Below are positions 1 to 64,000 of a stretch of DNA of 64,000 nt, piece after piece. Source of the stretch: Shigella phage Ag3; the sequence record FJ373894, one strand, 5' to 3'. The notes beneath the pieces are model-generated. The model made no database searches, was not told the origin of the DNA, and saw only the letters and a program-made list of their open reading frames with translations. The translations under genes were made by a program, and so were the position numbers. How positions within the stretch are numbered: position 1 is the stretch's first letter; each line of letters begins with the position of its first letter.

Positions 1-72
1 TTAATTTATTTGGTCTAAACATGCACGCGAAATAATATGTATGTCATGTTAACCAACACACGAGAGTAATAT

Positions 73-450
73 ATGAAACAGTTCGTAGGATTATATGCGG
101 TCGGATGCAGTAAGCCAGACGCCATCCTCACCGCAGGGCAATTTGTCACAGGCACCCCAGTTTGTCTGACGCAGCTGGCGTCAGACAAGAACTTACCATC
201 GGAGCCGCGATTTGTCCCTCTGGGTTTGATGACAGGCCTGAAAGTTGGTCTGTATGTCGGTGTGGTGACGTTTGAAAACGGCGTCGAAGCGAAGGTTCTG
301 CCATTCAAATTGGGCAGCGAACAAATGCTGAAGGACACTATCAGTGAACACCTGAACGCACAATGTCTGGTTTCTCTGGACAAATTGTTCGGCGCAGTAT
401 CTGATGAAGGCGAGGCCACCCCCGCCTATGTGAATCAAGATCAGTCGTGA
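73..450 (+). CDS. hypothetical protein (125 aa)
   Basis: ORF track; balanced composition, whereas the overlapping minus ORF 15..419 is S/T/P/R-rich; weak RBS. Confidence 0.35.
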   Translation: MKQFVGLYAVGCSKPDAILTAGQFVTGTPVCLTQLASDKNLPSEPRFVPLGLMTGLKVGLYVGVVTFENGVEAKVLPFKLGSEQMLKDTISEHLNAQCLVSLDKLFGAVSDEGEATPAYVNQDQS

Positions 451-1949
451 TTACCCAGCGCCACCTTCATGAACTCCACAGGGTGGCGCTCTGTCAGGTA
501 GAACTTGTATCGCTCATGAGAGTGCCTGATAGCGTGGTTCGTGCTGGCGTTGTACGACACATCATCCACTAAGTCCCATATCCACGCGACGTCCTTGGAG
601 GAGTGCTGACGCATCAGACGACCCAATGTCTGTATGACGCGGATATATGACTTGCTCGGGTGCGCCAGTACAAGGTGGTGTAGCTTCTTGATTGACACAC
701 CCTGTTGCATTGTCCCGTATGAAGCCAACAACGTGATATCCTCTCCATCCTCCATCGCTTTCTGTATGCGGCGGCGGTCTTCGATCTTCACTTCCCCGTT
801 GATGACAAACACGTTGGGCTTGACTGCGCTCAGCATATCGTACACAACCATCATGTGGGCGTCAATACGCTCGAACATGATGGCCACGTTCCCTTTCAGA
901 TTCAGTGCCATCTTGGCGATCAGTTCGTTGCGGGACTGGTGTGTAATAAGGTATTCTATTTCCTTGGTATAATCCCCGTCCAGACCAACAGCATCCGCCG
1001 GAGTGTGCTTTAGCTGAATCATCTTCACTTTGATGTCAGTGGCGTACCCGAGATTGATAAGGTCGCGAGCCGTGATGATCTTATGGTACGCCCCGAAGTG
1101 AGCCACCACCTGAAGCCCGGCAACTTTGGTGTTCGACAGCGTACCTGTAACCCCCAGGCGCTGGTCGGCGTAGATGCAGTTGTTGAGGATATAGGACAGT
1201 TTCTCAGACTTGGAGGTATGCACTTCATCCACCACGATGTCACCGAACTGGTGGAACCATTCCTTCGGCTGGTCTTGAATGCCCTGCCATGTACTGATGA
1301 CGATTGGTTTGCTGATTTCCTTTGTCGCGCCCTCAAAGATCAACTGAGTGTTGGCAACGGGCTTCCAATCGCTGCCGTGTGCGTACTCTTCAAAGTTGTC
1401 GTACAGCTGAGTGACCAGGTGAATCGACGGCACCACGATAAGCGTCTTCAGAGGACTTTCGAGAGCTTCTCTGCGCTGCCTGTAGTACCGCGCCATGACA
1501 TACAGAATAAAGGACTTACCAGCACTCGTAGCCAGTTCACAGACGCATCTGGTTTGACGCATAGCCTTGGCGATGGTGTCGTACTGATAGTCGCGGGTCT
1601 CAGCATCGATGTATTCGTGATTTTCGGTGCGGATCTTTGGATGGAGACTGTCGATGAAGTCATGGATTTCTTGATCTGGGATGTCCTGAATGTACTTCAG
1701 AGCCGGATCCAGTTCAATGGTGTATTTGTTGTTCTTGCAGAACTTGAACACCTCAAACAGTAGGCCGATATCAATCAGACCGGATGACTTGGTGAACAAG
1801 CGAACAACCCCGTCCCATTTAGAGAAGGGGTTGGGAACGAAGTTCGGGTCTTCGAATTTGAAGTAGTCATTCAGCTCTTCCCTGATAGAAAGATCTGCGA
1901 TGCAACGCATGCGGACTTCGTTAACCTTAACAATCTGAATGTCTGCCAT
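441..1949 (-). CDS. SF2 DNA helicase (UvsW-like)
   Basis: ORF track 441..2063; internal ATG at 1949 preceded by GGGAG; GKS Walker-A-like and VVDEVH motif II. Confidence 0.7.
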   Translation of the reverse strand: MADIQIVKVNEVRMRCIADLSIREELNDYFKFEDPNFVPNPFSKWDGVVRLFTKSSGLIDIGLLFEVFKFCKNNKYTIELDPALKYIQDIPDQEIHDFIDSLHPKIRTENHEYIDAETRDYQYDTIAKAMRQTRCVCELATSAGKSFILYVMARYYRQRREALESPLKTLIVVPSIHLVTQLYDNFEEYAHGSDWKPVANTQLIFEGATKEISKPIVISTWQGIQDQPKEWFHQFGDIVVDEVHTSKSEKLSYILNNCIYADQRLGVTGTLSNTKVAGLQVVAHFGAYHKIITARDLINLGYATDIKVKMIQLKHTPADAVGLDGDYTKEIEYLITHQSRNELIAKMALNLKGNVAIMFERIDAHMMVVYDMLSAVKPNVFVINGEVKIEDRRRIQKAMEDGEDITLLASYGTMQQGVSIKKLHHLVLAHPSKSYIRVIQTLGRLMRQHSSKDVAWIWDLVDDVSYNASTNHAIRHSHERYKFYLTERHPVEFMKVALGNHD

Positions 1950-1966
1950 ACAAAATCTCCCAAGAT

Positions 1967-1981
1967 ATATGGGGTATTTAG
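1967..1981 (-). promoter_or_regulatory. late-promoter-like motif CTAAATACCCCATAT
   Basis: Minus-strand motif about 20 nt upstream of helicase ATG. Confidence 0.35.
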
Positions 1982-2724
1982 CGATCCGGCCAGACTCCGT
2001 TCTGTTCTTTATCCATGCGATGGTACAGACGAACACGCTCAAACATCTTTGCCAGGATGTCATCGCGGTTGAACTCTATGATGGTTGGCGTCAACGATGA
2101 CTCGTTGGCAATCACATTGATGAGGCGGGTGATCTTGACACCGAACATCTGCTGGAACATAACAGAGTACAAGCACAGTTGGATACTGTAGTCCTCGATC
2201 ATTCCCCGCGTCTTCATGGTGTTCGATGTCTTGAAGTCGATGATAGCAGGCTTACCCTCATAAACCCCAATAAGGTCCACTCGACCTGCGAGACCAAGCA
2301 CCTCGCTATATAACGGGATCTCCTGAGCATAGATCTTTGTCATCTTGTTCAGATAGGGGAACAGCTGCTTGAACATGAACATGTATTCGCCAGCCGCTTC
2401 CAACACTTCTTTCATTGGGCGGTTCTTCAAATACAGTTCACATGCAAGGTGCAGCTTCTCCCCTCGGTCAGCGCAACGCATGGTCTCAAGGTCGGCGGCC
2501 TCTGCACCCAGCTTCTCCCTCCAAGCCTCAAGCCATTCATGATCACCAGTACGCCCCAGCATCGTCGTTACAGACGTCAGCTTGACACCAGTTGGTGACA
2601 CATAATGACGACCGTTCTCCGTCGTCACACACTCCAGTTCCTTATGAGGAAGTTCGTACTGCTGGAATGTGTAATGACGATTTTCGAAGTCGTTCAGCTT
2701 GCGCAGGGCTTGGAGAGATGCCAT
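1978..2724 (-). CDS. PD-(D/E)XK nuclease (RecB/Cas4-like)
   Basis: ORF track 1978..2802; ATG at 2724 overlaps upstream stop (ATGA); motifs GRVDLIG, IIDFKTS, QLCLY. Confidence 0.6.
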   Translation of the reverse strand: MASLQALRKLNDFENRHYTFQQYELPHKELECVTTENGRHYVSPTGVKLTSVTTMLGRTGDHEWLEAWREKLGAEAADLETMRCADRGEKLHLACELYLKNRPMKEVLEAAGEYMFMFKQLFPYLNKMTKIYAQEIPLYSEVLGLAGRVDLIGVYEGKPAIIDFKTSNTMKTRGMIEDYSIQLCLYSVMFQQMFGVKITRLINVIANESSLTPTIIEFNRDDILAKMFERVRLYHRMDKEQNGVWPDR

Positions 2725-3176
2725 CAGGAACCATCCATATATTTTCGCCAATCGATGGCATTCTTCACTTCGTATCCCAGCTTGTTCAGGCGATCCAAAC
2801 AAGTCTCGATGAACTTGACTTTTGCTTTTTGTTCTTGTAACAGAACAGACAGTTCTACATAGTCATCGTCGGCTTTGACCCATGTGTCCAGGTCAGACTT
2901 CAGGGGGCGAACCTTCAGGGGGCGCTCTGCGTAGATGTTCGGGGGTAACTCCCCTGCGTAGTAGCGGCGCAGATAGAGATCGATCTGGCGGAAGCGCCCG
3001 TTGAGGAATTCAAGATAACGCCCCTCACGCAGATAATGCCGTTGTACGGCCATCCAAGAGCGCCCGATTTTCAGTGAGATCTGGTCAAGGTTCATGTCTT
3101 CTGGGTCCACTGTAATCAGCGGCTCCAGTTCGTTCATGATGTCCTCGGTTGCCATTGTCTGTAGTTGTTCTTTCAT
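2724..3176 (-). CDS. hypothetical protein (150 aa)
   Basis: ORF track; tightly packed in minus-strand operon. Confidence 0.5.
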   Translation of the reverse strand: MKEQLQTMATEDIMNELEPLITVDPEDMNLDQISLKIGRSWMAVQRHYLREGRYLEFLNGRFRQIDLYLRRYYAGELPPNIYAERPLKVRPLKSDLDTWVKADDDYVELSVLLQEQKAKVKFIETCLDRLNKLGYEVKNAIDWRKYMDGS

Positions 3177-3218
3177 AAAATATCCCAGCTTGTCAATGTC
3201 ATAGAATTATACCGTATT

Positions 3219-3719
3219 TCATGGATTAGAATCAATCACCTTCCCACCAGATAGTGGGACCAGCTGCTGGAACTTGAACGTCACTGTCGTCACCAGCTGA
3301 GGTACAGCCGCATCCACGTCCACCAGTACGTTGTCCAGAGCAGTCGGACGGGCTTCCTCCAGCACGAGAGTGAGGCCAATCGGTCGGTTGAGGTTATCCA
3401 GTAATTCAATGGTAATGTCCTTGGAGACAGCCAAATCCTTGCCGACGTTGCTGGTGATCCATTGGTGGATCTGTAACCATGATTTCCAGTCCTCGTCTAT
3501 AACGAAAGTAAATACGACGGGATCATAGGTTAAACGTTCTGAAGGGATAGAAACCAGTACGTCGCCAGGAGACGGACCATCGATGCCTTCAGAGTATACT
3601 CCTGGTATACTGAAGTCGTGGATGTTACGGGTTAGGAGTACAAGGTCTCCGATAGTCAGACGCCACTTATCGGACGCCGCGAAATTAGGGTTTTCGTTCT
3701 TGAATTGTACGTCGGACAT
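3219..3719 (-). CDS. hypothetical protein (166 aa)
   Basis: ORF track. Confidence 0.5.
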   Translation of the reverse strand: MSDVQFKNENPNFAASDKWRLTIGDLVLLTRNIHDFSIPGVYSEGIDGPSPGDVLVSIPSERLTYDPVVFTFVIDEDWKSWLQIHQWITSNVGKDLAVSKDITIELLDNLNRPIGLTLVLEEARPTALDNVLVDVDAAVPQLVTTVTFKFQQLVPLSGGKVIDSNP

Positions 3720-3757
3720 AATAGCACCTTTTGCTGTGGAGATATTTTGTGACCCTG

Positions 3758-4399
3758 ATGCGCGGGATCAGTAGATTGTTGTTGGCATGCGCGATGCTCT
3801 TGCTTACGAGCTGTCGCATCTTTGTCACGCCAATAATTTCTGTTTCCGAACTCTGGAACCCAGAAGTACGCACCGTACCCGTGACGTTGTCGGCCAGTGT
3901 TCCTACTTGTAACAAGGGTATGCTGGACATCATCGTGCAAGAGTTCCAGACCTTTCAGAAGCTCGTGCCTTTGGGTTGCTTCGAGGAGAACACGAGCACC
4001 CTCAAGCCATACTGGAAGACCACGATTCCCCTCCTGCGTCGTGGCGATGAAGGGAAGATTCCATACCTATCAGCAAGTATTTATTACTCTCAGAACAACA
4101 GCATCATCATCACTTTTAATCCATCATTCTACGCCAAGCTGAAGCAACACATGGTTGGGCGACTGAGTGAAACGTCGGATATAATCGTGACGTTCAAGAT
4201 CATGAATGACTCAGACAAGCCAGTACGAATCGCAACTCAGGGTGTGTTTGTCAACAACGATGCTGTTGGGAATGAGATGAACATCTTCGAAGTTAACCCA
4301 GGGGGGACGATCTGGATTAGACTGAGTAATGTGGGTGTGAACTCCCTACTGTTGGATGGCATCGAACCAGTGGGAGTTCTTCCGGCGCGGGAGCGCTGA
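3758..4399 (+). CDS. putative lipoprotein
   Basis: ORF track 3731..4399 (TTG); ATG at 3758 gives MRGISRLLLACAMLLLTSC with lipobox-like LTSC. Confidence 0.45.
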   Translation: MRGISRLLLACAMLLLTSCRIFVTPIISVSELWNPEVRTVPVTLSASVPTCNKGMLDIIVQEFQTFQKLVPLGCFEENTSTLKPYWKTTIPLLRRGDEGKIPYLSASIYYSQNNSIIITFNPSFYAKLKQHMVGRLSETSDIIVTFKIMNDSDKPVRIATQGVFVNNDAVGNEMNIFEVNPGGTIWIRLSNVGVNSLLLDGIEPVGVLPARER

Positions 4400-4400
4400 A

Positions 4401-5129
4401 TTACTTCAGCGCGCTCTTCAGATTATCAGAACCGATGTTGTTGATAACGCCACCAGCACACAGGTCTTTAGCCCACTCAGACAGTACATTGGCGAACGAG
4501 AAGTTCAGACACTTGCTGACCATGTCTTGGATGTGGGCTAACTCTGAGGCAATACCATTGGCGATATCCTGACCGATTTGCGCCACCTGAGCAATAGCAT
4601 CGTTGATGTATCCGGTAACTTCGGCGGCCAGCGCCTGGATCTTTGCCAGGCCAGCGCTCACACCCTGCGCAACTAACTCAGCCAGTTCGGCCATCTTGGC
4701 AGTAACAGTGCTGAGAGCGCCCTCCATAGCCCCGATCCACTGGCGCCCAAGAGTCTGTATGACGCCGAAGGCATTGTTGATCAGATCACAGTTGGTCGGC
4801 TCGCGCTCGATTGACTTCAGGCCAGATTTGTACGACACGGAAGTCCCGATGCGGGAATACGCTTCGTTCACAGTCTGATCACCATAGTTGTTCAGTGTGG
4901 TGAGGCTGGTGTCGGCAGAGGTGAACATCGTGTTCGTTTCATTGAGTTTGGCTGTGGTTAGACCACCTGCCGTCAGAGCGCCCTGGATTTGCGTATTTCC
5001 GGTGTTTGCCAGTGCAGCTGTAGTCGCCTTGCCGCTGGTGATTAAACCCTGAGACGTGCTGCTGAGGGACGGGAGAGGATTGTTAAATGCGTTACCCTGC
5101 TCAAGGGCGTCATAGATCTGTGCGTTCAT
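4401..5129 (-). CDS. hypothetical protein, possible virion protein
   Basis: ORF track 4401..5144; two in-frame ATGs (5144, 5129); CTAAATA motif and hairpin just upstream. Confidence 0.5.
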   Translation of the reverse strand: MNAQIYDALEQGNAFNNPLPSLSSTSQGLITSGKATTAALANTGNTQIQGALTAGGLTTAKLNETNTMFTSADTSLTTLNNYGDQTVNEAYSRIGTSVSYKSGLKSIEREPTNCDLINNAFGVIQTLGRQWIGAMEGALSTVTAKMAELAELVAQGVSAGLAKIQALAAEVTGYINDAIAQVAQIGQDIANGIASELAHIQDMVSKCLNFSFANVLSEWAKDLCAGGVINNIGSDNLKSALK

Positions 5130-5130
5130 A

Positions 5131-5163
5131 GAAAATACCCCCATGGATGATGGGGGTATTTAG
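5131..5163 (-). promoter_or_regulatory. CTAAATACCCCC motif within an inverted repeat upstream of 4401..5129
   Basis: Arms AAATACCCCC / GGGGGTATTT around ATGGATGAT loop. Confidence 0.4.
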
Positions 5164-5167
5164 GTGA

Positions 5168-5335
5168 TCATGGCAGTTTGTAAACGAAGTTGGACCAGAA
5201 CTTCCGAGCGAACTTCTTGGCATAGACCTTCCAGTCGGCGTATTCGCCCTCCTTCAGGTCGTTGTAGGTCTCGAACCCTACTGCTCCCAGGAAGTACGCC
5301 GTGAAGATATAGCAGAACAGATTGACGACAAACAT
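5168..5335 (-). CDS. small hydrophobic protein (55 aa)
   Basis: Manually translated MFVVNLFCYIFTAYFLGAVGF...; GGAG RBS; below ORF-track length cutoff. Confidence 0.35.
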   Translation of the reverse strand: MFVVNLFCYIFTAYFLGAVGFETYNDLKEGEYADWKVYAKKFARKFWSNFVYKLP

Positions 5336-5376
5336 GATGTATCTCCGCTGTGTGAACTCAAATTATTTATGGTATG

Positions 5377-5799
5377 TTACAAAAGGCGCTTGGTCTTCGG
5401 CTTGCCCATCAGTGTGATGTCCACAGGGAGGCCAGCTTTCTTGCAACGGTTGATCATGTCCAGGGTGCCAGTGGACGAACCATCCCACATCGCAATCGGA
5501 TACACTTCCAGCTTGGTCTGCCTGACGAGATCCAATGCCTTGTCTAACATGTCCTGATTGCGTTTGTTGCCCATCCCTTTCCCATACTTTTCATAATAGC
5601 TCGGAGGGATTGGCATAGGAGTGATATGAACATAATTGATTTCAGCCCAATCACGGCAAATCGTGTCGACACCCGTGGCCTCACCCTCGATCAACGTATA
5701 GACTTCATGAGGATCGAGGAGTTCGTCCAGCTTGGCGAATACCTTATCCCGCTCGGTGATTGAGCGGGAACCTGTAACGAGTACGATATATTTCTTCAT
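5377..5799 (-). CDS. SLOG-fold protein (DprA/LOG-like, DUF2493-type)
   Basis: Internal start MKKYIVLVTGSRS; motifs VLVTGSR and EGEATGVDTICRDWA. Confidence 0.5.
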   Translation of the reverse strand: MKKYIVLVTGSRSITERDKVFAKLDELLDPHEVYTLIEGEATGVDTICRDWAEINYVHITPMPIPPSYYEKYGKGMGNKRNQDMLDKALDLVRQTKLEVYPIAMWDGSSTGTLDMINRCKKAGLPVDITLMGKPKTKRLL

Positions 5800-5804
5800 G
5801 GAAC

Positions 5805-6125
5805 TCACAGCGCCCCAAGATTGCCGATGACATACAGGGAGCACAGAGGAGTGCCTGACGAACGGGGTTCGATTGTCATCCCGCTCAGGCGGATCAGTTC
5901 CAGTAAGCCGTCAGTGGTTTGATACGCGCGTGTCGAACCGTTCGGGCGATAAAGCTCCAGCTCGGTTCTTCCTTCCTTTAATGCATTACGGATACGAGCG
6001 AACACACTGTGGTCGCCGAACTTCTGTTTCAGAAGGTCCAGCTTGGTGACCAGTCGACGACGCGATTTGCGCGCACGAGGGTTCTCTTTTACGACCGCTT
6101 CTAAAATTGGGATGCTGTTAGCCAT
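5805..6125 (-). CDS. hypothetical protein (106 aa)
   Basis: ORF track. Confidence 0.45.
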   Translation of the reverse strand: MANSIPILEAVVKENPRARKSRRRLVTKLDLLKQKFGDHSVFARIRNALKEGRTELELYRPNGSTRAYQTTDGLLELIRLSGMTIEPRSSGTPLCSLYVIGNLGAL

Positions 6126-6184
6126 GATAAAGTCCTCTATTTGTAGGGGATAGGGTATGCGGTTAACATACCCCGTTCAAAGGT

Positions 6185-6466
6185 TTAGAACAAATGCTCG
6201 CCTTCCACATGGTATGCTAACACGCCGTCAGAACATTCAAAATACATGTTATCATATTCCCACAGAGCGGTGATTTCTTCACCCTGGCAAACTACCGAAA
6301 ACTTCGGCTGGCTGGCCTTAACTGGAAATTTTTCAGGGGAAGAGATTGGGGTGAATTTGGCATTTCTGACGGCCATACCAACAAATTGCTGCAATGTTAC
6401 TTTGTAACGAGAGTGGGTGATAGTACCAGCATTCAGAGCTTCGATCAATTGCGCTTTAGTTGTCAT
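6185..6466 (-). CDS. hypothetical protein (93 aa)
   Basis: ORF track. Confidence 0.45.
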   Translation of the reverse strand: MTTKAQLIEALNAGTITHSRYKVTLQQFVGMAVRNAKFTPISSPEKFPVKASQPKFSVVCQGEEITALWEYDNMYFECSDGVLAYHVEGEHLF

Positions 6467-6519
6467 GATATAGTTCCTTCATTTCAGAGTCAGTGTCGTA
6501 CTGCTTATGGAATGAAGTA

Positions 6520-6567
6520 TACGGGGTTTATTGAAGAAGTAAACCCCGTATTCAACTTTTTATTGAA
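6520..6567 (-). promoter_or_regulatory. 11-bp stem hairpin with TTCTTCAATAAA in loop/stem, plus second TTCAATAAA copy
   Basis: TACGGGGTTTA / TAAACCCCGTA stem; second half-site at 6559..6567. Confidence 0.4.
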
Positions 6568-6568
6568 T

Positions 6569-6805
6569 TTATTTAAAACGGTCAGGAAGGGTGTCGTGCA
6601 GTTCAGCTGACAGCACCAAGAACTTACCATCCGTCGTTGGGAAGCAATAGTCTTTATTGATGTGACGCAAGTGTTCAGCTACAGCTGCCACGCAGTCATC
6701 TGTCACGTCGGTCTTCTCACCAACCCACATGCTGGTTTTGGTGTTCAGCCTACCCTGGAATATAGTACCAGTCAGAGGGCTTGCGCCGATCTTTTTGATA
6801 ATCAT
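6569..6805 (-). CDS. hypothetical protein (78 aa)
   Basis: ORF track. Confidence 0.45.
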   Translation of the reverse strand: MIIKKIGASPLTGTIFQGRLNTKTSMWVGEKTDVTDDCVAAVAEHLRHINKDYCFPTTDGKFLVLSAELHDTLPDRFK

Positions 6806-6813
6806 GTTTGACC

Positions 6814-7254
6814 TCAGTTAATGCGGAACAGATGTGGATAACCACCAGGATGACCCTGACCCGTAACGAACACGTCGAACTTCGAACCCTTGATCAGGCC
6901 AGGCAGATTGCCAGAGTCCAGCAGTTCTCGGATCTGATCCATCGCCAGCATCCAGTTCTTAGCAGGTTCAGCTTCAGCCTCTCCACGATTGAGGACGAGT
7001 TCACCTTCAGAATAATACTTCCCGCTGTCCTTCATGTAGTACAGCTTGATATGGATATACTGAGGGGATGGGACCAAACGCCAGCCGTCATCAATCAGAT
7101 CCTGGCGATCATTATCCAGGGACTGGTAATCGATCTCACCAGACGCCAGACCATAGCTGCGCATGTAGCGGAACTTCTCAACACGGTCTTTCACGTCAGA
7201 GATGAAGAACTCCTTCGTGGCAGGACTGATGAAAATGTATTTCTCTTTTGACAT
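6814..7254 (-). CDS. hypothetical protein (146 aa)
   Basis: ORF track. Confidence 0.5.
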   Translation of the reverse strand: MSKEKYIFISPATKEFFISDVKDRVEKFRYMRSYGLASGEIDYQSLDNDRQDLIDDGWRLVPSPQYIHIKLYYMKDSGKYYSEGELVLNRGEAEAEPAKNWMLAMDQIRELLDSGNLPGLIKGSKFDVFVTGQGHPGGYPHLFRIN

Positions 7255-7266
7255 GATATAGATCCT

Positions 7267-7524
7267 TCAGTTCAAAATGGGATGTTCGTCGATATCGGAC
7301 TGCGTTGCAATCTCCCAGCGGACGATGTTCTCGGTTGTGATGAAATCACGGTTCAGGTGAGAGGCTGGCACATACACCATCGTGTCGACCATGAAGTAAC
7401 GCTGCTCGTTGTTCCAGGAGTCAACGTAAGCCTCAATGAGGCATACTTCGATCACTTCGCCTTTCGGCTTCTTCACAGTCTTTTTCAGGTACATGACGCA
7501 GCCCTCGGATAGTAGACGGGGCAA
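7267..7524 (-). CDS. hypothetical protein (85 aa)
   Basis: ORF track. Confidence 0.45.
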   Translation of the reverse strand: MPRLLSEGCVMYLKKTVKKPKGEVIEVCLIEAYVDSWNNEQRYFMVDTMVYVPASHLNRDFITTENIVRWEIATQSDIDEHPILN

Positions 7525-7554
7525 TAATACCTCTCGCCCCGTTATTGAAAACTG

Positions 7555-7797
7555 TTATCCTTCTTGTTCTTCCCAACCCCATTCATCTTCCCAAGACTGG
7601 CGAGGGGTCTTGCCCGCTTCGTAATCATCACGCCATGCGTCGGCGTCGGCGGCTGAACCACCCTGGCTTTTCGCGACTTTGCACAATACGTCGTGCCACT
7701 CACGGAAGGTGGAGTTGGCGACTGTGGTGTTTACAGAATCTTCTTTCAGGCTCATTGTGATTTCCTCGATTAATAGAGAGGGTAATAATACCCTCAT
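7555..7797 (-). CDS. hypothetical acidic protein (80 aa)
   Basis: ORF track. Confidence 0.4.
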   Translation of the reverse strand: MRVLLPSLLIEEITMSLKEDSVNTTVANSTFREWHDVLCKVAKSQGGSAADADAWRDDYEAGKTPRQSWEDEWGWEEQEG

Positions 7798-7814
7798 GCA
7801 ATCTTTGAAACTCT

Positions 7815-8147
7815 TTATCCAGCCAAAGTCATATTCTGGGAACCAACCCCATCTTCACATTCTGGATGACATGAAGTGCCCAGTTTTTCATGGATTACAT
7901 CCAGATGGGTAAAGATAGCGTCGATGATATCGTCTTGGTCAGACTGGACGTCAATCACCAAGCCGACCAGACCAGGCGCGGCCATTTCTTTATCTTCACC
8001 TTTCTGAGTGGTTGGGTAATCACCGTCGAGTTGGATACGGATGTTTCTGATATTGGTGAGGAGGTTGCACAAACGCTCTTTATGAGAACGAGCATTGACC
8101 AGAATTTGGGACACGGATTGTGTTGGTGATACGAGGTTACTTGACAT
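7815..8147 (-). CDS. hypothetical protein
   Basis: ORF track 7815..8189; ATG at 8147 preceded by AGGAG. Confidence 0.45.
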   Translation of the reverse strand: MSSNLVSPTQSVSQILVNARSHKERLCNLLTNIRNIRIQLDGDYPTTQKGEDKEMAAPGLVGLVIDVQSDQDDIIDAIFTHLDVIHEKLGTSCHPECEDGVGSQNMTLAG

Positions 8148-8239
8148 GATTTGTACTCCTGTTGTATGGTTGACTGTACAAGCATACAACAGGCAGGTGT
8201 ATTGAACAACGCGGGTATTAAATCGACACGATAAAGGAA

Positions 8240-8479
8240 TTAACTCGGAATGTGTCTAGCGATCTTCTTGTTGATGTCGTCTAGCAGAATACTCATCGTA
8301 TCTTTGTAGACCTCTACAGCCAATATCGATTTGGAATTCATGAATGAGCTGAAGATACCAGATTTCAAACGCCTCAACTCCTTTTCCGCTTCTTCAATCT
8401 GTCCCATGATGTATTTCTTCGCGCCCTGTAGCTCTATAGCACGGATGTCTATTTCTTTATCGTTCATGATGGCCTCCAA
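8240..8479 (-). CDS. hypothetical protein (79 aa)
   Basis: ORF track; GGAGG RBS; directly downstream of capsid-gene terminator. Confidence 0.45.
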   Translation of the reverse strand: MEAIMNDKEIDIRAIELQGAKKYIMGQIEEAEKELRRLKSGIFSSFMNSKSILAVEVYKDTMSILLDDINKKIARHIPS

Positions 8480-8513
8480 TTAGTTTGGCACATCATATAG
8501 CGAATCCCCATAA

Positions 8514-8541
8514 TGAAAAACCCCGCCGAAGCGGGGTTTTG
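8514..8541 (-). terminator. rho-independent terminator after capsid gene
   Basis: Minus-strand CCCCGCTTCGGCGGGG followed by TTTTT. Confidence 0.7.
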
Positions 8542-8559
8542 TAGGACCAGCCTGTTGGA

Positions 8560-9891
8560 TTAGAACAGACCTTTGATCAGACCTTTACGGAAGTAAGGGT
8601 TGCTGTCCTGAGCGATACCATCGGCAGTCACGTAAACCTGTGGGTCCTGGTTCGCTGGGATCTGTACGAATGGGTTCGCGCAGATGCCGTAACGAGTTTT
8701 GAACGCCATACGTGGGCTGAAGGTGGTTTCACCCTGGGTGCGGTACATTTCCAGCGGTACATACGGCGCGAAGAAGATACCAGCATCCAGCGCGGTCGCG
8801 CCTTTGTATGCCAGGGTGATGTACTCTGCTACTGCATACGGGTCGATGTAAACGCGCATGCCGTTAGACAGAACACCAGCGAAGGTCTGACCAGTTGGGT
8901 CAATCGCCAGCTTGGTGTTTTCCTGTAGCGCCGGGGCGTAATCCAGCATGCCGGACATCGCCAGAGCAGATGCTACGTTCGGAGAACACAGAACACGGTT
9001 GCCTTTACCACGACGGGTGTCAACACCGATGCCGTTCGCTTCAACTTCCAGCATGAAAGTCATGTACTTCCATTTTTCCAGCGCCCAACGACCGGAGATG
9101 TCGGTGGAGATGTCTACAACGCCGTTTGCGCCGAATTTTTTGAAGCGTACTGCACTGAAGTTCATGGTACGGATGAACTCACGGTTCATTTCCGCCTGAA
9201 TTTCAGTTACCATCACGTCGGACAGGATGCTGTCAACGTCTTCGCCGTGGATCGCCATCATGTCCTGGCGCAGTTCATGGCTGTAGTCAGCGTACAGGCC
9301 ACGAGACTTCGCAGTCACGGTTGCTTTCTGAACGGTGATACCAACACGTGCCCATGGGTTGGTGGTGGTGCCCAGCAGTTCAGCGTCGGTGGTTGGCATG
9401 CCTTTACCGATGGTGGTCACGCCAGCGCCGGAACCTTCGATCTCGGCCTGAGTAAAGCCAGATGGATCGCCAGCCTGTACAGTACCGTCACCAGAGTAGC
9501 CGGAATCAGCTTCCTGCATGAACAGTTCTTTACGGGACTGTTGGGTGTTGGATGAGTCGCCGACGCCCTGGCGAGCACGCAGAGCAAAGATCTGACCGTC
9601 AGGACCAGACAGCGGCTGCACGCCGAAGAAGTCCATCGCGATGTTGATCGGAGCCAGACGTTTTGCCATGTCGATCAGGACTGGCTGCCATTTGCCCACA
9701 GAGTTGTTCACAGAACCAGGAGCGTCAGATTCGCCCAGGTTTTTGGCGTTCCACTCAGCCTGGTTTTGCAGCAGGCGGACAGCAACGTTTTCGGCAGAAA
9801 GCGGCTGGATACTTTCAGATTCTTTCTGAAGAACTGGCAGCCACTGCTCGCGCATTTGTTCGGTAACAAGTTTCTTAGCCATGATGGTCAT
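8560..9891 (-). CDS. major capsid protein (T4 gp23-like)
   Basis: N-terminus MTI... and FFGVQPLSGPDGQIFALRA resemble T4 gp23; sits after protease and scaffold; alternative start 9882. Confidence 0.8.
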   Translation of the reverse strand: MTIMAKKLVTEQMREQWLPVLQKESESIQPLSAENVAVRLLQNQAEWNAKNLGESDAPGSVNNSVGKWQPVLIDMAKRLAPINIAMDFFGVQPLSGPDGQIFALRARQGVGDSSNTQQSRKELFMQEADSGYSGDGTVQAGDPSGFTQAEIEGSGAGVTTIGKGMPTTDAELLGTTTNPWARVGITVQKATVTAKSRGLYADYSHELRQDMMAIHGEDVDSILSDVMVTEIQAEMNREFIRTMNFSAVRFKKFGANGVVDISTDISGRWALEKWKYMTFMLEVEANGIGVDTRRGKGNRVLCSPNVASALAMSGMLDYAPALQENTKLAIDPTGQTFAGVLSNGMRVYIDPYAVAEYITLAYKGATALDAGIFFAPYVPLEMYRTQGETTFSPRMAFKTRYGICANPFVQIPANQDPQVYVTADGIAQDSNPYFRKGLIKGLF

Positions 9892-9929
9892 TCCTTACAT
9901 TGATATTCAGTTAAGTTGAAATTACTTAG

Positions 9930-9960
9930 TAGTTCAAAATCAAGCCCCCTTTCGAGGGCT
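9930..9960 (-). terminator. hairpin/attenuator between scaffold and capsid genes
   Basis: GC stem with one mismatch, U-rich tail on minus strand. Confidence 0.4.
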
Positions 9961-9973
9961 GTGGCTGCTAAAA

Positions 9974-10840
9974 TTAGCCGTTGATGCCGAAGCGACGATT
10001 ATAGTCGGCCAACTGACGCTTGATAGATTCTTTCAGCTCTTTGTCTGTTTCATCTTCATCGTCTTTGCCATCGTCGTCGTCATCGCCTTCTTTCTTAGAC
10101 TTTTTGCCTTCGTCGACTTTGTCTTTGTCGCCTTTGTTGTCGTCGTCACCGTCTTTGCCGCCGACTTTGTCCTGGAAGTCATCGTCATCGCCTTCTTTCT
10201 TCGCGGACTTACCTTCTACCAGGTTGCGGAAGGTGTGTACGCGGGAAGCGAATTCGCTTTCGGTGGTGAACTGCACCGCTTCCAGCAGATTGACAACCGT
10301 TGCTTTCTTGGTGTCGACCATGCCTTCACAGATACGGGCGATCACAGAGTCGCGCAGAGTCGCATTCGCGGCTTCTTTGATTTGACGGTTTTCGCTTTCA
10401 GCAGCCGCAGCGCGTTGTTCTGCTTCGGTCAGGCGGGCAGTCAGCGCAGCGATCTGGCCGTTTTCGTCAGTCGCAAAGTTGATACCAGCTTCTTTCAGAA
10501 CGCCAGTCAGGCCAGTCAGCAGGTTTTCAGCTGCTTCACGCTTGATCTGAGCATCGATTGCAGGAGCGTTGGTGTTAGCCCACTCTTCTACAACAGCGTT
10601 CAGGAAGCTGTCAACTTTGGTTGCGATCTCCATCAAGTGAGACTCTTTCAGCTGAGCAATCTCAGACTGATGAGCTTCAACCAGACGCAGGCGCTCGACG
10701 TTGGCAGCGTTTTCGGTTTCTTGAATAGCGGTCAGGCGAGCGGCTTCTACTTTAGATTCCAGCAGACCAGACACTTTATCCAGGAAGTCGGTGCTGAGGC
10801 CGTTAACGCCCTCAAACAGTTTTTGCAATTCAGGTTTCAT
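9974..10840 (-). CDS. prohead scaffold protein (gp22-like)
   Basis: Helical, strongly acidic KKEGDDDD low-complexity tail; between protease and capsid genes. Confidence 0.65.
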   Translation of the reverse strand: MKPELQKLFEGVNGLSTDFLDKVSGLLESKVEAARLTAIQETENAANVERLRLVEAHQSEIAQLKESHLMEIATKVDSFLNAVVEEWANTNAPAIDAQIKREAAENLLTGLTGVLKEAGINFATDENGQIAALTARLTEAEQRAAAAESENRQIKEAANATLRDSVIARICEGMVDTKKATVVNLLEAVQFTTESEFASRVHTFRNLVEGKSAKKEGDDDDFQDKVGGKDGDDDNKGDKDKVDEGKKSKKEGDDDDDGKDDEDETDKELKESIKRQLADYNRRFGING

Positions 10841-10864
10841 GATTATTTCCTTCTGAACGATTTT

Positions 10865-10876
10865 CAGTATTTAGTG
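10865..10876 (-). promoter_or_regulatory. late-promoter-like CACTAAATACTG upstream of scaffold gene
   Basis: T4-late-like TAAATA core about 25 nt upstream of ATG. Confidence 0.35.
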
Positions 10877-10885
10877 AGGCTGAAT

Positions 10886-11554
10886 TCAGCCCAGATGTCT
10901 CAATGCGATATCGAGGCGGCGCAGGAAGTCGTCTTCGAACTGAATATTGGTTTTCACCAATGAATCGACCACTTGCCCTTTGATGTCTTTAGGAACCCAA
11001 ATTCCTGAAGATTCATCAAGCTGCCATTCAACAGATTCGCTCACAGCCTTTACATAACAAACTTGTCCAGAAGGACGGTCGACTGCATCAACAGCAGTGA
11101 GCATAAAGCCAGGTTGAACGTCGTCATAACCGTTCACCGACTTGGTCTCACCAAGGCCACGTGTAGACACGGCCAAGTTGAAGTCTGCTTCAGCCAGAGC
11201 ACGAATGATCTGGCCTTTTGGTGTATTTAGCACACGCGCTCGACCGATTGCGTTTGTACCCTCCCAACGGAGGCTCTCGGTCTTCAGCGCAGCTTCAGCA
11301 ATATCTGGGAAAGGGTAGTCGGGATGTTTGAGTTCACCGATTGCGCGACGATCCTGAACATACTCTTTGTCATATGCTTCGACAGCTGGTATGCCCACTT
11401 TCTGGAGATCGTAGTTGCGTCCATTACGGTTCACCTGATTACACATCACGAATGGACCTTCGATGAACATAGCCTTACCCCCGGTGGAGGTCGTGCTTTC
11501 ACCAATTTGGAGGTCTTTCCCTATCGCCGTGATCTCACGCAACAGTTTCATCAT
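10886..11554 (-). CDS. prohead core protease (T4 gp21-like)
   Basis: GELKHP...GRARVL...STRGLGE matches T4 gp21 GELNHP...GRARVI...SSRGLGS. Confidence 0.85.
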   Translation of the reverse strand: MMKLLREITAIGKDLQIGESTTSTGGKAMFIEGPFVMCNQVNRNGRNYDLQKVGIPAVEAYDKEYVQDRRAIGELKHPDYPFPDIAEAALKTESLRWEGTNAIGRARVLNTPKGQIIRALAEADFNLAVSTRGLGETKSVNGYDDVQPGFMLTAVDAVDRPSGQVCYVKAVSESVEWQLDESSGIWVPKDIKGQVVDSLVKTNIQFEDDFLRRLDIALRHLG

Positions 11555-11561
11555 TCGCTCC

Positions 11562-11867
11562 TTAACTCAGTCCCATCATTTTGCGGAACTTCATCGCTTT
11601 CTTCTTACGACGCTCAATCTTTCGACTGTAGCCCATACCCATGCGTTTCTTGGCTCGGATTGCCTTGCGGTTGCCCAGCTTGCGGGTACGGCGCTCACTG
11701 GCGACCATAACCTCACAACGAGAACCATCCGCAGACAATTTGAAACCAGGAGCGCACTGCAGGCGACGGCGGCGTTTACCTTTTGCATTCACCTTGTCAA
11801 TGACTTTCTGCTCGTCCATGCGGGAAGCCAGGAAATCAGCGAATGTTGCAACTTCTTCGATTTCCAT
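11562..11867 (-). CDS. highly basic small protein, possible internal head/core protein
   Basis: ORF track; Arg/Lys-rich; position equivalent to T4 gp68. Confidence 0.4.
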   Translation of the reverse strand: MEIEEVATFADFLASRMDEQKVIDKVNAKGKRRRRLQCAPGFKLSADGSRCEVMVASERRTRKLGNRKAIRAKKRMGMGYSRKIERRKKKAMKFRKMMGLS

Positions 11868-11877
11868 GATGCTCTCC

Positions 11878-12096
11878 TTATTCGTCTTGCGCAGGAGACA
11901 TGTCTTGACTCAGAGAGTTCATGACATATGCGGTGCCCTGTTGAACGAGTTCCTGGGCGCGAGCGGACAGTTCAGTTTGACATTCTGCAACAGCAGCATC
12001 GGTGTCACCAGCGATGATTGCTTTTACCAGATCGATAGCGGCCATGTTCATATCCTCTAAATGTTTTCTATACTTAGTCGAATTATTCTTCACCAC
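11878..12096 (-). CDS. small prohead core protein (gp67-like?)
   Basis: ORF track; position between portal and protease. Confidence 0.35.
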   Translation of the reverse strand: MVKNNSTKYRKHLEDMNMAAIDLVKAIIAGDTDAAVAECQTELSARAQELVQQGTAYVMNSLSQDMSPAQDE

Positions 12097-13774
12097 CAGG
12101 AGGGTTAGTCGCTGGGATGACGTTAGGTCTGAATTTCAGTGGGCTGACTTCACCGCCGCCGAAGCCGCCTGATTCATCTGCCTGCACTTCAGGATATTTG
12201 CCTTCTTTCTTCTCTTGCGCGATCTTCTCTTGCTGATCTTTGATGTCTTCGTCAGACATACGCAGCAGATTGCGCTGAGCATAATCGATAGAGAACAGGG
12301 TGCCAATGTACGGTTCGATCTGACCAAGAGCAGACATGCGTTGTGCCAGGATTTCGTTTTCCTGCTGCTCACGAATGAAGCTGTCAGATGTAAATTCGAA
12401 CTTGACAAACGGCTTGATCTTTTCGTTCCAATCAGTCTGGTCAGTGATGTTCTTCAGGATCAGCTGACGACGAAGAAGTTCAAGGAAGAATCCTGAATAA
12501 CGACGACGCAGGCCTGCGCAGAATTTGTTGAAGCGCAGTTCTTCCTGGGTGATTTCAGCAAGATTGGAACCACCGATGTTGATGGAACCTTCCTCTTGGA
12601 GGCGGCTCTTAGGGATCATCAGAGCCTCGTAGAGCTTCTCGCGGAAGTATACCACATGATCCATTTGACCCAGTTGATCGCCACCACCTACGTTGGATAT
12701 CTCCGTTGCGTTCTGCCCTTCGCGGCGCGGCAACCAGTAGTCTTCAGCGATACCCATCAGATGGGTATTGCCTGCCACTTTACCAGTGGTGCGATCATAC
12801 GCCAGACGGTTCTTGAATTTACCCATCATGGCTTGCATGTATTCTTCGGCCGACTTCTTGCCCAGCGTACCCACGTCGAGATAGAACGCTCGCTTCTCTG
12901 GAGCACGCGTGATGGCGTAGATGACCGTCGCATCCTCAGTTGTAACGAGGTTGTTCAGGGGACGGATAGCGGGGTTCAGCAAGCCTGGGATAACCCCATT
13001 GGCCAACGGATCTTCACCACTGTCGATGTAGACAACGCTTTCTTCATCAAACACCAGTTCCTGCTGTGACGGCTGGAAGTTCTGAGACGTGCCCGATTGC
13101 CCAGTAAACTGATTGCGGTTGTAGTTCGGGTTGTAGTAGTATTGAAGTTTGACTTCTCCAATTACCTCGATACCGTCGCGAACTTCTTTCTTCACGATGT
13201 ATACAGGGCGGATGCAGCGCGAATCCAGCATCACCAGTTTGGCAATACCACCTTTCTTGTTCTTTGGATCTACGACAACATGGTATGCTTGACGACCTTC
13301 TACATACCAACGACGGATCTTTTGATATGCGGTGTTGTTGAAGTCCATGAGTTCAAGAACTTCCTTGAAGGCATCATTGATCTTTTCTTTGATGGAGTCG
13401 TCGATGCCTTCAACCTTTTCCAGATTGATTGTGACGGGAGTCTCATCCTCTTCACAGGTGACGACGTCGTTCACGATAATATCGACAGCCTTACGGATCT
13501 CAGGTTGCTGAGCCATAGACTGATATTCTTCGACGACTTGTTTGACGCTGAGTAGTTCACTCTCAACGCCTACGAAATTGAATGTGTTGGCACCGCCCTG
13601 CAAGATGATAGAACCATCCTGAGCATCGTCCAGCGCAACAACAGCCGCTTTTGAAAGCAACTTCTCTTCTTGGTTCGTTACCAGTTTGTCGGTGTCTACC
13701 GGGGCTTCAATCTTCCCGCCAGTACCGAACAGACCGAAGAACCCGTTACCGAATGCACCATTACCGAATGCCAT
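12083..13774 (-). CDS. portal protein (gp20-like)
   Basis: 563 aa; synteny between tail tube and prohead core genes. Confidence 0.65.
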   Translation of the reverse strand: MAFGNGAFGNGFFGLFGTGGKIEAPVDTDKLVTNQEEKLLSKAAVVALDDAQDGSIILQGGANTFNFVGVESELLSVKQVVEEYQSMAQQPEIRKAVDIIVNDVVTCEEDETPVTINLEKVEGIDDSIKEKINDAFKEVLELMDFNNTAYQKIRRWYVEGRQAYHVVVDPKNKKGGIAKLVMLDSRCIRPVYIVKKEVRDGIEVIGEVKLQYYYNPNYNRNQFTGQSGTSQNFQPSQQELVFDEESVVYIDSGEDPLANGVIPGLLNPAIRPLNNLVTTEDATVIYAITRAPEKRAFYLDVGTLGKKSAEEYMQAMMGKFKNRLAYDRTTGKVAGNTHLMGIAEDYWLPRREGQNATEISNVGGGDQLGQMDHVVYFREKLYEALMIPKSRLQEEGSINIGGSNLAEITQEELRFNKFCAGLRRRYSGFFLELLRRQLILKNITDQTDWNEKIKPFVKFEFTSDSFIREQQENEILAQRMSALGQIEPYIGTLFSIDYAQRNLLRMSDEDIKDQQEKIAQEKKEGKYPEVQADESGGFGGGEVSPLKFRPNVIPATNPPGGEE

Positions 13775-13840
13775 GATTAAGTCCTCAACATTTTCTTGTA
13801 ATTAGTGAGGGGGAATAAGATTCCCCCAGCACTGAGGACA

Positions 13841-14374
13841 TTACAGGGACTTATCAGAAATGGCCTGGAAGTAACGCAGATCGACAGTGAACTGAGTATA
13901 TGAGTCCATTGCAGACATATCCAGTTCCAGCTGGCCGAGGTTCTGAGGCCAACCCCCCTGCAGAGTCCAGGTCTTAGTGACGTTGTCGTTCGCATCCAGT
14001 AACTCCATGATCACGTCACGGAAATAGTCATCTGGATTCGCCGCCGCACGGTTGCTGTTGCTTCCGTTAATGCACTGCTGCCAAACTTCAAAGGCGTTGT
14101 AAGCAGAGTTGTTCACGACGTTGATGAACGTAATAGGAAGCGCTTCGAAGCGACGATCACCAGGGAATGGAAGTTCACGGCCACCCCAAGGCACAAGGAT
14201 CTCACCCAGCTGGCCAGTAGGAGTGTTGGTTGTTACTGCCAACAGAGACACGTCGCGAATGGTATCCGCGCCAGCTACGAATGCTGGGAAGTTGACGGTC
14301 ACACGCCAGCGGTGCTGACGCTGTACGCCGCCCCCACGGGACATGGCCGCGCGAAATTCATTAACTGTAGCCAT
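13841..14374 (-). CDS. tail tube protein (gp19-like)
   Basis: 177 aa immediately downstream of sheath gene. Confidence 0.6.
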   Translation of the reverse strand: MATVNEFRAAMSRGGGVQRQHRWRVTVNFPAFVAGADTIRDVSLLAVTTNTPTGQLGEILVPWGGRELPFPGDRRFEALPITFINVVNNSAYNAFEVWQQCINGSNSNRAAANPDDYFRDVIMELLDANDNVTKTWTLQGGWPQNLGQLELDMSAMDSYTQFTVDLRYFQAISDKSL

Positions 14375-14427
14375 TATAGATTCTCCAAAAAGAGTTACAC
14401 AATTCTAATTAGTGCTTTCAATGAAAT

Positions 14428-14443
14428 TGCCCTCCGAAGAGGG
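14428..14443 (-). terminator. hairpin after tail sheath gene
   Basis: GCCCTC-TTCG-GAGGGC on minus strand; weak U tract. Confidence 0.4.
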
Positions 14444-14452
14444 CATGTTCCA

Positions 14453-16348
14453 TCAGGAAGCGGCTACGATGCCACCGCCAGTTTCGATCTCGCTGAACTC
14501 CATGTCCGGACGTACTGCAGCAAAGTCCAGATACACCCAGTTGATGGAGTATTCTGGTTTCAGCCAGATACCCGCAACCATCTGGTTCGCAGCGATGATG
14601 TCGGCGGTGTTGTTGTCGGCGTCGCACTTCACCTGACCATCGTAGATCGCACCCATGTTGGCCAGCTGGCGGATATACGGGCGTACAGCGTTGCTGAACA
14701 GGCTACGAGTGAATTCATCGTTGTTCTCACCAAGGTAGTATTTGGCGATGGCAGCGATGTTCTGCTCGGCCATGATGAACAGACCGCGAACGTTGATGCG
14801 GTCAAACGCAGACGGGCGAGTCAGACCAGTCTTGTCGCCGTACAGCACGATGCCTTCGTTGGAGAAGGTGACGATGCTGTTGATCTGGTTGCGATACAGC
14901 ACAGCACGCTCATCAGAAGACGCAGACCACGCCATGCGGTTATAGTTGTTGTATTTGCCACGGTTGTGGAACGCAGGGGATTTGTAGATGCCCGCGATCT
15001 CAATGCTGCGTGCCCAAACACCCGCCGTACCACCACAAGCAGGGATCCAGCGCATCTTATCGTTGTACTTGTCGTACACATACGCCCAGTTGTCGTCCAT
15101 GAAGAAGTAGGAAGAGTCACGTACCAGGCTTTCACGCCAGGCCACAACATCTTCCATCTCACGACCACGGTTGCCGACCACAACGTCACGCAGAGGAGAC
15201 ACGAAGGACACAGTGTCTTTGCGCTCGGTGGAGAGATCAATCAGTGTCTGTTGCTCAATGAGTTCTTCACAGAATGCAAACACAGGCTTGGCGTCATACG
15301 CTTCGGCATTGTTCAGGGCTTCAATGGCCGCCACACGGTTGCCAGTGTAATCGTCTACACCACCTTCGAGTTCAGTGACGCCAGCAGCCAGGGTAGTGGC
15401 GAAGGTGTACACCCAATTTGAGGTGTCGTTGATCACGTCTTTGAAGTACGCATTGGAGCCATCGGATTTCTTAGAACCCTGAGTGGCCTGCATCAGTTCA
15501 TATTTTTCGATAATAGAACCGGAAGCACCAACAGTGGTGGTCACTGCAGTCGCAGTCAGACCGTTCGCATCAGGCACGATAGCAGTCACAGTCTGAGGAC
15601 CGATTGCTTTGTGAGTGACGGTGACGGTGTTGGACTTCACGACAACAGAAGAATACACGTCAGTCAGAGCCGTCAACGCAGTGCCGATTTTGGTCGCCAG
15701 GGTGGCCGGGGTGTCAGTGTCAGTGTACGCCACGTCTTCGCCAGCAACAGAGATTGAGCCTGCACCAGTAGCCGTACCGGATACGGAGATACGATCAACC
15801 TGACCAACAGCGCCAGAAGAATCTGTGATGCGACCGACTTTGTCAACGATGACGATGTGGTATTCGCCAGCCTGTGGAGCATATGCGAAGTTGTTACGGA
15901 ATTCCCAAGTCGGGAATCCAGCAGCATCACACACGTTGATCGCAACGTCGTTACCCAGGGAGCCAGCATAGCGGCCTGTCCAGGTAATAGACGCAGATGG
16001 GGACGCGGTTTCGAAGTCCAGTTTGTTACGGATAAGGATTGCAGTCTGACCTTTGGTTACAGCGTTACGTGCCGCCGGACCGACCACACGGGTCACCCAT
16101 GCAACAGAGCTGTAAGACAGGAAGTCAGCAATCACCAGGAAGTCGGTGGCAGTTGCATCGTTTGGCTTGAAGAATTTCTTCACCAGACCAGTTTCACCAC
16201 CAGTGACCAACACAGGGAGTTCTGCTTCACCCCATTGGAATTTACCGACGGTCGCACCCTGAACAACAACGGATGGAGACGTCTGAAGCGTGGCATCACG
16301 CTCAGTCCACTGTACGGACGGCGCAACGCTGAAGCTTTGAGTTGCCAT
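14453..16348 (-). CDS. tail sheath protein (T4 gp18-like)
   Basis: ORF track 14453..16381; ATG at 16348 with GGAA RBS; YDKYNDKMRWIP and YGDKT...FDRINVRGLF match gp18. Confidence 0.85.
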   Translation of the reverse strand: MATQSFSVAPSVQWTERDATLQTSPSVVVQGATVGKFQWGEAELPVLVTGGETGLVKKFFKPNDATATDFLVIADFLSYSSVAWVTRVVGPAARNAVTKGQTAILIRNKLDFETASPSASITWTGRYAGSLGNDVAINVCDAAGFPTWEFRNNFAYAPQAGEYHIVIVDKVGRITDSSGAVGQVDRISVSGTATGAGSISVAGEDVAYTDTDTPATLATKIGTALTALTDVYSSVVVKSNTVTVTHKAIGPQTVTAIVPDANGLTATAVTTTVGASGSIIEKYELMQATQGSKKSDGSNAYFKDVINDTSNWVYTFATTLAAGVTELEGGVDDYTGNRVAAIEALNNAEAYDAKPVFAFCEELIEQQTLIDLSTERKDTVSFVSPLRDVVVGNRGREMEDVVAWRESLVRDSSYFFMDDNWAYVYDKYNDKMRWIPACGGTAGVWARSIEIAGIYKSPAFHNRGKYNNYNRMAWSASSDERAVLYRNQINSIVTFSNEGIVLYGDKTGLTRPSAFDRINVRGLFIMAEQNIAAIAKYYLGENNDEFTRSLFSNAVRPYIRQLANMGAIYDGQVKCDADNNTADIIAANQMVAGIWLKPEYSINWVYLDFAAVRPDMEFSEIETGGGIVAAS

Positions 16349-16388
16349 AATCTTATTCCTTCTCGGTAGAGTTTCGCTCAATTTGAAA

Positions 16389-16399
16389 GTTATTTAGTG
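16389..16399 (-). promoter_or_regulatory. late-promoter-like CACTAAATAAC upstream of tail sheath gene
   Basis: TAAATA core about 40 nt upstream of ATG 16348. Confidence 0.35.
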
Positions 16400-16400
16400 A

Positions 16401-18611
16401 TCACCGTCTCAGCCATTCTTCCATGGACATGCCAGAGCGTTCGTCATACACCTGAACTCCACCAAACCCTGGGATACTCTCTATAGAGTGAGGATCTGGT
16501 GTTGAAAGCACACCCCCGAAAGGTAACATCTGAGATTCTTCCATCGCAGATAATCTTCCTCTCATGTCCACAGAGATACTTGAGTTTGTGAGATCACTAA
16601 ACCATTCTTGTTTCACCGCCCATGCATAGAGCACGAGAGGCATCACACAGTCATCATGACAACCATCATCGGCTTCATACCTTGTCCCAGTCCATACGAA
16701 TGTACTGAGTTCATCTATCGTGTCTTGGTCATCAACCACCAGCATCTCACGTTCGATAAGCGCCTTGAGGTTAGCACAACCATTCGAACGCACTTTCTTG
16801 TTCGTGTTGATGCCAGGCTCAGGGCGGCGGCCACCAATTCGTTTGCCAGTACCCTTCGCATCTGTGGTAGTGAAGATGATCTCTGGGTATTCAATTTCCT
16901 GGTATAGAATTGTGATTACCTGGCCGCCCACGTCGTTGTTGGTTTCAACCAGCATCGGACACGTGCCATATTTCTCGCCCATGTCGGCGATAGTGTATGC
17001 ATACATCATTGGAGGTATCGTGTTGTTCCGATACTTGGCCGCAATCTTGTGAGGATAGTCTGTGATATCCAAGATGGTCAGAACAGAGTAATCCCCCTCC
17101 ACACCTTTGCCTGTATCGGCGATACCCATGTAGATGCGCTTCGGATCGTAATCGTGGTAGATCTTGGTGAACTCGTTCGGCTCCTGATAGAGTTTCGAGG
17201 TCATCTTGTCTAGACACTTGGCAGGTATCAGTGATCCTACAGAACCACGGAACTTGATACCGAATTCCTGATCGAAACGTGCATCGCCCAGCTTCGCCCT
17301 CTGTTTGGATTCCCAGTTCGGATCCTTGGTGTATGTTGGAACACGATACCATGGAACCTCTGTGAGTTTGAAGTCGTTGTACTGAGGGTGTTCTGGGTTC
17401 GCCTTGGTGACGATGTCGTAGAACAACCCGCGCTGACCTTTCGGCGTACTGGTCAGGATACAACGTGATGTATCTGCAGATGCAATCGCCGGGAATGTAG
17501 ACTCCCAGAATTCAAAGTCGTTTTCGATGAACGCCACTTCGTCCACATACAGTAGCGATACGGAACGACCACGGATAGAGTCAGAAGATGTCGCATAAGC
17601 ATAGATCTTCGATCCGTTTTCGAACTCGATGAGTGTGGAGCCGAACTTCTCACAACCCTGTTGGAGGAAGAATGGCAAATCCTGGTATGCCTTGCGGATA
17701 CGGTCTAGGATTTCAATCGCCTGCTTCTCTTTGTTCGCCAGTACCGCGATCTCTTTGTCAGAGTGGAACATCGCATACCAGAGCAGGAACGCTGCTACGA
17801 CTGTCGTGTTGTGGCTGAGGAAGCCGTTGGTGTAGTAGCGCTGATCACTAGATTTCACCTGCAGGTCAAACATGTGATGCATCTCACCAGTCTGCCATAC
17901 CTCAACGACTTCTTCTAGACCTTCTTCGGTCATTAGCCGTGAACCAGCAACCAGATCTTTAGCAAACACTTCCTTCATGTTCTGATTGAAGAACATGTGA
18001 TCATCGGCCACGTTGATACGACGACCACTGGAAGTGATGACAACGTACTCTTGGTACAGCTTAGTCTTGTGCGCGGCGATGACAGGCACCCAGCCTTTGT
18101 CACAGCGAACAAAATAACGCTTGCCGAAGCGGCTGTCTACGAACTTATCGTGTTTGCCAAAGGCATTCAGTGGCTCGGCGTGATTTGGTCCCTCGAAGCG
18201 GCTGTGAAGCTCCTCGATGGTGACTTTAAACTCTTCTTGGCTGAACGTATCGTAAACCTCGACGATGCTGTCACCCTTCACACACTTACCAGACTGACGC
18301 GCCTGAACCACGGCGTTGAAGCGGTGATCCTGGAAGTCATGGAACAGCTGCTTCTGATAATCATGCATATCGAAGAGGATGAAGCCCTTATCGATGGTCG
18401 TGATCTTGTAGTAGTTGGCGGCGAAGTAATGAGCGTCCATTGCGCACTCAACGAACTCCGATTCTTGATCGTCGGTCAACATCAACTCTACACGAGGAGC
18501 ACGCACAGACGGCTTGCGCATGAACGTCTGGTCCATACGCAATCTGACATCATCAATCTTGAATCCCGTCTTTATCGGGGCATATTCAATATCACGCTTC
18601 TGATACGCCAT
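16401..18611 (-). CDS. terminase large subunit (T4 gp17-like) carrying an intein
   Basis: MHDYQK, RQSGK|TTVVA and AYATSSDSIRG...YVDEVAFI match gp17; ORF track starts at GTG 18620, ATG 18611 has RBS. Confidence 0.9.
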   Translation of the reverse strand: MAYQKRDIEYAPIKTGFKIDDVRLRMDQTFMRKPSVRAPRVELMLTDDQESEFVECAMDAHYFAANYYKITTIDKGFILFDMHDYQKQLFHDFQDHRFNAVVQARQSGKCVKGDSIVEVYDTFSQEEFKVTIEELHSRFEGPNHAEPLNAFGKHDKFVDSRFGKRYFVRCDKGWVPVIAAHKTKLYQEYVVITSSGRRINVADDHMFFNQNMKEVFAKDLVAGSRLMTEEGLEEVVEVWQTGEMHHMFDLQVKSSDQRYYTNGFLSHNTTVVAAFLLWYAMFHSDKEIAVLANKEKQAIEILDRIRKAYQDLPFFLQQGCEKFGSTLIEFENGSKIYAYATSSDSIRGRSVSLLYVDEVAFIENDFEFWESTFPAIASADTSRCILTSTPKGQRGLFYDIVTKANPEHPQYNDFKLTEVPWYRVPTYTKDPNWESKQRAKLGDARFDQEFGIKFRGSVGSLIPAKCLDKMTSKLYQEPNEFTKIYHDYDPKRIYMGIADTGKGVEGDYSVLTILDITDYPHKIAAKYRNNTIPPMMYAYTIADMGEKYGTCPMLVETNNDVGGQVITILYQEIEYPEIIFTTTDAKGTGKRIGGRRPEPGINTNKKVRSNGCANLKALIEREMLVVDDQDTIDELSTFVWTGTRYEADDGCHDDCVMPLVLYAWAVKQEWFSDLTNSSISVDMRGRLSAMEESQMLPFGGVLSTPDPHSIESIPGFGGVQVYDERSGMSMEEWLRR
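17808..18284 (-). mobile_element. mini-intein (159 aa) in terminase Walker A motif
   Basis: Begins CVKGDSIVEV after RQSGK, ends HMFDLQV...NGFLSHN followed by T; removal restores RQSGKTTVVA. Confidence 0.8.
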
Positions 18612-19299
18612 CGTCTTCACCTTCTTCCTTCGGCTCTGCCTGAACTTCGATTACATCTTCTTCGGGATCAGGTCCTTTGGACGCAGCTTTCGCTGCAGTA
18701 CGTTCTTCAGCACGTTTACGGGCGTCTTCGATGGTCTTCAGTAGATCACGGGAAGACCTGGCCTGTTTGCCGACGTTGACCGTGGTTGTACCATCAGGGG
18801 ACGTGGTGACCTCGACGGTTGTTTCGTCCCCAGGAGGTGGCTCTTTGTCGCCTGTAACGGCCTTGATGGTCTTCTGGTTCTCCATCAGGTCTTTGTTCAG
18901 ACCGCGCATGAGTTCGCCCAACTCTTTGAAGACTGTGAACGCGCGGGGTGCTTCAGTGGTCGTCGCGAGTTTGGCCGCCTGTCCCATCATGAACATCGTG
19001 GCTTCCTGCATGGCATAAGTCGTGTCACGGATGCGTTTGTAGTCGGTGGTGGCGTCCGTGTCTTCGAAGTCTGGAACCTTAGACTCCTTGGACTTCAGCT
19101 CTTCTGGGTCCAGAGAAGGAGGGAACACCACAGGCTCATACCCTGCAGGCTTTTCACCCAACCATTCGCCTGTATCCGGATCATAATCTTTTCCAGCCAC
19201 AGGCGAGGTCTTCTCCATGACTTCTTGAGCGACCTCATCCCGCGCTTGGATAGCACCGAGGGTGGACAATAGGCGTTCTGACATAGCACTCATAATCAA
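18592..19299 (-). CDS. terminase small subunit (gp16-like)
   Basis: Directly upstream of and overlapping large terminase; central region resembles T4 gp16. Confidence 0.6.
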   Translation of the reverse strand: MIMSAMSERLLSTLGAIQARDEVAQEVMEKTSPVAGKDYDPDTGEWLGEKPAGYEPVVFPPSLDPEELKSKESKVPDFEDTDATTDYKRIRDTTYAMQEATMFMMGQAAKLATTTEAPRAFTVFKELGELMRGLNKDLMENQKTIKAVTGDKEPPPGDETTVEVTTSPDGTTTVNVGKQARSSRDLLKTIEDARKRAEERTAAKAASKGPDPEEDVIEVQAEPKEEGEDDGVSEA

Positions 19300-19991
19300 T
19301 CTCCAGGATGATGTACGCCGTCTTTGTCAACACGGAACCACTCTGGTAGTTCCGTCCACGGCGTTTTCAAATCATTAGACATTTCGATAATTATCTCTTT
19401 GATCCCGTTGGGATCCCCGCCACCGCCGTTGTCCACCCAATAGTCGTACCCATAGATGAAGCCGCTCAGCTGGAACATGAAGGAGCAGTCGACGTGTGGT
19501 GAATCAGAAGCATCCCCTTCCCAGTTATCGGACATCTGGTGGTTAATCAGTTGGATCTTGATCTTCTGGTCTTGCTGTAGTGTATCGTTGTCCTTGATGC
19601 CACAGTCTAGAGAGGGGGTGAATACCGAATAAACCTGCTCTAGCACCTGTAACATCTCAACCAATTTCTTGGTTCGGATATTGTACTCAAAATCGATAAT
19701 CAGGGGAATTCGCTGCTTCGCCCCGGCTGTTGGCGTCGATTGTCGATTGTGGTACGTCTTCGTCACTTGTTTGTTGATCTCAAACTGACCAAAAGAGAAG
19801 GTCGCAAATGGGAGCATGTTGGATGGCACGTTCCTGTTGAGGTCATTGCGTCTCCCGATGGCCATGTGTAATGGGACTTCCATAAGGCCACGCTCTGTGT
19901 TCACCTTCAGATCAGACATAATGGTGGCAAACAGATTGATGTATTTCATCAATGAATCATGGTAGAAGTAATTTTCAAATGGTCTGGCCAT
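19296..19991 (-). CDS. tail completion/sheath stabiliser (gp15-like)
   Basis: Synteny only. Confidence 0.45.
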   Translation of the reverse strand: MARPFENYFYHDSLMKYINLFATIMSDLKVNTERGLMEVPLHMAIGRRNDLNRNVPSNMLPFATFSFGQFEINKQVTKTYHNRQSTPTAGAKQRIPLIIDFEYNIRTKKLVEMLQVLEQVYSVFTPSLDCGIKDNDTLQQDQKIKIQLINHQMSDNWEGDASDSPHVDCSFMFQLSGFIYGYDYWVDNGGGGDPNGIKEIIIEMSNDLKTPWTELPEWFRVDKDGVHHPGD

Positions 19992-19993
19992 GA

Positions 19994-20644
19994 TTATTCT
20001 CCAAAGTCGATCTTCATCTTGTCTACTGCAAGCCCCTTCTCAAGCACATCCGCCAAAGCATTGTCGGTCTGCAGAGAAGAATCCTTGTACACGTCCGGTT
20101 CGTTCTCTTCGTCCAAGATGGACAGACGTTTGTCGATATCGTCGATCTCCGGAACGCCTGTATCGAAGTTTTCGTTGCCGTACTGGAACAACGTGCACGG
20201 CAGAGAGAACGTATACCATTTGCCAAATTGCATGAAGTCTTCATCGTTGTTTGGGTTGTTGACCTTGAAGATCTTGTTCGCCAGGGGCAGGTAGATCAGG
20301 TCACCTTCCTGAGGTTGTTGTTCAATCCCAACACCGTTGCCTATCACCTCAGCAAAGCGGCGGCGCGAGATAGAGAACGTCACCTCATCCTGTAGATTAA
20401 TACCCCCGAACTTCTCCCACATCTGGGTGTTGAAGCCCTGGTAATCCTGCATGTAAACTTCGATGTCGAACGCTTGGTCGAATCGATGGTTTGCATCGTT
20501 GGTGACTGGGAATTTTTCAACGATGGAACGTGGTATATACTTGACGTCTATCCCACGCAACTGAATCATTTCTTGCACCAAATCTTCAATCAGCTTCTGT
20601 GTGCCTTGGTGATTGGTGGCGTTGAAATATTTTGAAGTGGCCAT
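19994..20644 (-). CDS. neck protein (gp14-like)
   Basis: Synteny; GAGGG RBS; CTAAATACC motif upstream. Confidence 0.45.
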   Translation of the reverse strand: MATSKYFNATNHQGTQKLIEDLVQEMIQLRGIDVKYIPRSIVEKFPVTNDANHRFDQAFDIEVYMQDYQGFNTQMWEKFGGINLQDEVTFSISRRRFAEVIGNGVGIEQQPQEGDLIYLPLANKIFKVNNPNNDEDFMQFGKWYTFSLPCTLFQYGNENFDTGVPEIDDIDKRLSILDEENEPDVYKDSSLQTDNALADVLEKGLAVDKMKIDFGE

Positions 20645-20663
20645 ATCGATACCCTCAATTTTG

Positions 20664-20674
20664 AAGGTATTTAG
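20664..20674 (-). promoter_or_regulatory. late-promoter-like CTAAATACCTT upstream of gp14-like gene
   Basis: About 20 nt upstream of ATG 20644. Confidence 0.4.
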
Positions 20675-20703
20675 TCGAAGTTTATTCTTTTGAGGAATAA
20701 CTC

Positions 20704-20916
20704 ATGCAAGTGGAAGACATCAAAGAAGTTCGCAGCGGTCGTCGCGTCCGAATCATCTGTGTGGACGCCAAGATTGGAGGCGGTGATTACGACATCGTCG
20801 GTCTGGTGAAGGAAGTGGATGGCACAGACTTCATTGAGTGGTGGAACTCCAAAGACAAGACCGAAGACGGCCTGCTGCGTGGTAGTGGCAACGGAAACCT
20901 GGATTTGAAAATCTAA
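20704..20916 (+). CDS. small hypothetical protein (70 aa)
   Basis: GAGGAA RBS 6 nt upstream of ATG; hairpin immediately after stop. Confidence 0.4.
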   Translation: MQVEDIKEVRSGRRVRIICVDAKIGGGDYDIVGLVKEVDGTDFIEWWNSKDKTEDGLLRGSGNGNLDLKI

Positions 20917-20921
20917 AAGAA

Positions 20922-20941
20922 GGGCGGGGGAACCCGCCTTT
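20922..20941. terminator. bidirectional hairpin between small plus ORF and gp13-like gene
   Basis: AGGGCGGG-GGAA-CCCGCCTT flanked by A-run and T-rich sequence. Confidence 0.5.
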
Positions 20942-20943
20942 CC

Positions 20944-21714
20944 TTATCCCATATAGAAGTCAATCGGGTATTGCTGGCCAGTACGAAGTTCTTCCTCTAA
21001 ACGCTCGATCTCCGCTTCAGCCTCACTGAACATAGTATCACCATCCAGCTCAATACCGCCAGGGAGACGGATGCCTCTTGCCTTCTTCAGCACCTCCGCC
21101 CAACGGCGTTTTACCAGAGCTGTTGCATACGCCTTCAGCCACATGTCATTCCATGCTTCTTCATTACCCTCTACCTCTGGGTCGATGTTCTGGAAACATT
21201 TGAACGCCAGAGCCTCGTCCTTCGTCAGGGCGAATTGAGGGTAGAGTTTGCGCTGGAATTTCTTGTACACGAAGGTGCGCTTCACGTTCAGCACACTGGT
21301 GATGTCGGACAGACGCTGCTGCATTGAGACATAATCGATCAGGCGGATAGACACCAGCGCTGACTTCGGCACCAACATAGCCTGCGCCATTTGCCACTGA
21401 GGGGTTGCCCAGTTACCGATAGATTCAATAGGTGGTCCTGGAATGACTTCGGTGACGTCATCGATATCTTTCGGGAATTCGATGTAGCCCTTCGTGATAG
21501 TGTCGTCATCAACGACATGGACGAAGAACGCATCCTGGCTACCATCGCGGTGATACTCCCAGAATTTCTGTAGAGCGTCATCGACAGCGTCGGACACCTG
21601 TGATGGGTCGAGGTTGATCTGAATTACGGGTGCCCCCAATTTCTTGAGGATGTAATTCATAAACCCCTTGCGGTCTCTGATAGAATTAACGGCCATTGAC
21701 GTTCCCCTTACCAC
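20944..21714 (-). CDS. neck protein (gp13-like)
   Basis: Synteny only. Confidence 0.45.
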   Translation of the reverse strand: MVRGTSMAVNSIRDRKGFMNYILKKLGAPVIQINLDPSQVSDAVDDALQKFWEYHRDGSQDAFFVHVVDDDTITKGYIEFPKDIDDVTEVIPGPPIESIGNWATPQWQMAQAMLVPKSALVSIRLIDYVSMQQRLSDITSVLNVKRTFVYKKFQRKLYPQFALTKDEALAFKCFQNIDPEVEGNEEAWNDMWLKAYATALVKRRWAEVLKKARGIRLPGGIELDGDTMFSEAEAEIERLEEELRTGQQYPIDFYMG

Positions 21715-22048
21715 TCTGGAGATCAGATACCGTAATCCGCAGAGTTCGCACGTCGTCGGACAGACTGCTGCTATTGAGTTTTAATTCAGCAACGTTCTGC
21801 TTGACGTAGTTGACGTCTGTGTTCAATACAGCGATCTTCTCACTCATATCGTTGACTTTGACAAGGATCTGGTCAACCTTGTTGGAATCCCGCTCAACCA
21901 CATCAAGACGGTTTTCGAACTTACCCATCATCCAAACAACCGAGCCAACAGAGACTATCGCCGCCGTCAGCACCCCGGTGAGGATCGCTTTCACATCGAT
22001 CACAGTGTTAGTTTGAGTTGTCATCTTGGCCTCCTGACGGGAGTTCAA
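21686..22048 (-). CDS. membrane-anchored coiled-coil protein
   Basis: ORF track; one hydrophobic segment then heptad-like region. Confidence 0.4.
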   Translation of the reverse strand: MNSRQEAKMTTQTNTVIDVKAILTGVLTAAIVSVGSVVWMMGKFENRLDVVERDSNKVDQILVKVNDMSEKIAVLNTDVNYVKQNVAELKLNSSSLSDDVRTLRITVSDLQSGKGNVNGR

Positions 22049-22256
22049 TCCCGAGGTGTTCCGCCATGAGTTGTACCGTCGCTGTCAGTTGATCGATCTG
22101 CGCTGCCTGCGCTGCAATAGTTCTGTCCTTTTCTTCCTGATTACGACGGGCGTTCAGAGCCGCTAAACCAGCAGCGCTGTCTGTGCAGATGATAGCCCCA
22201 GGGCAAGAGCTACTTCTCATCATCGATGCATGCCCCTGTACTTTTACACCACGCAT
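22008..22256 (-). CDS. hypothetical protein (82 aa)
   Basis: ORF track. Confidence 0.35.
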   Translation of the reverse strand: MRGVKVQGHASMMRSSSCPGAIICTDSAAGLAALNARRNQEEKDRTIAAQAAQIDQLTATVQLMAEHLGIELPSGGQDDNSN

Positions 22257-22306
22257 GATAATATCCTCTGTTAATGGCGGGGTTGCCCCCGCCTTGGTAA
22301 TACTAC

Positions 22307-25300
22307 TTATGCCAGAGCAATCAAACGGAAATCTTTGAATGATGGCGGCGCTGTACGGTTGCCTCTCACCAGCAGGCGGATCTTCAGGCCAACGAAAGGA
22401 TTGGTGCTGTCCACAGTCTTGTCATATTCGTATTCAAAGAATGTAGAACCGTCATTGACCAGAGGGGATGTTGGAGTCACAGTTTCCCATGCCACGTCAT
22501 CCATCTCCTGACCAGCGCGGAGCAGTTTCACCTGTACAGTCATTGAAGACTGAGAAGGTAGCATCGCACCGAAGTACTGTTTCAGAGTGGTGCAAGGGTT
22601 ATCGAATCCGATATCCTTGGTCACATAACTGAACACGTCTTCAAACGGATCCACCCCGTAGGTGTTGAAGATGATAGTGAAATCATCTCCATCAATCATC
22701 GGAGCCGTGTACACGTTGCTTTCGTTACGCGTCATTGTCGCCCGCACCTGGAAGTCACCCACTTGGCGATAGATGCCTTCCGTCGACAGAGACACGTCCG
22801 TATCGGATTCGAACTCAGCCCAATCAGAGAATGAGTTGGAGGTCGCATCGCGGTAACGGTATTCCAGTTTCAACACAGAACCTTCCAGGGCTGAATTGGT
22901 GACGCTTGCGTAGAACATGTCTACCAAGTAGTTGCCCAGGAAAGAAGCCTCTTCACCACCAATCTGCCCGTCGGAGTCGGCGTTGGAACTCAGAACAAAT
23001 TTGAACGTCGTGAACGTCGCGTCTGTCACAGTGTGTTGGGCGTTCAGTTGCTCAGGAGTGAAACCACAACCACCCGTCAGACCAGACAGGGTAACACTTT
23101 CACCCGCAGTCAGGCCATGCCCCGGCGCGTACACTGTAACAGTTGAAGAACCGTTGACACATTTCACGGTGTTCAGACCCAGAGGGCGGATCTTCGGACC
23201 GACTTTAGCATCGAAGGTCACGATGTTTGAACCAGCGGAGAAGTTACAGCGATACACACGGAACTTCATATCGGCAGTCTGGTTTGGAGTCCAAGTCGTG
23301 CCGTTGGAAGACGTGAAGAACACACCAGTGTACGGCTGCTTGGCGATGTACTCGTTGGTCAGCAAGTTCTTTTTGCCCATCTCTGCGATGTATGCGTTGT
23401 AGTCCTGAGTGTTGGCCAGGAGCACGATCGCGAACTCAGTCTGCGCCTGCAGATACACAGGATAATCAAACTTGAACATCGTTGGTACAGAAGAGTCTGT
23501 GGAGACGGAAACTTCTGATGGGTTCAAAGTCTTACGAGTGACCACAGTCGTCGCAGGCAGGCCATTACTCATCTCACGGATTTCCAGAGTAATCGGGATA
23601 TCACGGGACTTGGTGGAGAAGAAGACTTCAATCCCTTCGATGTACTCGCCACCAATATTGGTAGCAACCATGAAGGATTGAGCAATCGGGTCTTTCCACT
23701 TCGCAACTTCAACCGTCTCCGTTTTGTTTTCGGTGGACTTGGTCGCAGTGTAACCCAGGACGCGAGTGTTGACATAGGTCTTCTGAATGCCCTGTTTCTT
23801 ACCGAAGGATTTGTGAACCGCTTCAGCATTGGTCAGGGTATCGTCAGCAGACTTGCTGTCCACAGGACTATCAGTCAGACGGAAGACGTTGTCGCCCGTG
23901 TTGAACTTAACAGTCTCGTTCTGAGGAACTGCGAACACGCCTTTGATGTTGCCGTTGGCGTCAGTATTCAACGCACCACCCAGGGAGCCGCCGTTGGGTG
24001 TACAGTACGCGCTAACATCGCGTCCAGAGAAGAACGGATACACGCGAGTAAACGGACGCAGGCCTGTGGCTTCGAAGTTGATGTTCGTTTTGCGCATGTA
24101 TGGGATAACCTGCGTTTCAACGATCTGCTCGCCAGTCAGGGTAGTGGTCGTCTTGTCGGTGTACGTGTACGTGGTGACGTCACGGGTAGACACAGTCGTG
24201 CGGTAGCGGTAGCCCCACCATACACCGCCTGCGCCATGCGGTTCCCACACACGCTCAGACACGGAAACAGTACGCCATGTGCCATACACAGAACCTTCTT
24301 TGATCGCGCCGCGTGTGTTGATCGTTTCGTTGATCACACGTGGAGCAACATAGTAGTTCTCGAACCAGTAGTCGGTGGTCGGGTTCAGCTTCAGGAAACC
24401 TTCCCAGTTGAATACCGCATATGGGTTCACGTTGATGGTCGTGGTCGCATAATCCTGGCGCACAGAGATCTCACGGGTGTAGTTGCATACAACCATGCCA
24501 TCCTGAACGTTGTTCCAGCCCACTGGCGTCAGGTCAACCGCATTCTGCTGAACGAACGGGCGTAGGCGACCATTGTCAGTGTCGATTGAACCTACCCAGT
24601 CAGCAGACAAATCGTCGATCAGACGGAAGTCTTTGAACGGGTCGGCAGCGATACCGTTTTTGAAGCGCGGGTTGCCAGTGATCGGGTCGAACACCTGCTG
24701 AGTCATAGCTGAAGATTCCAGCTGTGACAGTGAGGTGTAGTATTCAACATTGGAGATACGGGTCTCCAGTTTACCGATATCACGCATCGTGTAACGACGG
24801 TTGTCGATGGTACGAATCTGAATATCGTCGATGTTGGCCGTGTAAGGCGGGATCATCAATTCGTACAGACGCATGCCGTTGTCTGGGATCGCAGGCGAAG
24901 CCAGGTTGTTGGAACTCACACCACGCGCAACGTTAAACACGCCGTTGTCGGCCAGATACACAGCATCAATACGAGGCAGATAGTACTCCGCATCGAGGAC
25001 GATAGCAGTGTTCGGGCGAACCATATCAGTGTCGGAAGCACCGCTGGTGATCTTAGGACGGAAGTCCAGGCAGTCTGCCAGGCCATACACAGTACCAGAA
25101 CTGGACGAAACATAGTTCGGAATGTCTGGGTAATCGATGGAAGAATAGGAATCCGCTGTGAAGAAATCACCAGAGCTGTGAGCGAAATACTGATACACCA
25201 CCGTGAACGTCCCTGAAATGGCTCCAGTGCCCGATAACAGGTTAGAACGATAGTATGCAGCATCACGCTGGCCGCCGTCCAGAGTGAAGTTAGAGGTGAC

Positions 25301-27145
25301 GTCAGCGCCACTTGCATTCTTCACGCTGACCAGCTTGTAGCCGTCGTGGTTGTTCAGCTGTACGCTGGCCGCCGAAGTGAACGTCACAGTCTCGGTGACT
25401 TCGGTAACAGTCTTGGTCTTGATCGTCGCTGTGGTGCGGACCATCAGTGCCAACAGGTTGATAGACTGGTTGGCGTACCCCGCACCCAGGGAAATCTGCA
25501 GTGCTGAACCGACCGGAGTACCAGTCAGGGACAGTCCCGAAGAGATATCAAACTGAGCTGCAGTGCCGTCTGCCTTCGCCGCTGAGTACAAAGAGAATTC
25601 AGGGCTGAAGCTGTAACCCAGAGGAGCAGAGATAGAGCCTGCGCCTGCCGCGTTCAACGTGATCTTGTTTGACCGCAGGACGGTGTAGTTGATGTCGATG
25701 GTCCCCGTAGGAGCCAGCGTCTTCACACCAAATACAGGCAGAGGGAAGATCAGGTCAATTGCTGAACTCTGGCTGAACTGATTAGACTCCAGTTCGCAAG
25801 AGAACATTGTTGTACCGCTTTCTTCGTATGCAACTTTGGTGACAGTACCCATGTCCCCAGTGACAACGAGGTCGCGCATATACAGACGGAATTCCGCTCC
25901 AGAACGTTCTGCTGAAATCAGGAGGGCAGTGGCCTGGACAGCGCTGGATGCGTTCAGGAACTTGTAACGGATTGTGCGAGAGACAACCGGAACCCCTTTG
26001 GAGTTCTTGGACACCAGATAGTTGCCAGTCGCAACAGCCACAGGGTTGTTGTTCAGGGTATCGGTGTCACGGGCTTTATCAATAGTGACCAGCTCTTCGC
26101 CGAGGTTTTCGATACGACGGCCACGAACGTAGGAGATCCCTGGCTTCATGACCGCCACGAATTTGCTTGCGTCACCACCTTCGGCCGGAGTGTACACGCC
26201 GCCGTTGTTGTTCTCTTTCAGATGTTCACGCAGGTCGATCTGGTGAGTAGAGACGTTGTAATCCCCGTTGGTCTCATAAGTGCGCTGCGCCATACTGTCT
26301 TCGAGGATGTTGTAGGTGGACTGGGTCACCATGGACTGAATGCGCCCGTCTTTGACTTTCGCCAGTTCAACGAAGTCGGCCACTTCTTCATCATAACCGT
26401 AGCGAGACAACACGAGGTCGATGCGCAGGCGATGCGCACCAGGGGCTTTGGAGTTCGGAGTACCCTGAGCATTGGAGAACAGACTTTCGTCTTCGGTTTC
26501 GGTGACGATGGTCTCTGTCACTTTGAATCCAACGCGGTGTGAGGTGGAGTTGGATGCGTTGTCGACGATCAGGGTAGCAGCCTCAACATCCAGGAACATG
26601 CCGCGGACGAAGTAAACGCCTTTGGTCATGCGCGCAACAATAGAGCCACCGACAGTAGCAGCCACACCATAGCCGACACGAATGAAATTATCGTTCACGT
26701 CGTAGGTGTTGAAGTACAGGTTGTCACCAGCTTCGAAACCGTCTGAACTACCACTCTCAGTCATCTCTAAGATGGCGTACATTGTATCCGGCTCAGCCAG
26801 GTAACGTTCCAGAGACAGGACGCGCGCTTTCGCATTGTTGTCCTTACCCAGAACATAGAGTTCGGAGATACCTTCCAGATCGGTGAACTCGCTACCACCA
26901 GCCAGAGTGAACTTCATGGACACTGCGGTGTTGGTGATTGTCAGGCCGCCGGGGATAACCATCGAACCGTCTTTGAACAGATGGTTCCCGAGTTTCTCCA
27001 GCTGATCCTGGAAGATGGTCTGCATCTGGTTCAGTTCACGCGTCTGAACTTTGATAGGAGCCGGACGGAACAGGATGCGTGAAAAACGCTTCTCTGGATT
27101 CCAATCATCCCAGTATGGGCGGCGGTTGAGGTTCATTTCTTGCAT
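22307..27145 (-). CDS. large virion structural protein (about 1612 aa)
   Basis: ORF track 22307..27283; ATG at 27145 with GGAG RBS; T/S/G/N-rich beta-type composition. Confidence 0.7.
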   Translation of the reverse strand: MQEMNLNRRPYWDDWNPEKRFSRILFRPAPIKVQTRELNQMQTIFQDQLEKLGNHLFKDGSMVIPGGLTITNTAVSMKFTLAGGSEFTDLEGISELYVLGKDNNAKARVLSLERYLAEPDTMYAILEMTESGSSDGFEAGDNLYFNTYDVNDNFIRVGYGVAATVGGSIVARMTKGVYFVRGMFLDVEAATLIVDNASNSTSHRVGFKVTETIVTETEDESLFSNAQGTPNSKAPGAHRLRIDLVLSRYGYDEEVADFVELAKVKDGRIQSMVTQSTYNILEDSMAQRTYETNGDYNVSTHQIDLREHLKENNNGGVYTPAEGGDASKFVAVMKPGISYVRGRRIENLGEELVTIDKARDTDTLNNNPVAVATGNYLVSKNSKGVPVVSRTIRYKFLNASSAVQATALLISAERSGAEFRLYMRDLVVTGDMGTVTKVAYEESGTTMFSCELESNQFSQSSAIDLIFPLPVFGVKTLAPTGTIDINYTVLRSNKITLNAAGAGSISAPLGYSFSPEFSLYSAAKADGTAAQFDISSGLSLTGTPVGSALQISLGAGYANQSINLLALMVRTTATIKTKTVTEVTETVTFTSAASVQLNNHDGYKLVSVKNASGADVTSNFTLDGGQRDAAYYRSNLLSGTGAISGTFTVVYQYFAHSSGDFFTADSYSSIDYPDIPNYVSSSSGTVYGLADCLDFRPKITSGASDTDMVRPNTAIVLDAEYYLPRIDAVYLADNGVFNVARGVSSNNLASPAIPDNGMRLYELMIPPYTANIDDIQIRTIDNRRYTMRDIGKLETRISNVEYYTSLSQLESSAMTQQVFDPITGNPRFKNGIAADPFKDFRLIDDLSADWVGSIDTDNGRLRPFVQQNAVDLTPVGWNNVQDGMVVCNYTREISVRQDYATTTINVNPYAVFNWEGFLKLNPTTDYWFENYYVAPRVINETINTRGAIKEGSVYGTWRTVSVSERVWEPHGAGGVWWGYRYRTTVSTRDVTTYTYTDKTTTTLTGEQIVETQVIPYMRKTNINFEATGLRPFTRVYPFFSGRDVSAYCTPNGGSLGGALNTDANGNIKGVFAVPQNETVKFNTGDNVFRLTDSPVDSKSADDTLTNAEAVHKSFGKKQGIQKTYVNTRVLGYTATKSTENKTETVEVAKWKDPIAQSFMVATNIGGEYIEGIEVFFSTKSRDIPITLEIREMSNGLPATTVVTRKTLNPSEVSVSTDSSVPTMFKFDYPVYLQAQTEFAIVLLANTQDYNAYIAEMGKKNLLTNEYIAKQPYTGVFFTSSNGTTWTPNQTADMKFRVYRCNFSAGSNIVTFDAKVGPKIRPLGLNTVKCVNGSSTVTVYAPGHGLTAGESVTLSGLTGGCGFTPEQLNAQHTVTDATFTTFKFVLSSNADSDGQIGGEEASFLGNYLVDMFYASVTNSALEGSVLKLEYRYRDATSNSFSDWAEFESDTDVSLSTEGIYRQVGDFQVRATMTRNESNVYTAPMIDGDDFTIIFNTYGVDPFEDVFSYVTKDIGFDNPCTTLKQYFGAMLPSQSSMTVQVKLLRAGQEMDDVAWETVTPTSPLVNDGSTFFEYEYDKTVDSTNPFVGLKIRLLVRGNRTAPPSFKDFRLIALA

Positions 27146-27175
27146 TTTGATGCTCCATCGATAGGTGCCATTATA

Positions 27176-27191
27176 GAGATATTTAGTATAC
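27176..27191 (-). promoter_or_regulatory. late-promoter-like ACTAAATATCTC upstream of giant structural gene
   Basis: About 35 nt upstream of ATG 27145. Confidence 0.3.
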
Positions 27192-27203
27192 AGCCAACCG
27201 AGG

Positions 27204-27236
27204 AATAGAAAGAAAAAGCCCCTCATCTGAGGGGCT
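27204..27236 (-). terminator. rho-independent terminator after tailspike A
   Basis: Minus-strand AGCCCCTCAGATGAGGGGCT followed by TTTTTCTTTC. Confidence 0.65.
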
Positions 27237-27243
27237 TTGTCTA

Positions 27244-29028
27244 TCAAGCGGAAGCATTCCATTGACCAGCATTGATCACCCATGTGCTCGTTACTTTTGA
27301 ATACACCATTTTCACGAGATTCATTTTCGTGGTGGCGGTGTTGGCACCAGTCACATCGACAGGGACACCCGCTATGCTCAATGAAGCAATGTTTGAACCT
27401 CTCAGTAAAAACGTCAGCTCCATACCATCATATGGCGTACCGGTAAATGCGATGTTGGAACCAGAAGAAACGTTTCTTCGATAGCACCCATAACCGCTGT
27501 TTATGTCGACAGAGTCAGTTGTGAGCTGTAATGGCAATTTTCCACGACTTAATTTACATGCCGTTACAACGCCGAGATCATCAATGCCTCGACTTGCGCC
27601 CCAACGTGCGATGTTGACTATGTGGCCAGTCACACCAGCGTCTTGCGCACCACCAATGTCGAAGAAACCTCCAGCCCTTGTTCCCCATATCGGCTCATCA
27701 ATTAAGCTGTTGGTGGAGTTGGTTATACTATACCCATGCGCGAGGGTTCCTTGGCTTGGGGAAGAGTGTGTACAATCTCGGAATGTGGCATCTTGAGAAC
27801 CACTGATGCGGACATCAGAGATACTATTGTTCTCATAATACATTCCATACACCTTAGTTCCCTTGGCCTGATCCAAGAATCCATATTTCGTGGTATTCTG
27901 GCTGAATCCGTTAACAAAACAGACTGCTTCTGTAGGGAATGTTGTGGTATAATCCCAAGAAGTCCCGCCGTCGGTGGAGTGTCTTACGATAATACCATAA
28001 TCCGGCATATCCACTTCCGGAGCACCAGAATAACCATCAAACCCTGTTATAACGATAGCATTGGCTCCGTTCTGTACTATTAACCGACTCGAACCAGCCC
28101 CACCACCGATAACCTCACAACCGTCTATCTTCAATCCATAACACAAAGTCCCTATCTCTATCCCGATATTATTAATGGCTGTGCCCATGTCCACCCACAT
28201 CATATCTAGATGACCATGGTTCCTCCAATATTTGGCTCTGAAAGCGACGCAACCCGTTTTACCATTCAACGATATCCTGATATTGTGTAATTTGCAGTTT
28301 CTCACTGCATTCCCACCAGAACGAGAAGGATCAATCGTGAGTACACCAACGTTGTTTTCACCAGCCAAGAATAATGCGCCGGAATGTGCATAAATTTCAG
28401 AGTTAGGATAAAACGCCAACGCCTGGCCAGTTACCGTATAGTTGCCAGGAAGAAACTGGAATGTCCCACCCTGGGATAATTTAGTTTGTATAAGAGACTG
28501 AGACATCGAAGGGTCGATAACAGTTAGACGATAAAACCCAGAGTATAACTCATCTCTTAATGCATCTGGATCCAATTTCACCCAGTTAGAACTTGACAAT
28601 CCACCAGTATTGGCAATGGTGCCACCAGCGTTTACAGATTTGGGTAAAGTCCCACCCCAACGGTAAAGACTTGTACCATCAGAAACGACTTCATTTCTTA
28701 CACGTATCGTGAACCCCGAATCGAAGTTTTCGACCAAAGTTACAAATTCCTTCCGAAGTACTGCAAGAACCCCCAGGTCTACGGTGCCCGTATTGTGTAC
28801 GAGAATGCCGTCTGCCATGCTGGTGATGGTAGCGCCAGCAGGCAGGTTAGAAGGCAGAGCATAGGAGCGCTGGGGCACCTTGTCGTAGATCACCTTATAA
28901 CCAGTCAGGGTGGATCCTGGTTTAGCATACAGAACCTCGGACTTCTTGCACCCGAACTTGCGTGCAATAGAGTCCTTGTTGGTCTCTTTCGAGACCGTAC
29001 CTTTCGGCTGTGAAAATTGCGGATTCAT
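27244..29028 (-). CDS. tailspike protein A (594 aa)
   Basis: N-terminus MNPQFSQPKG shared with 31692..33713; Gly/Asn/Thr-rich beta-helix-like repeats. Confidence 0.7.
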   Translation of the reverse strand: MNPQFSQPKGTVSKETNKDSIARKFGCKKSEVLYAKPGSTLTGYKVIYDKVPQRSYALPSNLPAGATITSMADGILVHNTGTVDLGVLAVLRKEFVTLVENFDSGFTIRVRNEVVSDGTSLYRWGGTLPKSVNAGGTIANTGGLSSSNWVKLDPDALRDELYSGFYRLTVIDPSMSQSLIQTKLSQGGTFQFLPGNYTVTGQALAFYPNSEIYAHSGALFLAGENNVGVLTIDPSRSGGNAVRNCKLHNIRISLNGKTGCVAFRAKYWRNHGHLDMMWVDMGTAINNIGIEIGTLCYGLKIDGCEVIGGGAGSSRLIVQNGANAIVITGFDGYSGAPEVDMPDYGIIVRHSTDGGTSWDYTTTFPTEAVCFVNGFSQNTTKYGFLDQAKGTKVYGMYYENNSISDVRISGSQDATFRDCTHSSPSQGTLAHGYSITNSTNSLIDEPIWGTRAGGFFDIGGAQDAGVTGHIVNIARWGASRGIDDLGVVTACKLSRGKLPLQLTTDSVDINSGYGCYRRNVSSGSNIAFTGTPYDGMELTFLLRGSNIASLSIAGVPVDVTGANTATTKMNLVKMVYSKVTSTWVINAGQWNASA

Positions 29029-29198
29029 AAGAATCTCCTGTTGTTTATTCTCGATGGTATGCGCAACGGCTTATTTAGTTGTCGGCGAGTCCAGGTATGC
29101 CGCCACCGAATATGTTGCTGGTGAACGCGCAACTGGATTGGCTTATCGAACAGACTGGAACAAAGCGCGTTATCAGGTCTGACATGGACGAATGCGAC

Positions 29199-29223
29199 TG
29201 AAGAAAAGGTCCCTTTCGGGACC
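29199..29223 (-). terminator. rho-independent terminator after tailspike B
   Basis: Minus-strand GGTCCCGAAAGGGACC followed by TTTTCTTC. Confidence 0.65.
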
Positions 29224-29229
29224 TTGACT

Positions 29230-31506
29230 TTAGTTCTGAATCAACACGGCATTGTACGATAGTGGAAAATCACCAGAAGTTCCTGAACGGGTAAACTGGT
29301 AGTTAGACCCAGAAACACCAGCAGCGACAGACGCCAACTGACTCGCTGAAGTGGCTGTCACCGCAATGCTACGGCCAGATACCAGGCTAACTATACCGAC
29401 AGCGGCAGTAACGGACCCAACGCCATTCGGGATAGTAACTAACCCGACTTGCTTGTCCGGGTGTGTCGGGGAGTCATAATGGTAGAACTTACACGAAGCT
29501 CCACCCACAAAAACCTGCCCGTAAAAGTAACAATTTTTTGTTGTTACGCTAGAGCCACCAGTTTGGTTATCTAAAACAGTAATTCCCAGTGGCTTATTTG
29601 CCAGGAATGTACAATTTTCCGCAGTTACTCCAACTACAGAGTTCACTAAAAGGTCTCCCTGCTGTGCTGCATCAATGTCATTGTTCTGGAAAAGGCAATT
29701 CACAAGCTTTGGTCTTGCCGGTACTAGGCCACCTTCTTTAATAATCTCAAGACCAAAGTAACGGCTGTCAGAGAATTTAACACCTGTAGCCATAAACTCA
29801 TTACAAGAACCCTGAATTACCACACAAGATTTATTACCGCTGCGGTTGCTGCTGTAATACCCGTTTGTTAATTGTAAATACTGAGTATTAGTCGCTCTCA
29901 GTGCAATACCGGTGGCAAGGTCTGACATGACGTCAGTCAGCCATATCCACCGGCAGTTAACTATCTCTATAGCTGCGGTGCCTAAAGTGTTATCACCACA
30001 GGCGTAGAATCTATCGCCTAGCAGCTCAATACCCTCTATGTTCGTGCTCACATGAGAGCTGTTTTCGGTTATGAACAGCCCGCATTTACACCCATTGAAT
30101 GTATTCTGGTTAAATCGAGTGTTAATCTGTCCCCCACCAAGTACAACACCGTATGTACTGGCAGCGAATCTGTTGAACCTGAAATCAAGCTCTCCAGCCC
30201 CATAACCGCCGGGTGCATCTACGCAATATTTAAGGAAGGCAAAAGAACAATTTTCAACTGTAACCAAAGGCGCTTCGATTCGTATACCAGTTGATGTGGA
30301 TTCTACGGTAACTGACTGAATCGTAAAGTCCGCAAGTCTTGCAAATTCATGAGTAACCTTGAAACATGTATCTCCGTCATTTTCAGGGCAGAATGTCGTG
30401 TTGAGCTTGCCCGCTCCGATAAGATTGGCGGGGCTATCAATAACAATATCTTTTACGAAATATTTCTCCGTTGCCGCCGGGACAAATACTGTATTAGACG
30501 CTGTAGAGGCGAGCTTAGCTGCGGCCAATGCGGCATTGATGGCCTGTGACCATGTATTAGACCCAGTTTTATAGTCGGCGGCATTGAAATAGACGGCATG
30601 GCGGGCGTTAATTATAGCCTGCTCTACAGTAACACCAGAAGAAGTCCCGACTAACGTAGCCCCGGAGCTTGCCGCTAAATCGTTTCTTAAATTTGGGTCC
30701 GTTTGTGGAGTCCAGTCGGCAACAGCAACAGGGTTGGTACTTGCTGCGATTACATGCGGCAATGCACCACTCCAGGAATACCAGGTCTTACTTACCGGGT
30801 CATATACCACTTTGTCACGGTCATTAATTGTTAAAGTGCCGCCTACGCTAAAAGTTAAACCAGAGTCAGCGTAGCCATTTTCAATAGCCCAGTTGAGTTT
30901 TAACTTGATCAAATCATCACCAACAGAGTCTAAACTCTGTTGCACCGTTTGCCCCGACGTAGTTCCAACAAGGCTTGCCCCATTATCAGAAGCCAACGCC
31001 AGGTAATTTTGTTTTACGGACATTTCTGACACGACCCAAACTCCAGCCGCAGGCGAACCTGTGAGGAAACTCACAACTCCTGTTGTGCTGTTGTAGCTGT
31101 AGTTGACACCAGGAACCTGGAACTTCCCGTCAACATACAGAGACTGTACGCCGTAGGTTGTGAAGTCTGGCGTGAAAGTAGTCTCGTTACCGTCCGCCTG
31201 AAACTTGTAGATTCTGATCCCGTTTTCATAATCTTCTGGGGACAGGATCTTGTCAAACAGACAGTACACTACATCATCAGCCTCTAGTGCTCGACCGAGG
31301 TTGACTGTGTTGCCATCGATTTCATAGTTGTCGACAGGAACCTGAACACCACCATTGATAGTGATGAAGCCCGTAACGGGATAGAACGGGAGGGAGATAA
31401 ACGTCTCTCCACCCGTTGCGGTATAAGTGTATGGAATCTGGTGTGGTGCTGTTACAACCGCTCCAAAGATGCTCTCGACGTTTCTGGTCATTTGAAGATA
31501 CCCCAT
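29230..31506 (-). CDS. tailspike protein B (758 aa)
   Basis: Beta-helix-like repeats (NCSFAF, NCTFLANK); alternative start 31491. Confidence 0.65.
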   Translation of the reverse strand: MGYLQMTRNVESIFGAVVTAPHQIPYTYTATGGETFISLPFYPVTGFITINGGVQVPVDNYEIDGNTVNLGRALEADDVVYCLFDKILSPEDYENGIRIYKFQADGNETTFTPDFTTYGVQSLYVDGKFQVPGVNYSYNSTTGVVSFLTGSPAAGVWVVSEMSVKQNYLALASDNGASLVGTTSGQTVQQSLDSVGDDLIKLKLNWAIENGYADSGLTFSVGGTLTINDRDKVVYDPVSKTWYSWSGALPHVIAASTNPVAVADWTPQTDPNLRNDLAASSGATLVGTSSGVTVEQAIINARHAVYFNAADYKTGSNTWSQAINAALAAAKLASTASNTVFVPAATEKYFVKDIVIDSPANLIGAGKLNTTFCPENDGDTCFKVTHEFARLADFTIQSVTVESTSTGIRIEAPLVTVENCSFAFLKYCVDAPGGYGAGELDFRFNRFAASTYGVVLGGGQINTRFNQNTFNGCKCGLFITENSSHVSTNIEGIELLGDRFYACGDNTLGTAAIEIVNCRWIWLTDVMSDLATGIALRATNTQYLQLTNGYYSSNRSGNKSCVVIQGSCNEFMATGVKFSDSRYFGLEIIKEGGLVPARPKLVNCLFQNNDIDAAQQGDLLVNSVVGVTAENCTFLANKPLGITVLDNQTGGSSVTTKNCYFYGQVFVGGASCKFYHYDSPTHPDKQVGLVTIPNGVGSVTAAVGIVSLVSGRSIAVTATSASQLASVAAGVSGSNYQFTRSGTSGDFPLSYNAVLIQN

Positions 31507-31519
31507 AGAGGATTTGCCA

Positions 31520-31534
31520 ATATGGGGTATTTAG
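31520..31534 (-). promoter_or_regulatory. late-promoter-like CTAAATACCCCATAT upstream of tailspike B
   Basis: Identical 15-mer to 1967..1981. Confidence 0.4.
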
Positions 31535-31691
31535 CGAATGGATAAGAAGTCGCAGGACTACCCACTTGTTTTATCTGATTACGAATTTACCCAGGCTGAT
31601 ATCGTTAATCAGCGTAGCCACTATGTTTGCCAGTTGGGTGGTTGTTAACGTGTTCACATCACCACGCAATTGCTGGCTACAACAATGATTG

Positions 31692-33713
31692 TTAGCTTAG
31701 ATTTAGACTAAACCCACCATTTGACTTGCTTATCATACCACGAACAGTTTTGTTGCCTCCACCGCTGTATTCGTCATATTGCATTTTGACATTTACAGCG
31801 ATGTTGGCGTCAATTGAATCCCATCCAGCAAAGTTCAGGAACACATTTCCGCTAGTGTCTACTGATATTGTTGGCGTGGCTGCTGTTCCTTTTGTGAACG
31901 TACTTTGCACTGAACCTTCCATTGTGCTTGCTGCTGGAGTTGTACCCATCACTAATGTTCCCTGCAATCGCCCATGCCATGCGCTAGAAACACCTGAAAC
32001 CGGGGAGTTGGCTACAACATCAACCGTCCACAAACTTACGTTTCGGTACGTACTCACAGTGCCAATTTTAAAATTCCTGGAATCTCCAGCGGCTTTAATG
32101 AACAGCATTGAACCCGTAGCGCATTTACTTGAATCAGGCGCTGCACCTGCAGATGCAAAATCAGAGAATGTGCAATTATCAAATTTTACTTTGCTGTAAT
32201 CGGTAGCTGTTAACTTAGCTTCTGGTGCATTAACATTTTCGAATTTAACTCCGCCATAGTTCGCCACTGCGCCTGTAAGCTGATTGGTATTGACATATAC
32301 ATCACCACCATTCAGCTTTCGGACCACCAGGTCACGACAGATAAATCCATTAATAGAATCGCCTGACGTCCAGTTATCGTTGGTGTTGAAGTTAAAGAAC
32401 CATGCATGGTTACCAGAGTCTCCGCCGCCAAGTTCTATGCGTCCGGTGATCACAATATTTGAATAACCATAGCCACGCGGGTTATTATCTGCTACAGACT
32501 CGTCAATCAGCTTTGTTGTGCCAATAACACTTCCCCAATTCCCCCCGACGACATCATAATTGATGGTTATGTTACGCATCAGCCCGGCAATCATCGTCTC
32601 TGTTATGGTGCTGTCCCAACCCCAATCCAGCCATATTGGTGCTACGCGGTACGGAAGCGTGTAACGCCCTGTGCTACGATATTTGTAATTGACTGTAAGA
32701 TTAGATATTTGATTATCCATGTTACCGTTATAGAAATACATTTTGATTGGCGTACCCTGTTGAGTATCAATGGCATCAACAGTTATCTGGCCACCACCAC
32801 AATTGTTCGTCAGAAAGAAATCACGACGGCAACCATTATTAACTGTATGGATGTCAACTACACCAACATTACCAAGGAGATGTGGATAGCGAGTGTCATT
32901 GTTCACACTGCGAGCAAAGAGATTTTTTACATTAGTACATTCGTAGCCTTGATAGCACTTGTTAGTCTTGCCAATAAATGTGAAATTATTGCATCCATTC
33001 AGGCGCAGTGGGGTTAGTCCGCGTTTGTCATCACCGACATACTCAAGGGTGGAAGAAGCATCCACTTCAAACACCAGATTGGTGATATTCGTCAGGTCGA
33101 ACACGCGCGTCAGGTCAAATGCACCGGAGTAAAGCAGGGTGTCCCTGATAACCAGTCCGCGAATTTCAAGGCAGTCCATATTACTTAAAGTAAAGATGGT
33201 ACTAAGACCGCCACTACCAGGACCAAAGTTCACAACCTGGTCAAAAATAATTTCAACACTTTTTAGGTTGTTAGATGTGATGTAAGACTGCAAAGATTGC
33301 AGTGTACCGAATCGGGAGAAGTAAAGGACACGTTTGTTTACAACTGAATCAAGAGCATCTTTTACTGTAGATGATTCGTATCCGACAAGACTTGCCTTTT
33401 CACCCGTCAGCAGTTCAGAACCCAGCGTTTTGCTTTCAACGCTAACCCATGCTGAAGATGATACACCACCAGTTGATTGTGGTGTTGAGTTTTTGTTCAC
33501 AGTTTTGGGCAAAGACCCACCCCAGGTATAACACTGGGCACCATTGATATGCCACACGGCGTCGGTTGCAGTCGTCACAGTAGCACCGTCTTCAAAACTA
33601 CCTTCGACCAAATTAAGACCTAAATCCGACAAAGCCCGCCGCCACAATTCACGCGGGTTTTTGTTGATTTCTTTGGCTGTTGAACCTTTCGGCTGATTGA
33701 ATTGCGGATTCAT
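31692..33713 (-). CDS. tailspike protein C (673 aa)
   Basis: N-terminal module shared with 27244..29028 (MNPQFNQPKG, WGGSLPK, TGGVSSS); beta-helix-like repeats. Confidence 0.7.
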   Translation of the reverse strand: MNPQFNQPKGSTAKEINKNPRELWRRALSDLGLNLVEGSFEDGATVTTATDAVWHINGAQCYTWGGSLPKTVNKNSTPQSTGGVSSSAWVSVESKTLGSELLTGEKASLVGYESSTVKDALDSVVNKRVLYFSRFGTLQSLQSYITSNNLKSVEIIFDQVVNFGPGSGGLSTIFTLSNMDCLEIRGLVIRDTLLYSGAFDLTRVFDLTNITNLVFEVDASSTLEYVGDDKRGLTPLRLNGCNNFTFIGKTNKCYQGYECTNVKNLFARSVNNDTRYPHLLGNVGVVDIHTVNNGCRRDFFLTNNCGGGQITVDAIDTQQGTPIKMYFYNGNMDNQISNLTVNYKYRSTGRYTLPYRVAPIWLDWGWDSTITETMIAGLMRNITINYDVVGGNWGSVIGTTKLIDESVADNNPRGYGYSNIVITGRIELGGGDSGNHAWFFNFNTNDNWTSGDSINGFICRDLVVRKLNGGDVYVNTNQLTGAVANYGGVKFENVNAPEAKLTATDYSKVKFDNCTFSDFASAGAAPDSSKCATGSMLFIKAAGDSRNFKIGTVSTYRNVSLWTVDVVANSPVSGVSSAWHGRLQGTLVMGTTPAASTMEGSVQSTFTKGTAATPTISVDTSGNVFLNFAGWDSIDANIAVNVKMQYDEYSGGGNKTVRGMISKSNGGFSLNLS

Positions 33714-33759
33714 GTGAATCTCCTGTTGTTCTCATGAAGCCCCGAAGGGGCTTTATCAA

Positions 33760-36700
33760 TTAGAAGTTGCGAGACATCTCGAACCATATACCAGCTCGGC
33801 GCTGGAGAGTCATGATAGCCAAGCCACCGGAAGCCGTGGCGTTCACCCCACCTTTGAGGCGCATCACAGTACTATTGTGAGTGAGGACAACCCCATCACC
33901 CATACGCAGGTTGATAATATCACCCGATTGTGCACCAGTGAAGTCGGTGATGGTTCCTGAAGCGATATACAGATTCGGACCAAACACCGCAGATGGGGTG
34001 CCACCCGACACCGTCACTTCACCTTTCGGATCATCAAGAGCAGTGACGTCTCTTATCACGTTGAAAGCGCCGCGCCCACGGCTAAGATAATACTTGCTGG
34101 TAGTAGCCCCGCGAGCAGCAATGTTGGTCAGGGAACCATCAGTCATCAGGGTTCCGGCGTCGTATGCATAAACAACATGCGGACGAGACGTGACCGAGTT
34201 AATGACTTCGTCATGGATGTTGACGTTGTACATTGCTTTGTTATTGGTGGCGGCCAGATAGATAGCGCAAGATCCCGCTCCATACGCGTTACCGCCGATA
34301 TTGATGTTGCCTGTGTCGCCAGCGATAGGAGTGGTGTTCGGGTTACGGGAACTACTGTAGATCGCCAGAGGATAGTCTGCGGTCAACACCCAATCAGATT
34401 CCACGGCGATGCTCGCCAAGGAACCAGCAAACAAGCCGTTGGCATTGACAGACACGTTGGTGACGCCAGCGCCCATGTAAACGCTGTATTTCCAGTCGCC
34501 GAGGATTGTATTCCCACTGACGGTACATTGGTCAACGCCCTTGTAAAGCTGGATCGCTGCGTCATCTGATGGAGATACAGCCGCTGTCGAAGTCTGGATA
34601 TGGTTACCAGAGATATTGATCCAACGACACCCCCAAGCGACGTTGACGCCAGAACTACCACCATCAATCAGAAGGTTGCCAACGACATTTACTCGCTGGC
34701 AGTTTGGACTGAGGTTGATGTTTCGGTGGGTGTTCCCTATGATGTGGTTCTTCGTAATCAGTGTGCGGAACAGACCCAGCCCCTGAACACCATGGGTGCC
34801 CCCAGAAATGAAGTTTCCTTCAATGATGGTATCGCGCAACGTGATCGTAGACGGGAACAACGGAACCCCAGCATTGGTGTCTAGGCCACCATACAGAGAT
34901 GTGATCTGCCCGATCATCCCGATGCCACAAATCGCATAGTTGCCTGTGCCCGCCCAAGGATCGGTTGGCATCTCAATGACGTTTTCGCTGATTTTGTTGT
35001 TGATGTTCATGGAAGTCGTGCTGGTCGTACCGATACGGATACCGTATGCCTCGCCAGTCCCATCCAGACCATAAACATAGTTCTTTTCAATAGTCGCACG
35101 GATAACGCCGGAAACGATGATACCCTTCCTGGTGTTGTTGTTGCCATTTAGGATACAGTTTCTGATTTGTAAATCGGTGTGCCCAGTATCAACAAAGGAG
35201 TAGAGCAGTGTGTCTGTGTTGGCAACGATACACTTCAGCTTCAGACCATCGATAACTTTGACACCAACTGTCACCAGAACACGGCCTACACCATAAACCT
35301 TTTCTGTACCGCGGACGATAACTCCTGGATGGCTCGCGGCATAATCAACAGCACCCTGAACAGCCAGAGTGAAATCTGTGTTTTCATCGACGTACTCACC
35401 AGCCGTAACCAGATGAGAGAATTGCTCTGGCGTGACATAGTATTGCATTTCGGCCAAAGTGCCCTGGGGTGTTACAACGACAGCGTTTGCACCCACCAGA
35501 CCTGTATTCCCGGCCAGCAACTCGCCTTTGTACGCTTCAAGGGCGTCTTTACTGCCAGGGGCTGGTAAGAGTGGCACCACAACGTTGCCAGGAGCGTAGG
35601 ACAAGTTGCTTCCGCTCACAGATACGATGGACGCGCCTGTTGGGATACCAGAAGGCAGACCCCAGATCTTCTGTGCAACGACATCATAGATAACCGTCTT
35701 TCCGTCCAGTTTGGTGATGGTATCGGACGACAAAATAACCTGAGAATTCGGTACGTTCACGGAACGTGCCACTTCGTTTGGTGTACGGTCGATCTGATTG
35801 TACAGGGTTGGGTCACCATTGATGACGACAACAACTTCATCACCAGCTTCGAGTTCGTCGGCCAGCGTGATGATCTTCGTAACGGAGTCATAAGTGAAGC
35901 CCAGGCCTTTCTGCTGGCGGGATCCATCGATAAAGATCTCAGAAACATCTTCGGCATCGACATCCAACTCGATCTCAGTTTCACCACCCACAGCTGATCC
36001 GCTATTGTATATCCAAGTGATAACCGTACCGCCGCCGGAACCACCGGAGCCATCGCCCAACTGGATCGGGACATATTGGATGACCTGCAGCTCGGAACCT
36101 GATGGGATTGATGGACTGAAGTCGACATTGAAACCATTGAGGGAATACTTTGACTCCAGCAGGCGCTTCCCGTCAACATACACATCAACAATGGACGGCT
36201 GTGTGGTGAGAGTTACCTGAGCTGTATCTGATGCAACTGTCTCAGTGAAGATGGTACGACTGTAAACGCGCCCCTGGCCAAGACCGACGCCAGCAGTCAC
36301 AATCCAACCACGCGCGTCTCCAGACCAGGTAAAGGTCGCAGACACGCTATCGGTGGAGAGAGTCATAGGCTCTACAGAGCCGTACATTGGGTGACCATTT
36401 GGGTCAATGGTCAGAGGATACAGGGAGAACTTTCCATACAAGTCACAGACTGTAACAGAATCGCCAATGCGCGTAGGGGAAGGGAACACCACCGTAGAGA
36501 CGCCTGTGGAGTTGTCTACCAGATAGCCTCGCCCTTCAGTGAGCGTTGCCGTAGAGGCATGCGGAAGGGCTTCCCAGCGGATACCACCGCCACCCAGCGG
36601 CAACCATCCACCATTTTCGTAGAAGCCCTCAAATTCGTCGGAGTCGGCATTGTAGCGAACAGAAGACGGGAGGCCTGCGCTGGCATTACCCTCGGGTAAA

Positions 36701-36819
36701 GTCAGGACAGCATCTGGTCCATGCTCAATCGTACCCGTGTTGAGGATACCAGCCAAAGTAGACTGTTCTTCAGCCACCAGACCGAGAGGGAAAACAGGCT
36801 GTGTTGGTTTATTAGCCAT
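33760..36819 (-). CDS. tailspike protein D (about 1019 aa, TSP4-like)
   Basis: ORF track 33760..36849; ATG at 36819 with GGGG RBS; long N-terminal domain plus C-terminal repeats. Confidence 0.7.
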   Translation of the reverse strand: MANKPTQPVFPLGLVAEEQSTLAGILNTGTIEHGPDAVLTLPEGNASAGLPSSVRYNADSDEFEGFYENGGWLPLGGGGIRWEALPHASTATLTEGRGYLVDNSTGVSTVVFPSPTRIGDSVTVCDLYGKFSLYPLTIDPNGHPMYGSVEPMTLSTDSVSATFTWSGDARGWIVTAGVGLGQGRVYSRTIFTETVASDTAQVTLTTQPSIVDVYVDGKRLLESKYSLNGFNVDFSPSIPSGSELQVIQYVPIQLGDGSGGSGGGTVITWIYNSGSAVGGETEIELDVDAEDVSEIFIDGSRQQKGLGFTYDSVTKIITLADELEAGDEVVVVINGDPTLYNQIDRTPNEVARSVNVPNSQVILSSDTITKLDGKTVIYDVVAQKIWGLPSGIPTGASIVSVSGSNLSYAPGNVVVPLLPAPGSKDALEAYKGELLAGNTGLVGANAVVVTPQGTLAEMQYYVTPEQFSHLVTAGEYVDENTDFTLAVQGAVDYAASHPGVIVRGTEKVYGVGRVLVTVGVKVIDGLKLKCIVANTDTLLYSFVDTGHTDLQIRNCILNGNNNTRKGIIVSGVIRATIEKNYVYGLDGTGEAYGIRIGTTSTTSMNINNKISENVIEMPTDPWAGTGNYAICGIGMIGQITSLYGGLDTNAGVPLFPSTITLRDTIIEGNFISGGTHGVQGLGLFRTLITKNHIIGNTHRNINLSPNCQRVNVVGNLLIDGGSSGVNVAWGCRWINISGNHIQTSTAAVSPSDDAAIQLYKGVDQCTVSGNTILGDWKYSVYMGAGVTNVSVNANGLFAGSLASIAVESDWVLTADYPLAIYSSSRNPNTTPIAGDTGNINIGGNAYGAGSCAIYLAATNNKAMYNVNIHDEVINSVTSRPHVVYAYDAGTLMTDGSLTNIAARGATTSKYYLSRGRGAFNVIRDVTALDDPKGEVTVSGGTPSAVFGPNLYIASGTITDFTGAQSGDIINLRMGDGVVLTHNSTVMRLKGGVNATASGGLAIMTLQRRAGIWFEMSRNF

Positions 36820-36822
36820 TTC

Positions 36823-36863
36823 AAATACCCCTAAATGTGTTCGTTTCATCTAGGGGTATTTAG
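36823..36863 (-). promoter_or_regulatory. CTAAATACCCCTAG motif plus inverted repeat upstream of tailspike D
   Basis: Arms AAATACCCCTA / TAGGGGTATTT; downstream arm supplies GGGG RBS. Confidence 0.4.
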
Positions 36864-36871
36864 TTTTCACT

Positions 36872-38083
36872 TTAGAAAGAAGCGACTAGATTGTAGTCAA
36901 CGGAGCAAGCAGTCGTCGTGTTCGCATTTGTTATCGTCAAACGAAGTTTTGAAGACACCACAGAACCCGCGAATGTCACCGTACCGGAAGTGGACTTCTG
37001 AATCAACAGCTCGGTCTTGATTGTCCCGTCACGGGTGATCGTCACACGATACGTATCCACGACGTTGCCTGTACCCCATTGTGCACTGATCAACACCTGG
37101 CAAAGGTTCACCAAATCGAAGTCGGGCAACGCAGAGTTCCCCGAAGCAGAGACAGTGATGCTGCTTGGGTTGGTCTTCCCGATCTTCACACGGGCAGCAA
37201 TGTCGGCGTCCAGGCTTGTCATTTTGGCGTTGTAGGTCGATGTGTTGACCTTTCCAGACAACGTGGTATTGATCGTGCCGATATCACTCTGAATGCCGCT
37301 GATGGAACTGTCCAACGCCGCCATCTTCGTGTTATACGTACTGACGTTCACTTTGTTGTTCGTCAGATCCAGTATACTGGTGTCCAGGCTAGACATCTTG
37401 GAGTTGTAAGTCGACGTGTTGACCTTCGCTGCCAGAGTGGTGTTCACAGTGTTGAACTGAGACTGGATATCCAACATATCGGCGTCGTAATCAACAACCT
37501 TCAGATAAGCGTTGAAACGCGTATCATTGAAGATAGAAGTCACAAACGCAGATGTGTCGTACTTGACAGTGTCGGTTCCACTCACCAGTAACATGGTAGT
37601 TGGCACACCAGTACCAGAGTAAGTGACCAGATTTGTGCCGTCGAAAGTGAGTTTGTTGTAGCCGCCAGATAACAACTCGATTTTCAGACCAGAGTTAACC
37701 CCGGCAGTGTCTTCACTCACGCCGTGCTTGCGCAGCATAGACAGATTGACGCCATCAGTGGAATCAACTGGCTCATCTGCGATGGTAAGTTTCTTCCCCG
37801 TAGGGATACTGACACCAGCATTGGCTCGGATTTCTGTGGCAAAAGTCTTCCGCCCGTTGATAGTTTGTTCCCCACCGTCGGTGCGAATCACCTTATTATC
37901 CAACGTGTCGTAGATGTCATCCACAGAACGCTTCAGCTCATACGTCAGATGAGCTGAAGGAGGAAACAACGGATCGTCAACAGCGAAATCGTTGATAACA
38001 TCGTTCTTGCTTACTTTGTCGTCAACAGAACCAAGAATTGCGTCAATCTGCTGACCTGTATATTGACTCAGGAAATCGGCCAT
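36872..38083 (-). CDS. tail fibre protein with internal tandem repeats
   Basis: Three repeats of about 33 aa (KVNTSTYNxKMxxLDxxI). Confidence 0.6.
   Translation of the reverse strand: MADFLSQYTGQQIDAILGSVDDKVSKNDVINDFAVDDPLFPPSAHLTYELKRSVDDIYDTLDNKVIRTDGGEQTINGRKTFATEIRANAGVSIPTGKKLTIADEPVDSTDGVNLSMLRKHGVSEDTAGVNSGLKIELLSGGYNKLTFDGTNLVTYSGTGVPTTMLLVSGTDTVKYDTSAFVTSIFNDTRFNAYLKVVDYDADMLDIQSQFNTVNTTLAAKVNTSTYNSKMSSLDTSILDLTNNKVNVSTYNTKMAALDSSISGIQSDIGTINTTLSGKVNTSTYNAKMTSLDADIAARVKIGKTNPSSITVSASGNSALPDFDLVNLCQVLISAQWGTGNVVDTYRVTITRDGTIKTELLIQKSTSGTVTFAGSVVSSKLRLTITNANTTTACSVDYNLVASF
37186..37486 (-). repeat. in-frame tandem repeat inside tail fibre gene
   Basis: Repeated GTTGACCTT...GTGTT...CAT units visible in nucleotide sequence. 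Confidence 0.5.
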
Positions 38084-38085
38084 TT

Positions 38086-38940
38086 TTAACTCCTTGAACT
38101 TTCCAGGAATACGGTAAACCCAGCAGGATGGAAATGCTGACGGAAGACGCGCTCAAACACACCTTCAAAATCAGATACGTCGCCAGGAACTCTTATCACA
38201 TACGTGAATTCATCATAGTAGTAATCGTCACGCATTCCTGTCGCGCCGTCACATTCAAAGTTATCGTCCAAACCACCAATTTCTTCCTTGGGATAGTACA
38301 CACTCACTGGGCAACCAAAGTAAATCCAGAAGAACAATTCAATCGCTTTCTTCGTCCCGCGAATGCGATAAATGTGTTTAAGCAACTTCAACCAGCGGAC
38401 ATGGTCCAGCGTTCGACGTTTGGTTCCCTCGACATACACAGAGAGCGTGTCTCCGTCTGAAGTCACCAAACTGTCCGAACCAACTGGCACAAACTTCCCG
38501 AACTCCAGGAAGGTCTTATCAACCGTTCTCTGGAATCCGAAATCAGCATACCAATCGTCGATGCGTTCGTTCTTGTCTTCCATTGAGATTAATGGCCGAC
38601 CGTCTACATCCAGCAAATTTTCGAAGTCTAGCGCCATCATGTTCTCAAACGTGCGCGTCAGGAACTTGTCTTCCAAGAAGTCCTTGGCCTCGGTCCCTGG
38701 TGTCTTGCGCTTCTTGATGTCAATCAGCTGCTCAATAGGAGATTGATCCGTATTTGGGTTCACCCAACCATCAGTGTCTGCCAGATACGCCAAGATCTCC
38801 TCTTCGGTGAATCCCTGCTGGCGATACAGCCAGTTGAAGAACGTGTCCATGAACTCGATGAACACTGGGAATTCATTCTGGTAGAACAATGGGGTTTCAT
38901 ATTTCACCCCATTGTGTCCGTTATTGAGATCTTTGGACAT
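38086..38940 (-). CDS. virion/baseplate-associated protein (284 aa)
   Basis: ORF track; overlaps upstream gene by 20 nt. Confidence 0.45.
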   Translation of the reverse strand: MSKDLNNGHNGVKYETPLFYQNEFPVFIEFMDTFFNWLYRQQGFTEEEILAYLADTDGWVNPNTDQSPIEQLIDIKKRKTPGTEAKDFLEDKFLTRTFENMMALDFENLLDVDGRPLISMEDKNERIDDWYADFGFQRTVDKTFLEFGKFVPVGSDSLVTSDGDTLSVYVEGTKRRTLDHVRWLKLLKHIYRIRGTKKAIELFFWIYFGCPVSVYYPKEEIGGLDDNFECDGATGMRDDYYYDEFTYVIRVPGDVSDFEGVFERVFRQHFHPAGFTVFLESSRS

Positions 38941-40702
38941 AACGCACCTCCGGCTCCACAGTTACAGCACCGATGCGAAGCACCTGGTTCTGTGTGGCCT
39001 GAATGTTCTGGTCAAGACCGTCTGGAGACACGATGATAGTCACTCCCTCGGTGTTGTAGTTGGATACTGTGATGCGCTGGAGTTCAACAACGCCATTCAC
39101 ATAATCAACCGTTCCAACAGCTTGTACCAGATATTCCTTGGTCGTGTCTGCTGTACTCACCTTGTACATATTCAGGACACCGCTGACATCGCGCATGTAG
39201 TAAGTGAAGTCGACCTCGGCCGGAAGCGGCTTAAACCCACTGATACGCACAGAACCAGATGCAATTGAGCGTCCATAATCGAACGTGAAGCTGTCCAGTA
39301 CCCCATAGTCTGGCTTGAAGTGGCGCTTGTACTTCACGGAAGCGATGTTTGACGCTATCGATCTGTCCATGTCGGTGATGGCCGACTGCAACTGCTCTTT
39401 ATCGAACAGTTCGTCGAATCCTTCCAGGTTCCCCAAGCCCCAGTTGACAACACCGTTCTTTACGACTGTCTTCAACTGCTCTTCGGTGTAGGCCGTGGAA
39501 GTCGGATCCCAGAACACGCGGGTGGTGACATCAACATAAGTCAGTTCGGCGTCGACAATCTTGGGTGTGATCGTACCCACATTGTACTTGTCCAAAGTCG
39601 CCACGATATCTGCCTTCTCAGCGTCCGACAGCGTCTCACCAACAGAAGGTACTACAGCAATGTAAACGTATCCAGAGTCGGGCGGAGATAGCGTGTCGCC
39701 GCCATATGCTTTGGCGCGGGAGACGTTGGAGAACAGACGCTCGGCCAACACAGCATAATCGACTTCGGCTACCGCCGCACCCTCAGCCTGATAAGCCAGC
39801 GGAGCAAGGCGCTTGATATCCTCAATGCTCTCTGGGTCTGTACCGCCAGAAGAACGTTCTGACACCAGCTCAACATCTACAAGGTTGAAGCCCCCGATGG
39901 AAGACGCAGAGGACAAGGCAGTGATGTCATTGCCGTCTGCACCAGATGTCTCCAGATACTGAAGGTACACGACGTTCCCGTCTTCTACTCGCTTGCAGAT
40001 ATAACCGTCGCCGAATTCAAACGTGTACATCCCGTCCAACCCCAGCTCAACGAAGTAGAGTTGTGCATACTGGCTCAAATCGAACGGGCTGACATATCGT
40101 GAGAAGGTAGACCGCACGTCGGAGGTCTCAGATTCTTGCACCTGCACCACCATGTGGTTGATGTCCACGGAAGAAGACGGGATCACATAGGTGGAGATCG
40201 CGCTGCCTTCCACGTCATAGGACTTGTACAGCCAGTTGCCCTGCACGAGTTTGATGTTCTCGAACTTGTAAGAGCCGTCTACAAGAGAGGCGCTCACAGG
40301 TTGGTCAACCGTGAAGTTGTAGGATTTGCCATCCTTCGCTCCAATGAACATCGCCCGGCGGTCCATTACAATCGTATCTGGAGCCGTGCTGGCGTCATAT
40401 GGAGTGACTGTGACGTTTGCGTACAGGAACGCCGCCTGGTGGTTGTGAGGGGTGTAAGACAAGAACCCCGCCGCCAGACCGACATTAGAACGCTGTTGTG
40501 CAGAGTGAAGATGGCTTTCGCCATTCAGCATGTTCTGCATGAACCCGATAGAGTTGGCATCCGAGGCCAAGATACGCACGATTGCACTGAGACCAGAACC
40601 TTCAAAGTCATAATCCTTGAAAGTTGGATCAGCTTTCATGCGCTTCTTGATAAGATACTCGAAAGCCCTGACATCGAGTGAAGGAACTGTTTGTGTGGCC
40701 AT
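38921..40702 (-). CDS. baseplate wedge protein (gp6/J-like?)
   Basis: ORF track 38921..40717; ATG at 40702 with GGAG RBS; first gene of late operon. Confidence 0.5.
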   Translation of the reverse strand: MATQTVPSLDVRAFEYLIKKRMKADPTFKDYDFEGSGLSAIVRILASDANSIGFMQNMLNGESHLHSAQQRSNVGLAAGFLSYTPHNHQAAFLYANVTVTPYDASTAPDTIVMDRRAMFIGAKDGKSYNFTVDQPVSASLVDGSYKFENIKLVQGNWLYKSYDVEGSAISTYVIPSSSVDINHMVVQVQESETSDVRSTFSRYVSPFDLSQYAQLYFVELGLDGMYTFEFGDGYICKRVEDGNVVYLQYLETSGADGNDITALSSASSIGGFNLVDVELVSERSSGGTDPESIEDIKRLAPLAYQAEGAAVAEVDYAVLAERLFSNVSRAKAYGGDTLSPPDSGYVYIAVVPSVGETLSDAEKADIVATLDKYNVGTITPKIVDAELTYVDVTTRVFWDPTSTAYTEEQLKTVVKNGVVNWGLGNLEGFDELFDKEQLQSAITDMDRSIASNIASVKYKRHFKPDYGVLDSFTFDYGRSIASGSVRISGFKPLPAEVDFTYYMRDVSGVLNMYKVSTADTTKEYLVQAVGTVDYVNGVVELQRITVSNYNTEGVTIIVSPDGLDQNIQATQNQVLRIGAVTVEPEVRYVQRSQ

Positions 40703-40740
40703 GTTTATCTCCATCACCTGAACTTGAATATGGTGTTGAA

Positions 40741-40752
40741 GATATTTAGTGG
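40741..40752 (-). promoter_or_regulatory. late-promoter-like CACTAAATATC upstream of baseplate gene
   Basis: About 35 nt upstream of ATG 40702. Confidence 0.35.
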
Positions 40753-40985
40753 GATGGGATTGAAACTTCCTCGCGCGTTATTTTATTATACTATCACTCG
40801 CTTCACTGCGTTCCGCTCGGATAACACCGCCTTGACAGGCAGTCCCATTCCACAGCCATGGAGGCTGCTTTTCGTTGTTCGTTAACACTCACAACTCAAA
40901 GGGCACAGCGATACGATACAGTCTCTGAGTGGTGTAGAAAAGTAGTTTTTGCCTATTAATAAACCGCGCTCCTATTTGTTGGCCT

Positions 40986-41015
40986 TTAATTCAATAACAC
41001 CTTCACCAATATAAT
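40986..41015 (+). promoter_or_regulatory. sigma70-like promoter candidate
   Basis: TATAAT at 41010..41015; weak -35 TTAATT 18 nt upstream. Confidence 0.3.
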
Positions 41016-41051
41016 AGTGCGGTCAATTAACCATATATTAAGGAACCTCTC

Positions 41052-41624
41052 ATGCACATCAACACTGCTATCACGAAACACATCATTCCTTTGTTAGAGA
41101 AATATGAAGGGAAGAAATCAAAGGATATTTCGTTTGAAGATATATCCGCCGAAGTGAAGCGCTTGACACGTAAAGAAGTCAATTTCCGCCGTGTTCCCCC
41201 ATCTGCAGTAGATCGGGCAAAGTCAGATTTGAACACGGCTTCCACTTTCTCCTTTAATATCGATGCCACGGCGACATTGGTATCCGAATTAACGCAGTCG
41301 TCACAAGCCCGTCGCGATCGCTTCCGCCATTTATGTGTGGCCAACGACTATCCTAGCACCCGTGTCGGCATCAAGCTTGAAGCAATCCGCTCCGAGGTGT
41401 GCTTCACAGTGAACTATATCCTGGAGCCTGAAACCAGCAACATTTATTTCGCAGCCATCATCGGCTTCTATGGTACATCCATTAATGGTTGGGCTGAGCG
41501 CGTTGAATTAAAAGAGACTCTGAACAAACACAGCATCCCGTCCACCCATTATATGTCGCTCGCAGCCGCCCGTGAATATGTGTATCTGCTCGAGCGTGAT
41601 GTGAAGTTAAAAGTGGTAAAATAA
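41052..41624 (+). CDS. hypothetical protein (190 aa)
   Basis: AAGGAA RBS; TATAAT-like hexamer 41010..41015 upstream. Confidence 0.5.
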   Translation: MHINTAITKHIIPLLEKYEGKKSKDISFEDISAEVKRLTRKEVNFRRVPPSAVDRAKSDLNTASTFSFNIDATATLVSELTQSSQARRDRFRHLCVANDYPSTRVGIKLEAIRSEVCFTVNYILEPETSNIYFAAIIGFYGTSINGWAERVELKETLNKHSIPSTHYMSLAAAREYVYLLERDVKLKVVK

Positions 41625-41681
41625 CGCTTTATTCAATACAGAATTGCAGTAAAGTTAGTTGCATGGAAGGGAGGGAACACT

Positions 41682-41828
41682 ATGTTTTACATGATGTTGC
41701 TCCTCATCCTCCTGATCGGGATTACCTTTACTCTCCTGGGTCTACCCGATCAGTCCGGTACTCAGTCGCCCACTTCGGCGCATCCGGTTTTGAGTGAAGG
41801 TTCGTCCGCACTGCTGTGGGCAGTGTAG
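41682..41828 (+). CDS. small hydrophobic peptide (48 aa)
   Basis: Manually found; GGAAGGGAGGG RBS; MFYMMLLLILLIGITF. Confidence 0.25.
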   Translation: MFYMMLLLILLIGITFTLLGLPDQSGTQSPTSAHPVLSEGSSALLWAV

Positions 41829-43681
41829 CTCAAAGAGGAGAGGACTTTTCAAATTAGCTGGTCTGTGGTAAAGTATTAAACACGAGGGAAACAGCGCATT
41901 GAGTTAGGCATCTAAAGCCGACCTCACTAATCCCAGTCTCAGGGGCATGCGTGAATAGAGGCGTGACATCCACCTTGCATGGTGTTAGTGGACGCACTGA
42001 CCGTCGGAGAACGAAACTCCCTGTTGTAGCGTGATTAGCTCAGAAATAGAGAGCACCCCGTTGGCAAGTCGACACCAACACATAGGGGAGGTCGGGGGCG
42101 CTAATCTCCATCACGCCGACAACATTATGAGTCTTCATAGAGGGTTCATAATGTTGCGTCAAAGGGCAACAAAGGTTCCTGTTGGTTGAATTAACTTGAT
42201 TCATAGTTCCTGCTGATCTTCCCGGATTCGAAGGAGCACCAACAGGCGAGGCCGGATGCGTAAGTTCCGGCAAATCGATGGCGAGGTGGTGCATTGGTGA
42301 CACGGGGTAGCGCCCAGAAGTGTGGTTCGATTCCACACCCTCGCCAACAAATTAAAGGGTTTTCAATAATGGATTGCAGAGTATAGTTAACCCACTGAAC
42401 GAAAAGCTGTTTGGGCACTAGACAAACACTTCGATGTGAACCCAGGACATGGCGTCTTGTGCTCAAACAGGTTTTCGTTTTCGTTGTGCGTGACTTTGCG
42501 GGTTTTAAGAAACAGACCACAAAAATAAATGCAAACGATGATGTAGTTCTGATGGCGGCGTAATAGCCTATAAGTCAGTGAGGTCTTCCGACTCCTCATA
42601 ACAAAATTCGGCGCACTAAAAATAGGCGGGAGGGTGTGATTAATAAGCTCCCGCCGACATCTGAGAGGGCACTTGATCGAGGTCGGTATCCGCTATACGG
42701 GATGCTGTAAAATGAATCCACGGAGTGTCCTCCCAGATGTGTCTCACAGCGCATCAGTTTGCAGTTATGCAAGCTTCAATAAGTTAAAACGCGCCTCAGG
42801 CGTTATGGGATAAAGCCTTAAACAGTGGAATCCCCAGGGCTGGCAATCCCTGTTAAAGAAGTAGCCGTGTGGGGGTCAGCCCCCACAACGCAAAGTAGAG
42901 TCCTCTGGACGTTGAACTTAACCCAAGGGTTGATTCACATGGTGAACGTTCCCGGCGGCGATAGTACAAGATGAGGGGTCATTGAAGTTCAGAGAACTCT
43001 ACTTTGCGGCAGGTACTGCAAAACAGTGATCATCCTGACAAGCGTGATCACTCTTCGACAAAGCATCGCATCGTGGCCATCAACCACATCCTCGCTCTAG
43101 TGATGAGTGGTGTTATGTTCTGTCGGCCAGCCTCGTTTGGTCCGAGCGTAGAGGACAAGTGCTGAAGTGTGACGAAGACACTGAAGTGCGGGTTGTTTAG
43201 TGAATCCTGCTAAGCGCAAGGGTTGAGTGGCAAGAAACACCTGAGGATAAGTCAACGCCATTATTCGCCATGATAATGGCATCGGGAGGCACCCGACGCT
43301 AAACCGTTTGGCCTGACGAAACAGGCAAGTATCTGGGGTCGATCACCTTATCCTCACCCAGATGCGGGTTGTAGCATGGCTGCAACTCTGATGGCTCTCA
43401 ATATTCCATAATGTGTATCGGTTGTGGATGACAGGTAAATGAGCGGAAAGGCGAGAGCCATCAGAGTTGTGACCAACCCGATCTTGCAAGCCCGTATCCC
43501 TGTATGGTTAAGACTTGCAAGTGGAAAGCCCTGGAAAAATAAACGCCTGTGGTGAGGCTACGGTGCAAGCCAAAGACCCACAGAAGCGCGTTGCCGTGAG
43601 GCGCACAAACAGGCATGCATGAACTGATCATGCACAAACGGGATAAAGGGTTGACAGTCCTTGGTTGGTCACACAATAATT

Positions 43682-43761
43682 TGGAGGATGATGGAAGGGG
43701 TAGACATTCCCTGAGGGGATGGCGGCAGCCGTTGAAGGTTCGAATCCTTCTCCTCCAACCA
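43682..43761 (+). tRNA. tRNA-Ser-like (anticodon UGA), non-canonical
   Basis: Perfect acceptor TGGAGGA/TCCTCCA and T-arm GAAGGTTCGAATCCTTC; long variable arm; C at position 33 and poor D-stem. Confidence 0.4.
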
Positions 43762-43946
43762 AATTGAGGGGCGATAGTTTAAGGGATAGTTGTCCGGACA
43801 GCGAATCCTCATAGAGAACGGCTGGGCGGCCAAACCCAGCAGGTGAGGTGAAAATCCTCAAACCCCGCCAAACATTGTTGGACTGCCAGCAAGCTCCGGT
43901 CTACGGCAGGCGTGATGGGATCGCGGAATTCAAATACCGCCTTGGG

Positions 43947-43956
43947 AGCACCTAAA
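43947..43956 (+). promoter_or_regulatory. late-promoter-like CTAAATAAAC upstream of small ORF
   Basis: About 35 nt upstream of ATG 43989. Confidence 0.3.
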
Positions 43957-43988
43957 TAAACCAGTTGTTCAATAAACAACTGGTGAGT

Positions 43989-44189
43989 ATGATGAAAACG
44001 TTCGGTGATTTTATTGCTGAGTGGGATGGCCTCGCCACCGACAACAAAGAGATTGTCGAGTTTGTTGAAAAGCGAGGTGACAAGTGGGTTGTCCTTGACC
44101 ACACCAAGACGAAGGTTCTTGGTACACATGACACCAAAGCTGACGCTGATGCCCAATTAAGGGCGATTGAAGCGAACAAGCACGGATAA
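43989..44189 (+). CDS. small hypothetical protein (66 aa)
   Basis: ORF track 43965..44189; ATG at 43989 after GGTGAG; CTAAATAA motif upstream. Confidence 0.4.
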   Translation: MMKTFGDFIAEWDGLATDNKEIVEFVEKRGDKWVVLDHTKTKVLGTHDTKADADAQLRAIEANKHG

Positions 44190-44190
44190 A

Positions 44191-44266
44191 GACGATGTAG
44201 TTCAGTCGGTAGAACGGCGGTCTGTTAAACCGTATGTCGCAGGTTCAAGTCCTGCCATCGTCGCCA
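44191..44266 (+). tRNA. tRNA-Asn (anticodon GUU)
   Basis: Cloverleaf by hand: acceptor GACGATG/CATCGTC, loop CTGTTAA, T-arm GCAGGTTCAAGTCCTGC, encoded CCA. Confidence 0.85.
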
Positions 44267-44523
44267 GACAATGGGTGTGAACGAAAGTGAATAGGCACGA
44301 AGTACGCGACCGACAAGCTCCAAGCCTCTGTCCAATAGCCGAACGGAATCTGAAGACGACGATAGTAACGCCCACCAAATTCAGAGTGTAGAGGCTACAG
44401 TAGTGCGCACCTCACGGGTTGCTACACCGGACACTCTGATACAAATCTGCCGCTGCGTGGATTAGCTGAGGAAGGATGGCCGATGTCCTCGAGCGTGGCC
44501 CAGCACGCAGCGGTAGACCAAAT

Positions 44524-44607
44524 GTGAGTGTGGCAGAGCGGTCGAATGCAGGAGACTGTAAATCTCCCCGTAACAGCGCGGTGGTTCGAATCCATCCACT
44601 CACACCA
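44524..44607 (+). tRNA. tRNA-Tyr (anticodon GUA)
   Basis: Acceptor GTGAGTG/CACTCAC, anticodon arm GGAGACTGTAAATCTCC, long variable arm, T-arm GGTGGTTCGAATCCATC, CCA. Confidence 0.85.
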
Positions 44608-44829
44608 AACACAGTAAGCGTTGCAGCCAGCTGTGTATAAAATGGGGTGACTCCACATCGGAAACGATGCCCCAACTTCCAGAAATGGTCGGGCGCAAAG
44701 CCTGTAAAGTTCCAGGAGATCGAACCAGAAGGCACTGGTCGCCAGTTAACCAATCGGCGCTGAGAAGCGCGGGGAGTTGGGCTACGGCAGATCAAATGCT
44801 CAATCGGGTGTGAATCCCGTTCAAATTTC

Positions 44830-44913
44830 GCGGGAGCCATAGGGGTTGGACAGTAGCCGACTGATCATCGGCGACGATCACTGGACAGGTTCGAATCCTG
44901 ATCTCCCGCTCCA
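44830..44913 (+). tRNA. tRNA-like gene, possibly Ile (GAU) or pseudo-tRNA
   Basis: Acceptor GCGGGAG/CTCCCGC, anticodon stem GCCGA/TCGGC with loop CTGATCA, T-loop TTCGAAT; extra base and 12-nt variable region. Confidence 0.35.
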
Positions 44914-44917
44914 AATT

Positions 44918-45006
44918 GGAAGGTTGCCCGAGAGGTTTAAGGGACTCGACTGCTAATCGAGTGGGGCTTTTAGCCCCCGAAGGTTCGAATCCTTCACCTT
45001 CCGCCA
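44918..45006 (+). tRNA. tRNA-Ser (anticodon GCU)
   Basis: Acceptor GGAAGGT/ACCTTCC, D-stem CCC/GGG, loop CTGCTAA, variable arm GGGGC/GCCCC, T-arm GAAGGTTCGAATCCTTC, CCA. Confidence 0.85.
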
Positions 45007-45570
45007 AATTTGCGATCATCGCGGAAATCCCAGACGCGAGTGGAGGCCAGGGTGAAGACTGGCACATGGGCACTGACGGCAAAGGTGTTCTACCTCCTGG
45101 AATTGGGTGGCCTGAATGGTAGGGAAAGCAGCCAAGCGTTGTGGGTTCAACTCCCACTCACCCAGCCCCAGATGGAATGGGTCCATCATCGCAAATCATA
45201 TTTTGGGCGTGACTTCCTGAAGAGTTAGAAGGTGTGCATGCCGACTCTCTCGTAATCGGGTGTTTAGGAAGTTAAGAAAATCGCGGCGAGGATAGTGAAA
45301 TGCAAATAGCTTTCTCTACGCCGACGACTTCAGGTTCGATTCCTGACGCGCTCTCCCATAAGGCAGTACCAGTGCGAAGTGTGTAGTCTTTTCAACCCAT
45401 CCCCATCGATGTGGTATAGCCAGGTAAGGAAACCTGGCTTTCTTTTGCCCCCAGCTTAATGTCTTCTTATCACCCCAAATATGTAATCCTTCGTCGTAGT
45501 TTGTTCAATGATACAAAGGGGTTTAAAATTTAACCGTTAAAACCCCTATCATTGATTTGAGGATACACCA

Positions 45571-46224
45571 ATGCGTAATGTTTCTATCTGGGAAAATACT
45601 GAAGAATGGGAATTGCAGTCCACCCCAACTATAATCCGTATGTTCCAATACAAAGGCAACAAGCGTACTCTGAACGAGTTCTTGTCGCCGAATTATATCC
45701 ATCGCGGCTCCCAGCTCGCTCCGCGTGATCTCAACCAGCCTGGCGAATGCACACCCTTTGATCTCGGCGTGAAGGGGCAGGTTGTCCTTATGGGTTACTC
45801 TAGTATTACCGCCGCCGAAGAGGGCAACGGTCAACCGTTCAAAGTATTCCATACACGCGAACAGGCAATCCATTGGCTGGTCAAAAACTTCTTCTATTTC
45901 TATGGCGATGAAAGCGCAACCCGCCGTTGTCGTAAAGCCGTTTCTATGGACTTCGACGCAGAGAATCGGAAGTACCAGGCCATGGCTCGCGAGTATGAAA
46001 AGAATCTCGTCAAGCCTGTCACTGTGGTTGACAACAAATACGTCGCTGAAGCCCCGCGTCATACAGTGAATATCGTTCCGGCCTGTGAAACGAAAGCGCC
46101 GACACCGCCTACTCCTCCGGTCAGTCGTGTTCTGAATGATCAGGGCGCTCCGGTAAAACAAAAGGCCAAGAAATCGTCATTTGTGGATAACATGATGAAG
46201 TTCCTGCGGTTGTTCGGGAAATAA
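45571..46224 (+). CDS. hypothetical protein (217 aa)
   Basis: GAGGA RBS; hairpin upstream. Confidence 0.55.
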   Translation: MRNVSIWENTEEWELQSTPTIIRMFQYKGNKRTLNEFLSPNYIHRGSQLAPRDLNQPGECTPFDLGVKGQVVLMGYSSITAAEEGNGQPFKVFHTREQAIHWLVKNFFYFYGDESATRRCRKAVSMDFDAENRKYQAMAREYEKNLVKPVTVVDNKYVAEAPRHTVNIVPACETKAPTPPTPPVSRVLNDQGAPVKQKAKKSSFVDNMMKFLRLFGK

Positions 46225-46280
46225 TAGAAGGGGGGTGTCTCTCTGCAGTAAATAATAGACACCCCTTATGGAGAATTACC

Positions 46281-46790
46281 ATGAAAGCATTTTCTGATTT
46301 TGTTAACAACCGCCTCCAAGAAATAGACCACCCTCTCATGAAGGGTAAGACACCGCTCACCACACAGGAAATGGTGAAAACAATCAATGATTACTCTGGC
46401 ATCCAGTTCAAACATGCGTCCAGCAAACAAGGCGGTTTACAACGACTAGACCACCAAATCGAATTAGGATACAGAACAACAGTAGGTGGTAAAACTGTTT
46501 CTGTAAACACGTCATTCCGCCCTATCGATCAGGCGACTATAAGAAAGTTGGATCTAGACAAGAATATCACTAGTGGTATGGATAACACTCACTATGAAAA
46601 TTCTGAGATCATATTCGAAGTAGGCGGTGATGGTTACTACAAGACAATGAAAGGCAAGAACGACGGAAATACCAAATCCATTAATGAACTTAAGAACGAA
46701 TTAAAAACGGCAGGCAGCGCCCTGAAATCTAGTAAAAACTCGGAAGACCTGGTCGAAAAATTGAAGTCTGCTGGATACCAGTCCTTCTAG
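46281..46790 (+). CDS. hypothetical protein (169 aa)
   Basis: GGAG RBS. Confidence 0.55.
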   Translation: MKAFSDFVNNRLQEIDHPLMKGKTPLTTQEMVKTINDYSGIQFKHASSKQGGLQRLDHQIELGYRTTVGGKTVSVNTSFRPIDQATIRKLDLDKNITSGMDNTHYENSEIIFEVGGDGYYKTMKGKNDGNTKSINELKNELKTAGSALKSSKNSEDLVEKLKSAGYQSF

Positions 46791-46872
46791 ATTCAGGAAA
46801 TAATCTGAGATTCTCCTTTTCTATACTCCTGTAGATACGCTATGATAAGCCAATGTCTACAGGAGAAATAGA

Positions 46873-48129
46873 ATGAACAAATTCGCTGCACAACCCCTCG
46901 CTCCATATATTCCGTTTCACACGTTAGGGAAAGGTCCATACAAAACGATTTTTGATGTCCTCTCTCTTCATCGTGAACATATTCACTGGGAAGACTACCT
47001 CTACAAACACACTCCGTGTGAACTCGTCGCCAACCCCGAAACTAACCAGCAGGTCTGGTTCAAGCGTGAAGATTACTTCGCGCCGCTATCTTGTTATATG
47101 AATGGCAAGCAGGGCATCAACGGCAGCAAACTCCGTCAGGCCATCTGGCTCATGGTTGAGCACCTGAAGGCCGGAGGCTCCCCTGACATCATCCACGGCA
47201 CTGTCGTTGGTAGTCCGCAGTCCCCTATGGCGACGGCAGTCTCTCGGCACTTCGGCGGCAAGACAACCACTGTACTCGGCGCGACCAAACCCACCACTTG
47301 TATGAACCATGATATGGTGGAAATGAGTGCCTGGTTCGGTAGTGAGTTCAACTTCGTCGGCTCCGGCTACAACAGCACCATCCAACCTCGCTGTAAGAAG
47401 CTCATCGAGCAGGTGAATCCAAAGGCGTACTACCTGGAATATGGTATTACCCTGGACCACACAGTGCATTCCCCCGAGCGCATCGCAGGATTCCATATGC
47501 TGGGCGGCGAGCAGGTTGCTAACATCCCTGACCATATCACCGATCTGATCATCCCTGCTGGATCATGCAACTCATGCACAAGCATCCTGACCGGGCTGGC
47601 GATGCACCCTAAGCCTAATCTGAAGCGTGTTTATCTGATTGGGATTGGACCAAACCGCCTGGACTTCATTGAGAGCCGCCTGCGCATCATCGGCAAACAG
47701 GCCAATCTGCCTCACATTGTCGACTTCACCCGTCGTTATCACGACAACCCAGACTATGTCCACGGCAAGAAGGAGCTTCAGCATGCCTCTAAGAGCGTTT
47801 CGCTGGCTGTCCTCCTAAGTGGTATCAGGCAGAAGGGAGAGCCAGAGGTCGTGCTTCCTCGTTTTGAGGTACACCATTGGGATCTTCACACCACCAATTG
47901 GGTTCGTTACAATGACCTGATGGATTATCAGTGGGGTGATATTGAGTTGCACCCTCGCTATGAAGGCAAGGTCATGACCTGGATCCAGCAGAACAAGCCC
48001 GAGTTGCTCAATGAGAACACTCTGTTCTGGATTGTGGGTAGCAAGCCGTACATCGAGCCAATGAAGGCCGCATGCCCTGAGCTGGCTATCCCAGATGAAG
48101 TGAACGTCAACACCTTCACTCCTTCCTGA
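46873..48129 (+). CDS. PLP-dependent enzyme, fold type II (ACC deaminase/D-cysteine desulfhydrase-like)
   Basis: FKREDYF...NGSKLRQA resembles KRDD...GGNKLRK lysine motif; 418 aa. Confidence 0.6.
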   Translation: MNKFAAQPLAPYIPFHTLGKGPYKTIFDVLSLHREHIHWEDYLYKHTPCELVANPETNQQVWFKREDYFAPLSCYMNGKQGINGSKLRQAIWLMVEHLKAGGSPDIIHGTVVGSPQSPMATAVSRHFGGKTTTVLGATKPTTCMNHDMVEMSAWFGSEFNFVGSGYNSTIQPRCKKLIEQVNPKAYYLEYGITLDHTVHSPERIAGFHMLGGEQVANIPDHITDLIIPAGSCNSCTSILTGLAMHPKPNLKRVYLIGIGPNRLDFIESRLRIIGKQANLPHIVDFTRRYHDNPDYVHGKKELQHASKSVSLAVLLSGIRQKGEPEVVLPRFEVHHWDLHTTNWVRYNDLMDYQWGDIELHPRYEGKVMTWIQQNKPELLNENTLFWIVGSKPYIEPMKAACPELAIPDEVNVNTFTPS

Positions 48130-48135
48130 TCCCTT

Positions 48136-48149
48136 CTAAATACCCCATA
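48136..48149 (+). promoter_or_regulatory. late-promoter-like CTAAATACCCCATA (copy 1)
   Basis: Followed by GGGGTATCTATG. Confidence 0.35.
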
Positions 48150-48235
48150 CAACCCGTGTGGGGTATCTATGAAACCTTTCTTGAATATTTCCGTGATATC
48201 GTCCTGTGCAAACCCGGCCTGGCAGTGCGGGAAGC

Positions 48236-48250
48236 CTAAATACCCCATAT
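48236..48250 (+). promoter_or_regulatory. late-promoter-like CTAAATACCCCATAT (copy 2)
   Basis: 25 nt upstream of ATG 48275 with GAGGAA RBS. Confidence 0.4.
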
Positions 48251-48274
48251 GGCTAACCCACTGAGGAACCCAAC

Positions 48275-48733
48275 ATGCCAACCTCCAAATTGTTTGAATC
48301 AGAATACACCAATGACATCCCCGTATGGACTGGTGTTCAAGACGGTATCACGATTGAGCTGTTTGATCGTGAAGAGACGGGCGCGGAAGAGATCTATGCA
48401 GGCGTTGAAGGCACTGATGTTGTCCGCGCCGCCGTAGCCCTTGCCACCTTCCTGGAAGATGCGCCGATTGATGGTGTGCCGTTCGAGGCGCACGTAGATC
48501 CCGAGGATCCAACGTCTATTATCATCACGGTGAATGGAGTGCCATACACTTCGTACAGCATCGAGACGGACGAAGAGGGCAGCGGAGCGCTGTATATTGC
48601 CACTGACCTGCAGCTGGAAGACGATGAGATGGATTATCTGATTCAGAATGGGGTACTGCCACCGTTCACAGATGAAGACCTGGACACAGAACTGGCCGCC
48701 GTCGGTGACGATGACGACTTCTGGGAAGAATAA
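48275..48733 (+). CDS. highly acidic protein (152 aa)
   Basis: GAGGAA RBS; about 30 percent Asp/Glu; two CTAAATACCCCAT motifs upstream. Confidence 0.6.
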   Translation: MPTSKLFESEYTNDIPVWTGVQDGITIELFDREETGAEEIYAGVEGTDVVRAAVALATFLEDAPIDGVPFEAHVDPEDPTSIIITVNGVPYTSYSIETDEEGSGALYIATDLQLEDDEMDYLIQNGVLPPFTDEDLDTELAAVGDDDDFWEE

Positions 48734-48736
48734 CAA

Positions 48737-48763
48737 AAAGGGGCATTAAGCCCCTTTCTTTTA
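48737..48763. terminator. bidirectional terminator between convergent genes
   Basis: AAAGGGGC-ATTAA-GCCCCTTT then CTTTT; A-run on other side. Confidence 0.65.
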
Positions 48764-49132
48764 GAACTCGCCCGTGTGGGCTGTGAATCTCATGGTAACG
48801 GTTTCGGTTCGCTCATCCTTTCGGAATTCGAATTTCAGACCTTCCTGGAGCATCCTTTCTCCCAGCAACTTCTTGAACTTTTTCATTTCGTGCTCTGACG
48901 GATAATGAGGACATCTGTAAGCCTGGTGGAATGCCGTGAACATATTGTCAAAGGTATACCCGCAAACGACGTATGCCATATCGTCAATTTCAACGCCTCG
49001 TGACGCCTCGAGCATAAGGGCTTTCTTCACTTCTTTGACAAAGATGTCGACAGCCTTTTCAACTTTGCTCATAGCATTCCAGGCCTGAGCCTGGGTTATG
49101 GTTGCTTGTAGTTCCTGTGCGAAGTTGCTCAT
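48761..49132 (-). CDS. hypothetical protein (123 aa)
   Basis: ORF track. Confidence 0.5.
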   Translation of the reverse strand: MSNFAQELQATITQAQAWNAMSKVEKAVDIFVKEVKKALMLEASRGVEIDDMAYVVCGYTFDNMFTAFHQAYRCPHYPSEHEMKKFKKLLGERMLQEGLKFEFRKDERTETVTMRFTAHTGEF

Positions 49133-49515
49133 TTCACTTCTCCTTCACGGTAGTCCGGGTGCACCACAGAGTTCTTCGCCTGACCATTCAAGAACTCTTC
49201 CACGATTTGTTTGGCTTCTGCAATGGAAGAAGCGCGCTTGTTCAACACACGCCATTCGAATCCCCAGCGCCCGTCTTCTTTCTGATCCCATTTGGCGATG
49301 TGAAGTTTAATGACGAGATCAGTCGCGTTTCGGTGAACAGACGGCTCATAGCTTTCTTCGTGGGACATATAGGCCGCACAAGCGCCGTTCTTGTACTCAG
49401 CTGCTGGCCATGCGCGGCGCTCAAAGGAGCGATAACGCCCCGTTGGTTCAGGGGCGACACGCCAGGTCAATTTGATCTTGGCTTCCAAACGAGCAGGAGT
49501 TTTGGGCATAGTCAT
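49129..49515 (-). CDS. hypothetical protein (128 aa)
   Basis: ORF track; AAGGA RBS. Confidence 0.5.
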   Translation of the reverse strand: MTMPKTPARLEAKIKLTWRVAPEPTGRYRSFERRAWPAAEYKNGACAAYMSHEESYEPSVHRNATDLVIKLHIAKWDQKEDGRWGFEWRVLNKRASSIAEAKQIVEEFLNGQAKNSVVHPDYREGEVK

Positions 49516-49563
49516 GATATAGTCCTTCAGTTCAAAGTAAGCCCCCGAAGGGGCTTGGTCATA

Positions 49564-50121
49564 TTAAAGACGGGAATCCAGCCAGGCGTTCTTTTCGTTC
49601 TGCCACTCCCAAGCGGCCTGACCGCCTGCCATGATCACTTCCAGGGAAGGAGTATTGTCGTCCTCGCCGCCGTGAAGGTCAGGGTCGAAGCCGTCGTCTT
49701 CAGGATCGTCTTCGCACTCATTCTGATAAGCGGAATATTCGATGTAATGGGCTTCGGCTTCACAATCCATGTCACCCAGAGCTTCCTCGAGGGACATTTT
49801 ACCTTCGGCGATCAGTTCGGCAGTCGCGTCGTCCAGGCCTGCGTCTTTCGCTTCAACGAACAGTTCGTGACGTTTCTGGAAGAAAAAGAACTGCATGGCT
49901 TCAATGCGTGAGTCGAAGAACTCTTGGCGAGGAGCAGTGATTTCACGACCATCAACCTTGCTTACCATCACGACGCGAGAACCGTACTCAACCAGGAAGC
50001 GGCCACCTTTCACTGGGTTGGAACCGTCAATTGTGCCCAGAGTGGTGATTGCGCGGCCTTCTTCAGTCCCGAACATTACGGTTTTGCCTGATTTGGACTG
50101 AGCGATAATCTCGATTGCCAT
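49564..50121 (-). CDS. hypothetical protein (about 185 aa)
   Basis: ORF track 49564..50301; internal ATG at 50121 with AAGGAAATACATC RBS. Confidence 0.5.
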   Translation of the reverse strand: MAIEIIAQSKSGKTVMFGTEEGRAITTLGTIDGSNPVKGGRFLVEYGSRVVMVSKVDGREITAPRQEFFDSRIEAMQFFFFQKRHELFVEAKDAGLDDATAELIAEGKMSLEEALGDMDCEAEAHYIEYSAYQNECEDDPEDDGFDPDLHGGEDDNTPSLEVIMAGGQAAWEWQNEKNAWLDSRL

Positions 50122-50182
50122 GATGTATTTCCTTCTCTTCAGATTGTTGTTTGTTCGTACTACAATTAGAAGTATACGCCAG

Positions 50183-50212
50183 TTATTGAAGAAGTAAACT
50201 TTATTCAATAAA
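50183..50212. promoter_or_regulatory. inverted repeat TTATTGAAGAAG...TTATTCAATAA
   Basis: Both orientations of the TTCAATAA half-site within 30 nt. Confidence 0.35.
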
Positions 50213-50216
50213 TATT

Positions 50217-50429
50217 TTAATAAATTTTGAACTCTGCTCCCTTGTACGTCGCCGACCCTCGTTCTATGAGACCGTCTGGGACAATCACCTTTGTCGGCCA
50301 ACCGCCATCGGGAGCCTTAACAGTCAGGCGTGTCTTGTGATCACCCAGCTGTGTCTGTTCATAGATCCTTCCGCGCACTATCGTCGCCCCGCCCTGGGTG
50401 ACGAGCAATCTCTTGTTTACCACTTTCAT
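50217..50429 (-). CDS. hypothetical protein (70 aa)
   Basis: ORF track. Confidence 0.4.
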   Translation of the reverse strand: MKVVNKRLLVTQGGATIVRGRIYEQTQLGDHKTRLTVKAPDGGWPTKVIVPDGLIERGSATYKGAEFKIY

Positions 50430-50471
50430 TCCCTAAACACCAAAAGAAAGGGGAGTTTCCTCCCCTTGAAC

Positions 50472-51062
50472 TTATTTCTTCAGATCAGGCCACGCACCAG
50501 AGGTCGCAGTAGACCCAGCTGGGGGAGCAGACTCAAGATCGGGAGCACCCGACTGAGTAACAACAGTGGGATCTTTTTGTACGACCCTGACCCCAAACTG
50601 CTTGAGAGCATCCACAGCCTGGGCTTTTCGCCCGTTGCTTTTGTAGTGGTTGTAGCCTTTGATACCGAATGATGCACTAATTGCTGTCAATAATGAATAG
50701 GTATACCATTCAGGTGCGGTATCGAGCGCCTGGAGGCCACCGATTACTGCTTTGATGAAATCCCCTTTATGATACTCACCAGGGAACAAAATCAGTTCCA
50801 CAACCGGAGCAGTCATGACGAGGATAGCGGGTACGGCCAACACAATAGTCCAGAATTCGTCTTTCCAAGATCCGCCGACTTCGGTGATCTTAGACAGCTC
50901 CCAATCAGAGGAGGACTTGATGGCCTCCAGCTTGACGTCGTGTTTGGCCTGAACAACTTCCCGCTTATATTGGATCAAATCAGTCCCGAGGTTCCAGAGT
51001 TGCTTGAGCGCCCCTGGGATCATACCAACGAGGGGGATTGCCATAATAAACTCCTTGGTCAA
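50472..51062 (-). CDS. membrane protein (196 aa)
   Basis: ORF track; several hydrophobic segments. Confidence 0.5.
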   Translation of the reverse strand: MTKEFIMAIPLVGMIPGALKQLWNLGTDLIQYKREVVQAKHDVKLEAIKSSSDWELSKITEVGGSWKDEFWTIVLAVPAILVMTAPVVELILFPGEYHKGDFIKAVIGGLQALDTAPEWYTYSLLTAISASFGIKGYNHYKSNGRKAQAVDALKQFGVRVVQKDPTVVTQSGAPDLESAPPAGSTATSGAWPDLKK

Positions 51063-51123
51063 TGAATGGCTCTATGGTTAAATATGCCCACGTGCTAACG
51101 GCACGGATAACCTGGAGAATTAC

Positions 51124-54123
51124 ATGACCGTCTTCTATACGAACGTTGCCCGCCGGGGCAATGACCTGTTGATTCGAATCGCAGATGACATGGGTAATCG
51201 CCGTCTGTTGAAAAAGAAATTCGAACCCACTCTCTATTTACCCACGGCTGATTATTCAAATGTTGAAAAGGTCGGCTTGCTCAACGAACCCCTGGTCTCC
51301 AAGAAGTTCCCTGACATGCGCACTGCCGACAACTACCTTGAGGAGTATAAGGAAGTCCAGGGCGCGGCCATCTATGGACAGACGGATTATGCATACCAGT
51401 TCATCGCCCACAGTTTCCCTGGAAAGATTGAGCCGGATTACTCCAACATCCATATTGCTAACCTCGATATCGAAGTGTTCACCGCTGGGTGGAAAGACGG
51501 GGAGATGACCAAGGGTCCATTCCCTCATCCGACTATTGAGCAGCAGACGTTCAAAGGTAGCGAGGCACGCATCCGCCGCTTCCATCAGCAGGTACTGGCT
51601 AACCATGACTTCATCCGTGAGCACTTTCCCAGTTCCTTTATCAGCAACAACGTGACCGACCAGTTCCCTATCATTGATAGCAATGGCAAGATCACCCAGG
51701 ACATGAATGCAGCGTTCCCTATCACGCTCATCCAGCTTCAGGACATGGCGACCAATAAGTTCATGGTGTGGGGTATGCCGTGCGCGAAGGATCGTGCGAA
51801 GTTCAGATACGATCCAGAAGACGCGGAGATCGGTGGACTTGAGGTGGAGTACAAGGAGTTTGTCACCGAGCAGGATCTGCTGCGATCTTTCCTTGACTTC
51901 TGGTCACAGCGTCAGTTTGATGGCTGGACAGGCTGGAACATTGAAACGTTCGATAGCCCGTATCTTGTTGAGCGCATGAACCAGGTTCTGGGCGAAGCCG
52001 AAACATCGCGCCTCAGTCCTTGGGGTATCATCAAGAAGCGTATCATTCGCGATAAGAAGGGCGATATCACGACGTATCAGTTCGTGGGCTGTCCTATGCT
52101 CGATTATATGCAGATCTACAAGAAGCACACGTACACCACCCGTGAGCGGTACTCTCTTGATTGGATTGCTTACTGTGAGCTGGGTGAGAAGAAGATGGAC
52201 TACAGTGAGAGCAAGTCGCTCTTTGACCTGTACTTCAACGACTATGCCAAACACACCCGATATGGTATCAAGGACGTCAAGCTGGTATGGCGTCTTGAGC
52301 AGAAGCTGCGTTTGCTTCAGCTGATGTTCGTCCTTGCGTACCGCACCAAGTCCAACTATGAAGACGGCCTGGGTACAGTGGCTCCGTGGCTGGCCATGTG
52401 CTACTATCGTCTGTATGAGAAGGGGATAGTGCCTAAGATCCAGCGTGTATACGATGGTCCGACCGATTTTGAGGGCGCATACGTCATGGAGGTGACACCA
52501 GGAATCTACTTCTGGGTCTTCTCTGAGGACTTGAACTCCCTCTACCCTCACATCATCCAGCAATACAACCTCGGTCCTGAGACTATCGTTGGCGACAAAC
52601 ACCAGCGCCGTGAGATCATTGAGGCTATGTGTGAAGAGCTGGCTACTCAGATGAATAACATGGCAACGCCGATGCACAAACGTCGGTTGATGAAAGCCCT
52701 TCACGACAAACTGTTGCGTGCGATTGACGAACGCCTGCAGGTTGTTGATGAACTGGTTGCCCTGGGTGAGTTCCACTTTGAAACCCTGCGCCGCTACAAC
52801 GTGTCCTTCACGCCGAACGTTCAGTTCTTCAGCAACGAGAAGATGTCGTTCCTGTCTGAAATCATGCGCGGTATCTACAGTGACCGTAAAGTAGAGAAGG
52901 CCAAGGGGCTGAAGTACGAGCAGTGGGCTGGTTGGTGTAAAGAGATGGCGAAGGGTGACTTCCATCTTGAGTCTGCGATGAAGTCCCGCTACTACGATCC
53001 AGAGTGGTATGAAGAGCACAAGAACATTGATCTTGATGCACTGACCGAAGTGATGAAGAAGTGGGAAGATCTGGGCGTTGCTCAAGACACCCTACAGCAA
53101 GGTCTGAAGATCTTGATGAACGCAGGTTATGGCGCGATCTCAAACGTCTGGTTCAAAGAGTACTTCAACCTCAACATCGCCGAAGCCATCACCACATCTG
53201 GCCAGCTGATCAACAAATGGAACAAGCGTTACACCGATGATTACCTGAACAAGCTGTGTGGTACGACAGGCCAGGACTTCGTCATCGCGGGTGATACCGA
53301 CTCCAACTACATCTGCATTGAGCGTCTTGTCAAGCAGTTGTGGCCTGATGTTACTGACCATCATGCTATGGTTGATAATATCGACCAATGGATCAAAGAC
53401 AACTACCAGCCGAAGACCAATGAGTGGGCACAGCTTCTGTGTAACACCATGAACGGATTTGAACAGCGCATGGTGTGGGAGCGTGAAGTAATTGCATCAG
53501 CTGCCGTCTGGCGAGCCAAGAAGATGTATGCCATGGCCGTGTACGACAGTGAGGGTATCAAGTACGAGAAGCCGAAGATCAAGTTCAAAGGTCTGGAAGC
53601 CCGTAAGTCCACCACGCCGGAATGGTGTCGTGAGCGTCTTGTTAAGTGCTATGAGAAGATCCTACTCGGCACAGAAGAGGAAGTACAGACGCTCATCTCC
53701 CAGTACAAAGAGGAGTACATGAAGCTCTCTGTAGACGATATCGCCAAGGCGTCAGGCGTGTCCGACATAGAGAAGTGTGTGGCCGCCGACGGCTCGTTCA
53801 TCTCTGGTGCTCACTATGCTGCCAAGGCATGTGTGGGTTACAACCGCATGGTAGAGAAGAACGAAGACCTCGGCCTGCCGATGATTGAGTCGGGTGATAA
53901 GGTCAACATGGTACTGCTGAAGAATGGCAACCCGTTTGGCCAGAATTACTTCGCATATCCTGAGTTCTTCCCCGAGGAACTGGGTATGGGTAAATGGGTG
54001 GATTACCATACAGCCTTTGAGAAGTCCTTCATCGACCCGATTCAGTCCATCCTTGACGTGGTCGGCTGGTCGCACAAGCGTCGTGTGAACCTTCTTGCCA
54101 TGATGCAAAAGAAGAAAGGTTGA
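51124..54123 (+). CDS. DNA polymerase, family B (T4 gp43-like)
   Basis: FTGWNIETFD exo motif, SLYPHII, VIAGDTDS; 999 aa; GGAG RBS. Confidence 0.95.
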   Translation: MTVFYTNVARRGNDLLIRIADDMGNRRLLKKKFEPTLYLPTADYSNVEKVGLLNEPLVSKKFPDMRTADNYLEEYKEVQGAAIYGQTDYAYQFIAHSFPGKIEPDYSNIHIANLDIEVFTAGWKDGEMTKGPFPHPTIEQQTFKGSEARIRRFHQQVLANHDFIREHFPSSFISNNVTDQFPIIDSNGKITQDMNAAFPITLIQLQDMATNKFMVWGMPCAKDRAKFRYDPEDAEIGGLEVEYKEFVTEQDLLRSFLDFWSQRQFDGWTGWNIETFDSPYLVERMNQVLGEAETSRLSPWGIIKKRIIRDKKGDITTYQFVGCPMLDYMQIYKKHTYTTRERYSLDWIAYCELGEKKMDYSESKSLFDLYFNDYAKHTRYGIKDVKLVWRLEQKLRLLQLMFVLAYRTKSNYEDGLGTVAPWLAMCYYRLYEKGIVPKIQRVYDGPTDFEGAYVMEVTPGIYFWVFSEDLNSLYPHIIQQYNLGPETIVGDKHQRREIIEAMCEELATQMNNMATPMHKRRLMKALHDKLLRAIDERLQVVDELVALGEFHFETLRRYNVSFTPNVQFFSNEKMSFLSEIMRGIYSDRKVEKAKGLKYEQWAGWCKEMAKGDFHLESAMKSRYYDPEWYEEHKNIDLDALTEVMKKWEDLGVAQDTLQQGLKILMNAGYGAISNVWFKEYFNLNIAEAITTSGQLINKWNKRYTDDYLNKLCGTTGQDFVIAGDTDSNYICIERLVKQLWPDVTDHHAMVDNIDQWIKDNYQPKTNEWAQLLCNTMNGFEQRMVWEREVIASAAVWRAKKMYAMAVYDSEGIKYEKPKIKFKGLEARKSTTPEWCRERLVKCYEKILLGTEEEVQTLISQYKEEYMKLSVDDIAKASGVSDIEKCVAADGSFISGAHYAAKACVGYNRMVEKNEDLGLPMIESGDKVNMVLLKNGNPFGQNYFAYPEFFPEELGMGKWVDYHTAFEKSFIDPIQSILDVVGWSHKRRVNLLAMMQKKKG

Positions 54124-54176
54124 TTCAATAAACCAAAGGGGGATATAATTCCCCCTGTTAACCCTTTGACAAACAG

Positions 54177-54527
54177 GTGATTGAAATGAAACTCAATAAG
54201 ATTCTTCTGGTGTGCGCTCTGGCTTTCTCTACCACTGCATGCTCCACCCTTCTGGACGTTGCGTCTACTGTAGACCTTGACGCTCCGTCGTTCACCAATG
54301 AACAAGCCGTGTCTAAGATGGAAGATACCATCAAGGCTCATGCCGCTCTTGACAACACCACTCCTGGTCCATTACAGACCGTCTGCAACTATGACGATTC
54401 CATCCAGGAAGACGAAACCTACCACTGCACCACCTACGTGAAGCAGGCCTCTGTCGTACTGTATGCTGACTGCACCGAAGAGCAGTGCGTTGCCACAGGC
54501 TATGACAAAGTGGAGAAAGATCAATGA
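54177..54527 (+). CDS. putative lipoprotein (116 aa)
   Basis: Signal peptide MKLNKILLVCALAFSTTAC. Confidence 0.5.
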   Translation: MIEMKLNKILLVCALAFSTTACSTLLDVASTVDLDAPSFTNEQAVSKMEDTIKAHAALDNTTPGPLQTVCNYDDSIQEDETYHCTTYVKQASVVLYADCTEEQCVATGYDKVEKDQ

Positions 54528-55303
54528 ACAACCTGGTCTGTCTTTACGACGCAAACACGAAGGTCGGCGGCCTGTATCGCGTCCTGGTGGATGTTGATCT
54601 GACGTTGGTCGATAGCCTGTCCCCTTGGGTTCAGTGGTTCAATGAAGAGAACATCGCCGCCGCTGCTATCGCTACGGGGGAACATAAGTCATATCAGTTC
54701 CAGCCGATCACCAAAGAGTGTTATATGGCTCATGCTGGCGACCTGGCTATTCTGATGCGCGAACGTGCACATCCGGCGTGGTTGATACGCCGCGTGTACC
54801 TCGCTGGGCAATGGATGTATGCTCCTACAGGGCGTGATCCTATGGATTGGTGGCGTCGCCCCGATCTGTATGCCAAGATGAACCCGCTTCCTGGTGCTTA
54901 CGAGTTCCTGGTGAATCTGAAGAAGATTCTGCTCGAAGACTTTGACAATGTTGAATTCATCGCAGTGTCCAAGTGTGAGCCGGAACACGAGCGCAGCAAG
55001 CGCCAGTTTGTCTACGACAAGTTCCCTGGTATCTTCAACGGATTTGTCAGTACTGACGAAAAGCATCTGCTGGCAGGCGATGTCCTGATTGATGACAATC
55101 CGAAGTATGTTGAGCCGTGCGGCCTGAACAACATCTTCGTCATCTTTGTTCCTCAGGGCAATTATGAAAAACTGGATCTTTCGAATTCGGAAGATATGCT
55201 TTATATTAAACCAGTAGAAGGCCAGAACCACTTCGACTTCCTGAACCGCAATATTGTCGAAGTGGTGAATCGCCTGATTGGTCATTATCAATACGTCCGA
55301 TAG
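54524..55303 (+). CDS. HAD-superfamily 5'(3')-deoxyribonucleotidase-like phosphatase
   Basis: VLVDVDLTLVD (DxDxT) and DVLIDDNP motifs. Confidence 0.55.
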   Translation: MNNLVCLYDANTKVGGLYRVLVDVDLTLVDSLSPWVQWFNEENIAAAAIATGEHKSYQFQPITKECYMAHAGDLAILMRERAHPAWLIRRVYLAGQWMYAPTGRDPMDWWRRPDLYAKMNPLPGAYEFLVNLKKILLEDFDNVEFIAVSKCEPEHERSKRQFVYDKFPGIFNGFVSTDEKHLLAGDVLIDDNPKYVEPCGLNNIFVIFVPQGNYEKLDLSNSEDMLYIKPVEGQNHFDFLNRNIVEVVNRLIGHYQYVR

Positions 55304-55312
55304 GAGGACATC

Positions 55313-55618
55313 GTGCAAGAACAATCCAAGTTTGGGGAAACCCCAGACAAGCGTTCCGGTGATAGCGATATGGATGGCGTGATTATCCATGTCAACAACT
55401 TTATTCGCCAGCAGGAGACTCCGACTCCTATCGGCGCAGCCAAGGCTCTCCATGACGTACTGGTGGAGATCGGTCAGCGCTCTGAAGCGGATGAAATCTT
55501 CTATAACTTCGACGACCAGTATAAAGTGAAGTTTGAAGAGAATGGTCGTCCGCAGGTTGCTGTATTCTGGGCACCTTGGATGGGCGGCGTGAGCTGGCGT
55601 ATTGAGGATGCTATGTAA
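55313..55618 (+). CDS. hypothetical protein (101 aa)
   Basis: AGGAGGA RBS. Confidence 0.45.
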   Translation: MQEQSKFGETPDKRSGDSDMDGVIIHVNNFIRQQETPTPIGAAKALHDVLVEIGQRSEADEIFYNFDDQYKVKFEENGRPQVAVFWAPWMGGVSWRIEDAM

Positions 55619-56304
55619 TGCTGTCGCTCTACCTGATCACGAATCTCGTCAATCATAAATTCTATATCGGTGTCACTTCAGAACCGGATAGGCGGTTGGC
55701 TGAGCATAAGTGTGGTCAGGGGAGCATTGCATTACAACGAGCGTTCAAGAAATATGGTGAAGACCAGTTCACGTTTGAAGTTCTGTTCCGAGGGAAGGAA
55801 TCAGTTATCCTTGAGATAGAGTCTGAACTGGTCTGTCAGGAGATCCTTGACTCTGGGTGGTGCTACAATATGGTCGTCGGTGGTGGGAAGCCTCCATTGG
55901 CCACGCCTGATTCATCCGCAAAGAGTGCTGCAACCCGCAAACGTTTGATCGCTGAGGGTAAGATCAAGCCACCTCCCCGCATATCGGCTGAGTCACAAAG
56001 AAGGGGTGGTGAAACCAGAAGGAAACTGATATCCGAGGGAGTGATAAAGAAGCCATTACCTCCCTCTCCAGAAGCCCAGAGGCGAGCAGGTGAAACAAGG
56101 AAACAGTTGCATGCTCTTGGCCTGATAGACATTGGTCCTGGCCGCGATGAAACGATTTACAAATGGCAGCACAAAGATGGTCGCATTGTTGAGTTAAGAA
56201 GATGCGATATGGAACTTCAATATGGCCTCCCTTCTGGTAATATAACGAATCTCTTGAAAGGTAGGGCTAAAACATGTCTCGGTTGGAGAATAATGAATGG
56301 CTAA
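55618..56304 (+). CDS. GIY-YIG homing endonuclease (Seg/I-TevI-like)
   Basis: LYLITNLVNHKFYIGVTS...RRLAEH matches GIY-YIG; Arg-rich C-terminal repeats. Confidence 0.8.
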   Translation: MLSLYLITNLVNHKFYIGVTSEPDRRLAEHKCGQGSIALQRAFKKYGEDQFTFEVLFRGKESVILEIESELVCQEILDSGWCYNMVVGGGKPPLATPDSSAKSAATRKRLIAEGKIKPPPRISAESQRRGGETRRKLISEGVIKKPLPPSPEAQRRAGETRKQLHALGLIDIGPGRDETIYKWQHKDGRIVELRRCDMELQYGLPSGNITNLLKGRAKTCLGWRIMNG

Positions 56305-57214
56305 AATAATTGTAGTGAAGGGAACAAGTGGCGTGGGCAAGGGTACGAGAGTGGTCCAGTTCATCGAATGGCTCCGTACGAAGCTGGAGCCTACCGAACT
56401 CACCTACACCATTGGTGACAAGACGCGCCCGTTTGGCCTGAAATTCGAAGAGCTGAAGTTAATCTTCGTCGGCCAGTACACTGTGTCCAACAAATCTGGC
56501 CTGGCCTCCTGGACTTCCATGGATGCTATTCATGCTACCACAGGCTCGGGTGATATCGCTCGTGATCTGGTCAAAGGCTGGCTGGCCCAGGGTTACACTC
56601 TGGTGTGCGAGGGCGAACCTCTGATGCTGTCGGATAAATGGCGTCCTGAATGGATGTTCAAGAACTATCCGATTGAATCACTGTCACTGCTGTACTTTGC
56701 ATACCCTGACCGCTATCAGTACGATGCCCGCATCCGTGGTCGCTCTGGTAAAGAAGCAGGGGACTCCGGCTGGTCGCGCAACGAATCTTACTCCAAGGAG
56801 TTTGAGAAGTCGAAGGCCGAAATGCTGGCGCTGGGCTTCACTGTGGCTGTTGATGATTACAGCGGACAGGATATCCTGTATAAATCACCGGATGCCAACA
56901 CCCAGGAGTTCCTGACCAGGCAGCAGTCGGAGTTGGCGGTACTGCCGTTCGACGCCCCGCTTTGGGTGGTGGGTAATGCGATTTGTCATCAGATACGCTC
57001 TGAACTGCGCGATGTTGACATGCACACCAAAGACTTCTACGCCTACTGCGAAACCAATCCGATGACCCGTGAGGTCGGTGGCCGGGATCCTTTGGCGCAC
57101 AGAGTCCCTGAGAAGCCGCAGAAGGCATCCAAAACTAAAACCAAGGCGAGCGCCCAGCCAGAAGCACCGAAGGCGGCGTCGCGCTCTCTCCTTGACCTGA
57201 TGAAGAAGGGGTGA
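56297..57214 (+). CDS. P-loop kinase (candidate DNA/nucleotide kinase)
   Basis: Walker A VVKGTSGVGKGT; 305 aa; overlaps endonuclease stop. Confidence 0.6.
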   Translation: MAKIIVVKGTSGVGKGTRVVQFIEWLRTKLEPTELTYTIGDKTRPFGLKFEELKLIFVGQYTVSNKSGLASWTSMDAIHATTGSGDIARDLVKGWLAQGYTLVCEGEPLMLSDKWRPEWMFKNYPIESLSLLYFAYPDRYQYDARIRGRSGKEAGDSGWSRNESYSKEFEKSKAEMLALGFTVAVDDYSGQDILYKSPDANTQEFLTRQQSELAVLPFDAPLWVVGNAICHQIRSELRDVDMHTKDFYAYCETNPMTREVGGRDPLAHRVPEKPQKASKTKTKASAQPEAPKAASRSLLDLMKKG

Positions 57215-57414
57215 TCATGAAACGGTTGTCTAATTATCTGTTATTCGTCGGTCTGGTTATGGCAGCCGTTTCAATGTGCGCTGCCCTAGCCTATCATTTC
57301 ACCCCTCTGGGCTTAACAACCTCAGAGAAGTTGAACGTGACTGTGATGTACTGTATTGGCGCGGTGATGTCTATCGGCGCTGCTGGTTACAAAATATTCA
57401 AGGAACCAAAATGA
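57211..57414 (+). CDS. small membrane protein (67 aa)
   Basis: ORF track; hydrophobic. Confidence 0.4.
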   Translation: MIMKRLSNYLLFVGLVMAAVSMCAALAYHFTPLGLTTSEKLNVTVMYCIGAVMSIGAAGYKIFKEPK

Positions 57415-57791
57415 AAATTCAAATCCCTCGCGATGCTGTGGCTGTCGCAATTGACTACACCGGAAACGCCAAGCACATTACTGCCGTGCGCCTGATTCCT
57501 GAAAAGAACTGCGTGATCCCTCAGTTCCAGCTGAACGCCAACCCGTCGTCCAAAGACTTCGGTCAGTGGCTGCAGGCTGCTCCGTTCCGTACCCAGACGA
57601 ATGCCCAGATGTTCATCTCGGGTAAGACCCACACTGCAGCCCGTCTGTGGTTCGTGACCGCTGACCGTCGCTTTGTCGATATGTGGGAGCGCCCGATGGG
57701 GTTCGTGAAACCAGAAGACATTCAGCTGGCTCCTGAGCCTGAAGTTGTTGCTCCTGCCGAGGAAGCGAAAGATGAAGATCAGGTCGGTTGA
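57411..57791 (+). CDS. hypothetical protein (126 aa)
   Basis: ATG overlaps upstream stop (ATGA); AAGGAA RBS; ORF track gives 57276..57791. Confidence 0.5.
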   Translation: MKIQIPRDAVAVAIDYTGNAKHITAVRLIPEKNCVIPQFQLNANPSSKDFGQWLQAAPFRTQTNAQMFISGKTHTAARLWFVTADRRFVDMWERPMGFVKPEDIQLAPEPEVVAPAEEAKDEDQVG

Positions 57792-57957
57792 TTTTATCTT
57801 CATGATGCTGATGTTCGTTATCTTTACGGTTTCACTCGTCGGTGTCATGGTCACAGAAGGGGTTCCACAACGCCCCTTCCTGGTGATTTGTCCTATATCG
57901 ATCACCACTTTCTTCTATCTGGCGTTCCGTGTTGAACTGGGGACCAAACTCAAATGA
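57772..57957 (+). CDS. small membrane protein
   Basis: ORF track 57745..57957; ATG at 57772 after GGAAG. Confidence 0.35.
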   Translation: MKIRSVDFIFMMLMFVIFTVSLVGVMVTEGVPQRPFLVICPISITTFFYLAFRVELGTKLK

Positions 57958-59180
57958 CCCATCTATCTAAAATGCCGACGGGCTACGCGCCCCCGGCTGA
58001 ATGGAAGTACCCGATTGACCTGGCTGTTGATTATCGTAAGCCTGAGAATCGCATGTACCTGCTCAAGGCTTGGGTGGAGGCGCTGTCCTACACCGAAGAG
58101 CACAACCAGCAGATGCGTCTGATGGATTATGCGATCGAAGTCACTGAAGGTATCAGCCTCGAACAGAAAGTCGAGCGCAAGATCTGGATGGCATTCCTTT
58201 GGGGTTGTTGCTACAACGCCATCGGTCCATGGACGATCTACAGTGAGTTCCCTGTGCCACCACAGTCCAAAGAAGAGATGCAGCGCTTCTCTGATTGGTA
58301 CAACCTGAACTTTGATCGCATGCGCTTCGATACCGACTGTCGCTACCGCAAGTCGAAGATGATTCCATGTGTTCAGTCCTATATTGACTGGCTGGCTGGC
58401 CGTACTCAATATGACGCTTTCCGTGAGATGTTGGTGTGCATCGATAAAGCAGAACAATTCACTCAGCTGTGGGACACGGCGATGTCCTGGAAATACTTCG
58501 GTCGCCTCAGTGCCTGGAACTTCCTAGAAGCCCTGAACATGGTCTTCGGGGACGAATACACCATTGACGTCCCTGGCTTCATGCTGCGTGACCGTGATGG
58601 CAGTGAGTCCAACCGTAATGGCGCGGCGTTCTTGTCCAACCGTGATGATTGGGTGACCAAGCATGGGAAGAAAAAGATCAATGGCTGTCCTATCACTGAT
58701 GAAGAGTGTGACATCCTTGAGGCCGACCTTGAACAGGCGTTCAAGGAATGCGTGGCTGAGTTCGGGCATCTGACGTTCATCAATCGCCTGAACTTTGAAA
58801 CCTCCGGCGCATGCTGGCTGAAGAAGTTCTTCCGTGAAAAGAACACCCGTTACATTGGGTGGGATGCCGAGCGTACCTGGGATGAGATCGACTACATGGA
58901 ACGCATCTGGCCGGAGTACTCCTGTGCAGCGCTCTGGGAAGCCCGTTCACTCTGGCTACCAGATACCCTGTTATGCGAAAAGGCACCTCCAGGGCACGTT
59001 CCAGGCGTTCAGAAGTGGAAGATGCCTGTGTTCTTTGAGACTGGCGTTCCTCTGCACATCTGGCATCTGCAAAAGGGTACGCGCTGGGAGCCTGACCAGG
59101 TGTATCGAGAATTGGGTAAACCGAAGATTGATAAACCGAAGTCCAACAGCGTCAACCTCATGGCACTCTTGAAACGCTGA
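57954..59180 (+). CDS. hypothetical protein (408 aa)
   Basis: ORF track; coupled to neighbours. Confidence 0.55.
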   Translation: MTHLSKMPTGYAPPAEWKYPIDLAVDYRKPENRMYLLKAWVEALSYTEEHNQQMRLMDYAIEVTEGISLEQKVERKIWMAFLWGCCYNAIGPWTIYSEFPVPPQSKEEMQRFSDWYNLNFDRMRFDTDCRYRKSKMIPCVQSYIDWLAGRTQYDAFREMLVCIDKAEQFTQLWDTAMSWKYFGRLSAWNFLEALNMVFGDEYTIDVPGFMLRDRDGSESNRNGAAFLSNRDDWVTKHGKKKINGCPITDEECDILEADLEQAFKECVAEFGHLTFINRLNFETSGACWLKKFFREKNTRYIGWDAERTWDEIDYMERIWPEYSCAALWEARSLWLPDTLLCEKAPPGHVPGVQKWKMPVFFETGVPLHIWHLQKGTRWEPDQVYRELGKPKIDKPKSNSVNLMALLKR

Positions 59181-59216
59181 TATAAATATCCTCGCCTATA
59201 AAGTGAGGATATTATC

Positions 59217-59384
59217 ATGTTACAAGATCTGTTGGTCTACGCACTTCCGGGTGTGGTTGTTGGATTCATCGCAGGTGCTCTGGTCTTCCGCAAACACGCG
59301 CAAGACGGTGAAGTGATTGTTCAGAAGGGTAAAGACATCCTGGAACAAATCGAAGCCAAACTGGACGAGCTGAAGAAAAAGTAA
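59217..59384 (+). CDS. small membrane protein (55 aa)
   Basis: Manually found; GTGAGGA RBS; MLQDLLVYALPGVVVGFIAGALVF. Confidence 0.4.
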   Translation: MLQDLLVYALPGVVVGFIAGALVFRKHAQDGEVIVQKGKDILEQIEAKLDELKKK

Positions 59385-59400
59385 TCTGATTGCGATTGCG

Positions 59401-59412
59401 TTCTTCAATAAA
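59401..59412 (+). promoter_or_regulatory. conserved TTCTTCAATAAA motif
   Basis: Also at 62321..62332; reverse orientation at 6527..6538 and 50183..50194. Confidence 0.35.
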
Positions 59413-59450
59413 GGGGAATGGGTTAATATTAGCCCGTTCCCCTTTCTTTT
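59413..59450 (+). terminator. rho-independent terminator
   Basis: GGGGAATGGG...CCCGTTCCCC 10-bp stem then TTTCTTTTT. Confidence 0.65.
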
Positions 59451-59466
59451 TGCAAGGAAATACATC

Positions 59467-59679
59467 ATGGCAATGAAACGAATTGAAGATATGTCCCTAC
59501 TGGATATGGAAGCGACTTTTGGTGATTACTTTGAGTCCACTCCGAAACAAAAAGACCCTCTGGTTGGCCGTCTGGTGGTTTCTGAAGCGTTCGCACAGAA
59601 AGTTCGCGAAGGTCTTCCGCCTGAATATGGGCGCTTCCGTAATGGCGCTTCCGTTATCGTCATGGGTGAATCTAAATGA
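59467..59679 (+). CDS. hypothetical protein (70 aa)
   Basis: AAGGAAATACATC RBS. Confidence 0.45.
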   Translation: MAMKRIEDMSLLDMEATFGDYFESTPKQKDPLVGRLVVSEAFAQKVREGLPPEYGRFRNGASVIVMGESK

Positions 59680-60062
59680 CACAGTCCGAATACAAACAGT
59701 ACCTGTACGATCTGTTCATGAAAGAAACGGATGGTACACTCCACCCTAAGAAAGCCACTATCGTCGTGCTGCATTCACAAGGCGCCCTGTCATTCTCCTA
59801 TCTTTTCAAAGAATTGGATCTGATGGGCATTGAATATAAAAAGCACATTACGCCAGAACGCACTCTGAAGCGCGCAATCGCTCACTGCGTCCATTCAGTG
59901 GCAACTGTTATGTTCCGCCATCACATCACATTTGATGAAGCGCTGGACCCACAGTACCATGAAGAGCGTTGGGATCTGTTGTTAAAGAACGGTGCCAAGC
60001 CTGAGCACAAAGATCAACTCCTTGGGATGACCAAGGCGCAACTCGTGGATGGTGTGTTATGA
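59676..60062 (+). CDS. hypothetical protein (128 aa)
   Basis: ORF track; start overlaps upstream stop. Confidence 0.5.
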   Translation: MTQSEYKQYLYDLFMKETDGTLHPKKATIVVLHSQGALSFSYLFKELDLMGIEYKKHITPERTLKRAIAHCVHSVATVMFRHHITFDEALDPQYHEERWDLLLKNGAKPEHKDQLLGMTKAQLVDGVL

Positions 60063-61171
60063 TCTATCTCCTGTTTGGTGTGCCATTGATACTGGCCATC
60101 CTGTTTGTGGTCTACCACCGCAAGACCCATGAGCCGAAAGAGACTCTGATTGCGACGGCGATTGTGGTGGTGCTGTCCTGTCTGATTCAGGTCGGGGCTT
60201 ATGCTGCGTTCTCCCTCGGCAGTTCAGGGGACGTTGAGATCCTGAACGGATACGTCACTGGCAAGGAGCGCAATAAGGTGAGCTGCGAGCACTCGTATCA
60301 GTGCAACTGCTACTACACCACATCATGCTCCGGTTCCGGTAGCAGCAAGTCCTGTACCCGTACTCGCCATTGCAGCACCTGCTATGAGCATTCGTATGAC
60401 GTGGACTGGGATGTGCTGACGACTGTTGGTAATCTGACGATTGACCGCATTGACCGCCGTGGTCTTGGCCAGCCGCCGCGCTGGGCGCAGGTTCAGATTG
60501 GTGAGCCAGCCGCCCGTGAGCACTCCTACATGAACTATGTGCTGGGCAACAAGGACTCTCTGTTCTCCCGCTCAGACCAGCAGTTTGCTGAGCGCTTCAA
60601 AGACAAGATTCCCAAGTACCCTGAGGTCTATGACTACTATCGTGTCACTCGTGTCCTGAACGTGTCCGGCCTGGCTTTGCCAACCACATACTGGAACGAC
60701 TACCTGAATGATGTTCTGAAGAAGCTGGGCGCGGCCAAGCAGGTGAACATCGTCTGGGTTGTGACATCCGGTCAGCCAGTTGAATATTTCCAGGGCTTGG
60801 TCTATGCATGGGATGGCGGTAAAAAGAACGACGTTATCGTCGTGACCGACATCAGCAAAGACCTGAAGATCAATTGGGGTAAGAGCACTTCGTTCGCTGA
60901 TGGTATGCACAACCGTGAACTTCACTCCCGCAACGGTATGGACCTGACTGGGCATGATATGGGCATCGGCGTCATGACAGACGTTGTCGCCAACATCACT
61001 AAAGGCTACAACCGCGTTGAGATGAAGGAAATGGAGTACCTGAAGTGGCGGGAACTCAAGACCTGGGAAGTTGTGGTTGTTGTTCTGCTGGGCTGCTTGC
61101 CATTCACCGCAATTTTCATATTGCAGCGAATGGAGTACAATGGTGGCCGTCGTTATCCGTTTAATTTTTAA
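60059..61171 (+). CDS. Cys-rich membrane protein (370 aa)
   Basis: N- and C-terminal hydrophobic segments; CEHSYQCNCYYTTSCSGSGSSKSCTRTRHCSTC cluster. Confidence 0.55.
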   Translation: MIYLLFGVPLILAILFVVYHRKTHEPKETLIATAIVVVLSCLIQVGAYAAFSLGSSGDVEILNGYVTGKERNKVSCEHSYQCNCYYTTSCSGSGSSKSCTRTRHCSTCYEHSYDVDWDVLTTVGNLTIDRIDRRGLGQPPRWAQVQIGEPAAREHSYMNYVLGNKDSLFSRSDQQFAERFKDKIPKYPEVYDYYRVTRVLNVSGLALPTTYWNDYLNDVLKKLGAAKQVNIVWVVTSGQPVEYFQGLVYAWDGGKKNDVIVVTDISKDLKINWGKSTSFADGMHNRELHSRNGMDLTGHDMGIGVMTDVVANITKGYNRVEMKEMEYLKWRELKTWEVVVVVLLGCLPFTAIFILQRMEYNGGRRYPFNF

Positions 61172-61189
61172 TCAAAAGAGGAAGTAAGA

Positions 61190-61759
61190 ATGTCTCAATC
61201 TAAGAGTATTGCAACAGGTTGGATCGTTGGTTTGGCTTTGCTGGGCATGGTGATTGTCTGCATCGGTACAGTCATCAGCTACTTCAACGACTTCAACCGC
61301 ACCGAACAGCAGGTCAAGAAGTTCAACAAAGACTCCGAGAACTACCTGAGCAACTACACGCTCAAAGTTCAGGAGACGGCGCAGATTCCTGACATGTACA
61401 AAGACGGCCTGAAGGAAGTGATCAAAGGTACGTTCGAAGGGCGTTATGGCGCTGATGGTTCCAAGGCGGTCATGCAGTGGATCCAGGAGCAGAACATTCA
61501 GTTCGATTCCAGCCTGTACAAAGAGATCCAGGTGGTGATCAGTTCTGGGCGTGATGAATTCCGCATCAGCCAGACCAAGAAGCTGGATATCTGCGCAATG
61601 TACGAAACCAAGCTGGCTCAGTTCCCTGGTTCGTTGATCGCTGGCATGTTTGGCTACCCGCGCATCGACCTTGACAAGACCTGCCAGGTGGTGAGCGATA
61701 CCCGTACCCAGGCCGCGTTCGACGCTGGGGTTCAGAAACCGATCAACTTCAAAGGCTGA
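61190..61759 (+). CDS. LemA-family protein
   Basis: N-terminal TM helix; C-terminal FPGSLIAGMFGY...PINF resembles LemA FPNNIVAGMFGF...KVNF. Confidence 0.55.
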   Translation: MSQSKSIATGWIVGLALLGMVIVCIGTVISYFNDFNRTEQQVKKFNKDSENYLSNYTLKVQETAQIPDMYKDGLKEVIKGTFEGRYGADGSKAVMQWIQEQNIQFDSSLYKEIQVVISSGRDEFRISQTKKLDICAMYETKLAQFPGSLIAGMFGYPRIDLDKTCQVVSDTRTQAAFDAGVQKPINFKG

Positions 61760-61891
61760 TATCATGTCAGAACGTGATAAAGAAATCGTCAAGCACGCCA
61801 ACACGCTGGCAAAGGAGCTTGGCATTGAAATTGAAGTCAAGAACATGGATGACGTTCTGACTTTCTTAAACAAATGTTTGGGGTACGAATA

Positions 61892-62317
61892 ATGGCTCTG
61901 AAACTTACTGAATCACTGACGCTGGACCAGCAGCAGGCGCTGTTAGACGAAGTGGTGATCTCTGCTGTCAAACAGGGGATCATCCGTGACGACACGTTAC
62001 TCACCCGCCCTGAGATGATTCATCATCTGGTGGTGTGCCTTGGCGAGGCCAACAATCCTCGCAAAAAGATCCGCATGTTCAAAGGCGGCGTGATCTATCC
62101 AAACGGGCGTTTCGGTTTCATTGAACCAGTGTTGAAGACTGATGGCACCCCAAACAATAATGGTGGGCATATCAAGACCTCAATCCCAGTGACACCGTAC
62201 ACCGAAGGGGTTGATGCACTTTCTTGGTTCGAGACAATCAACACCATTTATGTGATGGCACCGGACGGTAAACCAGTTCAGGATCTGCGAGGCGGCAAAG
62301 TAGAATCTGAAGACTAA
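61892..62317 (+). CDS. hypothetical protein (141 aa)
   Basis: ORF track 61874..62317; ATG at 61892 overlaps stop of a 42-aa upstream ORF. Confidence 0.5.
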   Translation: MALKLTESLTLDQQQALLDEVVISAVKQGIIRDDTLLTRPEMIHHLVVCLGEANNPRKKIRMFKGGVIYPNGRFGFIEPVLKTDGTPNNNGGHIKTSIPVTPYTEGVDALSWFETINTIYVMAPDGKPVQDLRGGKVESED

Positions 62318-62320
62318 TCG

Positions 62321-62332
62321 TTCTTCAATAAA
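62321..62332 (+). promoter_or_regulatory. conserved TTCTTCAATAAA motif
   Basis: Immediately after stop of 61892..62317, before terminator. Confidence 0.35.
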
Positions 62333-62333
62333 A

Positions 62334-62367
62334 GGGGATAGGGTATTATTGCTCTATCCCCTTTTTC
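62334..62367 (+). terminator. rho-independent terminator
   Basis: GGGGATAG...CTATCCCC stem then TTTTTC. Confidence 0.7.
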
Positions 62368-62742
62368 ATGGACAAGAACATGACAGACAAGCCAAGAAAG
62401 ATTGCGATTGTTGGAGCCGGACTGGGCTCTCGGTTGATCAAAGTTCTACTGGAAGAGAAGCTACCAGGAGTTGAGGTTGTGCACATCACTCCCGACGATA
62501 TTCCGAAGCGTCGGAGTGAGCCTGGTGAGCGTATGATCATCTGTGACGAGCTACAACAGATGCCGGACACCAAGGCTCTGCTTGTCAAGCTGAAACAACG
62601 AGACACGGAGATGTCTGCTGAATGTGATATGCGGGAGTTCTATGCCGACCGCCGCTATCAAGAACCCACACGCCTGCGTGGAGCCGCTGCTCACAAACGT
62701 CAGGCCACTAAAATGAAGAACAAACGCCGGAGCAAACGCTGA
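62368..62742 (+). CDS. hypothetical basic protein (124 aa)
   Basis: ORF track; follows terminator. Confidence 0.5.
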   Translation: MDKNMTDKPRKIAIVGAGLGSRLIKVLLEEKLPGVEVVHITPDDIPKRRSEPGERMIICDELQQMPDTKALLVKLKQRDTEMSAECDMREFYADRRYQEPTRLRGAAAHKRQATKMKNKRRSKR

Positions 62743-63194
62743 TGACTACCAAACCAACTTATGAAGAATTGGCACAGACCATTCTGACCTTTGACAGTAC
62801 TCTGAAGACCCTGTACAAGGTGCTGGGGAATAACCCGACTTCGGAGTCAGGCAACACAGTCAATCTTCTGTTACTGCTGAACCCTCTGTGGGATATTGAT
62901 GCCACTGTTGCTGCCCTGAAAGATCCTGGGGCACAGGAACCGGAACCGGAGCCAGCCCCTGTATCCACGGGGATTCAGAATTATCTGGAGAACTTTGATG
63001 AGTACTCCTTCACTGACCTGCTCCTGCGCGATATGATCAACGCAGAACGCCGTCGCCAGGAAAAGAACTGTCCTGTGGTCCAGTCTGATGAAGAAATCGA
63101 GCAGAGCGTTCGCGAAGGACTGGAGGCTTCTATAGGCCTGGCTGTGATGATTGTTCAGGCGCTGTCCTATGCTGCCAAGGGGGAAACGAAATGA
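62742..63194 (+). CDS. hypothetical acidic protein (150 aa)
   Basis: ORF track; ATGA overlap with upstream stop. Confidence 0.5.
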   Translation: MTTKPTYEELAQTILTFDSTLKTLYKVLGNNPTSESGNTVNLLLLLNPLWDIDATVAALKDPGAQEPEPEPAPVSTGIQNYLENFDEYSFTDLLLRDMINAERRRQEKNCPVVQSDEEIEQSVREGLEASIGLAVMIVQALSYAAKGETK

Positions 63195-63391
63195 AGAAAT
63201 CATCTGCGGCTGTTGCTGCTATGCTAGCGCTGTCAGAAATGGAAATCGCCGCCGCGCATCGTGGTGATGATATGTGGGGGCGTCGTTACACTCAGGGTGG
63301 CACACCCGGCGAACCGGGACATGGTCGCCCGTCTGTAACCCGCAAGAAGAAGGCGAAGACCAATGGAAAGAACAAGCGCAAACGTAAGTGA
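63191..63391 (+). CDS. small basic protein (66 aa)
   Basis: ORF track. Confidence 0.4.
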   Translation: MKKSSAAVAAMLALSEMEIAAAHRGDDMWGRRYTQGGTPGEPGHGRPSVTRKKKAKTNGKNKRKRK

Positions 63392-63546
63392 GGAGCGCCT
63401 GAAGGATTTGTCCGTTGGCAATCCCAAGTTAGCCAGATCATGGGTGATGTTTGAAGAAGGTAAGATGATGGCCGACGAGATCATCTTCCTTCGAGCAGAG
63501 GTCGCTCGATTAAGTAAAACCGAACCCAAAAAGTAGAGGATATGTT

Positions 63547-63894
63547 ATGAGTTCTATTGAACAGCTGATCACCCCACAGTATGTGTACTCCAACATTGTT
63601 GAGCACCTGCGCTCACAGTTGAACGTGGGAACCCTGAGCAGCACTGACCTGAAAGATCTACAGATCACTGAAGTTGAAGTGGCCGCGTTCGGTAGCCGTT
63701 ATCACTTCAATGTGGACTACACGCGTGTAGAAGAGCAGCAGTCCTCTATCATCGCACTGGCCACTCCGGTCAACCCTCGCAAAGAGCCTGTGTCGGTCAC
63801 CCGCACCGTCGTGGGCTATCTTGAGGAAACCCTTGAGCCTGGGGCAACCCGACCGACATTCAACTTCCAGGCACGATTTGCCACCGAAGATTGA
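63547..63894 (+). CDS. hypothetical protein (115 aa)
   Basis: ORF track; terminator follows. Confidence 0.5.
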   Translation: MSSIEQLITPQYVYSNIVEHLRSQLNVGTLSSTDLKDLQITEVEVAAFGSRYHFNVDYTRVEEQQSSIIALATPVNPRKEPVSVTRTVVGYLEETLEPGATRPTFNFQARFATED

Positions 63895-63902
63895 TCTGAA
63901 CA

Positions 63903-63926
63903 AAGCCCTCAGCCGAGGGCTTTTTC
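63903..63926 (+). terminator. rho-independent terminator
   Basis: AGCCCTC-AGCC-GAGGGCT followed by TTTTT. Confidence 0.7.
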
Positions 63927-64000
63927 AATTGAAGCCCACCACAGTATCATACCCACTCAATCAATATGTTTCCCTTTGACATTGATAGGATTTCTATACT

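What the first reader, a model, noticed from the sequence alone, without database searches (positions are those of the whole stretch)
55618..56304. Free-standing GIY-YIG homing endonuclease between polymerase-region genes and the kinase
Clear GIY-YIG N-terminal domain with repeated Arg-rich units in the C-terminal DNA-binding region. Its stop overlaps the kinase start. Together with the terminase intein it shows this genome hosts several selfish elements.
Basis: partly seen in the sequence, partly recalled or inferred. Interest (0 to 1): 0.4.

Follow-up and report, generated by a model that had tools for sequence, protein, structure and literature searches.

The report
Mobile GIY-YIG homing endonuclease gene
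This is an ordinary but well-preserved selfish "homing endonuclease" gene sitting just in front of a DNA-modification kinase gene in a ViI-like (Agtrevirus) phage, and comparison with relatives shows it has been moving between phages and carrying a short stretch of the kinase gene with it.

The parts
55618..56304 (+). Free-standing GIY-YIG homing endonuclease gene (228 aa)
   Evidence: ORF; Pfam GIY-YIG E=4e-8; PHROG 19446 E=4.6e-106; 97% nt identity to the gene annotated 'homing endonuclease' in phage RPN242.
55618..55893 (+). Catalytic domain, residues 1-92 (GIY-YIG alpha/beta fold)
55903..56145 (+). Three 27-aa basic helix plus Pro-rich repeats (residues 96-176); presumed extended DNA-contacting linker
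   Evidence: Repeat statistics; helices 97-112, 124-139 and 151-166 in the model. No Pfam family, NUMOD3 included, matched the C-terminal 130 residues in a scan up to E=10. Two divergent alleles exist at gene nt ~360-480, 55-60% identical.
56146..56301 (+). Conserved C-terminal domain (residues 177-228); presumed sequence-specific DNA-binding module
55621..56299 (+). The 679-bp segment absent from empty-site relatives; AATG is present at both boundaries
   Evidence: Empty sites read ...TAATG|GCTAAA...; the filled site reads ...TAATG[CTGTCG...GAATG]GCTAAA.... Annotated empty sites.
55604..55608 (+). GAGGA ribosome-binding site, 9 nt before the endonuclease ATG; the same site serves the kinase in empty-site phages
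   Evidence: Junction alignment.
56285..56288 (+). GGAG ribosome-binding site for the kinase, 8 nt before its ATG, encoded by the endonuclease's conserved Gly-Trp-Arg codons
   Evidence: TGGAG is conserved in all 8 filled loci examined, including two Vibrio phages. G222 and W223 are invariant and R224 nearly so.
56297..56356 (+). First 60 nt of the kinase gene (start codon to P-loop GTSGVGKGT): the endonuclease-linked recoded tract and inferred target/immunity region
   Evidence: Differences between carrier and non-carrier pairs cluster here: 14 against 3 (p=3e-10) and 17 against 9 (p=1e-9), with only 1-2 amino-acid changes. The same tracts occur in some empty-site contigs.
55764..56334 (+). 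About 570-bp RPN242-type conversion patch inside a ChubbyThor-type backbone
   Evidence: Mapping of 375 informative sites: about 86 of about 92 sites in the patch match RPN242, while 54769-55755 and 56338-57040 mostly match ChubbyThor.
55313..55618 (+). Upstream neighbour, DUF7254 protein gene
   Evidence: Pfam E=5.7e-54.
56297..57214 (+). Downstream neighbour and probable target gene, 5-hmdU DNA kinase (HMUD2)
   Evidence: Pfam PF18747 E=1.1e-159.

Best explanation
The ORF encodes a functional, or very recently functional, free-standing GIY-YIG homing endonuclease of the I-TevI/Seg kind. Proposed mechanism: when a carrier phage and a related non-carrier co-infect a cell, the protein binds the non-carrier's DNA through its C-terminal domain and basic repeats. 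Its N-terminal nuclease then cuts near the start of the 5-hmdU DNA kinase gene. The break is resected and repaired by phage recombination using the carrier genome as template, which copies the endonuclease gene and adjacent kinase sequence into the recipient. The carrier protects itself because the first ~60 nt of its kinase gene are recoded, mostly synonymously. The element is nearly harmless to its host operon: it uses the kinase's original ribosome-binding site for itself, provides a new GGAG for the kinase from its own last codons, and ends inside kinase codons 2-3. SHOWN: the fold, the intact catalytic residues, the exact insertion, the patchy distribution, the discordant phylogeny, the conversion tracts and purifying selection. 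INFERRED: cleavage activity, and the position of the cut site in the kinase 5' end (roughly 50% confidence on that specific location).
For: Domain and fold. Catalytic residues intact and invariant. Exact 679-bp presence/absence at the DUF7254|kinase junction. Patchy carriage: 20 of 239 flank-matching records, spread over Agtrevirus, Limestonevirus, Kuttervirus and Taipeivirus, plus Vibrio Ackermannviridae at 50-62% amino-acid identity at the same site. Discordant phylogeny: allotria and ChubbyThor are 93% identical in the endonuclease gene but 75% in DNA polymerase; the window and ChubbyThor are 87% against 98.7%; the window and RPN242 are 97.2% against 93.0%. Co-conversion: Kuttervirus allotria has Agtrevirus-like flanks for about 750 bp upstream and about 500 bp downstream before becoming Vi01-like. 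The window has a 570-bp RPN242-type patch ending at kinase nt 38-42. Recoded tract. Empty sites that carry the linked tracts, as expected when repair copies the resistant site but not the gene. Purifying selection in all three regions, dN/dS 0.05-0.23. A second GIY-YIG lineage uses the same site, marking it as a homing hotspot. Established knowledge of free-standing endonuclease homing, separated cut and insertion sites, co-conversion and marker exclusion: review PMC2988022.
Against: There is no biochemical or genetic evidence of cleavage for any family member. The cut site is inferred only from linkage, and the linked tract could be plain hitchhiking of sequence next to the insertion. The first 23 nt of the 'linked' kinase allele also occur in many empty sites, so only nt ~24-60 discriminate. 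The C-terminal domain model has low confidence, and no curated DNA-binding family matches above threshold. Strong purifying selection and conservation from Vibrio to enteric phages could also fit a function that benefits the phage.
Confidence: 0.8

Rival explanations
1. It is a domesticated nuclease kept for the phage's benefit, such as degrading unmodified host DNA like the T4 EndoII GIY-YIG enzyme or excluding competitors, rather than a self-propagating element.
Confidence: 0.1
2. The patchy distribution reflects an ancestral gene lost many times by precise deletion between the flanking AATG repeats, with no active homing.
For: AATG is present at both boundaries. Empty sites carry endonuclease-type kinase 5' ends: SW16-7, SKML-39, Gloob, and L020, L022, L023. 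The gene is present in deep-branching Vibrio phages.
Against: Loss alone cannot explain an endonuclease gene 93% identical between phages whose polymerases are 75% identical. It also cannot explain Agtrevirus-type flanks inside a Kuttervirus genome, or the 570-bp foreign patch in the window. Losses probably occur as well, as part of the usual gain/loss cycle.
Confidence: 0.06
3. It is an inactive remnant, or acts only as a DNA-binding or regulatory protein, with the nuclease function lost.
For: Cleavage is untested. I-TevI is known to double as a transcriptional autorepressor (PMC2988022).
Against: All six catalytic positions are intact and invariant. The catalytic domain itself is under purifying selection, with dN/dS 0.05-0.15. 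There are no frameshifts or stop codons in any of 10 alleles examined.
Confidence: 0.04

Closest known systems
I-TevI (phage T4 td intron endonuclease), catalytic domain structures 1LN0 and 1MK0
   Different: It is not intron-encoded. Identity in the catalytic domain is only 26-28%. There was no sequence match to I-TevI beyond the catalytic domain, and no match to its DNA-binding domain. The linker here is three 27-aa basic repeats.
T4 free-standing Seg endonucleases (SegA-SegG), several shown experimentally to home and cause marker exclusion
   Same: Free-standing GIY-YIG gene inserted between conserved genes, in the same orientation as its neighbours, overlapping the upstream ORF, sporadic among relatives, and associated with co-conversion of flanks (PMC2988022). 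The catalytic domain is 32-42% identical to SegC, SegB, SegE, SegA and SegD (E=1e-10 to 1e-13).
   Different: Similarity stops at the catalytic domain, apart from SegC to residue 131. SegD is not the best match, so the public 'SegD-like' label does not indicate orthology. This protein keeps the I-TevI-type R-x3-H motif where the T4 Seg proteins compared have a (D/N)DGY(M/L)GSG motif. It also has a different host family, target gene and DNA modification (5-hmdU derivatives rather than glucosyl-hmC).
Annotated orthologues in Ackermannviridae (RPN242 gp182 'SegD-homing endonuclease', P46FS4 ORF190, AV101, ChubbyThor gp25, allotria_184, PWKp5_00172); PHROG 19446
   Same: Same gene at the same junction, 85-97% amino-acid identity. 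Full-length PHROG match at E=4.6e-106.
   Different: The window carries the rarer 'type I' allele of the repeat region, shared with RPN242, A221 and P46FS4, in a ChubbyThor-like backbone. I found no experimental work on any orthologue.
F-LimXI of Dickeya phage LIMEstone1 (ORF186; Adriaenssens et al. 2012, PMC3296691)
   Same: Putative free-standing GIY-YIG homing endonuclease at the same DUF7254|kinase junction, also patchy across genera with 29 records.
   Different: It is an unrelated lineage: 24% identity over the catalytic domain (E=8e-4), with the Seg-type YMGSG motif. It is annotated as one 531-aa ORF continuous with a divergent kinase that is 50% identical to the window's.

Membership tests
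GIY-YIG nuclease superfamily (Pfam PF01541) | Sequence match above the curated threshold | tested here: met
   33.9 bits against a cut-off of 22.6, E=4e-8, residues 3-70.
GIY-YIG nuclease superfamily (Pfam PF01541) | The two Tyr motifs (GIY...YIG) and the catalytic Arg, His, Glu and Asn | tested here: met
   SLY5 and FY16IG, R26, H30, E68 and N84 align with I-TevI Y6, Y17, R27, H31, E75 and N90. All are invariant in 16 sequences.
GIY-YIG nuclease superfamily (Pfam PF01541) | Three-stranded sheet flanked by helices | tested here: met
Free-standing homing endonuclease gene (Seg-type mobile element) | Not embedded in an intron or intein; lies between intact genes | tested here: met
   In empty sites the DUF7254 stop and the kinase start abut (TAATG). 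Both genes are intact with or without the insertion.
Free-standing homing endonuclease gene (Seg-type mobile element) | Sporadic presence among close relatives, with a precise empty site | tested here: met
   20 of 239 records carry it; exact 679-bp difference.
Free-standing homing endonuclease gene (Seg-type mobile element) | Horizontal spread with co-conversion of flanking sequence | tested here: met
   Gene identity conflicts with polymerase identity. Foreign flanks in allotria. A 570-bp patch in the window. Clustered flank differences.
Free-standing homing endonuclease gene (Seg-type mobile element) | Site-specific cleavage of the endonuclease-less allele, and over-inheritance in mixed infection | not testable with these tools
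   Needs an in vitro cleavage assay and phage crosses. I found no published data for this family.
NUMOD-type DNA-binding modules of homing endonucleases (NUMOD1, NUMOD3, I-HmuI_NUMOD-like) | Match to the Pfam models above threshold | tested here: not met
   No NUMOD1 or NUMOD3 match was reported in a scan up to E=10 (HMMER's filters drop most matches above about 0.1). I-HmuI_NUMOD-like scored 13.4-14.6 bits against a cut-off of 27. The resemblance of 'LPSGNITNLLKGRAKTCLGW' to NUMOD1-type helix-turn-helix motifs is from memory only.
T4 SegD orthologue (the 'SegD-like' label in public records) | SegD is the best T4 match, with similarity across the full length | tested here: not met
   SegC, SegB, SegE and SegA all score better than SegD. 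SegD aligns over residues 4-94 only. The best T4-like phage hit, a Slopekvirus gene between the capsid and vertex genes, covers residues 4-155 at 34.8% identity.

The most novel reading that the evidence does not exclude
The start and P-loop codons of the 5-hmdU DNA kinase gene may be a contested homing site where specificity and immunity co-evolve. Two unrelated GIY-YIG lineages use it: this family and F-LimXI. Within this family there are two sharply divergent alleles of the DNA-contacting repeat region, and each tends to be inherited with its own recoded kinase tract. Type I goes with AAGGGAACAAGTGGCGTGGG, and type II with AAAGGCACCTCGGCCACGGG. The window's 570-bp patch transfers exactly the DNA-binding part of the endonuclease together with its matching kinase tract. 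If the two alleles really have different target specificities, this would be a natural, sequence-resolved case of endonuclease and target co-evolution. It would operate on DNA whose thymidines are replaced by 5-hmdU derivatives.
Probability: 0.2. Interest if true: 0.5.

Novelty: already known. Interest (0 to 1): 0.25.

Why it matters
Its importance is modest. Homing endonuclease genes are a recognised feature of Aglimvirinae genomes, at 14-25 per genome (PMC8472413), and orthologues of this one are already annotated. The useful output is specific. First, the insertion site is defined exactly, and there is a testable prediction that the enzyme cuts within the first ~60 nt of the naive 5-hmdU DNA kinase gene. 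Second, the element shuffles a short piece of an essential DNA-hypermodification gene between phage genera, which matters when interpreting mosaicism and taxonomy in therapeutic Ackermannviridae phages. Third, a propagated annotation error is explained: the kinase is labelled 'homing endonuclease' in several records. If the enzyme is active on 5-hmdU-containing DNA with a long recognition site, it could also be a useful reagent.

Tried and rejected
- **Paralogues in the window:** tblastn of the protein against the 64-kb window found nothing below E=1.9.
- **NUMOD3 or other curated family for the repeats and C-terminal domain:** a Pfam scan up to E=10 gave only one sub-threshold I-HmuI_NUMOD-like hit. 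PDB sequence searches found nothing beyond the catalytic domain.
- **RNA hairpin hiding the endonuclease's ribosome-binding site, as in several T4 endonucleases:** the fold of 55578-55657 is not unusual (z=-0.85), and the kinase start region is unstructured (z=0.17).
- **Own promoter or terminator:** scan hits in 54000-59300 were no more frequent than in shuffles. The only good promoter-like site (54120-54149) lies after the polymerase gene, so the endonuclease probably rides the operon transcript.
- **Census in IMG/VR by exact junction patterns:** too few contigs to be quantitative (0 filled, 7 empty with the type-A kinase start, 2 naive). The empty contigs were still informative.
- **SegD orthology:** rejected.
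- **EndoII-like host-DNA nuclease:** considered and rejected on distribution, architecture and structural ranking.

Full report
**Observation**

The window contains a 228-codon ORF at 55618-56304 on the + strand. Its ATG overlaps the stop of the upstream gene (TAATG). Its TAA at 56302-56304 lies inside the next gene, whose ATG is at 56297, giving an 8-nt overlap (ATGGCTAA).

Pfam places the neighbours as follows:
- DNA polymerase, 51124-54123
- DUF7292, 54177-54527
- an NT5C-like nucleotidase, 54524-55303
- DUF7254, 55313-55618
- the ORF in question
- HMUD2 5-hmdU DNA kinase, 56297-57214 (E=1e-159)
- an amino acid:DNA transferase, 57954-59180

This is the thymidine-hypermodification region of a ViI-like phage. 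Over 24 kb the window is closest to Shigella phage ChubbyThor (Agtrevirus, Ackermannviridae) at 97.0% identity, and no record reaches 99%.

**The protein**

Residues 3-70 match Pfam GIY-YIG above the curated threshold (E=4e-8). The whole length matches PHROG 19446 'homing endonuclease' (E=4.6e-106).

Sequence and profile alignments to 1MK0 and 1LN0 put Y5, Y16, R26, H30, E68 and N84 opposite I-TevI Y6, Y17, R27, H31, E75 and N90. All six are invariant in family members down to 50% identity.

Residues 96-176 are three in-register 27-aa units, each a basic helix followed by a proline-rich spacer. Units 2 and 3 share 12 of 27 residues, reached by 0 of 20,000 shuffles. Residues 177-228 are the most conserved part of the family. 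They match no curated DNA-binding family above threshold, and no Pfam match was found for the repeats. I infer that this half binds DNA from the architecture of I-TevI/Seg enzymes; it is not shown.

**The insertion**

In SKML-39, Gloob, MK-13, LHE287, SW16-7, EspM4VN and Vi01, the DUF7254 stop and the kinase start abut as TAATG. The window differs by exactly 679 bp (55621-56299), with AATG at both boundaries.

The element uses the GAGGA that serves the kinase in empty sites (55604-55608). It gives the kinase a new GGAG (56285-56288), encoded by its own conserved Gly-Trp-Arg codons. This arrangement and the 8-nt overlap are conserved in all eight filled loci examined, including two Vibrio phages. 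The insertion therefore leaves the operon's translational coupling intact. I found no endonuclease-specific promoter and no occluding RNA structure.

**Mobility signatures**

- **Patchy carriage.** 239 phage records match the flanks but only 20 carry the gene. The carriers are scattered over Agtrevirus, Limestonevirus, Kuttervirus and Taipeivirus. More distant versions at 50-62% amino-acid identity sit at the same place in Vibrio Ackermannviridae.
- **Discordant phylogeny.**

| Pair | Endonuclease gene identity | DNA polymerase 3' end identity |
|---|---|---|
| allotria vs ChubbyThor | 93.2% | 75.5% |
| window vs ChubbyThor | 87.2% | 98.7% |
| window vs RPN242 | 97.2% | 93.0% |

- **Foreign flanks.** Kuttervirus allotria has Agtrevirus-like flanks for about 750 bp upstream and about 500 bp downstream of the gene, then reverts to Vi01-like sequence.
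- **A patch in the window.** Mapping of 375 informative sites shows a ChubbyThor-type backbone carrying an RPN242-type patch from 55764 to 56334. This covers roughly endonuclease codons 49-228 plus the first 38 nt of the kinase gene.
- **Purifying selection.** Pairwise dN/dS is 0.05-0.23 overall and is low in each of the three regions. None of the 10 alleles examined has a disruption.

Together these show a functional gene that moves horizontally along with its flanks.

**Where it probably cuts (inferred)**

In two independent pairs of close relatives, one carrier and one non-carrier, the flank differences pile up in the first 60 nt of the kinase gene:
- RPN242 vs LHE287: 14 differences in nt 1-60 against 3 in nt 61-400 (Fisher p=3e-10).
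- ChubbyThor vs MK-13: 17 against 9 (p=1e-9).

These cause only 1-2 amino-acid changes and include multi-base synonymous switches such as Ser AGC to TCG and Arg CGT to AGA.

For free-standing endonucleases, the sequence between the cut site and the insertion site is always co-converted, and carriers must have resistant sites (PMC2988022). The tract therefore probably contains the recognition or cleavage site, which overlaps the kinase P-loop codons.

Some empty-site genomes carry exactly these linked tracts: SW16-7, and IMG/VR contigs L020, L022 and L023. That fits either repair that copied the resistant site without the gene, or later precise loss of the gene.

There are caveats. The first 23 nt of the linked allele are common in empty sites too, and linkage alone cannot exclude hitchhiking. 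I give the location about even odds.

**Comparison with known systems**

The enzyme works like I-TevI and the T4 Seg proteins. It meets every computationally testable criterion for a free-standing GIY-YIG homing endonuclease. Cleavage and over-inheritance cannot be tested here.

It is not a SegD orthologue. T4 SegC, SegB, SegE and SegA all score better than SegD, and apart from SegC (to residue 131) the alignments cover only the catalytic domain.

Homing endonucleases are a known feature of these phages: 14 in LIMEstone1 (PMC3296691) and 14-25 in Aglimvirinae (PMC8472413).

LIMEstone1's F-LimXI occupies the same junction but belongs to a different GIY-YIG lineage, at 24% identity. It is annotated as one ORF continuous with a divergent kinase, and it occurs in 29 records across several genera. 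The junction is therefore a hotspot used by two lineages.

**Verdict**

The feature is real, intact and evidently mobile, but it is of a well-known kind, and orthologues are already annotated as homing endonucleases. Interest is low to moderate. The only mildly novel angle is the possible co-inheritance of DNA-binding-region alleles with matching recoded kinase tracts, which needs biochemistry to evaluate.

Noticed in passing
window 16401-18620 (-), insert at about 17811-18284: The terminase large subunit (739 aa) has its Walker A motif interrupted: ARQSGK|CVKGDS...GFLSHN|TTVVAAF. This is a ~158-residue mini-intein-like insert (residues 113-270) with Cys1, a C-terminal His-Asn and Thr at +1. 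The Pfam Intein_splicing hit is 26.4 bits, below the cut-off of 35.8.
   Followed up: partly
L018 5333-6928 (Dickeya phage LIMEstone1, HE600015): A different GIY-YIG endonuclease (F-LimXI, 24% identical in the catalytic domain) occupies the same DUF7254|kinase junction. It is annotated as a single 531-aa ORF running in frame into a divergent kinase (50% identity to the window's). It is found in 29 records from Dickeya, Salmonella, Escherichia, Enterobacter, Yersinia and Klebsiella phages. I did not check whether the kinase is translated separately from an internal start.
   Followed up: partly
L008 3271-4200 (XF4), L002 2595-3512 (Gloob gp194); also FrontPhageNews and Guerrero: The 5-hmdU DNA kinase is labelled 'putative homing endonuclease (F-LimXI)' in XF4 and Gloob. 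Two further records with no endonuclease insertion at this junction also list a 'putative homing endonuclease' under the match. In XF4 the true endonuclease gene is labelled 'hypothetical protein'. This is probably an annotation error propagated from the LIMEstone1 fused ORF. It also explains why PHROG 15209 'endonuclease' matches the kinase.
   Followed up: yes
L010 about 3274-3335 (Salmonella phage P46FS4): This carrier phage has a 1-nt deletion in the kinase P-loop codons (GGGAAAGGTACG). It breaks the reading frame, and the record annotates a truncated kinase starting 220 nt downstream. The deletion lies exactly in the inferred target tract. It could be a repair scar or a homopolymer sequencing error.
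   Followed up: partly
window about 55978-56097 (endonuclease gene nt ~360-480): There are two sharply divergent alleles of the second repeat, only 55-60% identical at the nucleotide level. Type I is in the window, RPN242 and P46FS4. Type II is in ChubbyThor, AV101, XF4, allotria and PWKp5. In type I, repeat 2 resembles repeat 3 more closely, which suggests intragenic conversion.
   Followed up: partly
L020, L022, L023 (IMG/VR contigs); L014 (SW16-7): These empty-site genomes carry kinase 5' tracts identical or nearly identical to those linked to type I or type II endonuclease alleles. They are candidate 'resistant empty' sites left by incomplete co-conversion or by precise loss of the gene.
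   Followed up: partly
window 46873-48129, 54524-55303, 56297-57214, 57954-59180: The thymidine-hypermodification gene set is present: a PLP-dependent enzyme (below the Pfam cut-off), an NT5C-like nucleotidase, the 5-hmdU DNA kinase and an amino acid:DNA transferase. The endonuclease's natural substrate is therefore DNA with modified thymidines.
   Followed up: no
window 51124-54123: The DNA polymerase gene is a single uninterrupted 999-codon ORF here, whereas LIMEstone1's is split into three pieces by two endonuclease-containing insertions, I-LimII and I-LimIII.
   Followed up: no
window 27244-29028, 29230-31506, 31692-33713, 33760-36849 (-): Four consecutive large ORFs have tail-spike N-terminal and/or beta-helix domains, the multi-tailspike array typical of this phage family.
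   Followed up: no

What the first reader, a model, noticed from the sequence alone, without database searches (positions are those of the whole stretch)
56297..57214. P-loop kinase next to homing endonuclease, candidate 5-hydroxymethyl-dU DNA kinase
Walker A VVKGTSGVGKGT in a 305-aa protein that does not look like a classic dNMP kinase. P-loop kinases that phosphorylate 5-hmdU in DNA are the first step of several phage thymidine hypermodification pathways. The downstream 408-aa unknown protein (57954..59180) could be a partner transferase.
Basis: inference. Interest (0 to 1): 0.55.

Follow-up and report, generated by a model that had tools for sequence, protein, structure and literature searches.

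The report
Phage 5-hydroxymethyluracil DNA kinase, clamp-tethered?
The gene is the known second 5-hydroxymethyl-dU DNA kinase of ViI-like phages, the first step of an already characterised DNA-camouflage pathway; unexpectedly, it and its partner enzymes end in the same short peptide as the phage DNA polymerase, which suggests they ride on the replication sliding clamp.

Summary
ORF 56297..57214 (305 aa, Walker A GTSGVGKGT) matches Pfam PF18747 '5-hmdU DNA kinase 2' over its full length (E 1e-159). It is 85% identical to, and syntenic with, Salmonella phage ViI gp243, which was shown in vitro to phosphorylate 5-hmdU in DNA. The 408-aa neighbour is the amino acid:DNA transferase (88% identical to ViI gp247, serine:DNA transferase). 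The PLP decarboxylase (92% identical to gp226) lies at 46873..48129. The window is an Agtrevirus-like Ackermannviridae genome. The dUMP hydroxymethyltransferase lies outside it but is present in all close relatives. As a function this is already known; public records mislabel it 'guanylate kinase'.

One thing appears to be unreported. The kinase, the transferase, the gp160-type paralog and a loop of the PLP enzyme carry the same short peptide as the C-terminus of the phage's own DNA polymerase. This peptide changes in concert between lineages: NLLxMMKK in enteric phages, [KR][KR]L[WF] in Vibrio phages, and a T4-like V[FL]DLF in a third lineage. In the Vibrio phage the gp33 late-transcription coactivator also has it. 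In T4, polymerase and gp33 tails are clamp-binding epitopes. I infer that the post-replicative enzymes are tethered to the sliding clamp. This is not demonstrated.

The parts
56297..57214 (+). 5-hmdU DNA kinase 2 (HMUD2 family; ortholog of ViI gp243), 305 aa
   Evidence: ORF. PF18747 E 1.1e-159, profile 1-298/298. 85% identical to ViI gp243 with conserved synteny. AlphaFold pLDDT 86, pTM 0.83.
56321..56347 (+). Walker A / P-loop, residues 9-17 (GTSGVGKGT)
   Evidence: G9, S11, G14, K15, G16 and R18 are invariant in 29 diverse homologs down to 40% identity. Further invariant motifs are S64-N65-K66-S67, S71-W72-x-S74-M75-D76, E105-G106-E107, R116-P117 and R145...R149-S150-G151.
57098..57175 (+). 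Low-complexity K/P/A/S linker (about residues 268-293) after the invariant P265-L266-A267
   Evidence: Length and sequence vary across the 83 clusters, from 0 to about 35 residues, and the linker is deleted in the 285-aa variants. pLDDT is 45-63 in the model.
57176..57211 (+). C-terminal docking peptide ASRSLLDLMKKG (residues 294-305); predicted sliding-clamp-binding epitope
   Evidence: Predicted helix at 298-303. Same motif class as the polymerase and transferase C-termini. Only 3 of 465 window ORFs match the strict motif. The motif co-varies between lineages.
57954..59180 (+). Amino acid:DNA transferase (ADDT/AADT, formerly aGPT-Pplase clade 2); ortholog of ViI gp247 serine:DNA transferase, 408 aa
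   Evidence: PF18724 E 2e-60. 88% identical to gp247. Invariant Cys and Glu residues, including C341-E342 and E282...C287, across three lineages.
59142..59177 (+). C-terminal docking peptide of the transferase, SNSVNLMALLKR
   Evidence: PSSM rank 2 of 49,774 8-mers.
46873..48129 (+). PLP-dependent decarboxylase (ortholog of ViI gp226), 418 aa
   Evidence: tblastn 92% identity. BLASTP 382/414 identical with the NGSK(92)LR lysine conserved. PALP scores 30 bits, below Pfam's cutoff of 35.
47782..47841 (+). Variable internal loop of the PLP enzyme, HASKSVSLAVLLSGIRQKGE; possible internal docking motif
   Evidence: It is the only poorly conserved stretch of the protein. It reads SVSLAGLL in ViI, KTKTLLALMGGEK in L012, and PKTRRLFGG in both Vibrio phages, matching each lineage's tail class. 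The window's own loop is not in the top 15 of the PSSM scan.
51124..54123 (+). Family B (T4 gp43-like) DNA polymerase, 999 aa, uninterrupted
   Evidence: ORF. Annotated as DNA polymerase in all relatives.
54079..54120 (+). Polymerase C-terminal peptide RRVNLLAMMQKKKG, at the position of the T4 gp43 clamp-binding epitope
   Evidence: PSSM rank 1. T4 gp43 889-EKASLDFLFG-898 binds gp45 (PMC6212786).
55618..56304 (+). GIY-YIG (SegD-like) homing endonuclease inserted between orf240 and the kinase
   Evidence: PF01541, phrog_19446 E 5e-106. Overlaps the orf240 stop (TAATG) and the kinase start. Absent at this site in ViI, Klebsiella phage May and phiMAM1.
54524..55303 (+). NT5C-like 5'(3')-deoxyribonucleotidase, a conserved neighbour
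   Evidence: PF06941 E 1.8e-8. Conserved upstream of the kinase in all lineages, including L011.
57211..57791 (+). Two small ORFs between kinase and transferase: a 67-aa membrane-like protein and a 126-aa protein (phrog_4163). These are orthologs of ViI orf244 and orf245; function unknown.
   Evidence: Absent in the Vibrio phages and phiMAM1, where kinase and transferase abut, so they are probably not core to the pathway.

Best explanation
ORF 56297..57214 encodes the HMUD2-type 5-hydroxymethyl-2'-deoxyuridine DNA kinase of an Agtrevirus-like Ackermannviridae phage, the ortholog of ViI gp243.

Established for ViI and inferred here by orthology: the phage makes 5-hmdUMP with a thymidylate-synthase homolog and incorporates 5-hmdU into DNA in place of T. 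The kinase then uses ATP to phosphorylate the 5-hydroxymethyl group of 5-hmdU residues in the polymerised DNA, giving 5-phosphomethyl-dU. Phosphate serves as the leaving group for the adjacent amino acid:DNA transferase (57954..59180), which attaches serine through its side-chain oxygen. The PLP decarboxylase (46873..48129) then removes CO2 to leave 5-(2-aminoethoxy)methyl-dU, which blocks host restriction enzymes.

Inferred from the sequence: Walker A K15/T17 bind the ATP phosphates, and E105/E107, D76 and the RIxGRSGK arginines complete the active site.

My additional inference: the folded kinase core (residues 1 to about 267) is joined by a disordered linker to a 12-residue C-terminal peptide of the same class as the DNA polymerase C-terminus. 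This peptide docks the kinase, and likewise the transferase, its gp160-type paralog and probably the decarboxylase, on the phage sliding clamp, so that modification is coupled to newly replicated DNA.
For: Identity of the kinase:
- PF18747 full length, E 1.1e-159.
- 85% identical to ViI gp243, with the same gene order.
- ViI gp243 phosphorylates 5-hmdU in DNA in vitro, and gp247 and gp226 are the serine transferase and decarboxylase (PMC8989533 and PMC5889632).
- The transferase is 88% and the decarboxylase 92% identical to the ViI enzymes, with catalytic residues retained.
- Catalytic motifs are invariant across 29 homologs.
- The thyA-like gene plus a gp67 ortholog are present in the nearest relative and co-occur genus by genus with the kinase.

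Tether:
- Only the polymerase, kinase and transferase among 465 window ORFs carry the motif, and they rank 1, 2 and 3= of 49,774 8-mers.
- The same set of proteins carries a different shared peptide in each lineage. Enteric genera and L012 have NLLxMM. Vibrio phages have [KR][KR]L[WF]. L011 has V[FL]DLF or MGFFQ, and that result was predicted before it was seen.
- A whole-genome scan of Vibrio phage 1.244.A found 7 terminal hits among about 920 ORFs where about 0.6 are expected: polymerase, gp33 coactivator, kinase 2, transferase, gp160-like and two small unknown proteins.
- T4 gp43, gp33 and gp55 bind the clamp through interchangeable C-terminal epitopes on variable linkers (PMC2988020; PMC6212786).
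- T4 alpha-glucosyltransferase co-purifies with gp45 (PMC13216743).
- The kinase linker is low-confidence and the tail is helical in the model.
- The tail-coding DNA is only 10-14/24 nt identical between genes.
Against: Kinase: there is no biochemical test of this particular protein. The dUMP hydroxymethyltransferase and the gp67/gp160 orthologs are not in the 64-kb window, so the full pathway in this genome is inferred from relatives. The amino acid attached, and hence the final base, is assumed from 88% identity to gp247.

Tether:
- No binding data exist.
- The clamp gene is not in the window.
- The enteric tails are basic, whereas the T4 epitopes are described as hydrophobic and acidic.
- Vibrio polymerases keep an internal RVNLFAL segment in addition to the terminal RKLW, so two motifs or two partners cannot be excluded.
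- The ViI gp33 and gp55 tails (...LLKGELKSKKLI...TLLAESVGEKNNGDC) match the enteric motif only loosely.
- The window's PLP loop does not score in an unbiased PSSM scan, and an internal site in a 1,658-aa structural protein scores as high as the kinase tail.
- The polymerase of the L011 lineage could not be retrieved.
Confidence: 0.9

Rival explanations
1. It is a nucleotide (guanylate, thymidylate or dNMP) kinase acting on free nucleotides, for example converting 5-hmdUMP to 5-hmdUDP before replication. This is what the 'guanylate kinase' label in RefSeq and PHROGs implies.
For: phrog_4409 and many RefSeq records call it guanylate kinase. The best Foldseek hits in the PDB are guanylate kinases. 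The phage does need a kinase for 5-hmdUMP.
Confidence: 0.03
2. It is a polynucleotide 5'-hydroxyl kinase (an end-healing enzyme like T4 Pnk, Pnkp or Trl1) that phosphorylates DNA or RNA ends rather than the base.
Confidence: 0.02
3. The kinase assignment is right, but the shared C-terminal peptide does not bind the sliding clamp. It binds some other common partner (for example SSB, helicase or primase, or a scaffold of a modification complex), or it is a degradation or localisation signal.
For: No binding data exist. Vibrio polymerases carry both an internal RVNLFAL segment and the terminal RKLW. The enteric tails are basic rather than acidic. Two small unknown Vibrio proteins also carry the tail.
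Against: The peptide sits where T4 and RB69 gp43 carry their clamp epitope. In the Vibrio phage it is also on gp33, whose only known C-terminal ligand is the clamp, and a related ARLF lies near the end of the gp55-type sigma factor. The L011 lineage tails (KNVFDLF, KSVLDLF) closely resemble the crystallographically defined T4 LDFLF motif. SSB, gp59, RNase H, ligase and the clamp loader lack the motif.
Confidence: 0.2

Closest known systems
Salmonella phage ViI gp243 (YP_004327565; 'Kinase2' of Lee et al. 2018, 5-hmdU DNA kinase of Lee et al. 2021)
   Same: Same Pfam family (PF18747), 85% identity over the full length, same position in a conserved gene order, and the same partner genes (gp247 and gp226 orthologs at 88% and 92%). 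It has the same linker-plus-tail architecture, with tail SSVSLLGLMRKA.
   Different: It comes from a different subfamily (an Agtrevirus-like Aglimvirinae phage rather than Kuttervirus). A GIY-YIG homing endonuclease is inserted immediately upstream here and is absent in ViI. Residues 195-245 and the linker are the most divergent parts.
HMUD1-type 5-hmdU DNA kinases (PF18748: ViI gp67, M6 gp54, PhiW-14 gp37)
   Same: They catalyse the same reaction in vitro. They are distant paralogs with collinear motifs: P-loop, GxY..SxKSG hairpin, EG, WxP, RxxxRxG (hhalign E 0.0024).
   Different: They form a separate Pfam family, are about 85 residues shorter, and sit next to the thyA-like gene rather than next to the transferase. 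They lack the linker and polymerase-like tail: ViI gp67 ends ...FLNRDFGSID and the Vibrio ortholog ends ...FLNRDWS.
T4 sliding-clamp (gp45) ligands gp43, gp33, gp55 and DNA ligase
   Same: Each has a short hydrophobic epitope at the extreme C-terminus (or in a loop, for ligase), joined by a divergent linker of variable length, and shared between the polymerase and other clients of the same phage (PMC2988020, PMC6212786). The window's kinase, transferase and polymerase show this pattern.
   Different: The motif sequence differs: NLLxMMKK here, LDFLF in T4. The clients are base-modification enzymes, which are not known as clamp ligands in this pathway. Binding is untested.
T4 alpha-glucosyltransferase-gp45 interaction (Sommer 2004; PMC13216743). 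By analogy, eukaryotic DNMT1-PCNA (my own knowledge).
   Same: A post-replicative DNA base-modifying enzyme physically associated with the replication clamp.
   Different: For alpha-GT the interaction was found biochemically, and promoter-swap experiments suggest it is not the main determinant of modification level. Here an entire multi-step pathway (kinase, two glycosylase-fold proteins and probably the decarboxylase) carries the motif, and the evidence comes from sequence alone.
P-loop NMP and polynucleotide kinases (guanylate and adenylate kinase, Trl1, Pnkp)
   Same: Core Rossmann-like P-loop kinase fold with a lid helix.

Membership tests
HMUD2 / 5-hmdU DNA kinase 2 (Pfam PF18747) | Full-length match to the family profile above the gathering score | tested here: met
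   530.9 bits against a cutoff of 25, E 1.1e-159, profile 1-298/298. All 83 homolog clusters carry PF18747.
HMUD2 / 5-hmdU DNA kinase 2 (Pfam PF18747) | P-loop (Walker A) and the family's invariant catalytic motifs | tested here: met
   GTSGVGKGT at residues 9-17. Invariant K15, D76, E105/E107, R116, R145, R149-S150-G151 in 29 sequences down to 40% identity.
HMUD2 / 5-hmdU DNA kinase 2 (Pfam PF18747) | Orthology and synteny with the biochemically characterised member, ViI gp243 | tested here: met
   85% identity with 304/305 residues aligned. Same flanking genes on both sides.
HMUD2 / 5-hmdU DNA kinase 2 (Pfam PF18747) | Genomic linkage to an amino acid:DNA transferase that uses 5-PmdU | tested here: met
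   PF18724 gene 0.7 kb downstream, 88% identical to gp247. The linkage is conserved in every lineage examined.
HMUD2 / 5-hmdU DNA kinase 2 (Pfam PF18747) | Same genome encodes a dUMP hydroxymethyltransferase (thymidylate-synthase homolog) that supplies 5-hmdU | tested here: inconclusive
   No homolog within the 64-kb window. By synteny it would lie about 37 kb beyond the window's 3' end. It is present in the nearest relative P46FS4, next to a gp67 ortholog, and it co-occurs genus by genus with the kinase.
HMUD2 / 5-hmdU DNA kinase 2 (Pfam PF18747) | ATP-dependent phosphorylation of 5-hmdU in DNA | not testable with these tools
   Shown for ViI gp243 by LC-MS and 32P transfer (PMC8989533), not for this protein.
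HMUD1 / 5-hmdU DNA kinase (Pfam PF18748, gp67 type) | Match to PF18748 | tested here: not met
   The window protein hits only PF18747. ViI gp67 hits PF18748. Profile-profile comparison of the two gives E 0.0024 and probability 12%.
Guanylate / dNMP / thymidylate kinase (as labelled in RefSeq and PHROGs) | Match to an NMP-kinase sequence family or a close structural match | tested here: not met
   No such Pfam or NCBIfam hit. PDB profile search finds guanylate kinase only at E 0.76 over 14 residues of P-loop. Foldseek TM is 0.3-0.45.
Polynucleotide 5'-kinase (T4 Pnk / Pnkp / Trl1) | Sequence or specific structural similarity beyond the generic P-loop kinase core | tested here: not met
T4-type sliding-clamp clients (C-terminal clamp-binding epitope) | Short hydrophobic peptide at the extreme C-terminus, shared with the cognate DNA polymerase's C-terminus | tested here: met
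   Kinase SRSLLDLMKKG, transferase SVNLMALLKR, polymerase RVNLLAMMQKKKG. Only 3 of 465 ORFs match. PSSM ranks 1, 2 and 3=.
T4-type sliding-clamp clients (C-terminal clamp-binding epitope) | Epitope joined to the folded domain by a divergent linker of variable length | tested here: met
   The linker is 0 to about 35 residues and compositionally biased across the 83 clusters. pLDDT is 45-63.
T4-type sliding-clamp clients (C-terminal clamp-binding epitope) | Motif co-varies with that of known clamp ligands (gp43, gp33, gp55) across lineages | tested here: met
   There are three motif classes, each shared within a genome. Vibrio gp33 ends KTRKLF and the gp55-type sigma factor has ARLF near its end. 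The match to ViI gp33 and gp55 is weaker.
T4-type sliding-clamp clients (C-terminal clamp-binding epitope) | Physical binding to the clamp | not testable with these tools
   The clamp gene is not in the window.

The most novel reading that the evidence does not exclude
The post-replicative thymidine-hypermodification enzymes of Ackermannviridae are clients of the phage sliding clamp. These are kinase 2 (gp243 type), the amino acid:DNA transferase (gp247 type), its gp160-type paralog, and probably the PLP decarboxylase through an internal loop. Each carries the same lineage-specific docking peptide as the DNA polymerase and, in Vibrio phages, as the gp33 late-transcription coactivator. The pathway would then work as a clamp-tethered assembly line on freshly replicated DNA. 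This would also explain why these phages keep two kinases: a tail-less gp67 type and a tethered gp243 type. I found no report of this in the papers searched.
Probability: 0.7. Interest if true: 0.65.

Novelty: already known. Interest (0 to 1): 0.4.

Why it matters
As a gene call this is ordinary. The enzyme family, its reaction and the whole pathway to 5-(2-aminoethoxy)methyl-dU were worked out for phage ViI in 2018-2021. The practical value is corrected annotation. Hundreds of public Ackermannviridae records label this gene 'guanylate kinase' or 'hypothetical', and label its paralog gp67 'terminase small subunit'.

The shared polymerase-like docking peptide matters more. If it does bind the sliding clamp, it gives a physical mechanism for coupling a multi-step base hypermodification to replication. 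It offers a rationale for the unexplained redundancy of two kinases and two glycosylase-fold proteins. It may also bear on why only a fraction of thymidines is modified. More generally, it shows that clamp clients in T4-like phages can be found by searching a genome for proteins that share the polymerase's C-terminal peptide. The hypothesis is directly testable with peptides and tail-deletion mutants.

Tried and rejected
- **Pathway genes in the window.** tblastn of ViI gp67, the thyA-like protein, gp160, dnk and the gp45 clamp against the window found nothing. Only gp226 is present, so the hydroxymethylase criterion could be addressed only through relatives.
- **Source genome.** An exact-sequence look-up of the window's kinase found no record, so the source genome could not be retrieved.
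- **Solved structures.** Sequence search of the PDB with the family profile and with the transferase found no relative.
- **Guanylate/dNMP kinase and polynucleotide kinase readings.** Rejected on profile and fold evidence.
- **Repeated DNA element at gene 3' ends.** Rejected as the cause of tail similarity. The coding DNA is only 42-58% identical, with different codons and different downstream sequence.
- **PSSM check of the PLP loop.** A position matrix trained on C-terminal tails did not pick out the window's PLP loop and gave one equally high internal hit in a structural protein. The PLP-loop claim therefore rests only on cross-lineage co-variation.
- **Vibrio gp55.** I first read the Vibrio gp55-like tail as matching the polymerase's internal RVNLFAL rather than KLW. 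On re-reading it contains ARLF, and gp33 ends KTRKLF, which supports the clamp.
- **L011 polymerase.** The polymerase of the L011 lineage could not be obtained. It is not within 10 kb of the kinase, and look-ups are restricted to window or homolog proteins.
- **Technical limit.** Loci fetched in batches were not all exported to the script machine, so ViI itself could not be scanned genome-wide. The Vibrio phage was scanned instead.
Full report
**Observation.** A GGAGA ribosome-binding site lies 8 nt upstream of the start. The upstream ORF 55618..56304 is a GIY-YIG SegD-like homing endonuclease (PF01541; phrog_19446, E 5e-106). Its start overlaps the stop of the preceding gene (TAATG) and its stop overlaps the kinase start by 8 nt. 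The 408-aa ORF is at 57954..59180 as stated. The window has about 50% G+C throughout.

**What the window is.** Megablast of 54000-60000 finds 276 phage records, all Ackermannviridae-type. The best are Salmonella phage P46FS4 (94%), SKML-39 (96.5% over 89%) and Shigella phage ChubbyThor (95%). P46FS4 is classified as Ackermannviridae; Aglimvirinae; Agtrevirus. No record is identical, and the exact kinase sequence is not in the large protein collection (nearest cluster 97%). This is therefore an unsequenced or unindexed relative of that genus. The window is collinear with ViI from about 94 to 157 kb.

**Identity of the kinase.**
- Pfam gives one hit, PF18747 HMUD2 '5-hmdU DNA kinase 2', at 530.9 bits (cutoff 25), E 1.1e-159, covering profile positions 1-298 of 298.
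- NCBIfam has nothing.
- PHROGs places it in phrog_4409, whose label 'guanylate kinase' also appears in many RefSeq records.
- Escherichia phage RPN242 annotates the ortholog as 'P-loop nucleotide kinase 2' and the 408-aa neighbour as 'alpha-glutamyl/putrescinyl thymine pyrophosphorylase clade 2'.
- I fetched the ViI genome. Its orf00243 (YP_004327565, gp243) lies in the same gene order: DNA pol - orf237 - orf239 (NT5C-like) - orf240 - kinase - 244 - 245 - 247. It is 85% identical to the window protein over the full length.
- Lee et al. 2018 listed gp243 as 'Kinase2' and reconstituted 5-NeOmdU synthesis from lysates expressing gp67, gp160, gp226, gp243 and gp247 (PMC5889632).
- Lee et al. 2021 showed that ViI gp67 and gp243 each convert 5-hmdU in DNA to the 418-u nucleotide 5-PmdU. 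They also showed that purified gp247 transfers serine to 5-PmdU DNA to give O-serinyl-thymidine, and that gp226 is a PLP-dependent decarboxylase (PMC8989533).

**Partners in the window.**
- The 408-aa protein hits PF18724 'amino acid:DNA transferase' (E 2e-60) and is 88% identical to gp247.
- Across eight orthologs from three lineages its invariant residues include C85, C86, C129, C139, C252, C287, C341-E342 and E282. This is compatible with the essential Cys/Glu pair reported for gp247. The main text of that paper does not give residue numbers, so I cannot say which pair it is.
- tblastn with ViI proteins finds the gp226 ortholog at 46873..48129 (92% identity), with the NGSK92LR lysine conserved. 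Its PALP score of 30 bits is below Pfam's cutoff of 35, consistent with the published need for fold recognition.
- gp67 (PF18748 HMUD1), the thyA-like dUMP hydroxymethyltransferase (PF00303, E 1e-14), gp160 (PF18723) and the gp45 clamp are not in the window.
- In the nearest relative P46FS4 the module gp67-ortholog (mislabelled 'terminase small subunit') - thyA-like - dNMP kinase - dUTPase-like is present. By synteny it would lie about 37 kb beyond the window's 3' end.
- The thyA-like gene is found in 392 records, and its genus counts match those of the kinase: Salmonella 162/162, Dickeya 19/19, Serratia 10/10, Shigella 4/4, Vibrio 66/65.

**Fold and catalytic residues.**
- Twenty-nine homologs down to 40% identity share these invariant residues: G9, S11, G14, K15, G16, R18 (P-loop); S64-N65-K66-S67; S71-W72, S74-M75-D76, H79; E105-G106-E107; R116-P117; R139, R145, R149-S150-G151; W159, R161; and P265-L266.
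- The AlphaFold model built on that alignment is confident (mean pLDDT 86, pTM 0.83). It shows a folded core to about residue 267, low confidence at about 270-297, and a terminal helix at 298-303.
- Foldseek's best hits are guanylate kinases at E 1e-3 and TM 0.3-0.45. No solved structure is detectable by sequence.
- The protein is therefore a divergent P-loop kinase, with beta-hairpin and helical additions that presumably form the DNA-binding surface (inference). It is no closer to dNMP kinases than to polynucleotide kinases.
- It is a distant paralog of the gp67/HMUD1 kinases (hhalign E 0.0024, 23% identity over 132 collinear columns).

**An unexpected feature: a polymerase-like C-terminal peptide.** Reading the translations, I saw that three window proteins end alike: DNA polymerase ...RRVNLLAMMQKKKG, kinase ...ASRSLLDLMKKG and transferase ...SNSVNLMALLKR. 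ViI gp160 ends ...SVNLLDRLKKPE.
- A strict regular expression matches 3 of 465 window ORFs of at least 40 aa, and they are these three.
- A weight matrix trained on 17 tails ranks them 1, 2 and joint 3 among 49,774 8-mers. One internal site in the 1,658-aa structural protein ties with the kinase.
- The coding DNA of the three tails is only 10-14/24 nt identical, with different Leu codons and unrelated downstream sequence. The similarity is therefore selected at the peptide level and does not come from a repeated DNA element.

**Co-variation across lineages.** The peptide differs between lineages but is shared within each genome.

| Lineage | Polymerase | Kinase 2 | Transferase | gp160-type |
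|---|---|---|---|---|
| Serratia phiMAM1 | RVNLLSMMGKR | SSNLLAMLLRNKK | SVNLLSMLGGKK | not examined |
| Klebsiella phage May | RVNLLAMMGKKG | SSNVLAMMLRK | SVNLMSLMKK | not examined |
| Metagenomic L012 | KVNLLAMMGKK | TNSILRHLGK | SKNLLSLLKG | not examined |
| Vibrio 1.244.A | ARKLW | KTKRLW | KTRKLW | TKRLW |
| Vibrio D503 | ARKLW | KTKKLW | KTRKLW | not examined |
| Metagenomic L011 | not retrieved | TTKNVFDLF | TTNDLMGFFQ | TTKSVLDLF |

- Among the 83 kinase clusters the tails fall into these classes plus a third, TTKNVFDLF / TTKNVFSFF. The linker between the invariant PLA motif and the tail varies from 0 to about 35 residues.
- I used the third class as a prospective test. On contig L011 the transferase and the gp160-type protein carry tails of the same class as the kinase, and none of the other 25 genes does.
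- The PLP decarboxylase has a single poorly conserved internal loop that carries the lineage's motif: SKSVSLAGLL in ViI, KTKTLLALMGGEK in L012, and PKTRRLFGG in both Vibrio phages. The window's own loop, SKSVSLAVLL, is not picked up by the weight matrix. This part is suggestive only.

**Why the clamp is the likely partner.**
- In T4 the C-terminal EKASLDFLFG of gp43 binds the gp45 clamp, and the LDFLF loop of DNA ligase binds it with a Kd of about 11 uM in a crystallographically defined pocket (PMC6212786).
- gp43, gp55 and gp33 carry 'highly similar', interchangeable C-terminal epitopes joined by divergent linkers of variable length (PMC2988020). The kinase has this same architecture. The L011 tails resemble LDFLF.
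- I scanned the whole genome of Vibrio phage 1.244.A (about 920 ORFs of at least 40 aa) for ends matching [KR][KR]L[WF] followed by 0-2 residues. There are seven hits where about 0.6 are expected, given a 4-mer frequency of 2.1e-4 per position. They are the polymerase, the gp33-type late-transcription coactivator (...KNKTRKLF), kinase 2, the transferase, the gp160-type protein, and two small unknown proteins, NVP1244A_078 and _191.
- The gp55-type sigma factor (phrog_234; 40% identical to ViI's) has ARLF twelve residues from its end.
- SSB, gp59, RNase H, ligase and the clamp loader lack the motif.
- There is precedent for a clamp-bound base-modifying enzyme: T4 alpha-glucosyltransferase co-purifies with gp45 (PMC13216743).
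- Neither hypermodification paper mentions a clamp, and targeted searches found no paper linking these enzymes to it.

**Caveats on the tether.**
- There are no binding data.
- The enteric tails are basic rather than acidic.
- Vibrio polymerases retain an internal RVNLFAL segment in addition to the terminal RKLW.
- The ViI gp33 and gp55 tails match the enteric motif only loosely.
- The polymerase of the L011 lineage could not be retrieved.
- I put the probability that the peptide binds a partner shared with the polymerase at about 0.85, and that this partner is the clamp at about 0.7.

**Mechanism proposed.**
- Established for ViI and carried over by orthology: dUMP is converted to 5-hmdUMP by the thyA-like enzyme, which lies outside the window. 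5-hmdU is incorporated into DNA. The kinase converts it with ATP to 5-PmdU. The transferase adds serine to give O-SerT. The PLP decarboxylase yields 5-NeOmdU.
- Inferred: K15/T17 bind the ATP phosphates, E105/E107 and D76 act in metal binding or as the catalytic base, and the R145/R149 lid stabilises the transition state.
- Inferred and apparently new: the linker and tail tether the post-replicative enzymes to clamps left on nascent DNA. The tail-less gp67-type kinase would act in a distributive manner.

**Verdict.** As a function the finding is already known, being an ortholog of a characterised enzyme in a named Pfam family, so the intrinsic interest is modest. The docking-peptide pattern raises the interest somewhat and is the part worth following up.

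Noticed in passing
window 55618..56304; L008:8239-9834; L006:8265-8948; L012:9324-10004: A GIY-YIG homing endonuclease occupies the exact junction between orf240 and the kinase. It is present here and in RPN242, Vibrio D503 and metagenomic L012, and absent in ViI, Klebsiella phage May and phiMAM1. In Dickeya phage Ds25CZ a different GIY-YIG domain is fused in frame to the kinase as one 531-aa ORF (PF18747 at residues 236-530, P-loop retained). Several 495-532-aa clusters in the homolog list look the same.
   Followed up: partly
L008:8239-9834 versus window 56297..57214: Mosaic kinase allele. The Dickeya kinase is only about 52% identical to the window's overall, but its last roughly 44 residues (linker plus tail) differ by a single substitution. 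This suggests recombination or gene conversion around the endonuclease insertion site.
   Followed up: no
window 51124..54123; L001:1-3124; L008:4259-6747; L005:2573-8014: The family B DNA polymerase gene is uninterrupted in the window. In RPN242, Dickeya Ds25CZ and Vibrio 1.244.A it is split into two or three pieces by inserted ORFs, including a homing endonuclease. One ORF between the split Vibrio polymerase fragments (NVP1244A_191) ends in the clamp-type tail KAKTATRRLF.
   Followed up: no
window 43682..45006: A cluster of four tRNA genes (Ser-TGA, Asn-GTT, Tyr-GTA, Ser-GCT) lies in an ORF-poor stretch at 41.6-45.5 kb, upstream of the PLP decarboxylase.
   Followed up: no
public records of relatives (e.g. 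NC_049509.1 92846-93508; NC_015296.1 38203-38865 and 149619-150533): Systematic misannotation. The HMUD2 kinase is labelled 'guanylate kinase' or 'putative thioredoxin/hypothetical'. The HMUD1 kinase gp67 (PF18748, E 2.5e-116) is labelled 'terminase small subunit' in RefSeq.
   Followed up: yes
window 22307..27283 (-), about residue 655; window 62742..63194: Two other sequences score with the tail weight matrix: an internal QSINLLALMV in the 1,658-aa structural protein (18.4 bits, equal to the kinase tail) and TVNLLLLLNPLW in a 150-aa ORF (13.7 bits). They are probably buried hydrophobic segments, but this was not examined.
   Followed up: no
L014:11041-11307 (MG592609 60040-60306) and L014:23673-24209: In Vibrio phage 1.244.A an 88-aa protein of unknown function, just upstream of a DNA-binding protein and the ligase, ends in KKPKTKRLW. 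A 178-aa protein ends KKRFRKLFGLGS. Both are candidate additional clamp clients.
   Followed up: no
L005 and L006 (Vibrio phages 1.244.A and D503): In the Vibrio Ackermannviridae the whole pathway lies in one block of about 20 kb: PLP enzyme, sigma-70-like protein, DNA pol, HAD/NT5C, kinase 2, transferase, gp160-type, HMUD1 kinase, thyA-like, dNMP kinase, dUTPase. In the enteric phages it is scattered over three loci. In 1.244.A the annotated HMUD1 ORF (170 aa) matches the profile only from position 41, so its P-loop may be missing or the start miscalled.
   Followed up: no
L012:1472-2161: A 229-aa protein next to the PLP enzyme in contig L012 ends ...KKRKTFFERLMGFLPIFRR. This resembles some kinase tail variants (SIWDRLFGGKK, SILDRMRGAK). 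Its family, phrog_38772, has no known function.
   Followed up: no
window 57211..57791: The two small ORFs between kinase and transferase (a 67-aa membrane-like protein and a 126-aa protein, phrog_4163) are conserved in enteric Ackermannviridae. They are absent in Vibrio phages and phiMAM1, where the two enzymes abut.
   Followed up: partly

What the first reader, a model, noticed from the sequence alone, without database searches (positions are those of the whole stretch)
59401..62332. Conserved TTCTTCAATAAA / TTCAATAA half-sites near terminators in early-gene intergenic regions
The 12-mer occurs twice on the plus strand (59401, 62321) immediately before terminators and twice in reverse orientation (6527, 50183), with shorter TTCAATAA copies at 40990, 43959, 50204, 54124 and 6559. 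Several form inverted repeats such as TTATTGAA-N14-TTCAATAA at 50183..50212, which looks like an operator for a dimeric DNA-binding protein or a middle-promoter activator box. Spacing to the nearest start codon is inconsistent, so the function is unresolved.
Basis: seen in the sequence. Interest (0 to 1): 0.45.

Follow-up and report, generated by a model that had tools for sequence, protein, structure and literature searches.

The report
Conserved promoter box in ViI-like phages
The repeated TTCAATAA is the upstream box of a promoter class (TTCAATAA-12 bp-TATAAT, usually fused to a terminator hairpin) conserved across enterobacterial ViI-like phages, a family whose early and middle promoters had not been defined.

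Summary
The repeat is real and far above chance: 12 TTCAATAA vs about 2 expected in a 50%-GC window.

It is not a set of operator half-sites. In 7 of 12 copies the box lies exactly 12 bp upstream of a TAnnnT −10 hexamer. It points with the downstream gene, and a start codon usually follows 18–41 nt after the −10.

The composite TCAATAA-N12-TAnnnT occurs 7 times here and 10 times in a complete relative, against about 0 expected. At orthologous sites in four other lineages the core is 100% conserved, the −10 is 94% conserved and the spacer only 75%.

Most copies are fused to stem-loops or terminators, often with the −10 in the loop. This is the composite promoter–terminator (PeSL/PmSL) design known from T4-type phages.

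These sites have no usable −35 and no TGn. Their geometry matches T4 MotA-box middle promoters, but the box sequence differs and no MotA or AsiA homologue exists. A second, T4-early-like class (TTTACT-N16-TATACT) carries extra boxes in its spacer and upstream.

The promoter reading is strong. Which protein reads the box is inferred, not shown.

The parts
59404..59429 (+). Class A promoter: box TTCAATAA (59404-59411), N12, -10 TAATAT (59424-59429). It drives the gene at 59467-59679.
   Evidence: The box and -10 are conserved in Kuttervirus, Limestonevirus and Taipeivirus.
59410..59451 (+). Intrinsic terminator for the upstream gene: a 16-bp stem (59410-59445) followed by CTTTTT. The -10 of the promoter lies at the loop apex, and the inferred start lies in the 3' arm.
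   Evidence: Listed as T_orf248 in the AG3 paper's Table S2.
62324..62349 (+). Class A promoter: box TTCAATAA (62324-62331), N12, -10 TATTAT (62344-62349). It drives the gene that starts at 62368.
   Evidence: Conserved in four other lineages.
62330..62368 (+). Terminator hairpin (16-bp stem, 62330-62365) with a T-run. The -10 lies in the loop.
54124..54149 (+). Class A promoter that begins one base after the DNA polymerase stop codon: TTCAATAA, N12, TATAAT. The -10 is the loop of the hairpin GGGGGA/TCCCCC. It drives the gene at 54186-54527.
   Evidence: Conserved as far as Erwinia phage Bue1. Listed as P_orf237, 'TTGAtt..TATAAT', in AG3 Table S2.
40990..41015 (+). Class A promoter with no hairpin: TTCAATAA, N12, TATAAT. 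It drives the gene at 41052-41624, in the divergent region opposite the baseplate gene.
   Evidence: The box and -10 are kept in nearly all relatives compared, while the 12-nt spacer is scrambled.
42362..42387 (+). Class A promoter: TTCAATAA, N12, TATAGT. Relatives read (T)TGTCAATAA, or ATCAATAA in FEC14. It lies upstream of a tmRNA-like RNA region.
43968..43993 (+). Box in the loop of a conserved hairpin (ACCAGTTG / CAACTGGT), with TATGAT at N12. This is an ambiguous site, because TATGAT overlaps the ATG of a conserved small ORF.
   Evidence: and the P46FS4 annotation.
45504..45529 (+). Class A promoter with a degenerate box: TTCAATGA, N12, TAAAAT. The -10 lies inside the hairpin AAGGGGTTT/AAACCCCT. 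It drives the gene at 45571-46224.
   Evidence: Conserved in Kuttervirus and Limestonevirus, absent in Taipeivirus.
63902..63950 (+). Upstream terminator (63902-63923) whose T-tail runs into the box TTCAATTG (63924-63931), then N13, then TATCAT (63945-63950). It faces rIIA, which starts beyond the window end.
7524..7549 (-). Class A promoter: TTCAATAA, N12, TATTAT. The -10 lies in the loop of CGGGGC/GCCCCG. It drives the gene at 7267-7494.
7785..7809 (-). Class A promoter with a degenerate box: TTCAAAGA, N11, TATTAT, with a hairpin over the -10. It drives the gene at 7555-7755.
8181..8206 (-). Class A promoter: TTCAATAC, N12, TATGCT. It drives the gene at 7815-8147.
8492..8540 (-). Upstream terminator (CCCCGC-ttcg-GCGGGG plus T-run) that runs into the box TTCATTAT (8510-8517), then N12, then TATGAT (8492-8497). 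It drives the gene at 8240-8467.
   Evidence: Listed as T_orf185 in AG3 Table S2.
6516..6567 (-). Class B (T4-early-like) promoter: TTTACT, N16, TATACT (6516-6543). A box lies inside the spacer (6528-6535) and a second, direct box lies upstream (6560-6567). A hairpin encloses the -35 and the box. It drives the gene at 6185-6466.
   Evidence: The cassette is an island of homology between the window and P46FS4.
50171..50211 (-). Class B promoter: TTTACT, N16, TATACT (50171-50198). A box lies in the spacer (50183-50190) and an inverted box lies upstream (50204-50211). It drives the gene at 49564-50121.
42775..42782 (+). Orphan exact box with no -10 at N10-13, inside the conserved non-coding (tmRNA-like) stretch. 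Unexplained.

Best explanation
TTCAATAA (core TCAATAA, at about -31 to -25) is the upstream recognition box of a phage promoter class with the consensus (TT)nTTCAATAA-N12(+/-1)-TAtaaT. This class is shared by the enterobacterial Ackermannviridae.

Shown:
- The box has promoter anatomy: fixed spacing to a -10 hexamer, the same orientation as the downstream gene, and a short leader before the SD and ATG.
- It shows a box/-10 phylogenetic footprint across genera.
- It is physically fused to stem-loops or terminators, often with the -10 in the loop. Each cassette would therefore end the upstream transcript and start a new one. This is the composite promoter-terminator (PeSL/PmSL) design of T4-type phages.

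Inferred:
- The -10 is read by host sigma70 RNA polymerase.
- These sites have no usable -35 and no TGn, and the conserved block extends past the -35 hexamer. The box is therefore most likely read by a phage-encoded factor bound at about -30 that substitutes for the -35 contact. That is the logic of T4 MotA, without MotA or AsiA. I put this sub-claim at about 0.45.
- The extra boxes in the spacer and at -44 to -49 of the T4-early-like TTTACT-N16/17-TATACT promoters could let the same factor damp early promoters. This is speculative.
For: Enrichment:
- The 8-mer occurs 12 times vs 2.05 expected.
- It is the second most over-represented 8-mer in the complete relative.

Fixed spacing:
- 7 of 12 exact boxes have TAnnnT at exactly N12.
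- TCAATAA-N12-TAnnnT occurs 7 times in the window and 10 times in P46FS4, against 0.0 in shuffles.
- It occurs 5-6 times in each of four other lineages, against 0.05-0.25. No other spacing shows a peak.

Orientation and leader:
- The boxes point with the downstream genes.
- The distance from the -10 to the start codon is 24-41 nt for nine class A sites.

Non-circular footprint (7 window-chosen sites, up to 4 other lineages):
- Core -31 to -25: 182 of 182 identical.
- -10 hexamer: 93.6%.
- Spacer: 75%.
- Upstream flank: 68%.
- At 40990 the spacer is scrambled while the box and -10 are kept in nearly all relatives.

Taxonomic range: the motif extends to Erwinia phage Bue1, with 9 boxes vs 1.7 expected, and the cassette after the polymerase gene is retained there.

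No canonical -35:
- The best match to TTGACA averages 3.1 of 6.
- Only 2 of 15 sites reach 4 of 6, the same 13% as random -10-like hexamers.
- There is no TGn.
- A generic sigma70 scan misses 59404 and 62324.

Geometry and hairpins:
- The geometry equals the MotA box, '12 bp +/- 1 from the -10' (PMC2988021).
- Hairpins overlap most sites, matching PeSL stem-loops 'between the -35 and -10 or overlapping the -10' (PMC2839356) and the PmSL type (PMC4122927).

Other promoter classes coexist: class B 9 vs 0.1, late-type CTAAATAYC 11 vs 0.6, and canonical TTGACA-type 3 vs 3.5.

Shuffling: the cassette at 6535 is an island of homology between unrelated flanking genes.
Against: - No transcription start sites or expression data exist for this family in the searchable literature, so promoter activity is inferred.
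- T at -35 (12 of 15) and at -34 (8 of 15) is partly conserved. Relatives of the 42362 site read TTGTCA-N16-TATAGT. Direct sigma70 region 4 contact is therefore not excluded.
- The AG3 authors listed the 54124 site as an ordinary sigma70 promoter.
- The box also occurs in other registers near class B promoters. It occurs once with no -10 (42775), and at 43968 the '-10' overlaps a start codon. About 5 of 27 boxes in P46FS4 lie inside annotated CDS.
- No box-binding protein was identified. There is no MotA or AsiA homologue, and the products of class B promoters have unknown function.
Confidence: 0.82

Rival explanations
1. The sites are the same promoters, but host sigma70 holoenzyme reads them with no phage factor. 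TTnTTCAATAA would be a lineage-specific -35/spacer flavour of strong early promoters, just as T4 early promoters carry extra conserved positions.
For: - T is partly conserved at -35 and -34.
- A hexamer of the form nnTTCA at a 16-bp spacing shares the C and A of TTGACA.
- Relatives of the 42362 site have TTGTCA-N16-TATAGT.
- The sigma70 scanner calls 54120, 63922, 8519 and 7551.
- AG3 Table S2 lists two of these sites as sigma70-like early promoters.
- PeSL consensus sequences differ between T4-type lineages.
- The downstream genes are mostly small ORFs of the kind usually expressed early.
Against: - The invariant block (-31 to -25) lies mostly outside the -35 hexamer, while -35 to -33 is less conserved (85%).
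- -35 matches are no better than at random -10-like hexamers, and there is no TGn.
- A separate, clearly sigma70/T4-early-like class (TTTACT-N16/17) exists in the same genome, so two different '-35' solutions would have to coexist.
Confidence: 0.35
2. The boxes are operator half-sites for a dimeric phage (or host) repressor or regulator, and are not core promoter elements.
For: - The inverted pair TTATTGAA-N13-TTCAATAA brackets the -35 of class B promoters at two loci of the complete genome.
- 6 of 8 intergenic class B promoters carry boxes (10 boxes vs 0.17 expected), in either orientation.
- The phage family encodes an HU/IHF/TF1-family protein and a small protein annotated as a transcriptional regulator.
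Against: - Most boxes are single and oriented, and they co-vary with a -10 at fixed spacing rather than with a partner box.
- The two dyad loci are paralogous cassettes, so the shared spacing may be inherited.
- The dyad spacing is 13 bp in Agtrevirus and Kuttervirus but 12 bp in Taipeivirus.
- Upstream boxes also occur as direct repeats at 22 or 32 bp.
Confidence: 0.12
3. The extra or odd boxes (near class B promoters, and the orphan at 42775) are scars of recombination between promoter cassettes, like the 'half PeSLs' of T4-type phages, and have no function of their own.
For: - Half or degraded PeSLs with misplaced -35 copies are described in T4-type phages.
- The cassette at 6535 is an island of homology flanked by unrelated genes.
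- Indels abut the cassettes at 45504 and 59404.
Against: - The spacer box and the upstream box at the 50190 promoter are conserved across three genera.
- Box positions near class B promoters cluster in two registers rather than being scattered.
- The overall link between indel breakpoints and cassettes is only suggestive.
Confidence: 0.2
4. The motif acts at the RNA level, as part of the terminator or a processing signal, or is a chance product of stop-codon and A/T-rich context.
For: - Many copies abut hairpins.
- The box lies in a hairpin loop at 43968 and at the 6535 promoter.
Against: - The sites at 40990 and 42362 have no hairpin, yet keep the box and the -10.
- The element conserved with the box is a TAnnnT hexamer at a fixed distance.
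- The window is 50% G+C and the enrichment is about 6-fold.
- The box is not part of the upstream stop codon.
Confidence: 0.03

Closest known systems
PeSL / PmSL cassettes of T4-type phages (promoter-early or promoter-middle stem-loops; Arbiol 2010 PMC2839356, Comeau 2014 PMC4122927)
   Same: - Short intergenic cassettes, repeated through the genome, that combine a promoter with a stem-loop or terminator.
- The stem-loop lies between the upstream element and the -10, or overlaps the -10.
- They are densest between small ORFs of unknown function.
- A cassette can be an island of homology between swapped genes.
- Class B here (TTTACT-N16/17-TATACT) matches the T4/PST PeSL promoter TTTACW-N17-TAYWAT.
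- Class A parallels the PmSL type (box at about -30, a -10, and a stem-loop).
   Different: - The phage family is different: Ackermannviridae, not Straboviridae.
- The class A box is TTCAATAA rather than the Mot box TGCTT.
- Promoter and terminator activity and mini-circle formation have not been tested here.
- The association with indels is only suggestive.
T4 MotA/AsiA-dependent middle promoters (sigma appropriation; Hinton 2010 PMC2988021)
   Same: - A phage-specific box centred near -30, placed 12 +/- 1 bp from a sigma70-type -10 (TAtaaT).
- The box takes the place of a -35 element.
- This class coexists with a T4-early-like class and a gp55-type late class.
   Different: - The box sequence is unrelated (TTCAATAA vs (a/t)(a/t)(a/t)TGCTTtA).
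- No MotA or AsiA homologue was detected (also stated for CBA120 in PMC3184105).
- None of these promoters has TGn, whereas about half of T4 middle promoters do.
- Dependence on an activator has not been shown.
SPO1 TF1 (a phage HU-family protein that binds sites at early promoters on hmU DNA)
   Same: The relatives encode a full-length HU/IHF/TF1-family protein. Boxes overlap the core elements of the early-type promoters. That ViI-like phages carry hypermodified thymidines is my own recollection, not tested here.
   Different: This is purely an analogy. There is no evidence that the HU-like protein binds TTCAATAA, the gene is not in the window, and the box does not match the IHF consensus as I recall it.

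Membership tests
Canonical sigma70 -35/-10 (or extended -10) promoter | A -10 hexamer of the form TAnnnT close to TATAAT | tested here: met
   All class A sites have TAnnnT, mostly 5 of 6 matches. T-12, A-11 and T-7 are 100% conserved across lineages.
Canonical sigma70 -35/-10 (or extended -10) promoter | A -35 hexamer resembling TTGACA, 16-18 bp upstream of the -10 | tested here: not met
   The mean best match is 3.1 of 6. Only 2 of 15 sites reach 4 of 6, the same 13% as random -10-like hexamers. The generic scan misses 59404 and 62324.
Canonical sigma70 -35/-10 (or extended -10) promoter | A TGn extended -10 that compensates for a weak -35 | tested here: not met
   There is no T at -15 or G at -14 signal. 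The column 'TG_before_second' reads 'no' for every hit.
T4 MotA/AsiA middle promoter | A phage box centred near -30, 12 +/- 1 bp from a sigma70 -10, replacing the -35 | tested here: met
   The spacing peaks at 12 in six genomes. The definition comes from PMC2988021.
T4 MotA/AsiA middle promoter | The box sequence (a/t)(a/t)(a/t)TGCTTtA | tested here: not met
   The box is TTCAATAA, with core TCAATAA invariant.
T4 MotA/AsiA middle promoter | motA and asiA genes in the phage genome | tested here: not met
   phmmer of T4 MotA and AsiA against all six-frame ORFs of the complete relative, the window and four other loci gave a best E-value of 0.16. This tests sequence similarity only; relatives detectable only by fold were not tested.
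T4 MotA/AsiA middle promoter | Transcription that depends on phage early proteins (delayed, chloramphenicol-sensitive) | not testable with these tools
   No transcriptome or start-site data for Ackermannviridae were found.
PeSL/PmSL composite promoter-terminator cassette | An intergenic promoter fused to a stable stem-loop that lies between the upstream element and the -10, overlaps the -10, or sits just upstream | tested here: met
   The -10 lies in or next to the loop at 7549, 7809, 45504, 54124, 59404 and 62324. An upstream terminator is fused to the box at 8517 and 63924.
PeSL/PmSL composite promoter-terminator cassette | Many copies per genome, concentrated between small ORFs of unknown function | tested here: met
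   About 15 clean class A sites and 8 class B sites occur in the complete relative. In the window, five consecutive small genes at 6.2-8.5 kb each have their own cassette.
PeSL/PmSL composite promoter-terminator cassette | Association with gene insertions, deletions or replacements between close relatives | tested here: inconclusive
   There are clear cases at 6535, 59404 and 45504. Many breakpoints are homing-endonuclease or intron events far from any cassette, and whole-gene indels end in intergenic DNA in any case.
PeSL/PmSL composite promoter-terminator cassette | Demonstrated promoter and terminator activity, and mini-circle formation | not testable with these tools
   These need experiments.
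T4-type early promoter (TTTACW-N17-TAYWAT) | The hexamers TTTACW and TAYWAT with a 16-17 bp spacer, upstream of genes | tested here: met
   Window sites 6516-6543(-) and 50171-50198(-). In P46FS4 there are 9 against 0.1 expected. The consensus is from PMC4122927.
Operator for a dimeric DNA-binding protein | Paired inverted half-sites at a fixed spacing at most sites | tested here: not met
   Most boxes are single. Dyads occur only at two paralogous class B loci, and their spacing is 13 or 12 bp in different genera.

The most novel reading that the evidence does not exclude
Enterobacterial Ackermannviridae would use a MotA/AsiA-independent counterpart of sigma appropriation. An unidentified phage early protein would bind TTCAATAA at about -30 and replace the sigma70 -35 contact at some 15 or more promoters per genome. 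The same protein would bind the boxes inside the spacer and at -44 to -49 of the T4-early-like promoters to shut them off. One box and one factor would then drive the early-to-middle switch.
Probability: 0.3. Interest if true: 0.7.

Novelty: new variant of a known kind. Interest (0 to 1): 0.48.

Why it matters
ViI-like phages (Ackermannviridae) are widely used for biocontrol, detection and therapy, yet their transcription programme is essentially undescribed.

- The 2011 CBA120 paper states that early promoters could not be identified by informatics and that no MotA, AsiA or other middle-mode mechanism is evident (PMC3184105).
- A 2024 review of the family does not mention promoters or transcription at all.

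A family-wide consensus (TTCAATAA-N12-TATAAT), together with a T4-early-like class and a CTAAATAYC late-type class, gives a concrete three-class promoter map. It makes the open question directly testable: mutate the box, map starts with and without chloramphenicol, and pull down the box-binding protein.

It also extends the composite promoter-terminator cassette design, and perhaps cassette-mediated gene shuffling, outside the T4 family proper. Finally, it offers compact promoter/terminator parts for engineering these phages.

Tried and rejected
- **My own greedy ORF caller.** It produced spurious ORFs in the non-coding and tRNA stretch, so I used the RefSeq annotation of P46FS4 instead.
- **Generic sigma70 and terminator scan.** The number of hits equals the shuffle expectation, so it has no discriminating power here.
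- **Degenerate box at 40764(-).** Rejected as a box site. Across genera the conserved element there is CTAAATAT, a late-type promoter for the gp6 baseplate gene.
- **MotA/AsiA homology.** Nothing found.
- **Homologue of the sigma factor annotated in Vibrio phage K452.** Nothing found.
- **Pfam, PHROGs and PDB searches of the proteins expressed from class B promoters.** All are of unknown function, so no candidate binder emerged from them.
- **PHROG 639 'transcriptional regulator'.** It is found across the family but has no informative relatives.
- **Indel breakpoints against cassettes.** Suggestive only.
- **Host-factor consensus sequences recalled from memory (IHF, H-NS, Fur, ArgR).** No convincing match to the box. 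This was not tested with any tool.
- **Literature searches for the motif or for start-site data.** Nothing relevant beyond AG3 Table S2.

Full report
**Identity of the window.** The window is from a ViI-like phage (Ackermannviridae, genus Agtrevirus).
- It is 94-98% identical at the DNA level to Salmonella phages P46FS4 and SKML-39 and to Shigella phages MK-13 and ChubbyThor.
- Its DNA polymerase is 99.9% identical to that of SKML-39.
- It is 50% G+C throughout.
- It corresponds to the reverse complement of P46FS4 from about 130.7 kb, through the record origin, to about 36 kb. It therefore holds structural genes (mostly on the minus strand, 1-40.9 kb), a tRNA/non-coding stretch, the DNA polymerase gene, and a run of small genes that leads to rIIA.

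**The observation.**
- TTCAATAA occurs 12 times against 2.05 expected; no shuffle exceeded 6.
- The 12-mer TTCTTCAATAAA occurs 3 times, not 4. The copy at 50183 is 11 of 12.
- The dyad is N13, not N14.
- In the complete genome of P46FS4 the 8-mer is the second most over-represented of all 8-mers (27 vs 6.8).
- By my reading of the annotation tables, about 22 of those 27 copies lie outside annotated CDS.

Aligning the contexts shows that most boxes are followed, exactly 12 nt later, by a -10-type hexamer.
- 7 of the 12 exact boxes have TAnnnT at N12, and no other spacing is favoured.
- The composite TCAATAA-N12-TAnnnT occurs 7 times in the window and 10 times in P46FS4, against 0.0 in dinucleotide shuffles.
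- It occurs 5-6 times in roughly 45-kb segments of Kuttervirus FEC14, Limestonevirus XF4 and the Taipeiviruses May and IME250, against 0.05-0.25 expected. The peak is always at 12.
- Allowing one mismatch gives 26 in P46FS4 against 3.75 expected.
- Degenerate members in the window are 7809- (TTCAAAGA, N11), 8206- (TTCAATAC), 8517- (TTCATTAT), 45504+ (TTCAATGA) and 63924+ (TTCAATTG, N13).
- Apart from the inverted copy at 50204, the boxes point in the direction of the adjacent gene.
- The -10 is followed by an SD and start codon after 24-41 nt at nine class A sites. At 62324 the start at 62368 follows after about 18 nt.
- This is promoter anatomy. I call these sites class A.

**Conservation.** I chose seven class A sites in the window only and aligned the orthologous intergenic regions of four other lineages.
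- The core TCAATAA (-31 to -25, taking the -10 as -12 to -7) is identical in 182 of 182 comparisons.
- The -10 hexamer is 93.6% identical, with T-12, A-11 and T-7 at 100%.
- The spacer is 75%, the upstream flank 68%, and -35 to -33 is 85%.
- At 40990 the box and the -10 are kept in nearly all relatives while the 12-nt spacer is scrambled.
- At 42362 most relatives read TTGTCAATAA, which defines the core as TCAATAA.
- The degenerate 'box' at 40764- is a false positive. What is conserved there is CTAAATAT, a late-type promoter for the gp6 baseplate gene.
- The motif extends to Erwinia phage Bue1 (polymerase 66% identical). It has 9 boxes vs 1.7 expected, 7 of them followed by a -10-like hexamer at N10-12, and the cassette after the polymerase gene is retained.
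- The motif is not seen in Vibrio phage K452 (polymerase 49% identical), which is annotated with its own sigma factor.

**Relation to the terminators.** The 'terminators' and the boxes are parts of one cassette.
- At 7549, 7809, 45504, 54124, 59404 and 62324 the 5' arm of a hairpin begins right after the box. The -10 is in or next to the loop, and the inferred start lies in or just beyond the 3' arm.
- At 59404 and 62324 a T-run follows, giving textbook intrinsic terminators (the first is T_orf248 of the AG3 paper). A transcript arriving from upstream would form the whole hairpin and stop. A transcript started at the embedded promoter lacks the 5' arm and would read on. This is inference from the geometry.
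- At 8517 and 63924 an upstream terminator's T-tail runs straight into the box.
- This is the architecture described for the PeSL cassettes of T4-type phages. [quoted passage not shown] The 'PmSL' variant has a Mot box, a -10 and a stem-loop (PMC4122927).
- As with PeSLs, the cassettes are dense between small ORFs of unknown function. Five consecutive genes at 6.2-8.5 kb each have one.
- The cassette at 6535 is an island of homology between the window and P46FS4, with unrelated genes on both sides.
- A broader test of indel breakpoints against cassettes was only suggestive.

**A second class.** The copies at 6528- and 50183- belong to a different promoter type, TTTACT-N16-TATACT.
- This matches the T4/PST early consensus TTTACW-N17-TAYWAT.
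- In P46FS4 this class B occurs 9 times against 0.1 expected. Canonical TTGACA-N16-18-TAnnnT is not enriched (3 vs 3.5). A late-type motif, CTAAATA[CT]C, occurs 11 times against 0.6, mostly just upstream of structural genes. In the window the late-type motif occurs 9 times against 0.44.
- Six of the eight intergenic class B promoters carry TTCAATAA boxes: 10 boxes against 0.17 expected.
- The boxes fall in two registers: inside the spacer (-26 to -28), and upstream (-44 to -49, once at -59), in either orientation.
The two dyad loci are paralogous, and the spacing is 12 rather than 13 in Taipeivirus. A rigid dimer operator is therefore unlikely.

**How the box is read.** Class A sites have no usable -35.
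- The best match to TTGACA at 16-18 bp averages 3.1 of 6. Only 2 of 15 sites reach 4 of 6, the same fraction as for random -10-like hexamers.
- There is no TGn, and a standard sigma70 scan misses 59404 and 62324.
- The invariant block (-31 to -25) extends beyond the -35 hexamer.
- The geometry equals that of T4 middle promoters, where the MotA box lies '12 bp +/- 1 from the sigma70-dependent -10 element' and replaces the -35 (PMC2988021).
- The box sequence is unrelated to the MotA box, however, and neither MotA nor AsiA has a detectable homologue. That agrees with the CBA120 paper.
- My preferred reading is that host sigma70 polymerase uses the -10 while a phage-encoded factor bound at about -30 supplies the upstream contact. 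This is inference.
- The main rival is direct recognition by sigma70 of an idiosyncratic TTnTTC / nnTTCA element. It is supported by partial T conservation at -35 and -34 and by the TTGTCA-N16 variant at 42362.
- Candidate binders are weak. They are an HU/IHF/TF1-family protein and a small family-wide protein annotated as a 'transcriptional regulator'. Both are encoded outside the window. The products of class B promoters are of unknown function.

**Prior knowledge.**
- The AG3 paper found only a handful of sigma70-like promoters. Its Table S2 happens to include the orthologue of the 54124 site, read as TTGAtt-N18-TATAAT. It also lists a class B site and several terminators with -10-like loops, without noting the shared box.
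- The CBA120 paper states that early promoters could not be identified and that no middle-mode mechanism is evident.
- The LIMEstone paper assigned a few promoters by similarity to T4.
- A 2024 review of the family does not mention promoters or transcription.
- I found no start-site or time-course data.

**Verdict.** The finding is real and functional-looking: a family-wide promoter box embedded in PeSL-like promoter-terminator cassettes. I rate it a new variant of a known kind, of moderate interest. It would be of higher interest if the box proves to be read by a new phage factor.

**Caveats.**
- 43968 may not be a simple promoter, because its '-10' overlaps a conserved ORF's start and the box lies in a hairpin loop.
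- 42775 is an orphan box.
- All activity is inferred from sequence.

Noticed in passing
window 42393-42700 (tag frame 42531-42566, + strand); the orthologous places in L004, L005, L007, L008 and L010: A tmRNA-like RNA gene appears to lie directly downstream of the 42362 promoter. Rfam gives sub-threshold hits to tmRNA_permuted (29.8 bits against a gathering score of 47, E = 0.002) and to alpha_tmRNA.

A 10-codon SsrA-like tag frame is conserved, with lineage-specific changes:
- window: ANDDVVLMAA**
- P46FS4: ANDNAYLAVA*
- FEC14, May and IME250: ANDNTFLAVA*
- Erwinia Bue1: ANDNEFKVAA*

The E. coli tag, from memory, is ANDENYALAA. The frame is absent in Limestonevirus XF4. ARAGORN calls no tmRNA in any of these phages, and no mention was found in the literature searched.
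   Followed up: partly
window 1973-1981(-), 5155-5163(-), 20666-20674(-), 27178-27186(-), 31526-31534(-), 36855-36863(-), 40741-40749(-), 48136-48144(+), 48236-48244(+): CTAAATA[CT]C occurs 9 times against 0.44 expected in the window, and 11 times against 0.6 in P46FS4. Most copies lie 20-40 nt upstream of structural-gene starts, and the motif is often extended to CTAAATACCCC. It is probably the gp55-type late promoter of this family, which the CBA120 paper said had not been identified.
   Followed up: partly
window 42283-42346 (+): A tRNA-like element (acceptor stem GGCGAGG/CCTCGCC, T-arm GTGTGGTTCGATTCCACAC) that ARAGORN does not call. It is present in the window and in Kuttervirus FEC14 but absent from P46FS4 and Taipeivirus May. 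The indel ends about 15 nt upstream of the 42362 box.
   Followed up: partly
window 6185-6466(-), compared with L001:30134-30785: There is a gene replacement behind the class B cassette. The window encodes one 93-aa protein (PHROG 10263), whereas the 95%-identical P46FS4 has two unrelated ORFs there. The upstream gene also differs, and only the cassette itself is shared.
   Followed up: yes
window 50121, 59467 and 6466 (start-codon regions); P46FS4 30134 and 144652: Several unrelated small genes behind these cassettes share a near-identical leader, SD and start context (…GAAGGAAATACATCATGGCA…). At the 50190 promoter the whole 5' leader, more than 100 nt including the promoter, is almost invariant across three genera. 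This suggests a conserved translational or leader element, or simply that the cassette extends to the start codon.
   Followed up: no
L011:17643-19439 (Vibrio phage K452): This distant Ackermannviridae-like Vibrio phage is annotated with a 598-aa 'RNA polymerase sigma factor' next to its DNA polymerase gene. It lacks the TTCAATAA composite. The sigma factor has no homologue in the enterobacterial relative.
   Followed up: partly
L002:7272-7550 (P46FS4 ORF68; outside the window): The relatives encode a full-length HU/IHF-family protein (Pfam Bac_DNA_binding, E = 1.8e-29). Its PDB matches include IHF, HU and SPO1 transcription factor 1. It is a possible architectural or regulatory protein for these promoters.
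   Followed up: partly
window 43195-43304 (+): A weak sub-threshold Rfam match to the enterobacterial sRNA STnc100 (33.7 bits against a gathering score of 47), inside the 2-kb stretch at 41.6-43.7 kb where relatives annotate few or no genes. That stretch is largely conserved among relatives.
   Followed up: no
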